DNA of 53,895 nucleotides from Patellaria atrata CBS 101060 (Eukaryota), in the NCBI GenBank assembly GCA_010093705.1, contig MU006108.1, positions 328,843-382,737 of the forward strand, written 5' to 3'. The position numbers were made by a program, and so were the translations under genes. This document shows, in pieces, positions 1 through 53,895 of this stretch. The notes under the pieces were generated by a model. The model was given only the letters and a program-made list of their open reading frames with translations. It was not told the DNA's origin and searched no databases. Every line of letters starts with the position of its first letter. Positions within the stretch are counted from its first letter, which is position 1.

Positions 1-10
1 GAGTCTCTGC

Positions 11-1471
11 TCAGGGTTTCTCGTTTTCCAAATCTGACCCTAAATCTAACTTTGAGCTCTAATGCTCGTCTTTCTGGACCGACTTTACTTCGGTTATCTT
101 CTTTGGTCCCCGGCATTCTAACGCTCTGTGTCCGGCCTTGCCGCAGTTGAAGCAGTTACCCGTAAACTTCCGAATAGTTGTGGTCTACTCCGTCACTTAT
201 GGTGTTATGGGTGAGGTGGTTCCTCCGCTCCCTAATCGGTATAAAGTTCTATTCGTCGTTATTAAGGTGGAAGTTATTCTAGTCGGTTTACCACGCTTCT
301 AACTCTCTCTACGGGCCTTACTAGCTTTGCCTGACCTTTCTAGCTCTCGTGCCTACGTCGTGGCTTTACTACAGTACTTCTGGAAGCTAATTTCGTCGTT
401 ACCCACGGCTTCCGCCATTGTTAGCCTTAGACTATCGTAGAGTCTGTCGTGGAGTTCCTCTTTCCACTGGTCGCGTGATAACCTGGCTTCATTAGCCAGC
501 CGGATGAACGTAGACTAGAACTTCGGAAAGTCCGCTAGGTAGCCTTACCTTAACTCCTTTAGTTCGTCTCTAGCTTTTAGTCGCCTGTTTAGGTCCTTAT
601 AGATCTAGTCTAGGAATCTCATTAGCCTTATTAAGGTTACGTCGTCCTCCTCCGATTCTAAGAAAGGGTACATATGTTCAGCTGCCTCGCCACTAATCCG
701 TGTCTTAATATAGGCAGTCTTCGCCCTTTCGTCTTGGAACTAGTCGCTGTTAACGTGGAGCTTGTCGTTTATCTTGCTCTTCCACTCCTTATAGGTTGGC
801 TTCTTGCCATCGGTTAGTTCTAGTGGATCGGGGAACTTCTTTATCTTATCGTCGCCCCTGCTCCTGAAGCTTCCGGTTAAGTCGACTGTTCCAGCTCGGT
901 CGTTACGACTACGTGGTGCCAATGGTTCTTCGTCGTTAGATTCGTCGTCGAACCGGACGCTTCTTCGGTCTAGTTTAGACTACTTAGTCTATCCCTTTAG
1001 GTCATCGATCTCGTCCTAGAGGCGTTCTATAGCTTCTTCGTTCGCTTAGCATACTTGCAGCTTCAGCTATAAGTCGGGCGCCATCTCGTTAATAAGGTTT
1101 ACCATCTTTCCGAGTTGTATCTCTCGAGCCATAAGCTTCGCTCTCGTGTGGAGGTACTCCGTTACGAACTGGTCTAGGTTTTCAGCTACCCATTCCTTCG
1201 CTCCGTCGATCGTATCGGCGTTTCGATCGTCTATAATAGCGGTACACCCAAGAGGCTTCCCTTCTTCTATCATTCCGGGGATTCCTCTTAGTAGGTTCTA
1301 TAGATCCGCTTCTAGAATATCGTCGGTGATCTACTGGTCGACCACTTCTAGCGTCGATCTGCGTCGGTGCATTTTTCCTTTTCCTTTTGATCCGGTGCTA
1401 CTCTCTACTCCTGGATCCATAGTTGGCTCGTTGCCCGTCTGCTTCGCTGAGGTTGCTGAAGGTTTAACCAT
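11..1471 (-). pseudogene. gag: Family A gag (487 codons, broken by RIP-type stops)
   Basis: ATG at 1471 and TGA at 11-13 are in frame with track ORFs 1067-1273 and 740-922 (KKFPDPLELTDGKKPTYKEWKSKI). Intact zinc knuckle CFNCGKAGHRALEC at about 113-155. Confidence 0.9.
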
Positions 1472-1725
1472 CTTGTTTAGTTTACTATAATGTTTACTTC
1501 TCTAAGTAATTCGTATTCGTTAGTCCTGATCTCTTTCAAGTACTGGGTCGTCGTTATCGTCGGCGCTAATACTCTCAGGCACCGGATATCTCGTTACTAG
1601 TAGAGCTTAGCTGCTTACAGATCCCCGATCAGTCCGATGATCGTTTATCAGCTAGACTAATATCGTGCTCCGGTTGGAATATTATATCGCCTTTCTAGAG
1701 GCCGTTGAAGGTGAACTTAATCTAG

Positions 1726-1997
1726 TATAACAATGTAGTATAGCTGTAGTAATCGTATTTTAACTATCTCTATTACTAACTACTAAGTGTGGAGATTAAG
1801 TTAAGGAACAATAATATCGTGGGCCGAATGTCCGTATATAATAGTCCCGCCTTACCAAGCCTCGGCCCGACTATCTTCCGTTTAACCAATCAGCGCTTAG
1901 AGATCTTTTCCGCGTCCGACCCGGCAAAGATCTCTTGCAAATAAACTAAACACTCAGCATAGGAAATACGGGATTAGCATCGTGACACGTCGTTATA
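1726..1997 (-). repeat. Family A 5' LTR (272 bp), the least mutated copy
   Basis: Same length and sequence as the LTRs at 17191-17462 and 23653-23924; TG..CA ends RIP-converted to TA..TA; contains CCAAT- and TATA-like motifs. Confidence 0.92.
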
Positions 1998-4900
1998 TTT
2001 ATATTAATCTAGCTATTAAAAAGACTAATAGCTACTTTAATTAGACTTAATAAAAGGTTAAAGAGAAATATTAAAAATTTAGCGATAAAGTTAAATATAC
2101 TATTAATAATATCTAGTTAATTTTTAAGAAATTCTCTTAAAGATTAAAATAGTAAAACGACTCTAAATTCTTTAAAATCTTAAATAAAAAGATTAATCTA
2201 ATAGCTATAAACTTCTCTAATAATTTATCCTTTAAATTCTTAGTTAGTTTTTTACTAGATAGTGAGTTTAATATCCACGTTTATAATAATCTAGATATTT
2301 TTAAAATCGAATAAATAGAATTAGATTTAATATTTAAAATAGATTTTAAATCTATTCTAATTAAAGTTATTAAAAGCTTTAAAGTCTTTATAAATATATT
2401 ATATAAAAGAGACTATATCACTATAAATAACGTCTATTTATATCTATAATTTAGAATATCTCTAATTTTATAGTCTTAAACTTAAAAATAAAAAATATTC
2501 TATTATATATAAAAAAGGATCTTTAAGAATTTAGATAGAAACGAAATTTATAAAATTTATTTAATTAATACCCTATATATACTCTATTATATTAAGTTTA
2601 ATATTAATTAATAGCGCGTTATTATATTAACTCGCTTTATTTAATTAAGGCCGTTAATATTAACTCTTATTAAGAAATAGTATAAAATACTTATATATTT
2701 AGGATTTAAGACTCTCGAATATCTTTAAACGAATATAATTAAAGTTAAAATCTTTAGTAAAGATTTTATTATAATTAAATATAAAATTTACGCTTTAACT
2801 AAATTAATAAAGATTATTTTATAAAGATTAAAAGTTATTTTACTCGTAATAAAATCTTTTAAATAAGTTACTTTTAATCTTATTTACTTTAAAGATAGTT
2901 ATAATAGAAGTAAATACGTATCTCACTTCTATAATAAAGTTATTAGCTAATATAAAACCGTATTTTACACTTAAAAAAACTAAGTTAGCTAAATTTATAA
3001 ATATTTTATTATTTATATTAAAGCTCGATTTAACTATATAATTATCTATTTTAAATGTGATAATAAGAATATTTTTATAGTAGAATTTTACGATCTACTC
3101 GTCTTAAAAGATAATATATTAAAACTATTAATCTTTAGTATTTAGACTTAAAATAAAGATATTAAAACTTCTAGAAAAATATTAATAATAAAGATTTACT
3201 CTTTATAAATTAGTGTTAATTTATCTTATAATATCTAGATTAAATTAATTAATATAGCTATATATTTAGTTAATAGGACTTCTTAAAAACGGCTTAACTA
3301 GAAAATATCGTATAAAATAGTTATTAATAGGAAACTAGATCTTAATTATTTAAAAATATATAATTATAAAGTATATATTTTAAAAAAAGATATATCTAAA
3401 CTTTAAAAACTCGATTCACGTATCTATATTAACTATCTAATTAAATACGATTTATTAAATATCTTTAGAATCTAAATTCTTAATTATAAACACGTTTTCT
3501 TCTTAAAAGATATTTATTTTAATAAAAGCGAGTTATATAAATTTTAAGTTATTAATATTAATTATATTTTAAAGAAATTCACTAAAGATATTATTAATAT
3601 AATCGAGATACTAGCTAAATTTAAGACTATAGTCTTATAAGAAGATTTTCTAGTTATACTAAATAATAATAATAATTTTTTAAAATTAAAGATTACCTCT
3701 AAACTTATTTTTACTTTTAAAGATATAACTAAAAATAGTCTTATACTATTAGCTAATAGTAGTGTTATATCTATTTAAAGATTATTTAATTTTTATCTAT
3801 TTAACTTAAAAGCTATATTAGATAATATTAACCTTTAATAATAAATAATAACTTTTCTAAATTAGTATTATAACTTTTATAATATCTTAAATTTAACTTT
3901 TAAAGACTTATTTTATTAGCTTATTTAGAAGTTTACCTAAGATTTAATAAAGAATATTTAAGATATTTAGAATTTAGCTTAAAATAAACCTAATTTCTTT
4001 ATTTTATTAAATACTATAGCTTATATTAGAAGTTTATAAAATACGGCTCTACGAGTTAATTTAATCTTATTTAACTTTTTAGAATTAAATATACTAATTT
4101 CTAAATATCGTTATAACTAAATAAATTATAACGCGTTATTTATCTCCTTTTTAGCCTTTTAAAAACGTGAAATCTAACTAATAAATTAGTTATATAAAAG
4201 TTAGCTTCTTTTAATATTAAATAGTTAAAAGTAAGCTCTTAATTACCCTTTTAAATAAAATTAAATAATAGTAACTATTTAAGAGTATATTAAACTATAA
4301 TATTATAGTATATTTACTATTAAACGAAGATTTAATCTACTAGAAAGAACTTAAATAATTCCCTTAATTTAAATTTAAATATATAAATATAATAAAAAAG
4401 AATTTCTAATTAAATTTAAAACGCGACTTTATATTAAAGGCGATTTATAATATATAAATCTAGATATCTATATTATTATTCTAACTATATATACTATATA
4501 AGCTATATTATCGATTATAGCTACTTTTAACCTAATAACTTATTATTTAGATATTATAAACGTCTTTATAAATAATTTATTTAATAAAAAGATATATTAT
4601 ATTTTATCTAATAAATTTATAACTTTTAAATCTATTCTTTATCTTAAATAAACTTTATATAATTTTAAAAGATCTCCTTTATTTTAATAGAAGATATTAT
4701 CTAGATTCTTTAAAAATTTAAGTCTATTTAAAGTATTAGATATTAATTATTTATATATAAATAACTAGTTAATTATATTTTTTTATATAAATAATATAGT
4801 TTTACTTTACTTATTATACTATTCTAAAGAATTAAAAAAGTTAAAATTTAAATTAATAACTTAATATTTAATAAAAGATTTTAGAGATTTTTAATACTTC

Positions 4901-6090
4901 TTAAATATTTATATTATATATAATTTAGATATATATAAGTTATAGCTATATTAAGATATTTATTTTAAGAATATCTTCTTAAAATTTAAATTAATTAAAT
5001 TCGATAGAAAAATTCTATAAATACTACTTTTATTTAATATTTTAAAATAGTTTATAATTTAGATATCTTCTTCTTAAATTCGTCTTTATTAGTAGTTAAT
5101 TAGCTTAATTATTTAGCTAACCTTAATAATAAGACTTAATATAGCTAAAGTAACTTTAAAACTATTAAAATACTTTATTAATCTATTAAAATAATATATT
5201 AAAGCGGTAAAATAAACTATTTATTATCTATATTATATTAGATTTTACTTTATTAAATATAGTAATAAATTATAAGATAATATAATCTTTATAATTATCT
5301 TAAATATATTATTTACTAATAATACTATAAATTATAAAAGTAATTAAAATTATCTATTTTTATTATTTAATAAACTAATTAATTAGAAAGCTTTAAAGTA
5401 AAATATAATTATTATATTAAGTATAAAAATTAAATTATTATTATTCTCTTTAATAGCTAAAGAGTTAATCTCGTAGAAATATCTTTTTAATTATATTAAT
5501 TTTAATCTAAAATAATAAATCTTAATTTTCTATAATAATTATTAAATTATATAGCTTTTTAAGACTAATACGCTTTAACTTATAATTAAACTTTAATATA
5601 TAAATATTTATTAATACTAACTATATTAAGAGGTTTAAAATAATATTATTACTATTAACTAGAAATTTATAATTAAGATATTAATTAATAAATTTATTAA
5701 ATTATTATTTTTATAGAAATATTAATACTTCCTCCTATAATTAAAAATAATAGATATTTAATATTATATTAAATAACTCGATTTAAGAAAAAAGACCTAA
5801 AATAGTTATATAATATAAATAGTTTCTCTTTAAATCTCTTAAGTTAGAAGAGTATATTAGACTAAAAAAATTAGTAATAATAGATAATTAAATATATTTC
5901 TTATTATTTTATATTAACTATTAGTATTATTTCTTTAATATAGCTATTTAATAAATATTAACGCTATTATTTATATATTTTTATATATTTAAATATTTAT
6001 TAAAATAATTATTAAATAATTAAGTAATATCTCTTTATTAATTTATATATTATAAATTTAATAAATATTTAATAAATAAGAGATATAATA
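1998..6090 (+). mobile_element. Ty1/Copia LTR retrotransposon relic (PR-IN-RT-RNaseH order, probable 3' LTR from about 5855; right end uncertain)
   Basis: RIP-degraded motifs in Copia order: protease LLDSEFNIHVYN (LDSGxxxHVCN-like) at about 2252-2287; integrase-like region about 2800-3450; RT YKYNKKEFLIKFKTRLYIKGDL at about 4382-4447 and FYINNIV (YVDD) at about 4781-4801; RNase H about 5310-5750; purine tract then TATTAG at 5855. Confidence 0.8.
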
Positions 6091-6599
6091 TTTAAAGATT
6101 AAAATTAAATAAAAGAAAAAGTTTATACTATTTAAATAGAAATAATCGAGATTATAGAGATAAAAACTAAATTTAAATATATAAAAAATAAAGATAAAAT
6201 TATTAGATATAATAAAAAAAAGAGATTTTAAAGCTTTTAAAAAAGTTAAAAGTAAATTAATATATTAATATATTTAGAATAAAGTTAAATATTTATATAA
6301 TTAATATTAAAGATTATTTATAAAATATTTAAAAACTAAATATAATTATTAGAGTTATAAATTTATATAAAATTAATTCTCTAATTTAAGATAAATTTAG
6401 AGAAGATAAAAATCTATTATTAAATAATAAGAAAGAATTTAAGGCGATAATATTAAAAAAGTTATCTATAAAATATTATTATCTTTTTTATATATTTTTA
6501 AAATATATATTAAACTAATTACCTTTTTATTAAAAGAGAGTTAATTATAATATTATATTAAAATAAGATAATAATTTAATAATAAATTTATTATATAAT
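6091..6599 (+). pseudogene. pol: Gypsy family C pol fragment (pre-RT region), host of A3
   Basis: 6430-6599 resembles but differs from the family A pre-RT region; it is cut at TSD ATAAT and resumes at 34957. Confidence 0.6.
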
Positions 6600-6871
6600 T
6601 ATAATAATATATTATAATATTAATTCTATATTTTCTATACTAAATATTTAGTTTATTTATAAAAGATTTTTACTAAATCGAATATAGAAAAGATCTTTAA
6701 ACGTTAATTAATTAAATAGAAAATAATTAAGTTAAAATTTAATAAAATAGAATTATTATATATAAATATTCGATTTATAATATTATTATTTCTTAATTTA
6801 ATTTTTATATTTAATAATTAGTAATAGAGATAATTAAAATATAATTATTATAATTATATTATATTATTATA
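6600..6871 (+). repeat. Family A 5' LTR of A3
   Basis: 272-bp RIP-degraded match to the A LTR, followed by the CTAGATTAAGTT leader. Confidence 0.87.
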
Positions 6872-9800
6872 CTAGATTAAGTTTATTTTTAACGATCTTT
6901 AAAAAGATAATATAATATTTTAACTAAAATATAATATTAATCTAATCGATAAATAATTATTAGATTAATCGGGGATTTATAAATAATTAAACTTTATAAA
7001 TAATAAGATATTTAATACTTAAAAGTAATAATATTAATAATAATAATAACCTAATATTTAAAAGAGATTAGAACTAATAAATATAAATTATTTAAAGAAG
7101 TAAATATTATAGTAAATTAAATTAAATAATTAAATTTTTAATAACTTTAATAAAATAGATAAATAATAAACTAATTATAAATTTAAAAGTAAAAAGTAAT
7201 ATTAAATTAAAAGAAAAAGAAAAAATATATTAATATAAATTAACGCTAAAAATAGTCGATTAGTAAATTACTAATAATATTTTAAAAACGAATTTATAGA
7301 ATCTATTAAAAGAAATTCTCGAAATAATAGAAAAAGAGAAGTCTTTTAAATATATCACTATTATAAATAATCGAAACGTCGATATAATCGATAAAGTGAA
7401 GGAATAAATAGTTAAAAATCTAGATTAATTTATAATAAAATATCTTTATATAAAAGTAAAATTTATAGCTTAAAAAATATAATTTAGAAAAATAATAAAT
7501 CTTATTAACGAGATAATATCTAATTTATAGCTAAAATTATAAGTATATTAAATAAATAAAGAAACTATAAAACGCTTTTAAAATAAAATCGATAATTTAA
7601 AAAAAATAGACTAAATAATCTAAACTAAATTAAAAAAATATCTAGTTTAATAATAAATCTAATAATAAAGAATTATTAATATTATATAATTATAATAATT
7701 AAGTTAGAATAATCGATTTAACTAAAAGCTTTAAAAGTAAAGGCGATAATAAGATAAAAAAGTTCCCTAATTCATTAAAATTAATTAATAATAAAAAGCT
7801 AATTTATAAAAAATAGAAAAGTAAAATAAATAATAAACTTTATATTAATAGCGACTAGTTTTAAAATAAAAGAGCGAAGACTATTTATATTAAAATATAG
7901 ATTAATAGCGAGATAGTTAAATATATATATTTTTTTTTAAAATTAAAGAAGGATAATATAATTTTAATAAAGTTAATAAAATTTCTAAATTAAATTTATA
8001 AAAACTTAAATAAACGATTAAAAGCTAGAAATAAACTAAAAAAGTTAAAATAAAATTATTTAATAGACTTTTTAAAGTTTTAATTTATATTTATCTAGTT
8101 AGCTAATAAAGTTAGGTTATTATATAACTAGTGAAAAAAGGAACTTCACGATAAACTTTATAATAATTTAAAACTAATAATAATAAAAATTGTAAATAAT
8201 AATAAAATTAACTTTTAGAAATACTATAATAAAGTTATAATATAAATATAAAAGTTAAAAAGATTAAATAAAGTTAATAAAACTTATAAAAAGAGTAAAA
8301 AGAGTAAAAAATATAATAAATTAATTAAAATAATTTCTATCTTAATAATAATAAATAGAATTTTATATTAATTAAAAAATAGAGAAACTATCTTATTTAT
8401 AATACTATAAATAATAAAGTAGACTATAATTATTTAGAAGTTTATAGATAACTACTTTAATTATAATAAAGCTAGATATAAAGCGTTAAAATACTAAAAA
8501 TTAAAGAAAATAATTAAAGTAAAATTAATTTAAAAAGACGAGTATTAAAGTTTAAAATCTAATTTAAGATTAAATTTAGAAAATAAGAAACTCTAAATAA
8601 AGACTTTATATTAAGATTAATAATAAAAGTATTAATAATACTAATTAATAATCTAATATTAGAAAAGCTATTTATAATATTATATTAAATCTTAAAAAAT
8701 AGAATTATAATATAACTTAAGGCCTTAATTAATATTAAAGTTTAAAAGTATATCTTATTAAATAAAAGATAGTTACTCGCTTTAAAATAATATCTTAAAA
8801 TTAAAGTTAGAAAGATAAACTAGAAGATTAAAATTAATATTTTTAATAATTTAAAAGTAGTATTAATTAATTAAATACTCGAGATAAGCCTTATAATTAG
8901 AGAATAAAGATAATTAACACTAATTATAATAATAAATATAGATTATAATAATATATTTATAAATAAGAAATAGTTCTTTAAAATTAATAATTTATTTAAT
9001 TATAAATATTATTAGATTATTTAATTAAAATAAACTATTATAATTAAAGACTAGTAATAAAATATTATAATTCTAAAAAATAAACTATAAATTTAAATTA
9101 ACTTATAATATTAATTCGATATAAATAATAAGATAAAATTATTAATAAATAAAAATATAATTAATAAAAAATATTAATTAACTAAAGAAGAAAACTATAA
9201 TTATTTTAATAGAAATAATTAAATTTATAGGCTAAAAATATTAACTTTAATCTTTAAAAGATAAAATTAAAACTATTAAACTTAATAAAAAGAAAGATAC
9301 CGGAACTTTCTAAAAAGCTAAAATTAAAGTTAAGTAAGCGGGTTAATATTACCGAAATTTATATAAATATCTACTTAATTAATAGAGAGAATTATCTATA
9401 GAATATAAAATATAAATATATTATTATAAATATTATAAGCTTATATAAGATTAACTCCTTAATATAAAATCGATTTATAGAAGATAAAAACTCTTTAAAT
9501 AAAGATAAAGATATCTATAAAACGATAATTTATAAGAAGCTATTTAAAGAGTATTATTATTTAGTCTATATATTCTTAAAATCTATATTAAATAAACTAC
9601 TACTATTTAGAGAAGATATAAACTATAATATAATATTAAATTAAGATAATAATCTTACTATTAACTCTTTATATAATATATTTATTAAATATTTATAGCT
9701 AATAAAGAACTATTTAAAGAAATATTTTTAGAATAAATTTATCGTTCTAAATAATATATTATATATATCTTTAATATTATTTATTAAAAAGTTAGAGAGA

Positions 9801-9898
9801 GGTTAAAGATTCTATATTAACTATAAAAAGTTAAATAATATTATTAAAAAGAATAAATATCTATTACTCTTAATTAAAAAAATATTAACGCGTCTCTA

Positions 9899-10508
9899 TA
9901 TTACAGCCACAAGTTATAGGAATATATAGATAACGAGTGAGGGGAAAGTAGGAACACTACTCGGGAGAACCACGGATAAAACTAGTAATAAGGGATCACG
10001 TGACTAAAAACTATAGACGTAAAGGATATAAAGGATATAAAAGGGGATCTATATCCACCACGTCTAGGACGTCTAGGTTATAGATATAATAGATATAAAG
10101 GATATAGAAGGAGATCCACGTCTAGAATAGCCACTACGTCTAAAAGGATGTAAGCACCCTAAATTAACTATAGAGGATAGGAATATTTAAGGACGGTCTT
10201 TCCCTTATATATTTAGATTCTTCGTAGTTATTCTTACTATCAATCTTACCTATAGATTTGGATGTTACGGTTTTAAACTTAACTTTATTTATCATATTAT
10301 TTCTATATAGTACGTCTTATCTCATTATAAGCGGTACCCGAAGTTAAGGAGTTAACGAGTTATATCGATAACTTAAAGTGCTTTTATTATACGTATCCTA
10401 TCACTTTACCAAACCTACCTTTATAGTTAACCACGTTAAGTGAGAAGCTAGGCGCGTTTCTAGACTTATCTAGTTCCGTCTTAATAAGTATAGACTCCCG
10501 TTATAATA
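9899..10508 (+). repeat. Family B 5' LTR of B1 (610 bp)
   Basis: Matches 16721-17190 plus 23930-24069 and the reverse complement of 25942-26552 and 32765-33375. Confidence 0.93.
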
Positions 10509-10539
10509 TTATAACTACCACGTAATAGGAAAGCGTATA

Positions 10540-12597
10540 ATAGACCTAGACACGATATCGTTAGCCGTAGCTAATACGAAGACGGATAAAGAATATATCT
10601 AAGCGTTATATAAACGTATTAGCGAACTTGAAAATAAAGGGACGGTCTAAGAACTTAGGGACTAGCTCGAACAACTTATCGTATAGTTGCTCTCACTATA
10701 AAAGCGAACCGCGAAAGTTAAAGAACCCGCACTATATAATGGTAAACGAGACGAGCTAAGAGGATTCTTAACCTAGGTAAGGATCTATTATAAAAGAATA
10801 GGGCTAACGGATAATAGTGAACGTGTACTCGATATATTAACGTACCTTAAAGGAGACGCTCTAGAATAGTTCGAACCTATTACACGAGACTATCTTAAAA
10901 ATAGTGAAGAACACTAGAAAGACGAAATAGTGGAGATCTTTAAGTCGTTTCCAAAGTTCGAAGAAACGCTTAAGAACGTCTTTAGGAAAGTCGATAAATA
11001 ATAAATAGTTAAAAGGAAGCTCTAAGGACTTAGATAGAAGGAGTTAACTTCGAAGTATATAACTATATTCTAGTAGGTAGTATCAATATTAGATTAACTT
11101 AATAAACCACTAATAATCGCCTTCTATTAAGGTTTAAAGGAAGAAGTGAAGGACGAATAGGTTTATTATAAAAGACTAATAACTATATAGGATATAATAA
11201 CCTTAGTAGTTAGAATAGATAATAGGTTATACGAGCGTAGATAGGAAAAGGGAGGATAGAAGAATATTATAGTTAGATATAGAAAGAAGATAATAAGGGC
11301 TATAAATAGATAAGATTAGAGAGACCCGATAGACCTTAACCGACTATAATAAATAAAATAAAAGAAGTCGAAGAAATAACGATAGTTTATCTAAGAAGAA
11401 AGAGAACGTTTTACGAATAGAGTATATCTATAATATAGAGAAGTGGGATATTTTAAGAGAGACTACCCACGGAAGACGTAACTAGCCTCGCGATATAACC
11501 GACGTATATAACTTAGAGTTATATACTTAACGCCACTATCACTAGTCTTATCGCTCGAAGAAGGAGAGATTAAAGAAATGCCGCTACCCTACTAGATAGG
11601 GGTGAGTAGGCTATTAACGCCGTTCCCAATAGTAGGAAACTAGCTAGAGGAGGGAATACTCCGATAACGTTTAGATAACTAATAATATTAGGCGTATAGA
11701 AACGTATATATATATATAGTATTAGAATGCCTAGTATAGAACTAAGGTTAGAAAATTAGAGTATAAATATCTAACGGACCGAGCCTTATATACCGGATTA
11801 TAAAATAATAATAACGGCTCGAACAAGAATTCCAAGACTAGGAGCTAGTTAAACCTAAATCCCACGACGATAGAATTGTCGAAAAACAATAATTAAACCT
11901 TATACCGAGGGTAGAAGACTATTTAGCCTTTCGATAGATATAATATAAAGAGGATAACTACTTATATTATAAATAGTAGAAGATTATAACGAAGTTTAGG
12001 GATCGAGACTCTATCTATATACACTTACTTAAAAGCGAATACTAGGTGGAAGGATGTAAAATCCACGAAGACGAAATAAGAAAAGCTAAAAAGAACTAAG
12101 AACTCGAACCACTAGTAGACGATTATAGAAAGTACGATAGTTTCGACTATATAAATAAGTTTAGGTGTAGGCGACACTATTAAACGCTAATCTATATAGA
12201 ATATATAGTAGCGACGTGGGAAAACTACGAATATAGTACGGAGTACTAATACTATAAAGATTTAGAAGAAGAGTTCTATAAAGAAAAAGTATTCCCGTAG
12301 GAAATAAAAGTACTCTAAAACGATAAAGAAGTACCTAAACACGTTACTAAGTATAATATATAAGACTTCGGATAATACGTAATAAGAGGTATATAGTGTG
12401 ACTATTATATAGTATAGAGGTAGAGAGTAGGAATTAAAAGTAACCCTAGCCACGACGTAGTTATTAAAAGAGAGTGTCGAGAGCTCGAATACGAAGAACA
12501 CCGTAAAGGCCCGTATTACGATAGACACGATAGACTATACTAGGCTAAGTGTATAGAATTCGGTTATCTAGTGTATAGCTATATAAAAAACTACTAA
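10540..12597 (+). pseudogene. gag: Family B gag (686 codons, RIP-disrupted) with a long Cys/His-rich C-terminal extension
   Basis: KVKEPALYNGKRDELRGFLT and LKGDALE*FEP motifs; RIP-degraded CCHC knuckle at about 11424-11466; ends AAAAAAC-TAC-TAA; same 2058-bp length as in B2. Confidence 0.85.
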
Positions 12598-15500
12598 GCC
12601 ACTTAAAATAAAAATAATCGAGAAGTATAGCTTCTAAGTTCTTTAAGATCCTATAAAGTAATAATAAAACGCTTTAGGTAGATATTACTATACACGGTAA
12701 GAGAACGATAGCGCTAGTAGATAGCGGCGCCACTAATTCATTCATTTCACCCCGATAGGTAGAAAAGAAAAGTATACTTTATACGAAACTTAAGAACCTA
12801 GTCCTATTACGACTAGAAAATAGCGAAGGAATAGGATATAGACGAGGTCTAATTAACTTTAGGACTATACTAGTAAAAGTTAACGTATAAGGGAAAGTAA
12901 CTACTTAACGTATTCTTATAATCGATTTAAGAGATATAGATATAATTTTAGAGATAGACTAGTTATAAATAATAAACTTAAATATTAACTAGAAGACGAG
13001 AAGTATCTAGATTAACTAAAATATCTTATAAAAGGATAAAGTTAAGCGAATAAGACGTACTAAATAGATAGACGCTAGTATACCCGTAGAACGTATTTCG
13101 TATTATAAGATAATAAAGATTTATAGAAATAAATCTAAAAGTGTAGAAGTAATATAGTTTAAGAAAGTAGACGTTAAAAAGGTTTCTAAAGAATCTAAGA
13201 TACTTAAAGAATATAGCGAGTTTAAAGATTTATTTAAGAAAGATATAGCGACTATACTTCCAGATCACTAGACGTGAGATCACGAAATAGTGCTAAAAGA
13301 GAGTACGAAACTACGACCCGGTCTAATTTACCCGTTAATAAGGGAATAATATAAAGCACTTAAAGAATATATCTACACTAACTTAGAAAAAGGATATATA
13401 TAATCTAGCGAAAATTTAATAGCTTCACCGATTCTATTTATACTAAAGAAGAATAGTAAGTTAAGATTATATATTAACTATAAATAGTTAAACGACGTTA
13501 TAATTAAGAATAAATATCCACTACCCTTAATCTTAAAAATCTAAGATAGATTATAAAGAGTAAAATAGTTTACGAAATTCGATATCCGAGATAGTTACTA
13601 TCGAATTAGAATAAAAGAAGGCGAAAAATGGAAGATAGTTATAAGAATAAGATTTAAACTATATAAATATATAGTAATACTATTTAGCTTAACTAACGCC
13701 CTAGTAACGTTCTAAGTAATAATTAATTACGCACTAAAAGAATATTTAGACGTATTTATAACTACTTATCTAGATAATATACTAGTATATATAAATGGAA
13801 CACTCGAAAAGTATAGAAAGTATATAAAGAAAGTATTAATGAAACTATAAGAAAAAAGACTTCTAGTACACCTAAATAAATATAAATTCTATATTAAAGA
13901 AACGAAATTCCTAGACTTTATCGTTACCACTAAAAACGTACGAGTAGACTTAAAAAAGATAGCTATAATCTAAGATTAGTCGATACTAAAGAACGTTAAA
14001 AATATATAATCGTTTCTAGGTTTCGCGAACTACTATAAGAAATTTATCTAAAGGTATTTAAAGATAATAACGTCGCTATTAGAATTAATAAAGAAGGAAA
14101 ATACCTTTATTTAGATAAAGAAGGTCTAGAAAATATTCGATAAACTTAAAAAGAAGTTCACTATAACACTTATCTTAGTTATATTTAACCTAGAGAAATC
14201 GATAGTGCTAGAAACTAATATATCTAATTATATATTAAGTGTATATATAAGTTAGCTAGATAAGAAAGGACGACTATATTTAATAATCTTTTATTTATAA
14301 AAGTTTATAGCTATAGAGCTAAACTATAACGTACACGATAAAGAATTATTAGCAATTATCGATATATTCGAATAGTGAAGGTTATACCTTAAAGGATCTA
14401 AGTACACTATAAAAGTTTAATTAAATCACTAAAACCTAATAAACTTCCTCACGATAAAAAAGTTAAATCGAAGATAAGTAAGATAGACGGAAACACTTAT
14501 ATCCTTTAACTTCAAAATATTTTATAGACTAGAAGTCGAAAATAAACTAGCCGATATTATAAGTAGAAGATCTAACTATTTAAAAGGAACGAAATTAGTA
14601 TATAACACGGTACTAAAGAAAGAAAACGACGCGATCACCTATAATTAACTAAAATTAGCTATAATGCTAATAATCGAATCTATAAGAGAATAATAAATTC
14701 GTAATACCTATTAGAAGAATAGTATAATAGAGGAGTTCTAAAGGAATAATAACCTTAAGATAATATAAATAGCTTAAGAAATATAGCTATATAATAGGCT
14801 TATATATATACTAACGATACTACGAAAGACCCTTACTAAAGAAATCCACGAAGCACTAGTATATAATCACTAAGGTATTAATAAAACTTTAGAAAGGATT
14901 CTAAGGAATTACTATTTCCTAGAAATAAGAAGTATAATAAAGTAAGTTATCTTAGAATATAATAACTATATATAGAATAAAAGTGTAAAACACGTATCTT
15001 ATAGACGGATATAATATATTAAACCACTAAAGCGAGTATAGAACTTAATAACGATAGACTTTATTATAGATTTATTAGAATCTAAAGATTTAATAATAGG
15101 AGTAAAGTACGACGCGATATTAGTTATTATAGAACGACTAATAAAGTTCACCTACTTTATACTAGTAAAGACGACGATAATAGCATTATAAGTAGTAGTA
15201 TTAATAATGAAAATAATACTAATAAATCACTAGATACCGAGAGAAATTATCTTAGATAGGGATAAACTATTTAAATTAATGTTTTAGTAGACTCTAGTAT
15301 AAAGTTTAGAGGTAAACTATAAGCTATTAATAAGCTTCCACCTATAAATAGATAGCTAAACCGAGAGAATAAATTAATCTCTAAAGTAATACTTACGTAA
15401 TTATATAAATTACTAGTAGAATAATTAGGTAGAGCTATTACTAATAGTATAATTCGTATATAATAACGCGAAATCCGATATTATAAAGGTTTCACCCTTT

Positions 15501-16235
15501 TATATAAACTATAGTTTTAAACTAGAAGTATATCGTGAGTCGAGAATAGTTTAGAGCATTTTATAGGAAGTAACGTTAAAAGTCGAGTAAATTAAGAAAT
15601 TACACGTATAGCTATCACGAGATATAGCTTTCTAGACGATAAAGGCTATAAAGTATAGTAACTAGTATAGATCGCTAAAACCGATCTTTAAAAGAGGGAA
15701 TAAAGTTTACTTATTATAGAAAAATCTTAAAATAAAATAACCTAATAAGAAACTAGACTATAAGAAAATCGGCCCCTTTAGAATTAAATAGGTTAAAGGA
15801 GAAGTTAATTATAAATTAGAATTACTATAAGGAATAAAGATATATTTAGTTTTCTATATATCACTTCTAAAACTAGTATATACTAACGCTAAACTCTAAA
15901 TAAGACTTATAGAACTTAAGAAGGGAGATATCTATAAGATAAAATAAATCCTAAACCTATAATAAATAAATAATTAGTATAAGTATTTAGTAAAATGGAA
16001 AGGCTATAAATATATAGATAATACGTGGGAACTATTTAAGTATTTAACGAACTATAATTAAAAACTTAAATAGTTTTATCGTTAAAACTAGGGAATTCTA
16101 GACCCTCGAGGGTAAAGAAATCTAGATTAGACTAATTAAAGAGAGATACGATAGCGGAGGAAGAAGAAGCGACTAAGGAAACTCGCTATCTTTTAATTAT
16201 CTATTTTAAAGCCTTAAGTTCCTCGATAAAACTAA
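12590..16235 (+). pseudogene. pol: Family B pol (protease, RT, RNase H, integrase, chromodomain), RIP-disrupted
   Basis: ALVDSGATNSFIS at about 12711-12749; YLDNILV (YLDD) at about 13767; [11 protein letters not shown] at about 14326; chromodomain YLVKWKGY..NTWE at about 15984-16031. Confidence 0.92.
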
Positions 16236-16605
16236 GCTTACGATAAATTATTTCGCCCTCCTTCTAATCGAGAAGTTAAAGCTACTATATTAATCGCTTC
16301 TTACGAGCGAAAGTCTCTAATATCCGGGCGTGTACGTTATTACGGGAAACTCGCGCCTTAACGAGCTTATAACGAAACTTAAATCGCGAAGCGTTTAGCT
16401 TATCCTAATCCTTTTATATCACTATAAGGTCGTATTTTAAACCACGAGCCACACACTTAGAATAGAAACCGGAAGAAAGATCGAGACGGTAAATACGAGA
16501 CTAACGATAATAAGTTGAATAGGGAGTAGGTATTAGTCGACTAGAGGATATAATTTAGGCTATAAGACGCCGATAACGAACTATATAAGATTTAGTTTAA
16601 GGTAT
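16036..16605 (-). pseudogene. RIP-inactivated copy of the antisense Zn2Cys6-type gene in B1
   Basis: 570-bp reverse-complement match to 26668-27237; start ATG changed to ATA, several Cys codons changed to Tyr, and internal stops. Confidence 0.88.
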
Positions 16606-16720
16606 CTTAGAAGAAAGGAAAGAGAGATACGTACGACTTAATAGATAGATAATACGTCTACTTTATATCTAAGTAAAGGGAATAAACTCTTAAGATAAGA
16701 GTTAAAAAAGGGAAGGATAG

Positions 16721-17190
16721 TGTTATAGCTATAAGTTATAGGAATATATAAATAATAAATGAGGGAAAAGTAGAAATATCACTTAAAAGAACTATAGATA
16801 AAACTAGTAATAAGGGATCACGTGACTAGAAACTATAAACGTAAAGGATATAAAGGATATAAGAGAGGATCCACGTTCACTATATTTAGGACGTCTAGGT
16901 TATAGACGTAATAGATATAAAGAATATAGAAGAAGATCCACGTCTAGAATAATCACTATATCTAAAAAAATGTAAGCACCTTAAATTAACTATAAAGAAT
17001 AGGAATATTTAAGGATAGTCTTTCCCTTATATATTTAGATTTTTCGTAGTTATTCTTACTATTAATCTTATCTATAGATTTAAATATTATAGTTTTAAAC
17101 TTAACTTCACTTATTATACTATTTCTATATAGTACGTCTTATCTTATTATAAGCGGTACCTAAAGTTAAGGAGTTAGCGAGTTATATCGA
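16721..17190 (+). repeat. B1 3' LTR, first 470 bp (preceded by a polypurine tract)
   Basis: Starts TGTTATAGC after AAAAAAGGGAAGGATAG; 470 bp plus 140 bp at 23930-24069 gives 610 bp. Confidence 0.92.
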
Positions 17191-17716
17191 TATAACGATA
17201 TATTATAATACTAATCCCGTATTTCCTATACTAAGTGTTTAGTTTATTTGTAAGAGATCTTTACCGGGTTAGACGCGGAAAAGATCTCTAAACGCTAATT
17301 AGTTAAATAGAAGATAGTCAGGCTAAGGCTTAGTAAAGCGGGACTATTATATATAGATATTCGGCCCACGATATTATTATTTCTTAACTTAATCTCTATA
17401 CTTAATAGTTAGTAATAGAGATAGTTAAAATACGATTACTATAGCTATACTATATTATTACACTAGATTAAGTTCACCTTTAACGGCCTCTAGAAAGGCG
17501 ATATAATATTCTAACCGGAGCACGATATTAGTCTAGCTAATAAACGATTATCGGACTAATCGGGAATCTATAAGTAGCTAAGCTCTACTAGTAATAAGAT
17601 ATTCGGTGCCTAAAAGTATTAACGCCGACGATAACGACGACCTAATACTTAAAAGAGATTAGGACTAACGAATACGAATTACTTAGAGAAGTAAATATTA
17701 TAGTAAACTAAATAAG

Positions 17717-19177
17717 ATAGTTAAACCTTTAGTAACCTTAACGAAGTAGATAGGTAACGAGTTAACTATAAATTTAGAAGTAGAGAGTAGTATCGGATTA
17801 AAAGAAAAAGGAAAAATGCACCGATATAAATTGACGCTAGAAGTGATCGACTAGTAGATTACTAACGATATTCTAGAAGCGGATCTATAGAACCTACTAA
17901 GAGAAATCCCCGGAATAATAGAAGAAGGGAAGCCTCTTAGATATACCGCTATTATAGACGATCGAAACGCCGATATAATCGACGGAGCGAAGGAATAAGT
18001 AGCTAAAAACCTAGACTAATTCGTAACGGAGTATCTCTATACGAGAGCGAAGCTTATAACTCGAGAGATATAACTCGAAAAGATAGTAAACCTTATTAAC
18101 GAGATAACGCCCGATTTATAGCTAAAGCTATAAGTATACTAAGCGAACGAAGAAGCTATAGAACGCCTCTAGGACGAAATCGATAATTTAAAGAGGTAGA
18201 TTAAGTAGTCTAAACTAGACTAAAAAAGCGTCTAGTTCGATGACGAATTTAACGACGAAGAACTATTAGCACTATATAGTCGTAACGATCGAGCTAGAAT
18301 AGTCGACTTAACCGGAAGCTTTAGAAGTAGAGGCGATAATAAGATAAAGAAGTTCCCTAATCCACTAGAACTAACCGATAGTAAGAAACTAATCTATAAG
18401 GAGTAGAAGAGTAAGATAAACGATAAACTCCACGTTAATAGCGACTAATTCTAAGACGAAAGGGCGAAGACTACCTATATTAAGACACGGATTAGTGGCG
18501 AGGTAGCTAAATATATATACCCTTTCTTAGAATCGGAGGAGGACGACGTAACCTTAATAAGGCTAATAAGATTTCTAGACTAGATCTATAAGGACCTAAA
18601 TAGGCGACTAAAAGTTAGAGATAAACTAAAGAAGTTAAGGTAAGGCTATCTAGCGGACTTTCCGAAGTTCTAGTCTACGTTTATCCGGCTAGCTAATAAA
18701 GCTAGGTTATCACGCGACTAGTGGAAAGAGGAACTCTATAATAGACTCTACGATAGTCTAAGGCTAATAATAGCGGAAGCCGTAAGTAACGACGAAATTA
18801 GCTTCTAAAAGTACTATAATAAAGTCACGATATAGGCACGAGAGCTAGAAAGGTTAGGTAAAGCTAGTAAGGCCCGTAAAGAAAGTTAGAAGCGTGGTAA
18901 ACCGACTAGAATAACTTCTATCTTAATAACGACGAATAGAACTTTATACCGATTAGGGAGCGGAGGAACCACCTCACCTATAACACTATAAGTGACGGAG
19001 TAGACTATAACTATTCGGAAGTTTACGGGTAACTACTTTAACTACGGTAAGGCCGGATATAGAGCGTTAAAATGCCGGGGACTAAAGAAGATAACCAAAG
19101 TAAAGTTAGTCTAGAAAGACGAGTATTAGAGCTTAAAGTTAGATTTAAGGTTAGATTTAGAAAACGAGAAACCCTAA
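17717..19177 (+). pseudogene. gag: Family A gag of A2
   Basis: 1461 bp, colinear with the A1 gag; RIP stops. Confidence 0.88.
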
Positions 19178-22100
19178 ATAAAGACTCCGTATTAGGGCTA
19201 ATAGTAGGAGTATTAATAACACTAATCAGCGATCCGGTATTAGAAAAGCTATTCACAATACCGTACCGAATCTCGAAGAACGGAATCGTAATATAGCTTA
19301 GAGCTCTAATTGATACTAGAGCTTAAGAGTATACCTTACTAAATAAGAGATAGCTACCCGCTCTAAAATAACGTCTCGGAATCGAAGTTAGAAAGATAGA
19401 CTAGGAGATTAAAGTTAATACCTTTAATAATTCGAAGGTAGCACTAATTAACTAAGTACTCGAGGCGAGCCTCGTAATTAGAGGACGAAGGTGGCTAACA
19501 CCGATTATAGTAATAGATACGGGCTATAATAATATACTTATAGGTAAGAAGTGGTTCTTTAAGACTAATAGCCTACCTAATTATAGGCACTATCGGATTA
19601 TTTAGCCGGAATAAGCTACTACAGTTAAAGACTAATAACGAGATATCGTGATTCCGAAGAGCGAGCTACAAATCTAAATTAACCTATAGCACTAATTCGA
19701 TATAGAACGACGAGATAAAGCTATCGATAAACGAGAATATAACCGATAGAAAGTATTAGTTAACTAGAGGAGGAAACCGTAACTATTCTAATAAAAGTAA
19801 CCGAGTTTATAGGCTAAGAATATCGGCTCCGATCTTCGAAAGATAAAATTAGAACTATCGGACCTAACGAAGAGAGAGACGCCGGAACTCTCTAAAAAGC
19901 TAAAGCCGAAGTCGAGTAAACGGGTTAATATTACTAGGATCTATATAGATATCTACTTAGTTAGCGGAGAAAACTACCTAAGGAACGTAAAGCGTAAAGA
20001 CGTCGTTATAGATACTATAAGTCTATACGAGATTAACTCCTTAATATAAGATCGACTCTCAGAAGACGAAAACCCTCTAGACGAAGATAAAGACGCTTAT
20101 AGAGCGATAATCTACGAAAAGTTACCTAAGGAATATCACCACTTAGCCCACGTATTCTCGAAATCTATATCCGATAAGCTACTACCGCTTAGAGAAGACG
20201 TAGACCACAATATAGTATTAGACTAAGATAGTAATCTTACTACTAGCCCCTTATATAATATACCTATCGAATATTTATAGCTAGTAAAGGACTATCTAAA
20301 GGAGCACCTTTAGAAGGGGTTTATCGTTCCGAGCGAGGCACTATACGCGTCTCTAATATTATTCGCTAAGAAGCTAGGGGGAGGTTAAAGATTCTACGTT
20401 AACTATAGAAAGCTAAATAGTATTACTAAGAAGGATAAATATCTATTACCTTTAATCGAAGAAACACTAGCGCGCCTTCGACGAGTAAAGATATTTATAA
20501 AACTTAACGTAAGATAAGTATTCTATTAAATCTAGATAAAGGAGTTAGCCGAAGATCTTACCACCTTCCGAACGAGATATAGATCGTTTAAGTATAAGGT
20601 ACTACCTTTTAGGTTATATAACGGCCTAGCCTCGTTCTAATAATTTATTAATAAGGCGCTTTTCTAATACCTAGACGACTTCTATATAGTATATATTAAC
20701 GATATACTAATCTACTTTAAGTGCCCACTAGAGCACTAGACCCACGTCGCGAAAGTGCTAGAAGCACTAGCTAAGGCCGGCCTATAAGCCGATATTAAGA
20801 AAAGCGAGTTCCACGTAATAAAGATAAAGTTCCTCGGCTTTATTATTAGTACTAACGGAATAGCGATAGATCTAGAAAAGACTAAAATAATCCGAAACTA
20901 GAAGTTACTAATAAACGTAAAGAGGATCTTATCGTTTAACGGATTCTATAACTTCTACCGGAAGTTCCTAGAGAAATTCGGACGAGTTATACGACTATTG
21001 ACGATACGGATATGAAAAGGGGTTTGGAAACCACTTAGATAGAAAGAAGAAGAGGTATTTAAGAAAGTAAAAGAGCTAATTCTATTAGATTAAGTGTTAA
21101 CGCACTATAACCCTCTACTCGAGACGAAAGTCGAGTCCGACTATAGTGACGGGGTTATTATAGTAGTTATATTATAGCTCTACGGACACGTCTAAAGGCT
21201 AGTTACCTTCTAGACTAAGACGTTATCGGAGATAGAACTAAGGTACGAAATCCACGATAAGGAAATACTAGCCGTGGTAAGAGCACTAGCCGAGTGGAGA
21301 AGTATATTAGTAAGGCTATAGCAAGTTCCCTTCACTATAATCACTAACTATAGAGCACTAGAATACTTTACTATAAAATAGTTACTCAATACTAGATAAA
21401 CCCGATAGAGTAAAGCTCTCTCTAATTTCCACTTCCGAATCACGTATTAGCCCGGAGCCTAAAACGTCGTGGTAGACACACTCTCCCGTAAATAAGAAGA
21501 CCTAAAGATAGCGAAAGATAAAAATATTACGATACGGACCTAAGTGTTAATCGACCTAAATATAATAGTAGCACCTCTTCGGCTCTTAATAAAATAATAA
21601 CTACTACTTAAGAAGATATCTTAGAGTAATAAGAAATATATAATCTCTAGAGAGAAAGTGGTAGAAAAGTACGCTCTAAAGTTAGGACCCGGGACCCGGG
21701 TGGCGGTAGCCGAGGTGGCGATAGCCGAGCCTTTATAGGGGACGGAGGGAGCCGAAGCTTAGGACTAAGAGTCTATAATAACTAAAACCTTGAAAGGGAG
21801 GAATAATATATTAAAGAAGTGTATTAACCCCGACTTTAGGCTAGGGCCCACGTCTATCCACTCTATAATTCCCACTATAACTGAAAAAGAAAAGGAAGTT
21901 AGGTATAAGGTAGAAGAAAGGGAAGATATACCTATAAATTTAAAGCGGTATATTTAAAACGAGCCCGATCGGAAATAAGAGCCGCTAGTAACGTACTTAC
22001 TAATAGATCGAATATTAAAAGCGAACCGGAAGTATAACTCTTTATCGGTATATCGAAAGTAAGTCGAAGCTAAAGAGAGGCACTAGAAACTATAAAATAG

Positions 22101-23574
22101 CCTACTTATTAGATTTAGTAGACTTATAGTCCTAGACGTGGATAATCTTAGAACGTATCTAATACGAGACGTGTATAACGCACTAGTTATAGGATATCTA
22201 GGAACTAGGAAGACGAAAGAACTAATTCGAGCGCGATACTACTAACCCGGATTAGTAGCTAATATAGATAGATATATCCGGAACTATCACACTTATCGTC
22301 GGACGTATACACTAAGAGATAAAACCCCCGGTTTACTAAAATCACTACTAATCGGAGATAGATATTAGTAACACGTCGCCTTCGACTTTAAATCGTTCCC
22401 TAAGGACACGCACGGATTCGAAATAGCGTTTATAGTAGTAGATCGACTAGGAAAGAGAGCGATCTCACTCCCCTATACTAAAGATATCTCGGCTAAGGTA
22501 GCCGTAAAGCTATATTATAAACACGTATAGCGGATATACGGTATACCGGAGATAGCGATATTAGACCGTAGTCTATAGTTTATTTCTATATTTATAGATA
22601 AGCTTTATAAACTAATAAAAGTGAAATAGAAGCTATCTATAGCTTACCACTTATAGACGAACGGAGATACGGAGATTATTAACTAGTATATAGATTTATA
22701 GCTCCGGCCCTTTATAAACCATTATTAGAGTAATTAGTTAGAGTTACTACTTATAGTAGACTTTACCTAGGCCACGTTAGTCTATAAATTAACGGGTATT
22801 TCCCCTTACGAGTTAGAATTCGGTTACTAACTACGAATACATTTCGACTAGTAAGAGCGGATAGATCTCGACGTATATAAGATAGTCCGAGAAAAGATAA
22901 GTAGAGAGGAAGCTTAACTATTCACGAAACACACCCACGACGCCGTTAAATAGGCGAGGAATAACCTAGAAAAGGTATAAGTAATATAGATAAAGTCGGT
23001 TAATAAGTATCGGAGAGAACTAGACTTCGGACTAGGAGACTACGTCTTTATCTTATATAAAGGCTAGATATCGGATAGATCGAGTGTTAAACTAGATTAT
23101 TAGAACGTAGGTCTATATAAGATAATAGAAATAAAGAGGCACTCTTATATAATCGACTTACCCACTAATATAAAGATATCGAACGTATTCTACGTAGATA
23201 GGCTTCGTAAAGCACCGATAAACCCGTTACCCGGATAACGGCTAGAACCATCACCGCCGATCGAAATAGACGGCGAGCCCGAATATAAAGTAGATAAGAT
23301 CCTAGTAAGCCGTATCTCTCGCGGTAAGTTATAGTATAAAGTAAGTTAAATCGGATACGACCCTAATAAGATATAGTATCCGGCTTATAACTTTATCGGA
23401 GCACCGTATAAGCTCGAAGAATTCTATAATTAGAGATTAATCGACGCCGGACCACTAGTCTAACTTAAAGAATAGCTCTAAGCCTTTAGATCTAAGATAG
23501 AAGTAGAGCCGTACGACGATAATAATATAGCTAAAAAGACGGGGCCTATATAGATTTTAAGACGTCGTAAATAG
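19160..23574 (+). pseudogene. pol: Family A pol (protease, RT, RNase H, long linker, integrase, chromodomain)
   Basis: ALIDTRA (LIDTGA) at about 19303-19323; VYINDILIY at about 20689; YEIHDKEILAVV at about 21244; integrase core about 22370-22830; chromodomain EYKVDKILVSR at about 23281-23430. Confidence 0.92.
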
Positions 23575-23929
23575 ATAATAGATCGCGTTATAGAACGCTA
23601 CTAATATTATCACGGAAATTGGGGCCGATTTCTACTATTAAGGGGGGGGTAATATAACGACGTGTCACGATACTAATCCCGTATTTCCTATACTAAGTGT
23701 TTAGTTTATTTATAAGAGATCTTTACCGGGTTAGACACGGAAAAGATCTCTAAGCGCTAATTAGTTAAACGGAAAATAGTCGGGCCGAGGCTTAGTAAGG
23801 CGGGACTATTATATACGAATATTCGGCTTATAATATTATTATTCCTTAACTTAATCTCTATACTTAGTAGTTAATAATAGAGATAGTTAAAATATAATTA
23901 CTATAGCTATACTATATTATTATAATCGA

Positions 23930-24069
23930 TAACTTAAAGTGCCTTTATTATATATATCCTATCACTTTACTAAACCTATCTTTATAGTTAATCACGTTAA
24001 GTGAGAAGTTAAGCGTGTTTCTAGACTTATCTAGTTCCGTCTTAATAAGTATAGACTCCCGTTATAACA
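23930..24069 (+). repeat. B1 3' LTR, last 140 bp
   Basis: Matches 10369-10508 and ends in CCCGTTATAACA. Confidence 0.92.
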
Positions 24070-26605
24070 CTCTAATAAGTAAAGATATTTACGAAACTTA
24101 ATATAAGATAAATATTCTACTAAATTTAGATAAAAAAGTTAGTCGAAAATCTTACTATCTTTTAAATAAAATATAAATTATTTAAGTATAAGGTATTATC
24201 TTTTAAATTATATAATAGTTTAGCCTTATTTTAATAATTTATTAATAAGGCGCTTTTCTAATATTTAAATAACTTCTATATAATATATATTAATAATATA
24301 TTAATTTATTTTAAGTATTTATTAGAGTATTAAATCTATATTATAAAAGTATTAAAAGTATTAATTAAGACCGGTTTATAAGATAATATTAAGAAAAACG
24401 AGTTTTATATAATAAAAATATAATTTCTTAGCTTTATTATTAGTATTAATAGAATAACGATAAATTTAGAAAAGATTAAAATAGTTTAAAACTAATAATT
24501 ATTAATAAATATAAAAGAAATTTTATTATTTAATAAATTTTATAACTTTTATTAAAAGTTTTTAGAGAAATTTAGATAAATTATATAACTATTAATAATA
24601 TAGATATAAAAAGAGATTTAAAAACTATTTAAATAAAAAGAAGAAGAGATATTTAAGAAAATAAAAAAGTTAATTCTATTAGATTAAATATTAATATATT
24701 ATAATCCTCTATTTAAGATAAAAGTTAAGTCTAACTATAATAATAAGATTATTATAGTAATTATATTATAACTTTATAAATATATTTAAAGGCTAGTTAC
24801 CTTCTAGACTAAGACGTTATTAGAGATAAAATTAAGATATAAAATCTATAATAAAGAAATATTAGCTATAATAAAAGCACTAGTCGAGTAAAGAAGTATA
24901 TTAATAAAGTTATAATAAATTTCCTTTACTATAATTATTAATTATAAAGTATTAAAATATTTTACTATAAAATAGTTACTTAATATTAGATAAGCTTAAT
25001 AAAATAAAGTTTTCTTTAATTTTCACTTCTAAATTATATATTAACTTAAAGCTTAAAATATCGTAATAAATACGTTTTCTCGTAAATAAGAAGATCTAAA
25101 AATAGTAAAAAATAAAGATATTATAGTATAAACCTAAATACTAATTAATTTAAATATAATAATAGTATCTTTTTAGCTCTTAATAAAATAATAACTATTA
25201 TTTAAGAAGATATCTTAAAGTAGTAAGAAATATATAATCTTTAAAAAGAGAATAATAGAAAAGTATACTTTAAAGTTAAAGTTTAAGGCCCGGATAGTGA
25301 TAACTAAAATAGCGATAACTAAATCTTTATAAGGGATAAAGAAAATTAAAACTTAAAATTAAAAATCTATAATAATTAAAATCTTAAAAGAAAGAAATAA
25401 TATATTAAAAAAGTGTATTAATTTTAATTTTAAACTAAAGTTTATATCTATTTACTTTATAATTTCTATTATAACTAAAAAAGAAAAGGAAGTTAAATAT
25501 AAGATAAAAAAAAGGAAAAATATATTTATAAATTTAAAGTAATATATTTAAAATAAGTTTAATTGAAAATAAAAGTTACTAATAATATACTTACTAATAA
25601 ATTAAATATTAGAAGTGAACTAGAAATATAATTCTTTATTAATATATTAAAAGTAAATTAAAGTTAAAGAAAAATATTAGAAACTATAAAACGATTTATT
25701 TATTAAATTTAATAGATTTATAGTTTTAGATATAAATAATTTTAGAATATATTTAATATAAGACGTGTATAACGCACTAATTATAGAATATCTAGAAATT
25801 AAGAAGACGAAAAAACTAATTTAAATATAATATTATTAACTCGAATTAGTAGCTAATATAGATAGATATATCCGAAACTATTATATCTATTATCGGACGT
25901 ATATATTAAAAGATAAAATCCTCGATTTACTAAAATTATTATATTATAACGGAAGTTTATACTTATTAAGACGGAACTAGATAAATCTAGAAACACGCCT
26001 AGCTTCTTATTTAACGTGGTTAACTATAAAGGTAGGTTTAGTAAAGTGATAGGATATATATAATAAAAGGCACTTTAAGTTATCGGTATAATTTACTAAC
26101 TTCTTAACTTCGAGTAATACTCTTAAAGAGATAAGACGTACTATATAGAAATAATATAATAAGTGAAGTTAAGTTTAAAACCGTAATATCCAAATCTATA
26201 GGTAAGATTAATAGTAAGAATAACTACGAAGAATCTAAATACATAAGAGAAAGACCGTCCTTAAATATTCCTATCCTCTATAGTCAATTTGGGGTGCTTA
26301 CACCCTTTTGGACGTGGTAGCCGTTCTAGACGTGGATCTCCTTCTACGTCCTTCACGTCCACTACGTCCATAACCTGGACGTCCTAGACGCGGTGGACGT
26401 GGATCCCCTCTCGCGTCCTTTGCGTCCATTGCGTCCACAGTTTCTAGTCACGTGACCCCTTGTTACTGGTTTCATCCGTGGTTCTCCCGAGTGGTGTTCC
26501 TACTTTCCCCTCACTCGTTGTCTGCATGTTCCTATAACTTGTGGCCGTAACACTATCCTCCCCCTTCTCAACTCTTGTCCCAAGAGTTTATTCCTTTTGC
26601 TTGGG

Positions 26606-26667
26606 TATAAAGTAGACGTGTTGCCCACCTATCAAGTCGTACGCACCTCCTTTTCCTTTCTTCTAAG
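26606..26667 (+). promoter_or_regulatory. Putative core promoter of the antisense gene
   Basis: TATAAA at 26606-26611, pyrimidine-rich tract at about 26646-26664, and AAG-ATG start context (A at -3). Confidence 0.5.
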
Positions 26668-27237
26668 ATGCCTCGAACTGAATCTCGCGCAGTTCGTCGT
26701 CGGCGTCTCGCAGCCCAAATTGTGTCCTCCGGTCGACTAATGCCCACTCCCTGTTCAACCTGTCGCCGTCAGTCTCGCACTTGCCGTCTCGATCTCTCTT
26801 CCGGCTTCTGTTCTAAGTGTGTGGCTCGTGGTTCAAAATGCGACCTTATGGTGACACAAAAGGACTGGGACAAGCTGAACGCTTCACGATCTGAGCTTCG
26901 TCGCAAGCTCGCTGAGGCGCGAGTTTCCCGTGACAACGCACATGCCCGGATGTTGGAGGCTTTCGCTCGTGAGGAGCGATTAATGCAGCAGCTCCAACTT
27001 CTCGATCAGAAGGAGGGCGAAATGATTCGTCGTGAGCTTAGTTCCATCGAGGAGCTTGAGGCTTTGGAGCGAGCAGCCGAAGGGCAGCGAGCTTCCTCGG
27101 TCGCTCCTTCTTCCTCCGCTGTCGTGTCTCCTTCTGGTTGGTCTGGTTTGGATTTCTCCGCCCTCGAGGGTCTGGAATTCCCTGGTTTTGGCGATGAAAC
27201 TGTTCAAGTTTCTGATCGCAATTCGTCAAATGTTTGA
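26668..27237 (+). CDS. Intact 189-aa Zn(II)2Cys6-like zinc-cluster, coiled-coil protein, antisense within element B2
   Basis: C29-x2-C-x6-C-x8-C-x2-C-x6-C58 spacing; basic N-terminus (RAVRRRR); helical E/R/L/A-rich middle; acidic-aromatic tail; GC-balanced with CpA/TpG retained. Confidence 0.85.
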   Translation: MPRTESRAVRRRRLAAQIVSSGRLMPTPCSTCRRQSRTCRLDLSSGFCSKCVARGSKCDLMVTQKDWDKLNASRSELRRKLAEARVSRDNAHARMLEAFAREERLMQQLQLLDQKEGEMIRRELSSIEELEALERAAEGQRASSVAPSSSAVVSPSGWSGLDFSALEGLEFPGFGDETVQVSDRNSSNV

Positions 27238-30200
27238 GTGGTTCCCACGTGTTGTCTACGTGTTCGTAGCCTTTCCATTTTACTAAATACTTGTACTGAC
27301 CGTCGACTCGTTATAGGTCTAAGATCCGTTCTACCTCGTAGATATCTTCTTCCTCGAGTTCTATAGGTCGTGTTTGGAGTTTAGCGTTAGCATGTGCTGG
27401 TTCTAGGAGTGATATATGAAAAACTGGGTGTATCTTCATTCCTTATGGTAATTCTAACTCGTAATTGACTTTTCCTTTGACCTATTTAATTTTAAAAGGG
27501 CCGATTTTCTTGTGGTCTAGTTTCTTGTTAGGTCGTTTTGTTTTGAGGTTTTTCTATAACAAGTAAACTTTGTCCCCCCTTTTAAAGGTCGGTTCTAGCG
27601 ATCTATGCTAATTGCTGTACTTTGCAGCCCTTGTCGTCTGGAAAGCTATATCTCGTGATAGTTATGCGTGCAATTCTTTGATTTGCCCGACTTTTAACGC
27701 TACTTCTTATAAGATACTCTAAACTGTTCTTGGCTCACGATATACCTCTAGTTCGAAACTATAGTTCGTATAGAAGGGTGAAACCTTCGTAGTATCGGAT
27801 TTCGCGCTATTATATGCGAATTATACTATTGATAGTAGCTCTACCTAGTTATTCTACTAGTAATTCATATAGTTGCGTAAGTATTGCTCTAGAGATTAGT
27901 TTATTCTTTCAGTCTAGCCATCCGTTTATAGGTGAAAGCTCGTTAATAGCTTATAGTTTACCCCTAAACTCTATACTAGAGTCTACTAAAACGCTAATTT
28001 AAATAGTTTATCTCTATCTAAGATAATCTCTCTTAGTATCTAGTGATTTGCTAGCACTATTTTTATCACTAATACTACTACTTATAATGCTATTATCGTT
28101 ATCTTTACTAGTATAAAGTAGGTGAACTTTATTAATCGCTCCACGATAACTAATATCGTGTTATACTCTACTTCTATTACTGGATCTTTAGATCCTAGTA
28201 GACCTATAATAAAGTCCATTATTATTAAGTCTTAAGCTCGCTTTAGTGGCTTAATATATTATATTTATCTATAGGATATATGTTTTACACTCTTATTCCG
28301 TGCGTAGTTATTACACTTTAAGATAACTTACTTCACTATACTTCTTACTTTTAGGAAATAGTAATTCCTTAGGATTCTTTCTAAGGTTTTATTAATACCC
28401 TAGTAACTATACGTTAGTGCTTTATAGATCTCTTTAGTAAGGGTCTTTCGTAGTATCGTTAGTATATATATAAGTCTATCGTATAGCTATATTTCTTAAG
28501 CTATTTATATTACCCTAAAGTCGTTATTCTTTCTAAACTCCTCTATTATACTATTCTTCTAATAGATATCACGAATTTATTATTCTCTCGTGGATTCGAT
28601 TATTAGTATTATAGCTAATTTTAGCTAATTATAGGTGATCGCGTTATTTTCTTTCTTTAGTACTATATTATATATTAGTTTCGTTTCTTCTAGGTAGTCG
28701 AATCTTCTACTTATAGTATTAGCTAGTTTATTTTCGACTTTTAGTCTATAAAATATTTTGAAGTTAAAGGATACGAGTGTTTCCGCCCACCTTACTTATC
28801 TTCGATTTAACTTCTTTATCGTGAGGAAGTTTATTAGGTTTTAGTGATCTAACTAAACTTTTATAGTGTACTTAGGTCCTTTAAGGTATAACTTTCACTA
28901 TTCGAATACGTCGATAATTGCTAATAATTCCTTATCGTGTATATCGTAGTTTAGCTTTACGGCCGTGAACTTTCGCGAATAAAAGGCTATTAGATATAAT
29001 CGTCCTTTCTCGTCTAGCTAACTTATATATACACCTAGTGTATAATTAGATACGTTAGTCTTTAGCACTATCGATTTCTCTAGGTTAAATATAATTAAGA
29101 TAGGTGCTATAGTGAATTTCTTCTTAAGTTTATTAAATACTTTCTATATCTTCTCTATCTAAACGAAGGTATTTTCCTTCTTTATTAACTCTAATAGCGG
29201 CGTTATTACCCTCGAGTACCCCTAGATAAACTTTCTATAGTAGTTCGCGAAATCTAAAAACGATTATATATCTTTTACGTTTTTTAGTATTAGCTAATCT
29301 TGGATTACGGTTATCTTTTTTAAGTCTACTCGTATACCTTTAATGGTAACGATAAAGCCTAGGAATTCCGTTTCTTTAATATAGAATTTACACTTATTTA
29401 GGTGTATTAGAAGTCTCTTTTCCCGTAGTTTCGTTAATATTTTCTTTATATACTCCCTATACTCTTCGAATATTCCGTTTATATATACTAGTATATTATC
29501 TAGATAAATAGTTATAAATACGTCTAAATACTCTCTTAGTATATAATTAATCACTATTTAGAACGTTACTAGGGCGTTAATTAAGCCGAATAGTATCACT
29601 ATATATTCGTATAGTCTAAACCTCGTTCTTATAACTATCTTCTATTCTTCGCCTTTTTTTATTCTAATTCGATAGTAACCGTCTCGGATATCGAATTTCG
29701 TAAACTATTTTACTCCTTATAACCTATCCTAGATTTCTAAGATTAAGGGTAATAGATATCTATTCTTAATTATAGTGTCGTTTAGCTATCTATAGTTAAT
29801 ATATAATCTTAGCTAGCTATTCTTCTTTAATATAAATAAAATCGGTGAAGCTATTAGACTTTCGCTAGGTCGTATATATTCCTTTTCTAGGTTAGTATAA
29901 ATATATTCTTTAAGTGCTTTATATTATTCTCTTATTAACGGGTAAATTAGATTAGGTCGTAATTTTATACCCTTCTTTAGCACTATTTTATAATCCTATA
30001 TCTAGTAATTTAGAAGTATAGTCGCTATATTTTCTTTAAATAAATCTTTAAACTCGCTATACTTTTCAGGTATTTTAGGTTCTTCGGAAACCTTTTTAGC
30101 GTTTACTTTTCTAAGCTATACTACTCTTACGCTCTTAGGTTTATTTCTATAGATCTTTATTATCTTATAGTGCGAAATACGTTCTATAGATATACTAGCG

Positions 30201-30685
30201 TCTATCTATTTAGTACGCCTTATTCGCTTAACTTTATTCTTTTATAAGGTGTCTCGATTAATCTAGATACTTCTTATCTTCTAGTTAATATCTAGATTTA
30301 TTATTTATAACTAGTCTATCTCTAGAATTATATCTATATCTTCTAGATTAGTTATAAGGATACGTTAAGTAGTTACCTTCCCTTATATATTAACTTTTAC
30401 CGGTATAGTCTTAAAGTTAATTAGACCTCGTCTATATCCTATTTCTTCGCTATTTCCTAGTCGCAACGGGACTAGATTCTTAAATTTCACGTAAGGTATA
30501 CTCTTCTTTTCTACCTATCGGGGTGAGATAAACGAATCGGTGGCGTCACTATTAACTAGCGCTATCGTTCTCTTACCGTATATAGTAACATCTATTTAAA
30601 GCGTTTTATCGTTACTTCGTAGGGTTTTAAGAAATTTAGGAGCTATACTTCTCGATCGTTTCTATCTCGAGTGGCTTAGTAGTTT
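27038..30685 (-). pseudogene. pol: Family B pol of B2; chromodomain end nearly unmutated
   Basis: RT fragment ORF 29294-29554 (YLDNILVY); QYKYLVKWKGYEHVDNTWEPLKHLTNCDQKLEQFH read at about 27195-27298; C-terminal tail is ORF 27038-27229. Confidence 0.93.
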
Positions 30686-32733
30686 TTTATATAGCTATAC
30701 GTTAGATAACCGGGTTCTATACACTTAGCCTAGTGTAGTCTATCGTGTCTATCGTAATACGGGCCTTTACGGTGTTCTTCGTATTCGGGCTCTCGACACT
30801 CTCTCTTAATAACTACGTCGTGGCTAGGGTTACTTTTAATTTCTACTCTCCACCTCTATACTATATAATAGTTATACTATATACCTTTTATTATATATTA
30901 TCCGAAGTCTTATATATTATACTTAGTAACGTGTTTAGGTACTTCTTTATCGTTTTAGAGTACTTTTATCTCCCACGGGAATACTTTTCCTTTATAGAAC
31001 TCTTCTTCTAATCCTCTATAGTACTAATAATCCGTGCTATATTCGTAGTCTTCCCATATTATTACTATATATCTTATATAGATTAGTGTTTAATAGTGTC
31101 GCCTACACCTAAACTTATCTATATAGTCGAAACTATCGTACTTTCTATAATCGCCTATTAGTGGTTCGAGTTCTTAATTCTTTTCAGTTTTTCTTATTTT
31201 ATCTTCATAGATTTTATATCCTTTCACCTAGCATTCGCCTTTAGGTAAATATATATAAGTAGGGTCTCGATCCCTAAACTTCGTTATAGCCTTCTACTAT
31301 TTATAGTATAAGTAGTTATCCTCTTTATATTATATCTATCGAAAGGCTAAATAGTCTTCTATCCTCGGTATAAGGTTCAATTATTATTCTTCGATAATCG
31401 CGTCGGTATTAGATTTAGGTTCGATCGGTTCCTAATCTTAGAACTCTTATTCAAGCTAACGTTATTATTCTATAATCCGGTATATAAGGCTTAGTCCGTT
31501 AGATATTAATACTCTAATTCTCTAACCCTAGTTCTATACTAGGTATTCTAATACTATATATATATATACGTTTCTATACGCCTAATATTGTTAGTTATCT
31601 AAACGTTATCGGAGTGTTTCCTCCTCTAGCTAGTTTCCTACTATTAGGAACGACGTTAATAGCTTACTTACCTCTATTTAGTAGGGTAGCGGTATTTCCT
31701 TAATCTCTTCTTCTTCGAGCGATAAGACTAGTGATAGTGGTGTTAGGTGTATAACTCTAAGTTATATACGTCGGTTATATCGCGAGGATAGTTACGTCTT
31801 CTATAGATAGTCTCTCTTAAAATGTCCCATTTCTCTATATTATAGATATACTTTATTTATAAAGCGCTCTTTTTCTTCTTAGATAAATTATCGTTATTTC
31901 TTTAACTTCTTTTATTTTATTTATTATAGTCGATCGAGGTCTATCGAGTCCCCCTAATCTTATCTATTTATAGCCTTTATTACCTTCTTTCTATATTTAA
32001 CTATAATATTCTTCCGTCCTCCCTTTTCCTATCTACGCTTATATAACCTATTATCTATTCTAACTACTAAGGTCACTACGTCCTATATTATTATTAGTCT
32101 CTTATAATAAACCCATTTATCCTTCACTTCTTCCTTTAAACCTTAATAGAAAGCGATTATTAGTGATTTATCGGGCTAACCTAATATTAATACTACTTAT
32201 TAGAACGTAGTCGTATACTTTAAGGCTAACCCTTTCTATCTAAGTCCTTAAAGCTTTCTTTTAGCTACTTATTATTTATCGACTTCCCTAAAAATATTCT
32301 TAAGCGTTTCTTTAAACTTCGGAAATAACTTAAAGATCTTTATTATTTCGTCTTTTTAGTGTTTTTCGCTATTCTTAAAATAGTCTCGTGTAATAGGTTT
32401 AAACCATTCTAGAGCGTCTTCTTTAAGGTACGCTAATATATCGAGTACACGTTCACTATCGTCCGTTAACCCTATTCTTTTATAATAAATCCTCACCTAG
32501 ATTAAGAATCCTCTTAGCTCGTCTCGTTTACTATCGTATAGTGTGGGTTCTTTAACTTTCGCGGTTCGCTTTTATAATAAGAGTAACTATACGGTAAGTT
32601 GTTCGAGTTAGCCCCTAAGTTCTTAAACTATCCCTTCATTTTCGAGTTCGCTAATACGTTTATATAACGCTTAGATATATTCTTTATCCGTCTTCGTGTT
32701 AGCTACGGCTAACGATATCGTGTCTAAGTCTAT
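30676..32733 (-). pseudogene. gag: Family B gag of B2
   Basis: 2058 bp, reverse-complement match to 10540-12597. Confidence 0.86.
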
Positions 32734-34684
32734 TATACGCTTTCCTACTATATGGTAGTTATAATGTTATAACGGGAGTCTATACTTATTAAGACGGAAC
32801 TAGATAAGTCTAGAAACGCGCCTAGCTTCTCACTTAACGTGGTTAACTATAAAGGTAGGTTTAGTAAAGTGATAGAATACGTATAATAAAAGGCACTTTA
32901 AGTTATCGGTATAACTTACTAACTCCTTAACTTCGGGTAATACTCTTAAAGAGATAAGACGTACTATACGGAAATAGTGTAATAAGTGAAGTTAAGTTTA
33001 AAACCGTAACATCCAAATCTATAGGTAAGATTAATAGTAAGAATAACTACGAAGAATCTAAATATATAAGGGAAAGACCGTCCTTAAATATTCCTATCCT
33101 TTATAGTTAATTTAGGGTGCTTACACTCTTTTAGACGTGGTGGCCGTTCTAGATATAGATCTTCTTTTACGTCCTTCACGTCCATTATATCTATAACCTA
33201 GACGTCCTAGACGCGGTGGACGTGGATCCCCTCTCGCGTCCTTTACGTCCATTACGTCCATAGTTTCTAGTCACGTGACCCCTTATTACTAGTTTTATCT
33301 ATGGTTCTCCCGAGTGGTGTTCCTACTTTCCCCTTACTCATTATCTATATATTCCTATAACTTATGGCCGTAATATATTACTAATTAGAGATAAATATTA
33401 ATAATATATTATCTTCGACTTTAAATTATTCCTTAAGAATATATATAGATTCGAAATAACGTTTATAGTAGTAGATCGATTAGAAAAAAGAGCGATCTTA
33501 CTTCCTTATATTAAAAATATCTCGATTAAGATAACTATAAAGCTATATTATAAATATATATAATAAATATATAATATATTAAAGATAACGATATTAGATT
33601 ATAATCTATAGTTTATTTCTATATTTATAGATAAACTTTATAAATTAATAAAAGTGAAATAGAAACTATCTATAACTTACTATTTATAAATAAATAAAGA
33701 TATAAAGATTATTAATTAGTATATAAATTTATAGCTTTAACTCTTTATAAACTATTATTAGAATAATTAATTAAAGCTATTATCTATAATAGACTTTATT
33801 TAAATTATATTAATTTATAAATTAATAGGTATTTTTCTTTATAAGTTAGAATTTAGTTATTAACTATAAATATATTTTAATTAATAAGAGCGGATAGATC
33901 TCGATATATATAAGATAGTCCGAGAAAAGATAAATAAAGAAGAAGCTTAACTATTTACGAAATATATCTATAATACTATTAAATAGGCGAGGAATAACCT
34001 AGAAAAGATATAAATAATATAGATAAAGTCGATTAATAAGTATCGAAGAAAACTAGATTTCGAATTAAAAGACTACGTCTTTATCTTATATAAAGACTAG
34101 ATATTAAATAAGTTAAGTATTAAACTAGATTATTAAAATATAGATTTATATAAAATAATAGAAATAAAGAGGTACTCTTATATAATTAACTTATCTATTA
34201 ATATAAAAATATCGAATATATTCTATATAAATAGACTTTATAAAGCACTAATAGACCTATTACTTAGATAATAATTAGAATTATCACCGTTAATCGAAAT
34301 AGATAACGAGTCTAAATATAAAGTAGATAAGATCTTAGTAAACTATATCTCTCGCGGTAAATTATAGTATAAAGTAAGTTAGATTAAATATAACCCTAAT
34401 AAGATATAATATTTAACTTATAACTTTATCGAAGTATTATATAAACTTAAAGAATTTTATAATTAGAGATTAACTAATATTAAACTATTAATCCGACTTA
34501 AAGAATAACTCTAAGCCTTTAAATTTAAGATAAAAGTAGAGCCGTATAACGATAATAATATAATTAAAAAGAAGGGGTCTATATAAATTTTAAGATATTA
34601 TAAATAGATAATAGATTATATTATAAAATACTATTAATATTACTATAGAAATTAAGGCCGATTTTTACTATTAAAAAGAGGTAA

Positions 34685-34956
34685 TATAATAATATATTAT
34701 AATATTAATCCTATATTTCTTATATTAAGTGTTTAGTTTATTTATAAAAGATCTTTACTAAGTTAGACACGAAAAAGATCTTTAAATATTAATTAGTTAA
34801 ATAGAAGATAATTAGATTAAGACTTAATAAGATAAGACTATTATATATAAATATTTAGCCTATAATATTATTATTTCTTAACTTAATCTCTATACTTAAT
34901 AGTTAGTAATAGAGATAGTTAAAATATAATTACTATAACTATACTATATTATTATA
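34685..34956 (+). repeat. Family A 3' LTR of A3
   Basis: 272 bp, after the purine tract AAAAAGAGG and before TSD ATAAT. Confidence 0.88.
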
Positions 34957-35283
34957 ATAATATATCGATTAAGTATCTTTAGTTAGTAAAAAATTATCTA
35001 AAAAAGTATTTTTAAAAAGAGTTTATTAAGTTAAGCGAGATATTATATATATCTCTAATATTGATTATTAAGAAGTTAAGTGGTAGTTAAAAATTTTATA
35101 TAAACTATTAAAAGCTTAATAATATTATTAAGAAAGATAAGTATCTATTATTACTTATAAAAAAGATATTAACCTAGCTATAATATATAAAGATATTTAT
35201 AAAACTTAACGTATAATAAATATTTTACTAAATATAAATAATAAAGTTAATTAAAGATTTTATTATATTCTAAACCTAATATA
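34957..35283 (+). pseudogene. pol: Gypsy family C RT N-terminal fragment (continuation of 6091-6599)
   Basis: RIP-degraded KKxxGGWRFCVDYRKLN..KKDKYPLP-type region, distinct from family A. Confidence 0.7.
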
Positions 35284-35555
35284 TATAATAATATATTATA
35301 ATATTAATCCCGTATTTTCTATACTAAATATTTAGTTTATTTATAAGAGATCTTTACTAGATTAAACGCGGAAAAGATCTTTAAACGTTAATTAGTTAAA
35401 TAGAAGATAGTTAAACTAAGACTTAATAAAATAGGATTATTATATATAAATATTTAGTTTACGATATTATTATTTCTTAACTTAATCTCTATATTTAGTA
35501 GTTAGTAATAGAGATAGTTAAAATATAATTATTATAATTATATTATATTATTATA
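35284..35555 (+). repeat. Solo family A LTR without a TSD
   Basis: 272-bp A LTR; flanks ATATA and GGAAT do not match and belong to different elements. Confidence 0.85.
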
Positions 35556-38021
35556 GGAATTATAATATCTTATTACTAGTCTTTAACTATAATAGCTTAT
35601 TCTAGCTAAATAATCTAATAATATTTATAATTAAGTAAATTATTAGTTTTAAAGAACTACTTCTTATTTATAAGTATATTATTATAACTTATATCTATTA
35701 TTATAATTAATATTAACTATTTTTATTCTCTAATTACGAGGTTTATCTCGAGTATTTAGTTAATTAATACTACTTTTAAATTATTAAAGATATTAATTTT
35801 AATCTTTTAGTTTATCTTTCTAACTTTAATTTTAAGGCGTTATTTTAAAGCGGGTAACTATCTTTTATTTAATAAAGTATACTTTTAAACTCTAGTATTA
35901 ATTAAAGCTTTAAGTTATATTATAATTCTATTCTTTAAGATTTAATATAATATTATAAATAGCTTTTCTAATACTAAATCGTTAATCGATATTACTAATA
36001 CTTTTACTATTAACTCTAATATAAAGTCTTTATTTAAGATTTCTCGTTTTCTAAATTTAACTTTAAATTAGACTTTAAACTTTAATATTTATCTTTTTAG
36101 ACTAATTTTACTTTAATTATCTTTTTTAATCTTTAGTATTTTAATACTTTATATCTAGCCTTATTATAATTAAAGTAATTATCTATAAACTTTTAAATAA
36201 TTATAATCTACTTTATTATTTATAATATTATAAATAAGGTAATTTCTTTACTTTCTAATTAATATAAACTTCTATTTATTATTATTAAGATAGAAGTTAT
36301 TCTAATTAATTTATTATATTTTTAACTTTTTTTTATAGATTTTACTAATTTTATCTAACTTTTCTAACTCTTATATTTATATTATAATTTTATTATAATA
36401 CTTTTAAAAGCTAATTTCGTTATTATTTATAATTTTTACTATTATTAACCTTAAATTATTATAAAATTTATTATAGAGTTTCTCTTTCTATTAGTTATAT
36501 AATAATTTAGCTTTATTAACTAGCTAGATAAATATAAACTAGAATTTTAAAAAGTCTATTAAATAATTTTATCTTAATTTCTTTAATTTATCTTTAACTT
36601 TTAATTATTTATTTAAATCTTTATAAATTTAGTTTAGAAATCTTATTAATCTTATTAAAATTATATTATTCTCCTCTAATTTTAAGAAAAAGTATATATA
36701 TTTAACTATTTTATTATTAATCTATATTTTAATATAAGTAATCTTTATCCTTTTATCTTAAAATTAATTATTATTAATATAAAGTTTATTATTTATTTTA
36801 CTTTTTTATTTTTTATAGATTAACTTTTTATTATTAATTAATTTTAATAGATTAGGGAACTTTTTTATCTTATTATCGTCTTTACTTCTAAAGTTTTTAG
36901 TTAAGTTAATTATTTTAACTTAATTATTATAATTATATAATATTAATAATTCTTTATCGTTAAATTTATTATTAAACTAAATACTTTTTTAATTTAATTT
37001 AAACTATTTAATCTATTTTTTTAAATTATCGATCTTATTTTAAAGACGTTTTATAGCTTTTTTATTTATTTAATATATTTATAACTTTAGTTATAAATTA
37101 AGTATTATCTTATTAATAAAATTTACTATCTTTCTAAATTATATTTCTTAAATTATAAGCTTTATTTTTATATAAAGATACTTTATTATAAATTAATTTA
37201 AACTTTTAACTACCTATTTCTTTATTCTATCGATTATATTAACGTTTCAATTATTTATAATAATAATATATTTAAAAGATTTCTCTTTTTCTATTATTCT
37301 AGGAATTTCTTTTAATAGATTTTATAAATCCACTTTTAAAATATTATTAATAATTTATCAATTAATTACTTTTAATATTAATTTATATTAGTATATTTTT
37401 TCTTTTTCTTTTAATTTAATATTACTTTTTACTTCTAAATTTATAATTAACTTATTATCTATTTATTTTATTAAAGTTACTAAAAATTTAACTATTTTAT
37501 TTAATTTACTATAATATTTATTTCTTTAAATAATTTATATTTATTAATTTTAATCTTTTTTAAATATTAGATTATCGTTATTATTAATATTAATACTCTT
37601 AAATACTAAATATTTTATTATTAATAAAGTTTAATTATTTATAAATTCTCGATTAATCTAATAATTATTTATTAACTAGACTAATATTATACTTTAATTA
37701 AAATATTATATCGCCTTTTTAAAGACTATTAAAGAAGAACTTAATTTAATATAATAATATAGTATAGCTATAATAATTATATTTTAATTATCTTTATTAT
37801 TAATTACTAAATATAAAGATTAAGTTAAGAAATAATAATATTATAAATCGAATATTTATATATAATAGTCTTATCTTATTAAATCTTAATCTAATTATCT
37901 TTTATTTAATTAATTAACGCTTAAAGATTTTTTCTATATTCGATTTAATAAAGATCTATTATAAATAAACTAAATATTTAATATAAAAAATATAGAATTA
38001 GTATTATAATATATTATTATA
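35556..38021 (-). mobile_element. Family A, copy A4 (5' LTR at 37750-38021, gag, protease; truncated), left-arm copy
   Basis: Reverse-complement match to the 5' half of A; abuts a truncated A' LTR. Confidence 0.85.
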
Positions 38022-41000
38022 AATATAAAGATTAAATTAAGAAATAATTATATTATAAATTAAATATTTATTTATAATAATTCTATCTTATTAATTTTTA
38101 GCTTAACTATTTTCTATTTAATTAATTATAATTATAAGATCTCTTCCGCGTTTAAACCGATTAAGACCTTATATAAACTTATTAAATATAGGAATAAGAC
38201 TAATATTATAATAAGTTATTATATTACCTCTCTTTTTAATAGTAGAAATCGGCCTTAATTTCTATTATAATATTAATAGAATTTTATAATACTTTATTAT
38301 TATTTATTTATAATATTTAAATATTTATATTAAATCTTTCTTCTTTATAATATTATTATCGTTATATAATTATATTTTTTTATTAAAGTGGAAGGCTTTT
38401 AGTTATTCTTTAAGTTAAATTAATAGTTTAATATTAATTAATCTTTAATCGTGAAATTCCTTAAACTTATATAATATCTCGATAAAGTTTTAAACTAAAT
38501 ATTATATTTTATTTAGATTATAGTTAATCTAGTTTACTTTATACTATAATTTATTATAAAAGATACGGTTAATTAATATCTTATTTAATTTATATTTAAA
38601 TTCTCTATTAATTTCGATTAATAACGATAATTTTAATAATTATTTAAGTAATAAATTTATTAAAGCTTTTCTTAGTCTATTAATATAGAAAATATTCGAT
38701 ATCTTTATATTATTAAATAAATCGATTATATAGAAATATCTCTTTATACTAATTATTTTATATAGACTCGTGTTTTAATAATTAAGTTTAATATTTAATC
38801 TATCTAATATTTAACTCTTTTATAAGATAAATATATAATTTTTTAAGTTAAAGTTTAGTTCTTATTAATATTTATTAGCTAATTTAGTTTATATTATTTA
38901 CGTTTTTACTAAATTACTTTTCGTCTATTAAATAGTATTATAAATTTATTTTATAAATAATTAAACTTTCTTTTTATTTATCTTTTCTTAAATAATCTTA
39001 TATTTATTTAGATTTATTTACTTTTATTAGTTAAAATATATCTATAGTTAGTAACTAAACTTTAATTTATAAAATAATATATTTATTAATTTATAAACTA
39101 ATATAATTTATATAAAGTCTATTATAAATAATAATTCTAACTAATTATTTTAGTAATAGTTTATAAAAGATTAAAGTTATAAATTTATATATTAGTTAAT
39201 AATCTTTATTTCTCTATTTATCTATAAATAATAAGTTATAAATAGTTTTTATTTCACTTTTATTAATTTATAAAGTTTATCTATAAATATAAATATAAAT
39301 TATAGATTATTATTTAATATCGCTATTTTTAGTATATTATATATTCGTTATATATATTTATAGTATAGTTTTATAGTTATTTTAATTAAGATATTTTTAA
39401 TATAAAGAAATAAGATTATTTTCTTTCTTAGTTAATCTATTATTATAAATATTATTTTAAAACTATATATATTTTTAAGAAACGATTTAAAGTTAAAAGA
39501 AATATATTACTAATATCTATTTTCTATTAATAGTAATTTTAATAAATTAAAGATTTTATCTTTTAATATATATATTTAGCGATAAATATAATAGTTTTAA
39601 ATATATTTTTTTTATATTAACTATTAAATTAGATTAATAATATTATATTTAAATTAATTTTCTTATTTTCTTTATTTTTAAATATTCTATAACTAGCGTG
39701 TTATATATTTTTTATATTAAATATATTTTAAAATTATCTATATTTAGAATTATAAGTCTATTAAATTTAATAAATAAACTATTTTATAGTTTCTAATATT
39801 TCTCTTTAATTTTAATTTACTTTTAATATATTAATAGAAAGTTATATTTTCTATTTACTTCTAAAATTTAATTTATTAATAGATATATTAATAATAATTC
39901 TTAGTTTTAATTAAGTTTATTTTAAATATATTATTTTAAATTTATAAATATATTCTTTCTTTTTTTCTTTTAAAATTTAATCTTCTTTTCTTTTTTAGTA
40001 ATAAAAATTATAAAGTAAATAAATATTAGCTTTAATTTAAAATTAAAATTAATATATTTCTTTAATATATTATCTCTCTTTTTTAAAGTTTTAGCTATTT
40101 TAAACTTTAAGTTTTAAGTTTTAACTTTCTTTATCTTCTATATTAATAAAGACTTAATTATTATTATTTTAACTATTATAATTTAGACTTTAAATCTTAA
40201 GTTTAAAGTATATTTCTTTATTATCTTCTTTATAAAGATTATATATTTTCTATTATTCTAAGATATCTTCTTAAATAGTAGTTATTATTTTATAAAAAAT
40301 TAAAAAGATATTATTATTATATTTAAATTAATTAATATCTTAATTTATATTATAATATCTTTATTTTTTACTATTTTTAGATTCTTTTATTTATATAAAA
40401 ATATATTTATAACGACGTTTTAAGCTCTAGATTAGTATATAATTTAAAAGTAAAAATTAAATAAAGTTTTATTTTATTAAACTTATTAAATATTAAATAA
40501 CTATTTTATAGTAAAATATTCTAATACTTTATAATTAATAATTATAGTAAAAAGGATTTACTATAATTCTACTAATATATTTCTTTATTTAATTAGTACT
40601 TTTATTATAATTAATATCTTTTTATTATAAATTTTATACTTTAATTCTATTTCTAATAATATCTTTATTTAAAAGGTAACCGGTCTTTAAATCTTTCTAT
40701 AAAACTAAGATAAGACTATTATAATAACTTTATTATTATAATTAAATTTAACTTTTATTTTAAGTAAAAAGTTATAGTATATTAATATTTAATTTAATAA
40801 AATTAGTTTTTTAGCTTTTTTAAATACTTTTTCTTCTTTTAACTTAAGTAATTATTATACTTCTTTTTAGATCTAAACTATTAATAATTATATTATCTAA
40901 TTAAACTTTTTAAGAAACTTTTAATAAAAGTTATAAAATTCGTTAAATAATAAAATATCTTTTATATTTATAAATAACTTCTAGTTTTAAACTATTTTAG

Positions 41001-42616
41001 TTTTCTTTAAGTTTATTATTATTTTATTAATATTAATAATAAACTTTAAAAATTTAGTTTTTATTATATAAAACTTATTTTTCTTTATAGTAATTTATAG
41101 ATCGACTTTTATTAATACTTTTAATACTTTAATAACGTGAATCTTATATAAAGTAGATTAAAATATTATTAATATATATTATATAAAAGTTATTTAAGTA
41201 ATTAAAAAGTACTTTATTAATAAACTATTAAAATAAAGCTAATTTATTATATAATTTAAATAATAGTATTTTATATTTAAATAATCTATATTTTATTTAA
41301 AATATAGTAAAGTTTTTAATTATCTCTTTTATCTAAATTTAATAGAATATTTATCTTATATTTAATTTAATAAAAATTTTAACTTATTATAATTATATTA
41401 ATATTTCTTTAATTAATAATAATAGATATTTATCTTTTTTTATAATACTATTTAATTTTTAATAGTTAATATAAAATTTCTAATTATCTTTTAACTTCTT
41501 AGCGAATAGTATTAAAAACGCGTATAATACTTTATTTAAAATAATAAATCTCTTTTAAAGATACTTTTCTAGATAGTTTTTCGCTAATTATAAATATTTA
41601 ATAAATATATTATATAAGAAGTTAATAATAAGATTATTATTTTAGTTTAATATTATATTATAATTTATATTTTTTTTAAACGATAATAGTTTAATTAATA
41701 TAAATTTTAAAAATATATAAATTAAATAATAATACTTTTTAAATAGCTTCTCGTAAATTATTATCTTATAAGTATTTTTATTTTTATTTAAAAAGTCTTT
41801 ATCTTTTATAAATTAATTTTATATTAAAGAGTTAATTTTATATAAATTTATAATATTTATAATAATATATTTATACTTTATATTTTATAGATAATTTTCT
41901 TTATTAATTAAATAAATACTTATATAGATTCTAATAATATTAATCTATTTATTTAACTTTAACTTTAATTTTTTAAAGAGATTTAATATCTTTTTCTTTA
42001 TTAGATTTAATAATTCTAATTTTATTTTTTAAAAATTAAAATTAATATTCTTAATTTATAAATTTAATTATTTCTATTAAAATAATTATAGTTTTCTTTT
42101 TTAATTAATTAATATTATAAATTAATTTAAATTTATAATTTACTTTTTAAAATTATAATATTTTATTATTAATTTTTAATTATAATAGTTTATTTTAATT
42201 AAATAATTTAATAATATTTATAATTAAATAAACTATTAATTTTAAAGAACTATTTTTTATCTATAAATATATTATTATAATTTATATTTATTATTATAAT
42301 TAGTATTAACTATTTTTATTCTTTAATTATAAGACTTATTTTAAATATTTAATTAATTAATATTATCTTTAAATTATTAAAGATATTAATTTTAATCTTT
42401 TAATCTATTTTTCTAATTTTAATTTTAAAATATTATTTTAAAGCGGGTAATTATCTCTTATTTAATAGAGTATATTTTTAAATTTTAATATAAATTAAAG
42501 TCTTAAATTATATTATAATTTTATTCTTTAAAATTTAATATAATATTATAAATAATTTTTTTAATATTAAATTATTAATTTATATTATTAATACTTTTAT
42601 TATTAATCTTAATATA
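38022..42616 (-). mobile_element. A-related subfamily A' (pol plus truncated 3' LTR at 38022-38223), left-arm copy
   Basis: Colinear with A pol but with non-RIP differences and a different LTR 5' part; mirror of 42933-47602. Confidence 0.8.
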
Positions 42617-45600
42617 GTCTATAAAAAGAGTTAAAAACGTAATAAATTAATTAAAATAATTTTTATCTTAATAATAATAAATAGAATTTTATATTAATTA
42701 AAAAATAAAGAAATTATCTTATTTATAATATTATAAATAATAAAATAAACTATAATTATTTAGAAATTTATAAATAATTACTTTAATTATAATAAAATTA
42801 AATATAAAGTATTAAAATATAAAGAATTAAAGAAAATAATTAAAGTAAAGTTAATTTAAAAAGATAAATATTAAAGTTTAAAATTTAATTTAAAGTTAAA
42901 TTTAAAAAATAAGAAACTTTAAATAAAGACTTTATATTAAAATTAATAATAAAATTATTAATAATATTAATTAGCGATTTAATATTAGAAAAGCTATTTA
43001 TAATATTATATTAAATTTTAAAAAATAGAATTATAATATAATTTAAAGCCTTAATTAATATTAAAGCTTAAAAGTATATTCTATTAAATAAGAGATAATT
43101 ATTTACTTTAAAATAATATTTTAAAATTAAAGTTAAAAAGATAAATTAAAAGATTAAAATTAATATTTTTAATAATTTAAAGATAATATTAATTAATTAA
43201 GTATTTAAAGTAAACCTTATAATTAAAAAATAAAGATAGTTAATATTAATTATAATAATAAATATAAATTATAATAATATATTTATAAATAAGAAATAAT
43301 TCTTTAAAATTAATAATTTATTTAATTATAAATATTATTAAATTATTTAGCTAGAATAAACTATTATAATTAAAAATTAATAATAAAATATTATAATTTT
43401 AAAGAATAAATTATAAATTTAAATTAATTTATAATATTAATTTAATATAAAATTATAAGATAAAGTTATTAATAAATAAAAATATAATTAATAGAAAGTA
43501 TTAATTAATTAAAAAAGAAAATTATAATTATTTTAATAAAAATAATTAAATTTATAAACTAAAAATATTAGTTTTAATCTTTAAAAGATAAAATTAAAAC
43601 TATTAAATCTAATAAAAAGGAAAATATTAAAACTTTTTAAAAAGTTAAAATTAAAACTAAATAAGTAAGTTAATATTATCGAAATTTATATAAATATTTA
43701 TTTAATTAATAAAGAGAATTATCTATAAAATATAAAATATAAATATATTATTATAAATATTATAAGCTTATATAAAATTAATTCTTTAATATAAAATTAA
43801 TTTATAAAAGATAAAAACTCTTTAAATAAAGATAAAAATACTTATAAAATAATAATTTATAAAAAATTATCTAAAAAGTATTATTATTTAATTTATATAT
43901 TCTTAAAATCTATATTAAATAAACTATTATTATTTAAAGAAAATATAGATTATAATATAATATTAGATTAAAATAATAATTTTTCTATTAACTTTTTATA
44001 TAATATATTTATTAAATATTTATAATTAATAAAAAACTATTTAGAAAAATATCTTTAAAAGAGATTTATTATTTTAAATAAAATATTATATATATCTTTA
44101 ATATTATTCGTTAAAAAGTTAAAAGATAACTAAAAATTTTATATTAATTATTAAAAACTAAATAATATTATAAAGAAAGATAAATACCCGTTACTATTAA
44201 TTAAAAAAATATTAATATAATTATAATAAATTAAGATCTTTATTAAATTAGATATAAGATAAATATTTTATTAAATTTAAATAAAAAAGATAATTAAAAA
44301 TCTTATTATATTTTAAATAAGATATAAATTATTTAAATATAAAATACTATTATTTAAATTATATAATAGATTAATTTTATTTTAATAATTTATTAATAAA
44401 GTACTTTTTAATTACTTAAATAATTTCTATATAATATATATTAATAATATCTTAATTTACTTTATATATTTATTAAAATATAAGATTCACGTTACTAAAA
44501 TATTAAAAGTATTAATAAAAGTTAATCTATAAATTAATATAAAGAAGAGTAAATTCTATATAATAAAAATTAAATTTCTAGAATTTATTATTAATATTAA
44601 TAAAATAGTAATAAATTTAGAGAAATTAAGATAATTTAAAATTTAAAGCTATTTATAAATATAAAAGATATTCTATTATTTAATAAATTTTATAACTTCT
44701 ATTAAAAGTTTCTTAAAAAGTTTAATCGGGTAATATAATTATTAATAATTTAAACTTAAAAAGAAGTATAATAATTATTTAAGTTAAAAGAAGAAGAAAT
44801 ATTTAAAAAAACTAAAAAATTAATTCTATTAAATTAAATATTAATATATTATAATTCTTTATTTAAGATAAAAGTTAAATTTAACTATAATAATAAAGTT
44901 ACTATAATAGTTTTATCTTAATTTTATAGAAAAATTTAGAGACTAATTATCTTTTAAATAAAGATATTATTAGAAATAAAATTAAAATATAAAATTTATA
45001 ATAAAAAGATATTAACTATAGTGAAAATATTAGTTAAATAGAAAAATATATTAATAAAATTATAGTAAATTCTCTTTATTATAATTATTAATTATAAAGT
45101 ATTAAAATACTTTATTATAAAATAATTACTTAATATTTAATAAATTTAATAAAATAAAATCTTATCTAATTTTTACTTTTAAATTATATATCGGCTCGAA
45201 GTCTAGAATATTATTATAGATATATTCTTATATAAATAAAAGAATTTAAAGATAATAAAAGATAAAAATATTATAATATAAATTAAAATATTAATTAATT
45301 TAAATATAATAATAGTACTTCTCTAATTCTTTATAAAATAATAATTATTATTTAAGAAGATATCTTAAAATAATAGAAAATATATAATTTTTATAAAAAA
45401 GATAGTAGAGAAATATATCTTAAATTTAAGATTTAAGATTTAAATTATAATAATTAAAATAATAATAATTAAGCCTTTATTAATATAAAAGATAAAAAGA
45501 GTTAAAGTTTAAGACTTAAGATTTAAAATAGTTAAAACTTTAAAAAAAAGAGATAATATATTAAAGAAATATATTAATTCTAGTTTTAAATTAGAGTTAA

Positions 45601-47602
45601 TACTTATTTACTCTATAATTCTCATTATTAAAGAAGAAAAGAAGGTTAAATTTTAAAAGAAAAAAAGAAAAAATATATCTATAAATTTAAAGTAATATAT
45701 TTAAAATAAGCTTAATCGAAATTAGAAACTATTAATAATATATTTACTAATAAACTAAATCTTAGAAGTAAATAGAAAGTATAACTTTTTATTAATATAT
45801 TAAAAATAAATTAAAATTAAAAAGAGATATTAAAAATTATAGAATAATTTATTTATTAAATTTAGTAGATTTATAGTTTTAAATATAAATAATCTTAAAA
45901 TATATTTAATATAAGATATATATAATACGCTAATTATAGAATATCTAGAAATAAAGAAAATAAAAAAGCTAATTTAAATATAATATTATTAACTTAATTT
46001 AATAATTAATATAAAAAGATATATTTAAAACTATTATATTTATTATTAAATATATATATTAAAAGATAAAACTTTTAATTTACTAAAATTATTATTAATA
46101 AGAGATAAATATTAATAATATATCTCTTTTAACTTTAAATTATTTCTTAAAGATATATATAATTTTAAAATAATATTTATAATAATAAATTAATTAAAAA
46201 AGAAAGTAATCTTATTTTCTTATATTAAAAATATTTTAGTTAAAATAATTATAAAACTATATTATAAATATATATAATAAATATATAATATATTAAAAAC
46301 GATAATATTAGATTATAATCTATAATTTATATTTATATTTATAGATAAACTTTATAAACTAATAAAAGTGAAATAAAAACTATTTATAATTTATTATTTA
46401 TAAATAAATAGAGAAATAAAGATTATTAATTAATATATAAATTTATAACTTTAACTTTTTATAAATTATTATTAAAGTTATTAATTAAAATTATTATCTA
46501 TAATAAATTTTATATAGATTATACTAGTTTATAAATTAATAAATATATCGTTTTATAAGTTAAAATTTAATTATTAACTATAAATATACTTTAATTAATA
46601 AGAGTAAATAAATCTAAATAAATATAAAACTATTTAAGAAAAGATAAATAGAAAGAAAGTTTAACTATTTATAAAATAAACTTATAATATTATTTAATAA
46701 ATAAAAAATAATCTAATAAAAATATAAATAATATAAACTAAATTAGTTAATAAATATTAATAAGAACTAGATTTTAGCTTAAAAGATTATATATTTATTT
46801 TATAAAAGAGCTAAATATTAGATAAATTAAATATTAAGTTTATTTATTAAAACGCGAGTTTATATAAGATAATTAGTATAAAAAGATATTTTTATATAAT
46901 TAACTTATCTAGTAATATAAAGATATTAAATATTTTCTATATTAATAAACTAAAAAAGACTCTAATAAATTTATTACTTAAATAATCGTTAAAACTATTA
47001 TTATTAATCGAAATTAATAAAGAATTTAAATATAAAGTAGATAAAATATTAATTAACTATATCTTTTATAATAAATTATAGTATAAAATAAGCTAAATTA
47101 ACTATAATTTAAATAAGATATAATATTTAATTTAAACTTTATTAGAATATTATATAAGCTTAAAAAATTTTATAACTAAAGATTAATTAATATTAAACTA
47201 TTAATTTAATTTAAAGAATAATTAAAAGCTTTTCACTTCGATAAAAAAGTATAACTATATAATAATAATAATATTATAAAGAAGAAAGGCCTAATATAAA
47301 TATTTAAATATTATAAATAGATAATAATAAAATATTATAAAATATTATTAACGTTATAATAAAAATTAGGGCTAATTTCTACTATTAAGAAAGAAGATAA
47401 TATAATAATTTATTATAATATTAGTTTTATTCTTATATTTAGTGAGTTTATATAAGGTCTTAACCGATTTAAATATAAAAAAGATCTTATAGCTATAATT
47501 AATTAAATAAAAAATAGTTAAATTAAAACTTAATAAAATAAAATTATTATAAATAAATATTTAATTTATAATATAATTATTTCTTAACTTAATCTCTATA
47601 TT
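42617..47602 (+). mobile_element. Subfamily A' (gag end, pol, truncated 3' LTR at 47401-47602), right-arm copy including the spacer
   Basis: Starts abruptly in the 3' end of gag; PR-RT-RH-IN-chromodomain colinear with A2. Confidence 0.82.
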
Positions 47603-50064
47603 TATAATAATATATTATAATATTAATTTTATATTTCTTATATTAAGTATTTAATTTATTTATAAAAAATCTTTATTAAATTAGATATAAAAAAGATCTT
47701 TAAATATTAATTAATTAAATAAAAGATAATTAAACTAAAATTTAATAAAATAGAATTATTATATATAAATATTTAATTTATAATATTATTATTTCTTAAC
47801 TTAATCTTTATATTTAATAATTAATAATAAAAATAGTTAAAATATAATTATTATAATTATATTATATTATTATATTAAATTAAGTTCTTTAATAATCTTT
47901 AAAAAGACGATATAATATTTTAATTAAAATATAATATTAATTTAATTAATAAATAATTATTAAATTAATCGAGAATTTATAAATAGCTAAACTTTATTAA
48001 TAATAAAGTATCTAGTATTTAAGAGTATTAATATTAATAATAATAATAATTTAATATTTAAAAAAGATTAAGATTAATAAATATAAATTATTTAAAGAAA
48101 TAAATATTATAATAAATTAAATAAAATAGTTAAACTTTTAATAACTTTAATAAAATAAATAAATAATAAATTAATTATAAATTTAAAAGTAAAAAGTAAT
48201 ATTAAATTAAAAAAAAAAAGAAAAATATATTAATATAAATTAATATTAAAAGTAGTTAATTAATAAATTATTAATAATATTTTAAAAATAAATTTATAAA
48301 ATCTATTAAAAGAAATTTCTAAAATAATAGAAAAAAAGAAATCTTTTAAATATACTACTATTATAAATAATTAAAACGCTAATATAATTAATAGAATAAA
48401 GAAATAAATAGTTAAAAATCTAAATTAATTTATAATAAAATATTTTTATATAAAAATAAAGCTTATAATTTAAGAAATATAATTTAGAAAGATAGTAAAT
48501 CTTATTAATAAAATAATATTTAACTTATAATTAAAGTTATAAATATACTAAATAAATAAAGAAGCTATAAAATATCTTTAAAATAAAATTAATAATTTAA
48601 AAAGATAAATTAAATAGTTTAAACTAAATTAAAAAAGTATTTAATTTAATAATAAATTTAATAATAAAGAATTATTAGTATTATATAATTATAATAATTA
48701 AGCTAAAATAATTAACTTAATTAAAAACTTTAGAAGTAAAGACGATAATAAGATAAAAAAGTTCTTTAATCTATTAAAATTAATTAATAGTAAAAAGTTA
48801 ATCTATAAAAAATAAAAGAGCAAAATAAATAATAAACTTTATATTAATAATAATTAATTTTAAGATAAAAGAATAAAGACTATTTATATTAAAATATAAA
48901 TTAATAATAAAATAATTAAATATATATACTTTTTTTTAAAATTAAAGGAGAATAATATAATTTTAATAAAATTAATAAGATTTTTAAACTAAATTTATAA
49001 AGACTTAAATAGATAATTAAAAGTTAAAGATATATTAAAGAAATTAAGATAAAATTATTTAATAAACTTTCTAAAATTCTAGTTTATATTTATTTAACTA
49101 GTTAATAAAGCTAAATTATTATATAATTAGTGGAAAAAGAAACTCTATAATAAACTCTATAATAATTTAAGATTAATAATAATAAAAGTTATAAATAACG
49201 ATAAAATTAGCTTTTAAAAGTATTATAATAAAGTTATAATATAAATATAAGAGTTAAAAAAGTTAGATAAAATTAGTAAAATTTATAGAAAAAATTAAAA
49301 ATATAATAAATTAATTAGAATAATTTTTATCTTAATAATAATAAATAGAATTTTATATTAATTAAAAAATAGAGAAATTATTTTATTTATAATATTATAA
49401 ATAATAAAATAGATTATAATTATTTAAAAGTTTATAAATAATTATTTTAATTATAATAAGGTTAAATATAAAATATTAAAATACTAGAGATTAAAAAAGA
49501 TAATTAAAGTAAAGTTAGTCTAAAAAAACGAGTATTAAAGTTTAAAGTCCAATTTAAAGTTAATTTTAGAAAACGAGAAATCTTAAATAAAAACTTTATA
49601 TTAAGGCTAATAATAAAAGTATTAGTAATATCGATTAATAATTTAATATTAAAAAAGTTATTTATAATATTATATTAAATCTTAAAAAATAGAATTATAA
49701 TATAATTTAAAGCCTTAATTAATATTAAAGCTTAAAAGTATACTTTATTAAATAAAAGATAATTACCCGCTTTAAAATAATACCTTAAAATTAAAGTTAA
49801 AAAGATAAATTAAAAGATTAAAGTTAATATCTTTAATAATTTAAAAATAGTATTAATTAATTAAATATTTAAGATAAACCTTATAATTAAAGAATAAAAA
49901 TAGTTAATATTAATTATAATAATAGATATAAACTATAATAATATATTTATAAATAAGAAATAGTTCTATAAAATTAATAATTTATTTAATTATAAATATT
50001 ATTAGATTATTTAGTTAGAATAAACTATTATAATTAAAAACTAATAATAAGATATTATAATTTC
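47603..50064 (+). mobile_element. Family A, copy A4, right-arm copy (LTR at 47603-47874)
   Basis: Mirror of 35556-38021. Confidence 0.85.
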
Positions 50065-50336
50065 TATAATAATATAATATAATTATAATAATTATATTTT
50101 AATTATCTCTATTATTAATTACTAAATATAGAGATTAAATTAAGAAATAATAATATTATAAGCTAAATATTTATATATAATAATTCTATCTTATTAAGTT
50201 TTAGTTTAATTATTTTCTATTTAACTAATTAACACTTAAAGATCTTTTCCACGTTTAATTTAGTAAAGATTTTTTATAAATAAACTAAATACTTAATATA
50301 GAAAATATAGAATTAATATTATAATATATTATTATA
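50065..50336 (-). repeat. Solo family A LTR, right-arm copy
   Basis: Mirror of 35284-35555. Confidence 0.85.
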
Positions 50337-50663
50337 TATATTAAGTTTAGAATATAGTAAAATCTTTAATTTACTTTATTATTTATATCTAATAAAATAT
50401 TTATTATATATTAAATTTTATAAATATTTTTATATATTATAGCTAGGCTAATATCTTTTTTATAAATAATAATAAATATTTATCTTTCTTAATAATATTA
50501 TTAAGCTTTTAATAATTTATATAAAATCTTTAATTACTATTTAATTTCTTAATAAATATTATTAAAGATATATATAATATCTCGCTTAATTTAATAAATC
50601 CTTTTTAAAAGTACTTTTTTAGATAATTTTTTATTAATTAAAGATACTTAATCGATATATTAT
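50337..50663 (-). pseudogene. pol: Family C RT fragment, right-arm copy
   Basis: Mirror of 34957-35283. Confidence 0.7.
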
Positions 50664-53600
50664 TATAATAATATAATATAGTTATAGTAATTATATTTTA
50701 ACTATCTTTATTACTAATTATTAAATATAGAGATTAAGTTAAAAAATAATAATATTATAAATTAAATATTTATATATAATAGTTCTATCTTATTAAGTTT
50801 TAGCCTAACTATTTTCTATTTAACTAATTAGCGTTTAAAGATCTTTTTTATATTTAACCTAATAAAGATCTTTTATAAATAAATTAAACACTTAATATAG
50901 AAAATATAGAATTAATATTATAATATATTATTATATTATCTTTCTTTAATAGTAAAAATCGACTCTAATTTTTATAGTAATATTAGTAATATTCTATAAT
51001 ATAATCTATTATCTATTTATAATATCTTAAAATTTATATAAATTCCTTCTTTTTAGCTATATTATTATTATTATATAGCTTTACTTTTATCTTAAATTTA
51101 AAGGCTTAAAGTTATTCTTTAAGTCGAATTAATAGTTTAATATTAATTAATCTCTAATTATAAAATTTTTTAAGTTTATATAATACTTTAATAAAGTTAT
51201 AAATTAAATATTATATCTTATTAAAGTTATATTTAATCTAACTTATTTTATACTATAATTTACCGTGAAAGATATAATTAATTAAGATTTTATCTATTTT
51301 ATATTTAAGCTTATTATCTATTTCGATTAGCGATAATAGTTCTAGTCGTTATCTAGATAATAAGTTTATTAATACTTTATAAAATTTATTTATATAGAAT
51401 ATATTCGATATTTTTATATTAATAGATAAATTAATTATATAAAAGTATCTTTTTATTTCTATTATTTTATATAGACTTATATTTTGATAATTTAGTTTAA
51501 TACTTAACCTATCTAATATTTAATCTTTATATAAGATAAAGATATAATTTTTTAATTTAAAATTTAGTTTTTTCCGATATTTATTAATTAATTTTATTTA
51601 TATTATCTATATTTTTTCTAAATTATTCCTCGCCTATTTAACGATATTATAGATATATTTCGTAAATAGTTAAATTTCTTCTTTATTTATCTTTTTTTAA
51701 ATTATCTTATATATATTAAGATCTATTCACTCTTATTAATTAAAATATATTCGTAGTTAATAATTAAATTTTAATTTATAAAGAGAAATATTTATTAATT
51801 TATAAATTAATATAATTTAAATAAAGTTTATTATAAATAGTAACTTTAATTAATTATTCTAATAATAGTTTATAAAGAGTTAAAGCTATAAATTTATATA
51901 TTAGTTAATAATCTTTATATCTTTATTTATTTATAAATAGTAAGTTATAAATAATTTCTATTTTATTTTTATTAATTTATAAAGTTTATTTATAAATATA
52001 AAAATAAATTATAAATTATAATTTAATATTATTATCTTTAATATATTATATATTTATTATATATATTTATAATATAGCTTTATAATTATCTTAATTAAGA
52101 TATTTTTAATATAAAAGAGTAAGATTATTCTTTTTTCTAATTAATTTACTATTATAAATATTATTTTAAATCTATATATATTTTTAAGAAATAATTTAAA
52201 GTCGAAGATAATATATTATTAATATTTATCTTTAATTAATAATAATTTTAGTAAATTAGAAATTTTATTTTTTAATATAAATATCTAATAATAGATATAA
52301 TAATTTTAAATATATTTATCTATATTAACTATTAATTTAAGTTAATAATATTATATTTAAATTAGTTTTTTCATTTTCTTAATTTCTAGATATTTTATAA
52401 TTAGTGTATTATATATATTTTATATTAAATATATATTATAACGGGAGTCTATACTTATTAAGATAAAACTAAATAAGTTTAGAAATACGCTTAACTTCTT
52501 ATTTAATATAATTAACTATAAAGATAGATTTAGTAAAGTAATAAAATATATATAATAAAAGTATTTTAAATTAATAATATAACTTATTAACTTTTTAACT
52601 TTAGATAATACTTATAATAAGATAAGATATACTATATAGAAATAATATAATAAGTGAAATTAAGTTTAAAACTATAATATTTAAATCTATAAATAAAATT
52701 AATAATAAAAATAATTATAAAGAATTTAAATATATAAAAGAAAAATTATTTTTAAATATTTTTATTCTTTATAGTTAATTTAGTTATTTATATTTTAATT
52801 ATTCTAATTATTTTAATTATTAGTTATTTTCTATAACTAATATAACTAATAATTATTATTTAGTTATTTTAATTATTAATTATTTTCTATAATTAATATA
52901 ACTAGTAATTATTATCTAGATTATATAATTCTTTATTACTTATTTTATTTATAATTTTCTTAAATAGTATTTCTTCTTTTCCCTTACTTATTATCTATAT
53001 ATTCCTATAATTTATAGCTATAATAATATATTTTAAGATTATTTATATCTAAAACTATAAATTTACTAAATTTAATAAATAAATTATTTTATAATTTTTA
53101 ATATTTTTTTTTAATTTTAACTTACTTTTAATATATTAATAAAGAATTATACTTTTAATTTATTTCTAATATTTAATTTATTAGTAAATATATTACTAAT
53201 AACTTTTATTTTTTATTAAACTTATCTTAAATATATTATTTTAAATTTATAGATATATTTTTCCTTTTTTTTATTTTATATTTAACTTCTTTTTCTTTTT
53301 TAATTATAATAGAAATTATAGAGTAAATAAATATAAGCTTTAATTTAAAATTAAAATTAATATATTTTTTTAATATATTATTTCTTTCTTTTAAAATTTT
53401 AATTATTATAAACTTTTAATTTTAAATTTTAATTTTCTTTATTTTTTATAAAAACTTAATTATTATTATCTTAATTATTATTATTTAAACCTTAAATTTT
53501 AGCTTTAAAGTATATTTTTTTATTACTTTTTTTTTAAAGATTATATATTTCTTACTATTTTAAAATATTTTCTTAAATAATAATTATTATTTTATTAAAA

Positions 53601-53895
53601 GTTAAAAAGATATTATTATTATATTTAAATTAATTAATATTTAAATTTATATTATAATATTTTTATTTTTTATTATTTTTAGATTTTCTTATTTATAGAA
53701 AAATATATTTATTATAATATTTTAAGCTTTAAATTAATATATAATTTAGAAATAAAAATTAAAAAGAGTTTTACTTTAATAAATTTATTTAATATTAAGT
53801 AATTATTTTATAATAAAGTATTTTAATACTTTATAATTAATAATTATAATAAAGAAAATTTATTATAATTTTATTAATATACTTTTCTATTTAAT
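50664..53895 (-). mobile_element. Duplicated copy of the A3 3' half (LTR at 50664-50935, chromodomain, integrase, linker, RNase H); runs off the window end
   Basis: Mirror of 33376-34956 and about 24880-25941, without B2. Confidence 0.87.
52434..53025 (-). repeat. Solo LTR of a family B variant (592 bp)
   Basis: B-type ends; TSD ATATA at 52429-52433 and 53026-53030; the interior at about 52790-52965 differs from the B LTR. Confidence 0.87.

Follow-up and report, generated by a model that had tools for sequence, protein, structure and literature searches.

A retrotransposon of family B in the window (the 53,895-nt stretch of DNA analysed here), B2, contains a RIP cold spot at its 3' regulatory module. 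This cold spot is family-wide and not peculiar to B2. It recurs at a constant position, has one edge at a subfamily breakpoint, gives way to a ramp on the other side and does not need an intact ORF. We give roughly even credence to an origin in missing pairing partners combined with promoter-anchored protection. Neither of these best-fitting causes, the subfamily block or the promoter, was on the list offered by the preliminary description of this DNA. It is common to regard RIP as blind to the content of a repeat. A position-fixed cold zone means either that subfamily swapping shelters the module or that promoter chromatin limits RIP in nature, and either cause would go some way to accounting for the survival of functional regulatory sequence in LTR elements exposed to RIP.

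Layout of B2 and neighbouring elements

25943..33375, minus strand: B2, a full-length chromodomain Ty3/gypsy retrotransposon (615-nt direct repeats 91.5% identical; both gag and pol match an intact relative)
25943..26290, minus strand: part of the 3' LTR common to all subfamilies (probably U5, R and the TATA-like U3 end), RIP-heavy, 31/43 sites mutated
26291..26552, minus strand: U3 of the 3' LTR, with an alpha-type repeat array (ACGTCC/CGTCCA x7, from motif counts); the cold zone and the subfamily-specific block begin here
26553..26667, plus strand: polypurine tract (of the minus strand) and putative antisense promoter, TATAAA at 26606, identified from sequence
26668..27237, plus strand: intact antisense ORF, 189 aa, zinc-cluster-like (six-cysteine cluster and long helix), 1/70 RIP sites mutated
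27038..27310, minus strand: end of pol with chromodomain (Pfam Chromo, E 2.9e-13), overlapped by the antisense ORF's 3' end
27238..27950, no strand: ramp of rising RIP over sequence common to all subfamilies (per-bin mutated fractions, both strands)
32766..33375, minus strand: 5' LTR of B2, U3 only partly spared (33/47 sites mutated on the left vs 22/40 in U3, p = 0.18)
9901..17192, plus strand: B1, an inverted RIP-saturated alpha copy, mutated through the homologous block (49/61 and 35/41 sites over the ORF region)
17190..23930, plus strand: family A control element, lacking the antisense zinc-cluster ORF and the U3 array (sequence and RIP-profile comparisons)

B2 has the hallmarks of a chromovirus: two LTRs, a polypurine tract, and gag followed by a pol ending in integrase and chromodomain. 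Both of its flanks match family A, indicating that it sits in a RIP-degraded family A copy; no target-site duplication of B2 was recognisable once RIP had acted. The shared part of the 3' LTR, which carries TATTTAA at 26261-26267 on the minus strand, gave 194 first-look candidates across the genome. The segment beside the antisense gene had been described as an upstream LTR; it is LTR sequence, corrected here to the U3 belonging to the 3' LTR, the element lying on the minus strand.

The island in B2

The island in B2 is real. Over 26281-27300 the GC fraction is 0.52 with 12.0 CpA+TpG per 100 nt, compared with 0.28 and 2.1 in the LTR part to its left, 0.39 and 7.6 at 27301-27800, and 0.29 and 2.4 in pol at 27801-30000. 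Its 122 CpA+TpG far exceed the 72 of the next-best 1020-nt stretch in the whole window (median 4), in agreement with the preliminary description of about 1 kb with abundant CpA/TpG and balanced GC. Composition and site counts also confirmed that the left part of the LTR and pol are strongly mutated, with a gradient over 27300-27800. The term 'RIP-free' used there is nearly but not wholly correct, as 4/115 RIP target sites were mutated in the zone at 26291-27237 (3/45 in U3 and promoter), against 313/394 in the integrase and RT core of pol (142/187 and 171/207, respectively). Mutation affected 19/66 sites at 27238-27700, and successive 250-nt bins from 26943 rose from 0.03 through 0.21, 0.29 and 0.67 to 0.79. 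B2's own 5' side was unprotected, with 184/224 gag sites mutated. Within the 3' LTR, 6/41 sites were mutated in U3 vs 35/47 to its left.

The changes carry a RIP-type signature: relative to near-unmutated copies, B2 was mutated at 489/625 CA, 151/484 CG, 98/447 CC and 96/656 CT sites, and transversions were rare. A described CpA-type repeat mutation is likewise C-to-T at CpA, with one route confined to homology and another spreading with heterochromatin; the passages available from that account describe no zone reproducibly spared within a repeat, unlike B2. In Zymoseptoria, the available text ties a Dim2-dependent CA mutator to 5mC/H3K9me3 (PMC8016269). Same-strand clustering reached p < 0.05 in 1/14 B copies, a result that does not discriminate between premeiotic, pairing-dependent RIP and a mitotic Dim2 mutator. 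Three genome matches to C5-methyltransferases pass the Pfam threshold and one of them carries BAH domains; their assignment to DIM-2, RID or DNMT5 is tentative, judged by size and domain content. The nearby homologous copy noted earlier, B1, is an alpha copy whose present identity to the island is only 77% (GC 0.32 and 2.0 CpA+TpG per 100 nt in the homologous stretch).

Recurrence in other copies

The preliminary description rightly held that the island needs explaining, and the comparison with other copies that it proposed proved decisive. In each of the six further partly mutated copies that span the zone, mutation was depleted there relative to integrase and RT: L031 (9/93 vs 272/392 sites mutated), L036 (12/133 vs 268/392), L043 (10/109 vs 145/394), L044 (8/109 vs 71/393), L037 (11/105 vs 97/394) and L063 (7/97 vs 64/305). 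Two copies covering only the 3' part of the ORF agreed (L040, 2/24; L039, 0/35). Old saturated B copies, and L053 and L071, which lack the zone, were excluded from these counts, and the near-unmutated L035, L038, L045 and L061 were used only as references. With B2 omitted, and copy and sequence context adjusted for, the zone lay 2.4-3.5 logits below the peak. The left step was also present in L031 (31/47 vs 5/27), and beta copies, the majority type, were spared to about the same depth as alpha. RIP-saturated copies were mutated throughout the zone (61-88%). B2 shows the cold spot most starkly because the rest of the element is nearly saturated.

This recurrence leaves almost no room for chance patchiness, one of the causes first suggested. 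RIP is clustered and a single patch in one copy is possible, and some light copies have strand-biased tracts, but chance would have had to spare the same interval in every covering and partial-cover copy.

Selection to keep the gene was another of the causes proposed. It is very unlikely that it kept the zinc-cluster gene and promoter of B2 intact through domestication. Among 11 partial copies B2 has the cleanest zone yet is the most mutated elsewhere, its ORF is open, and dN/dS of 0.18-0.23 over codons 1-70 points to purifying selection on the antisense protein family between subfamilies. However, L031, L036, L043 and L044 have a spared zone despite a stop in the ORF, and the ORF is open in L035, L037 and L045 as well as B2. 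Synonymous and non-coding CpA/TpG sites (17 and 43, respectively) are also intact in B2, and missing all 11 stop-prone sites has a probability of 0.35 at the 9% rate of other copies.

Several further candidates were rejected. Local GC improved the fit only slightly (4944 to 4923), and outside the block RIP showed no correlation with the GC of unmutated sequence (rho -0.33, p = 0.17); strong GC correlations obtained otherwise were circular. A general leak from AT-rich flanks does not match L036 and L053, whose ends are lightly mutated beside flanks of 0-8% GC. The X/Y haplotype at 30700-31300 did not separate gag-side sparing, an inherited RIP pattern was unsupported by comparison of B2 with L047, and a plasmid search gave no match.

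Gene conversion and assembly

Recent conversion with a young copy as donor, or a cDNA recombined from a mutated and an intact template, is a highly improbable source of the island. Family B is a mosaic of recombined blocks, the nearest relative of the B2 core is the beta copy L047 (slightly raised pattern concordance, 3.1 vs 2.2-2.8), and crapaud is reported to undergo conversion between LTR subfamilies (PMC10787394). No donor was found, however: B2 and L031 have 25 differences over ~670 nt, in both directions, 12 non-RIP alleles of B2 are absent from other alpha copies, and only 65-68% of intact sites are common to B2 and L047. The right edge is gradual, with a ramp on both strands, and L031 gained the same step in place, its two LTRs differing.

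We consider an assembly or polishing chimera, with reads of a young copy placed in B2, to be no less doubtful. N gaps lie on or beside the block in L031, L036, L038, L040, L043, L044 and L053. Public contigs, taken as a whole, are compatible with a chimera and with its absence. Those from runs X1 and X2, which drop minority variants, lack the window's letter at 26319, 26354, 26805, 26815, 26848, 27221, 27233, 27326 and 27419; the contigs shown for 26857-26973 differ by 3-4 letters, and no contig shown matches exactly inside the island. Against a chimera, B2 lacks the majority alleles of both runs, approximately single-copy depth is left for the B2 letter at 26412, 26628 and 26904, and exact contigs exist at 25732-26007, 27632-27776, 27836-27949 and 28319-28444, one of them inside the ramp. 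Copies on other contigs, with alleles of their own, show the same profile shape.

Subfamily block and pairing partners

The island zone, comprising the U3 repeat array and the antisense ORF, is also the block in which two subfamilies differ: alpha vs beta transversions and gaps begin at ~26290 and end at ~27030. Genome probes gave 7 matches in this block vs 40 of 48 scored candidates for the RT probe. Most genome copies would thus be unable to pair over 26291-27030, and this failure may produce the sharp left edge.

A comparable arrangement is known from crapaud of Podospora, also a chromodomain element, in which U3 varies among subfamilies while R/U5 and most internal sequence are shared, and RIP acts across subfamilies as in family B. 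In the available text of that report, the variable part is <200 bp, compared with ~740 bp here, two ORFs are described, whereas the block here includes an antisense gene, and the authors do not regard U3 divergence as RIP escape, whereas here the block is measurably spared (PMC10787394).

Homology alone might be sufficient, with few pairing-competent partners, RIP fading at the ends of paired tracts and no part played by promoters; we regard this as possible but rather unlikely. The left edge coincides with the breakpoint, and the lowest bin (26943-27193) contains an indel separating even beta variants. In family A, RIP drops from ~90% to ~10% near the A1/A2 breakpoint in L079 and L082 and follows smoothed divergence (Spearman -0.74), and RID-type mutation was confined to the duplicated region in the part of one study available (10.1101/115501). 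In family B, by contrast, divergence failed to predict the RIP profile (Spearman -0.24, p = 0.28). Four to five young alpha partners are present. RIP reaches the subfamily edge across a 350-nt shared LTR part, while the ramp sits on shared sequence. The left part of the 3' LTR was mutated and the 5' LTR spared in both L031 (28/43 vs 5/83) and L040 (12/39 vs 6/83), and there was little fade at the 5' end of family A. No extra partner family sharing only RT was found among 13 further loci, and such families were rejected as the cause of the RT peak. According to the portion of another study available, RIP can recognise close repeats that share 36% interspersed identity (PMC4858203).

Possible promoter-anchored protection

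Missing partners and promoter-anchored protection probably stack in the cold spot. Nearby chromatin may be kept open or unmethylated by the U3 array together with a putative antisense transcription unit, and mutation would then return gradually within 0.7-1.8 kb downstream, where all sequence is shared. None of three sequencing runs was listed as RNA; two guessed to be RNA are probably DNA. RIP also declines towards the 5' LTR, with no rebound past the second divergent block. In 9 of 11 copies a two-promoter distance model, shaped after viewing the data and fitted to non-independent sites, gave a better fit than averaged homology, and multiplying the two models gave the best fit; the other 2 copies preferred homology, and most per-copy differences in fit were small. 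Against promoter protection, family A shows no promoter-proximal sparing and loses RIP at its own subfamily breakpoint, the 5' side of B2 is unprotected, and saturated copies are mutated throughout the zone. The two causes are confounded in that the U3 array and the subfamily block begin at the same left coordinate. In Neurospora, the text available describes RIP as indifferent to both coding capacity and position (10.1101/2021.04.05.438447).

The antisense zinc-cluster-like gene

The cysteines of the antisense ORF (C29, C32, C39, C48, C51 and C58) are spaced C-X2-C-X6-C-X8-C-X2-C-X6-C, fitting the Zn(II)2Cys6 pattern of CX2CX6CX5-12CX2CX6-8C, and precede a long helix (64-144). Over 93 sequences C58 is invariant and the other five are conserved in at least 90%. 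The protein scored below the Pfam Zn_clus cut-off (14.1 vs 21 bits), 14/93 relatives match Zn_clus at E<=0.01, and its top sequence-search matches are coiled coils. Foldseek on the predicted model (pLDDT 87.5) gave Put3, Pho7 and Ppr1 as best PDB matches (E 0.32-0.98, none at E<=0.001), and the ten best were all Gal4/Put3/Ppr1-type Zn(II)2Cys6 DNA-binding domains. These share the spacing of the six cysteines and a coiled coil after them, whereas the antisense protein has only 189 aa, an extra N-terminal basic helix, no Fungal_trans and structural similarity at E 0.32 or weaker.

The ORF lies antisense between pol and the 3' LTR (aORF-3R type); most copies carry it, as do other elements. The genome holds 33 matches to its protein. 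In two loci from 591 candidate stretches the ORF was tail-to-tail with intact pol (L051, 36% identical, E 1e-17) or beside an LTR-like stretch and gag (L052). The cold zone gives this large unnamed protein family (1001 representatives at E<=0.001) a testable role, and B2 provides an intact natural gene copy. The brtn ORF of Boty/BcGypsy1 resembles the antisense ORF by position, being likewise an additional antisense ORF that a fungal chromodomain Gypsy element carries between pol and its 3' LTR; the available parts of the citing papers contain no mention of a zinc cluster or of a RIP profile (PMC8365987, PMC7264820, PMC4227169). Among the titles and abstract starts of non-subscription papers, we found none that describes, for fungal Gypsy elements, a fixed RIP cold zone or an antisense ORF of Zn2Cys6 type.

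VANC proteins of Arabidopsis VANDAL transposons bind their own tandem motifs and locally lift silencing. They serve as a model for a counter-defence encoded by family B, although protein and element class are unrelated and binding by the antisense protein is putative. The antisense protein would bind its own U3 arrays and shield promoters and adjacent DNA from methylation and RIP, an unlikely reading at present. The protein varies together with the array from one subfamily to the other, and all four ORF-bearing elements examined have a U3 array of their own, while family A lacks array, ORF and promoter-side sparing.

A RIP cold zone recurs among family B copies

We found that 26281-27300 had a GC content of 0.52 and 12.0 CpA+TpG per 100 nt in the window sequence, compared with 2.1 in the adjoining left part of the LTR and 2.4 in pol. 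This confirms the preliminary description of about 1 kb rich in these dinucleotides between RIP-mutated sequences. The gradient it described to the right was also recovered, 27301-27800 being intermediate (7.6). The CpA+TpG count of 122 was the window maximum, no other stretch exceeding 72. This island lies in the retrotransposon B2:

25943-33375, minus strand: B2, Ty3/gypsy element with gag and pol; 615-nt LTRs, 91.5% identity
27038-27310: chromodomain of B2 (domain search)
Island: 3' LTR U3 carrying an ACGTCC-type array, polypurine tract, TATAAA at 26606, antisense ORF
Within the island, plus strand: 189-codon open ORF

B2 is inserted in a degraded copy of family A, a different Gypsy family. 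In a comparison with B1, its inverted neighbour, nearly all island differences lay on the B1 side, and those in pol on both sides. The rest of B1's 3' LTR, split off by the family A insertion with a break at 17192, was located at 23919-24075.

We mapped 23 family B copies onto B2 (11 partly mutated, 8 saturated and 4 nearly unmutated), counting a site where natural copies show CpA or TpG. In B2, 4/115 sites were mutated at 26291-27237, 19/66 in the following 460 nt and 313/394 in integrase and reverse transcriptase (RT); in the block specific to its subfamily, alpha, mutation was scorable only where another alpha copy, mainly L031, retains the site. The term RIP-free was thus too strong for an island that is nearly, but not wholly, unmutated. 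As to whether other family B copies spare the same interval, a check proposed earlier, all six other partly mutated copies covering the zone were depleted there (p = 7e-3 to 3e-35, values inflated by the non-independence of sites). Sparing was consistent in L040 and L039, whose coverage is limited to the 3' part of the ORF, and the zone is absent from L053 and L071. The left step seen in B2 was also present in L031. When B2 was left out and copy and context were adjusted for, the mutation profile formed a dome that peaked at ~28900-30400 and was lowest over U3 and the ORF. The U3 and antisense-gene module of this chromovirus family is a real, recurrent RIP cold spot. Chance patchiness, suggested previously, fails because the sparing recurs. 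Saturated copies were mutated throughout the zone (61-88%; 54-59% in L046); its sites are therefore mutable and the protection is relative.

The component parts of the cold spot are of known kinds. No title or opening of an abstract in the openly available literature searched described a fixed spared zone. Across 27900-32700 the base 3' of CpA affected mutation, CpApG being highest and CpApC lowest (logit +0.58 vs -1.18).

Selection, gene conversion and assembly

Selection to keep the gene, as the preliminary description proposed, is very unlikely to explain the island. It is not needed, because four copies with a stop in the ORF (L031, L036, L043 and L044) equally keep the cold zone, all 17/17 synonymous and 43/43 non-coding CpA/TpG of B2 are intact, and at the other copies' mutation rate an open ORF has a probability of 0.35. 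Recent gene conversion from an unmutated copy is similarly improbable: no donor was found among alpha copies, B2 and L031 having 25 differences and 12 non-RIP alleles of B2 being missing from other alpha copies. An inherited RIP pattern was unsupported.

An assembly chimera would fit the gaps that cluster in this block in 7 further copies, the nine island or ramp positions at which sequencing runs X1 and X2 gave only a different letter, and the lack of an exact-match contig from either run among those displayed inside the island. However, exact contigs were present on the flanks and within the ramp, at three positions private to B2 its letter retained approximately single-copy depth, and the X1/X2 contigs omit minority variants. 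We give the artefact little credence; it is the least well tested of the disfavoured causes.

Missing pairing partners as a probable cause

In this part of the element, transversions and indels between the alpha and beta subfamilies were confined to ~26290-27030, and the island begins on its left at this alpha/beta breakpoint. A subfamily-specific block would have few pairing partners, and RIP would stop at the breakpoint. A block probe gave 7 matches and an RT probe matched 40 of the 48 candidates that were scored; the shared LTR part had 194 candidates. In family A, which served as control and has neither antisense ORF nor array, RIP fell at its own subfamily divergence (~90% to ~10% in L079 and L082; Spearman -0.74). 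RID-type mutation in Neurospora is described as limited to shared homology (10.1101/115501). Family B also resembles the Podospora element crapaud, whose subfamily differences are described as restricted to U3 (PMC10787394).

It is nevertheless rather unlikely that homology alone explains the cold zone. Divergence failed to predict the family B profile (Spearman -0.24, p = 0.28), the ramp runs over shared sequence (0.7 kb in B2, ~1.8 kb on average), and the short shared LTR part is mutated as far as the island edge. Sparing was about as deep in beta as in alpha copies, RIP also fell toward the 5' LTR, and L031 and L040 had a spared 5' LTR with the left part of the 3' LTR mutated; GC-rich surroundings on the 5' side may account for L031.

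Family A (17190-23930; L073-L086) comprises two subfamilies that share an identical sequence for the first 2.7-3.0 kb and diverge after it; in its partly mutated copies heavy RIP was restricted to the shared 5' part. A further block of divergence in family B lies close to the gag-pol junction (30700-31300); its haplotypes X/Y assort independently of alpha/beta, which shows recombination among copies. A third, lightly mutated relative (L102:3031-4978, G000:C40:2551-3777 and G000:C58:297-669) has gag in common with family B at 83-86%.

Possible promoter-anchored protection

Two putative promoters of the element may protect nearby DNA, and RIP would then rise with distance. Among models built after the data were seen, two-promoter distance beat averaged homology in 9/11 copies, the product of promoter-distance and homology models fitted best, and B2 was best fitted by a ramp from the antisense promoter only. 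Three predicted C5-methyltransferase genes, of which one includes BAH domains, occur in the genome; a CA mutator linked to heterochromatin is known (PMC8016269). Against such protection, family A is most mutated at its 5' end and the gag side of B2 is unprotected. We give an even chance to missing partners and promoter-anchored protection acting together. In mid-level copies mutation was equal on both strands, which suggests several RIP rounds with several partners.

An antisense zinc-cluster-like gene

The ORF protein carries six cysteines spaced as in Zn2Cys6 clusters and, in a predicted structure, an 80-residue helix. It scored under the Pfam cut-off, and its structural likeness to Put3, Pho7 and Ppr1 was weak. 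The ORF is a gene of the element: it has 33 matches in the genome and 1001 representatives at E<=0.001, its homologue at metagenome locus L051 likewise lies tail-to-tail with pol, and dN/dS between subfamilies is 0.18-0.23. Botrytis Boty elements are reported to have an antisense ORF, brtn.

The antisense protein might bind and shield the U3 array of its own element, a quite improbable prediction drawn from co-variation: the arrays differ in each of alpha, beta, L051 and L052, and family A has none. The LTR tandem motif types of ORF-bearing elements are CGTCCA, CGACCA, GTCCCA and GATCGC, with none in the family A LTR. Short tandem arrays were located as follows:

26291-26460: window
L036: family B copy
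L051:1610-1760: ORF-bearing metagenome element
L052:1700-1860: ORF-bearing element

In L052:1996-2537 the ORF homologue is divided over two frames directly past the sixth cysteine, intron-like; given the antisense orientation, we infer that an intron could outlast reverse transcription. The coiled coil occurs in three lengths, each in frame, in beta copies (L035-L049, L063; equivalents of 26936-27030). The distant element L051 has, at L051:1770-1800, an LTR end and a polypurine tract almost identical to those of B2.

Follow-up and report, generated by a model that had tools for sequence, protein, structure and literature searches.

An antisense gene family of ascomycete chromoviruses predicted to encode a dimeric zinc-cluster protein

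Here, we report that a 189-amino acid open reading frame (ORF), located antisense to gag-pol at the 3' end of a degraded retrotransposon of Patellaria atrata, is very probably a real and conserved gene that is encoded by the element and not by the host locus. For decades, LTR retrotransposons of plants and fungi have been known to carry additional antisense ORFs beside the 3' LTR; here, one such gene family receives a concrete identity, i.e., its product is predicted to be a zinc-cluster, dimeric, and probably DNA-binding protein.

The carrier element and its antisense reading frame

The window (the whole 53.9-kb stretch of DNA analyzed) contains two frames of at least 100 amino acids when counted from stop to stop, and the 189-aa ORF is one of them. 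Its carrier, element A, is a RIP-degraded chromovirus, as indicated by an LTR pair (a 615-bp repeat, 91.5% identical between its copies), a reverse transcriptase, and a C-terminal chromodomain in pol. A second element of the same family, B1, lies in the same window. The features are as follows.

9897..17192, plus strand: element B1, same family as A (85.9% identical), gag-pol on the plus strand
16036..16605, minus strand: RIP-killed copy of the ORF in B1 (tblastn E 3e-52)
25936..26552, minus strand: 3' LTR of element A, its stretch 25936-26550 being a direct repeat with 32759-33373, with a TG..CA end
26310..26436, no strand assigned: 10 GGACGY motifs clustered within the 3' LTR, among them two triplets with 9-bp spacing, a candidate enhancer or binding array
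26556..26569, minus strand: putative polypurine tract GAGAAGGGGGAGGA just inside the 3' LTR, so named from its position
26606-26611, plus strand: TATAAA, a putative antisense promoter, 57 nt upstream of the ATG
26646-26664, plus strand: CT-rich tract, directly before the ATG at 26668
26668..27237, plus strand: 189-aa ORF started by ATG, stop codon included
26686..26730, plus strand: basic N-terminal helix, residues 7-21 (RRxxLxxxI), NLS-like (AF2 helix, pLDDT 89-97; family consensus)
26752..26841, plus strand: six-Cys Zn2Cys6-like module, residues 29-58 (Cys pattern, superposition)
26857..27099, plus strand: long helix, a predicted dimerization coiled coil, residues 64-144 (AF2, dimer model)
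27100..27234, plus strand: Ser-rich and acidic-aromatic tail (SPxxW..D..GET), residues 145-189, pLDDT ~59, partly conserved, overlapping the pol tail
27038..27310, minus strand: chromodomain and basic C-terminal tail of pol (PF00385 Chromo at 27041-27310, E 2.9e-13; stop codon 27038-27040)
29297..29557, minus strand: reverse-transcriptase fragment of the RIP-degraded pol (PF00078 RVT_1, E 6.1e-10)
32759..33373, minus strand: 5' LTR of element A, the 615-bp direct repeat

Since the RVT_1 and Chromo domains of element A are on the minus strand and the LTRs are placed as above, the intact ORF is antisense to gag-pol and adjoins the 3' LTR, its ATG being ~115 nt away. The initial annotation had located it between pol and the 3' LTR; the LTR side of this description holds, but the last 200 nt of the ORF (27038-27237) overlap the pol tail, because the pol frame continues past the chromodomain to its stop at 27038-27040. 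The other ~370 nt, which encode the entire zinc module and the greater part of the helix, are outside the pol frame, past its stop. The TATA box and the CT tract previously proposed upstream of the ATG are both in place. GGACGY occurs 24 times in the window versus 6.6 expected, a count reached by none of 100 shuffles, and 17 of the 24 matches fall in the two LTRs.

The ORF is the sole stretch of element A without a RIP signature: TpA/ApT is 0.23 in the ORF versus ~1.5 in pol, and (CpA+TpG)/(ApC+GpT) is 1.23 versus ~0.2. The boundary is sharp at the ORF stop codon, with 0-2 TpA per 150 nt inside and 16 just after. The copy in B1 has the same length and was killed by RIP, as had been noted before; it differs from the copy in A at 126 of 570 sites, with 119 of these being C>T or G>A changes when A is taken as the reference, and many stop codons interrupt its frame. 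The only sequencing runs listed for this DNA were two (X1 and X2, one study), probably of DNA and not RNA, with contigs that span the whole stretch at high, repeat-like depth.

Genomic contexts were compared among three element families, i.e., that of the window and two metagenome loci, L001 and L002, which were confirmed from at least 595 pattern matches on metagenome contigs. The relatives in L001 and L002 share ~27-42% protein identity, with synonymous sites saturated. In L002, two LTRs (5351-5773, 11625-12047) enclose the homologue, which follows gag and pol on the downstream side and is read in the opposite direction; in L001, an LTR-like stretch lies ~110 nt from its start, and the opposite strand encodes Retrotrans_gag and zf-CCHC. 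The position on the opposite strand at the pol-3' LTR end, which is that of the antisense genes of LTR retrotransposons called aORF-3R, is found in A, B1, L002, and L001, and both window copies carry the ORF. The earlier view that the gene belongs to the element family is thereby borne out, and the recurrence of this position in three unrelated elements suggests that the gene has long been inherited vertically with them.

The strand of the gene is further indicated by the copy in L001, which contains a 49-nt intron (GT..CTGAC..AG; one metagenome contig) whose sense is that of the ORF's own strand; removal of the intron restores a conserved W, giving KCDLVVSEAEWKKLL. Between the window and L001, similarity is 65.5 and 60.5 bits in the plus frame versus 50.1 and 42.7 bits in the best minus frames, and the plus frame is top-scoring in every inter-element comparison. 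There is also a 198-aa open frame on the minus strand of L001 over the same DNA as the ORF homologue; its homology is partial, because the similarity switches frame at the 49-nt intron.

The zinc module, the predicted dimer, and the protein family

The translation of the ORF directly gives the cysteine spacing C29-x2-C32-x6-C39-x8-C48-x2-C51-x6-C58, in agreement with the initial annotation, and this spacing is within the range of Zn2Cys6 clusters (PF00172), CX2CX6CX5-12CX2CX6-8C. The module is nevertheless divergent, as had been suspected. The Pfam Zn_clus score of the ORF protein is 14.1 bits (E 0.051), which is below the cut-off of 21, and only seven of 61 members scanned reach E<0.01, the best being 4.2e-4. 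GAL4-type domains usually have a Lys just before Cys3 and a Pro before Cys4. The Lys is unconserved here, with no more than 27% of members having K/R at that position; ahead of Cys4, the family has S (88%), G (51%), and R (46%), and the Pro is absent throughout. The CGG-reading residues of GAL4-type domains are likewise unconserved; K/R account for 46-61% at the two positions after Cys2 and for 53-69% at positions around Cys4-Cys6.

The AF2 model of the ORF protein has a mean pLDDT of 86.8. The first 15 Foldseek matches are without exception DNA-binding domains of the Zn2Cys6 type (PUT3, Pho7, Leu3, PPR1, GAL4, and HAP1; E 0.3-3), and VIA-align superposes the modeled module on HAP1, LAC9, Leu3, and GAL4 with an rmsd of 1.2-1.6 Å over 32-34 residues (Z 2.1-3.1). 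These matches are statistically weak because the zinc module is tiny, and AlphaFold may simply be reproducing the zinc-cluster fold from the Cys pattern. A profile search of the PDB aligned PUT3 (E 0.058) at profile positions 54-122 versus chain residues 1-66, i.e., module plus helix. Beclin-1 and BST2, the best matches of that search, were dismissed as coiled-coil noise. Of the two checks proposed for the module, the HMM search thus stayed below the cut-off, whereas the predicted fold matches GAL4-type clusters; judged on the models, the ORF protein probably has a zinc-cluster fold.

Outside the module, the model agrees with most of what had been read from the sequence. The basic NLS-like N terminus is predicted as a helix carrying RRxxLxxxI, with which the family consensus agrees, and the coiled coil is predicted as one helix over residues 64-144 (pLDDT ~98), in which residues 118-134 form the invariant motif EMxRRELxSIEELExLE. 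The acidic-aromatic tail is present and partly conserved, but the confidence of the model there is low.

A homodimer is predicted with a score of 0.54 versus 0.01 for the best control, in a run without a family alignment. Among solved structures, 21 of 30 homodimers but none of 23 single chains reached this mark (17 of 29 and none of 30, respectively, for eukaryotes); at least 93% of contacts are in common between runs, and the pLDDT of the partner is at least 80. The two chains run antiparallel in the prediction (contacts at i+j ~186), so that each end of the rod would carry one zinc module, and in the model each module docks on the partner's RRELxSIEELExLE segment. Such a build is absent among the solved Zn2Cys6 regulators in our structure match lists, so the GAL4/PUT3-like activator layout that was first proposed does not hold for the predicted dimer. 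The ORF protein resembles GAL4, PUT3, PPR1, HAP1, and Leu3 in its Cys spacing, in the superposition of the predicted fold, in the order of module and dimerizing helix, and in its restriction to fungi. It differs from them in its length of ~190 aa, its extra conserved N-terminal helix, its ~80-residue helix with a predicted antiparallel dimer, its score below the Pfam cut-off, the lack of a middle homology or regulatory domain, and in being encoded by an element.

The family is large. An HMMER profile search recovered 961 protein clusters (50% identity) at E<=1e-3, of which 307 pass <=1e-10 and 14 pass <=1e-30; among the best 150 of the 961, the sizes are 79-270 aa except for one of 388 aa, and nearly all are stand-alone proteins. 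In the 157 family proteins made up of these 150 and seven others (median length 183 aa), the six-Cys pattern is kept in 134, in 84 of them with the exact x2,x6,x8,x2,x6 spacing, and the 23 that miss it are truncated at the N terminus, have longer loops, or show Cys>Tyr changes. Across 61 aligned members, C32 and C58 never vary and the remaining four cysteines are at least 90% conserved; homologues with these six cysteines occur in other organisms. Besides the six Cys, the N-terminal basic helix, the long helix, and the RRELxSIEELExLE motif are conserved across the family; RRxxLxxxI itself occurs in 55 of 93 members having at least 18 residues upstream of the Cys module.

Seven gene models of the family were found by name in the same Patellaria genome, and the UniRef name "Zn(2)-C6 fungal-type..." is carried by five of six Patellaria paralogues. 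The family is fungi-restricted, and the members for which a record exists belong most often to Ascomycota. Please note that this range rests on Patellaria, Watsoniomyces, Pyricularia, and Paraphaeosphaeria and on the Atlas, which gives Ascomycota as commonest; 20 family representatives were looked up by name, and these were Watsoniomyces obsoletus and otherwise metagenome or Logan proteins. A protein search with the zinc region of P0010 alone recovered only the query itself among two candidates, and a search of viral contigs with alignment A1 gave 248 pattern matches and no relatives.

Known antisense genes and possible functions

It had been stated that gag and pol are the only genes of canonical Ty3/Gypsy elements. 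This is over-stated, since additional antisense ORFs in the interval from pol to the 3' LTR have already been described in plant elements and in Boty of Botrytis cinerea, where the gene is brtn (PMC7264820, PMC8365987). Like element A, Boty is an ascomycete, chromodomain-bearing Gypsy element, and its additional gene follows pol, ahead of the 3' LTR, on the strand opposite to gag-pol. The gene brtn was published in 2011 (Virology 417:248, as cited in PMC8365987, PMC7264820, PMC4227169, and PMC5987419), and the citing passages give no domain or function for BRTN. A Monilinia transcript reportedly matches truncated Pol plus BRTN, which fits an overlap with the pol end. None of the named matches in our searches with the ORF family is called BRTN, and "brtn" has no occurrence in two supplementary files of PMC8365987.

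The plant Ty3/Gypsy aORF-3R genes described in PMC7264820 include Grande gene23 and those of RIRE2, Retand (ORF4), and PvRetro13 (ORF2). They share with our ORF the antisense position between pol and the 3' LTR, the presence in most copies of a family, and a suspected nuclear or regulatory role; they differ in belonging to non-chromovirus plant lineages and in that either no similarity to known proteins is reported for them or their domains are different ones (SMC, transposase 28). In PMC7264820, none of them is reported as a zinc-cluster protein, and for antisense aORFs in general no clear similarity to other proteins is described and the function is given as unknown. No paper linking a zinc cluster to an antisense gene of a fungal LTR element was found in our search, subscription journals being mostly outside it.

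Our best explanation as a whole, to which we would give about an even chance, is that the ORF is an accessory gene of a lineage of ascomycete chromoviruses, read from the strand opposite to gag-pol, whose product would be a zinc-cluster nuclear regulator of its own element. Transcription would most likely start from a promoter in the ~115-nt spacer (the TATAAA above) or from the LTR itself. The product of ~190 aa would comprise the basic N-terminal helix, the divergent Zn2Cys6-type module, the ~80-residue dimerizing helix, and the loosely conserved acidic-aromatic tail; it may enter the nucleus, bind DNA via its putative zinc-holding modules, and regulate, in one direction or the other, how its own element is transcribed or packaged in chromatin, with the repeated LTR motifs as obvious candidate targets. 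Taken by itself, the claim that the product is a DNA-binding regulator of the element falls slightly short of an even chance. HBZ of HTLV-1 is an antisense-encoded bZIP factor of a complex retrovirus, with an antisense promoter and a spliced form. It may serve as the closest working analogy, being a dimerizing, transcription-factor-like protein encoded on the minus strand and adjoining the 3' LTR; however, it is a bZIP and not a zinc-cluster protein, it comes from a vertebrate retrovirus, and there is no homology, i.e., the analogy is one of layout only.

If the ORF is a real element gene, its protein could also be an adaptor rather than a regulator of transcription, which we consider rather unlikely but deserving of weight. 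It might bridge nucleic-acid segments (e.g., cDNA ends or the two LTRs) or have Gag, the chromodomain integrase, or genomic RNA as its binding partner; a factor that controls copy number or suppresses silencing is another possibility. An antiparallel dimer that holds its zinc modules far apart, each docked on the partner's motif, would suit such a role, as would the unconserved CGG-reading residues, and PMC7264820 counts nuclear import and antisense-RNA regulation among the possibilities for antisense aORFs. On the other hand, all structural neighbors of the zinc module are DNA-binding domains and the loops of the module are Lys/Arg-rich.

It is improbable, in our judgment, that the ORF arose when an element captured the N-terminal part of a host Zn2Cys6 factor (its DNA-binding domain and dimerization helix) and now serves as a dominant-negative competitor of that factor, or that copies such as this one have been domesticated by the host. 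The architecture is that of the first ~150 residues of a fungal zinc-cluster factor, as the alignment with PUT3 illustrates, but the best 150 relatives are nearly all small stand-alone proteins and not long host factors, no Fungal_trans middle domain was found in the 61 members scanned, and the shared position in three unrelated elements speaks for descent within elements. Domestication would explain why the ORF alone was spared by RIP, with its sharp change at the stop codon; yet the RIP-free patch may be neutral, arising from gene conversion or from the lack of a close pairing partner.

That there is no gene at all, i.e., a chance frame or one that merely mirrors selection acting on the pol tail or on non-coding signals by the 3' LTR, is close to refuted: the 200-nt overlap with pol, the similarity that the minus frames also show, and the 198-aa minus frame of L001 would fit it, but the ~370 nt beyond the pol stop include the zinc module, the six Cys persist in 134 of 157 relatives, the plus frame always scores highest, and the minus frame of L001 is homologous over part of its length, with a frame switch at the intron.

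Implications for ascomycete chromoviruses

The accessory-gene explanation can be extended, although we regard the extension as speculative and doubtful. An entire lineage of ascomycete chromoviruses would then be "complex", each element having its own sequence-specific zinc-cluster factor, made from an antisense, intron-bearing transcript; this factor would read the short tandem motifs of the element's LTR (GGACGY with 9-bp spacing here, a different 10-bp repeat in L001) and set its transcription or chromatin state; in addition, the present copy, selected to stay intact amid RIP, would represent a starting domestication.

With 961 clusters at 50% identity, the family is very widespread in Ascomycota. 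If the protein acts on its own LTR, fungal retrotransposons would carry a transcription regulator, as complex retroviruses do, and, if so, hundreds of fungal gene models now called "hypothetical" or "Zn(2)-C6 domain" would be transposon genes and not host regulators.

Carrier element and RIP sparing of the antisense frame

Almost all of the window is AT-rich DNA of RIP-like character, whose GC falls to 7-16% in long stretches, and in its six frames only two open frames reach at least 100 aa stop to stop, one of them the accessory ORF with its six-Cys zinc-cluster-like module. Self-comparison of the window identifies the carrier, copy A, as an LTR retrotransposon; since its reverse-transcriptase fragment and chromodomain both lie on the minus strand, A is a chromovirus whose sense strand is minus. 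B1 is a second copy of the same family.

Features of the window
1050-1490, the other long open frame, 146 aa stop to stop, left end
9897-17192, copy B1, orientation opposite to A, 85.9% identical to A
16036-16605, ORF copy in B1, same length as the ORF, many stops
25936-26550 and 32759-33373, LTRs of copy A, 615 bp each, 91.5% identical
26310-26436 and 33169-33259, GGACGY clusters, 10 and 7 copies, partly triplets, 9-bp spacing
26606-26611, plus strand, TATAAA upstream of the ORF ATG
26646-26664, plus strand, CT tract upstream of the ORF ATG
26668-27237, plus strand, accessory ORF, 189 aa counted from the first ATG
27038-27040, minus strand, pol stop codon of A, the frame running beyond the chromodomain through a basic tail
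27041-27310, minus strand, chromodomain of A (Pfam, E 2.9e-13)
29297-29557, minus strand, reverse-transcriptase fragment of A (Pfam, E 6.1e-10)

The initial annotation had described an intact 189-aa frame antisense to gag-pol, preceded by a TATA box and a CT tract, and all of this is borne out. Its placement between pol and the 3' LTR holds on one side only: the frame starts ~115 nt away from the LTR, but the position of the pol stop means that its final 200 nt overlap pol, with ~370 nt lying beyond that stop. The RIP-killed counterpart claimed for B1 is likewise there; 126 of its 570 sites differ from A's ORF, and C>T or G>A accounts for 119 of these. By copy, RIP-type changes in the ORF number 7 in A and 119 in B1.

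Within the RIP-degraded copy A, a RIP signature is missing only from the ORF (26650-27240 compared with the flanks 26150-26650 and 27240-28100). TpA/ApT is 0.23 in the ORF versus ~1.5 in pol, (CpA+TpG)/(ApC+GpT) is 1.23 versus ~0.2, and TpA per 150 nt rises from 0-2 inside the ORF to 16 just beyond its stop. Such sparing could come from selection, gene conversion or the lack of a close pairing partner. A's ORF is not pristine, since in contigs of what are probably DNA runs other copies differ from it at a dozen positions, e.g., 26848.

LTR-A-like fragments, 78-93% identical, are scattered in the AT-rich DNA (22346-22465, 23919-24075, 46090-46214 and 52120-53025), which suggests that the family also left solo LTRs or older, nested insertions here. 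The left end (1-2000) has normal GC, 0.45-0.48, and window 83-172 gives a short tblastn match to the zinc-knuckle region of L001, a metagenome-contig locus; another retroelement remnant may lie there.

The antisense gene is conserved and element-borne

Genomic context outside the window came from two metagenome-contig loci, L001 and L002, whose elements are unrelated to A.

Features of the metagenome loci
L001, 1690-1830, tandem array of the LTR-like stretch, 10-bp unit with GCGATCAC, ~4 repeats
L001, start 2005, ORF homologue, preceded by an LTR-like stretch of ~570 nt with short tandem repeats
L001, 2201-2249, 49-nt interruption of the homologue
L002, 5351-5773 and 11625-12047, LTR pair, 423 bp, 86% identical
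L002, 6001-6471, plus strand, ORF homologue between pol and the 3' LTR

The L002 LTRs enclose gag and pol remnants on the minus strand that match frames of copy A (pol E 1e-54). In L001, a Retrotrans_gag domain and a CCHC zinc knuckle lie beyond the LTR-like stretch, on the strand opposite to the homologue, an order expected if identical LTRs collapsed in the assembly or if elements stand in tandem. The same layout thus occurs in three unrelated element families (A and B1, L001, L002), and the gene belongs to the elements, as had been proposed from A and B1.

The interruption in L001 starts with GT, contains CTGAC and ends with AG; its removal restores the frame and regains a conserved Trp (KCDLVVSEAEWKKLL), at whose codon this putative intron sits, oriented like the accessory gene. 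An intron in that orientation would not be spliced from the element's genomic RNA and so can survive retrotransposition. This is the strongest single point in favour of a transcript from the ORF strand, with one contig as its basis. Two other GT/AG pairs in L001 were rejected, keeping the frame open without restoring the family pattern. At the same protein point, the family protein P0171 has an unalignable insertion, which may be an unspliced intron.

Against L001 the plus frame of the ORF scores 65.5 + 60.5 bits and the mirror (minus) frame 50.1 + 42.7; against L002 the scores are 57.4 and 30.0. A 198-aa open minus frame of L001 was considered as a coding rival and rejected: its similarity to the window changes frame at the intron, and this switch, together with the lower scores, explains it away.

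Protein family, zinc-cluster-like module and predicted dimer

A word-indexed search returned P0001 (the window's own model), six paralogues listed under Patellaria atrata CBS 101060 and, from other sources, five unnamed proteins with 43-55% identity. In the HMMER profile search, run on 1.84 billion representatives, 961 clusters passed E<=1e-3; of these, 307 also passed 1e-10 and 14 passed 1e-30. Family members that carry a name belong to Patellaria, Watsoniomyces obsoletus, Pyricularia oryzae and Paraphaeosphaeria minitans. Lengths span 79-388 aa in the best 150 of the 961 clusters, with a median of 183 aa over 157 family proteins (those 150 plus 7 others). Three neighbouring ESM Atlas clusters (62-140 members, "commonest Ascomycota") have no Pfam family in common.

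Across the 61-member alignment C32 and C58 never vary, and conservation of the remaining four Cys is 90% or more; the consensus runs from a basic N-terminal helix (RRxxLxxxI) through MPxPCSxC...SGRCxEC...KCDLxVTxxxW and a long helical stretch that closes with RELxSIEELExLE to a tail with SPxxW..D..GET. The cysteines are kept in diverged members as well, the six-Cys pattern being found in 134 of the 157 proteins (84 with the exact window spacing) and the other 23 being truncated, having longer loops or carrying Cys>Tyr. Tyr replaces one of the six Cys in gene models P0002, P0024, P0026, P0093 and P0140; because TGY>TAY is a RIP-type change, part of the annotated family genes are probably dead copies. 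The Met three residues ahead of the first Cys (MPxPC; ORF residues 22-27 region, family alignment A2) occurs in 58% of those members that have the common spacing and is the start in many gene models, so that two start codons may yield forms with and without the basic helix.

Zn_clus is indeed the best Pfam match to the ORF protein, but at 14.1 bits it falls under the cut-off of 21, and it reaches E<0.01 in 7 of the 61 members only; a PDB profile search ranked PUT3 behind coiled-coil noise, at E 0.058. The loops are Lys/Arg-rich across the family, and neither Lys before Cys3 nor Pro before Cys4 is conserved, in agreement with the divergence first noted, so we call it a divergent zinc-cluster-like module rather than a Pfam member. 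The AF2 model (input, the 61-sequence alignment) is of high confidence, mean pLDDT 86.8, and has a helix at 7-21, a small module at 26-60, a single helix at 64-144 and a disordered tail. A zinc-cluster-like fold is predicted for the six-Cys module: the top 15 Foldseek rows are all Zn2Cys6 DNA-binding domains, and VIA-align superposes residues 26-60 on HAP1, Leu3, LAC9 and GAL4 with rmsd 1.2-1.6 Å over 32-34 residues. So small a module yields only weak E values (Foldseek, 0.3-3) and Z values (VIA-align, 2.1-3.1), and the model itself is predicted.

The long helix is predicted to dimerise. For residues 1-150, modelled without the 61-sequence alignment, the homodimer scores 0.54 against 0.01 for the best control and passes a complex test whose mark 21 of 30 solved homodimers attain but no single chain does (0 of 23); the corresponding eukaryotic figures are 17 of 29 and 0 of 30. 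Runs share at least 93% of contacts, with pLDDT of at least 80. In this prediction the activator-type dimerisation helix first suggested holds as to dimerisation but not as to geometry, since residue i contacts ~186-i and the modelled coiled coil is antiparallel, unlike the parallel dimers of GAL4-type proteins. Each zinc module contacts the partner's invariant 119-133 segment in the model.

Possible role and relation to brtn

We propose that an antisense promoter adjoining or inside the 3' LTR would drive the ORF, and that its protein would enter the nucleus, bind DNA and regulate its own element, in either direction. The window has 24 GGACGY motifs where chance predicts 6.6, and 17 of the 24 fall in the two LTRs, where the clusters look like an enhancer-like array and are candidate targets of the protein. 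The LTR-like stretch of L001 has a parallel repeat design with a different motif; its 1690-1830 segment also holds a near-perfect inverted repeat of the 10-bp unit with GCGATCAC. The layout of the ORF recalls that of HBZ of HTLV-1.

Alternatively, the protein could work outside transcription, as an adaptor or bridging factor. The ORF could also derive from a DNA-binding domain that was captured from the host and now serves as a competitor, or this copy could have been domesticated. That it is no gene at all is nearly excluded.

The closest precedent is brtn of Boty-like elements, described in a fungal chromovirus as lying antisense to gag-pol, between pol and the 3' LTR (Zhao et al. 2011). The latest B05.10 annotation is without brtn (PMC8365987), a Boty-like element has "brtn-106" (PMC4227169), a Monilinia transcript is reported to match truncated Pol and BRTN (PMC5987419), and a review (PMC7264820) classes brtn among antisense additional ORFs (aORFs), for none of which a clear similarity to other proteins is described; antisense genes go unmentioned in passages of the fungal LTR survey PMC3248453. 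A literature search that covered a minority of subscription journals gave no paper in which an antisense gene of a fungal LTR element is tied to a zinc cluster. The accessory ORF shares with brtn its chromovirus carrier, antisense orientation and pol-3' LTR position. The original interpretation is partly supported: it holds for the gene and its domain likeness, the regulatory function is a proposal, and a precedent exists. If BRTN is homologous, the finding would be a domain assignment and a large range extension of a known gene.
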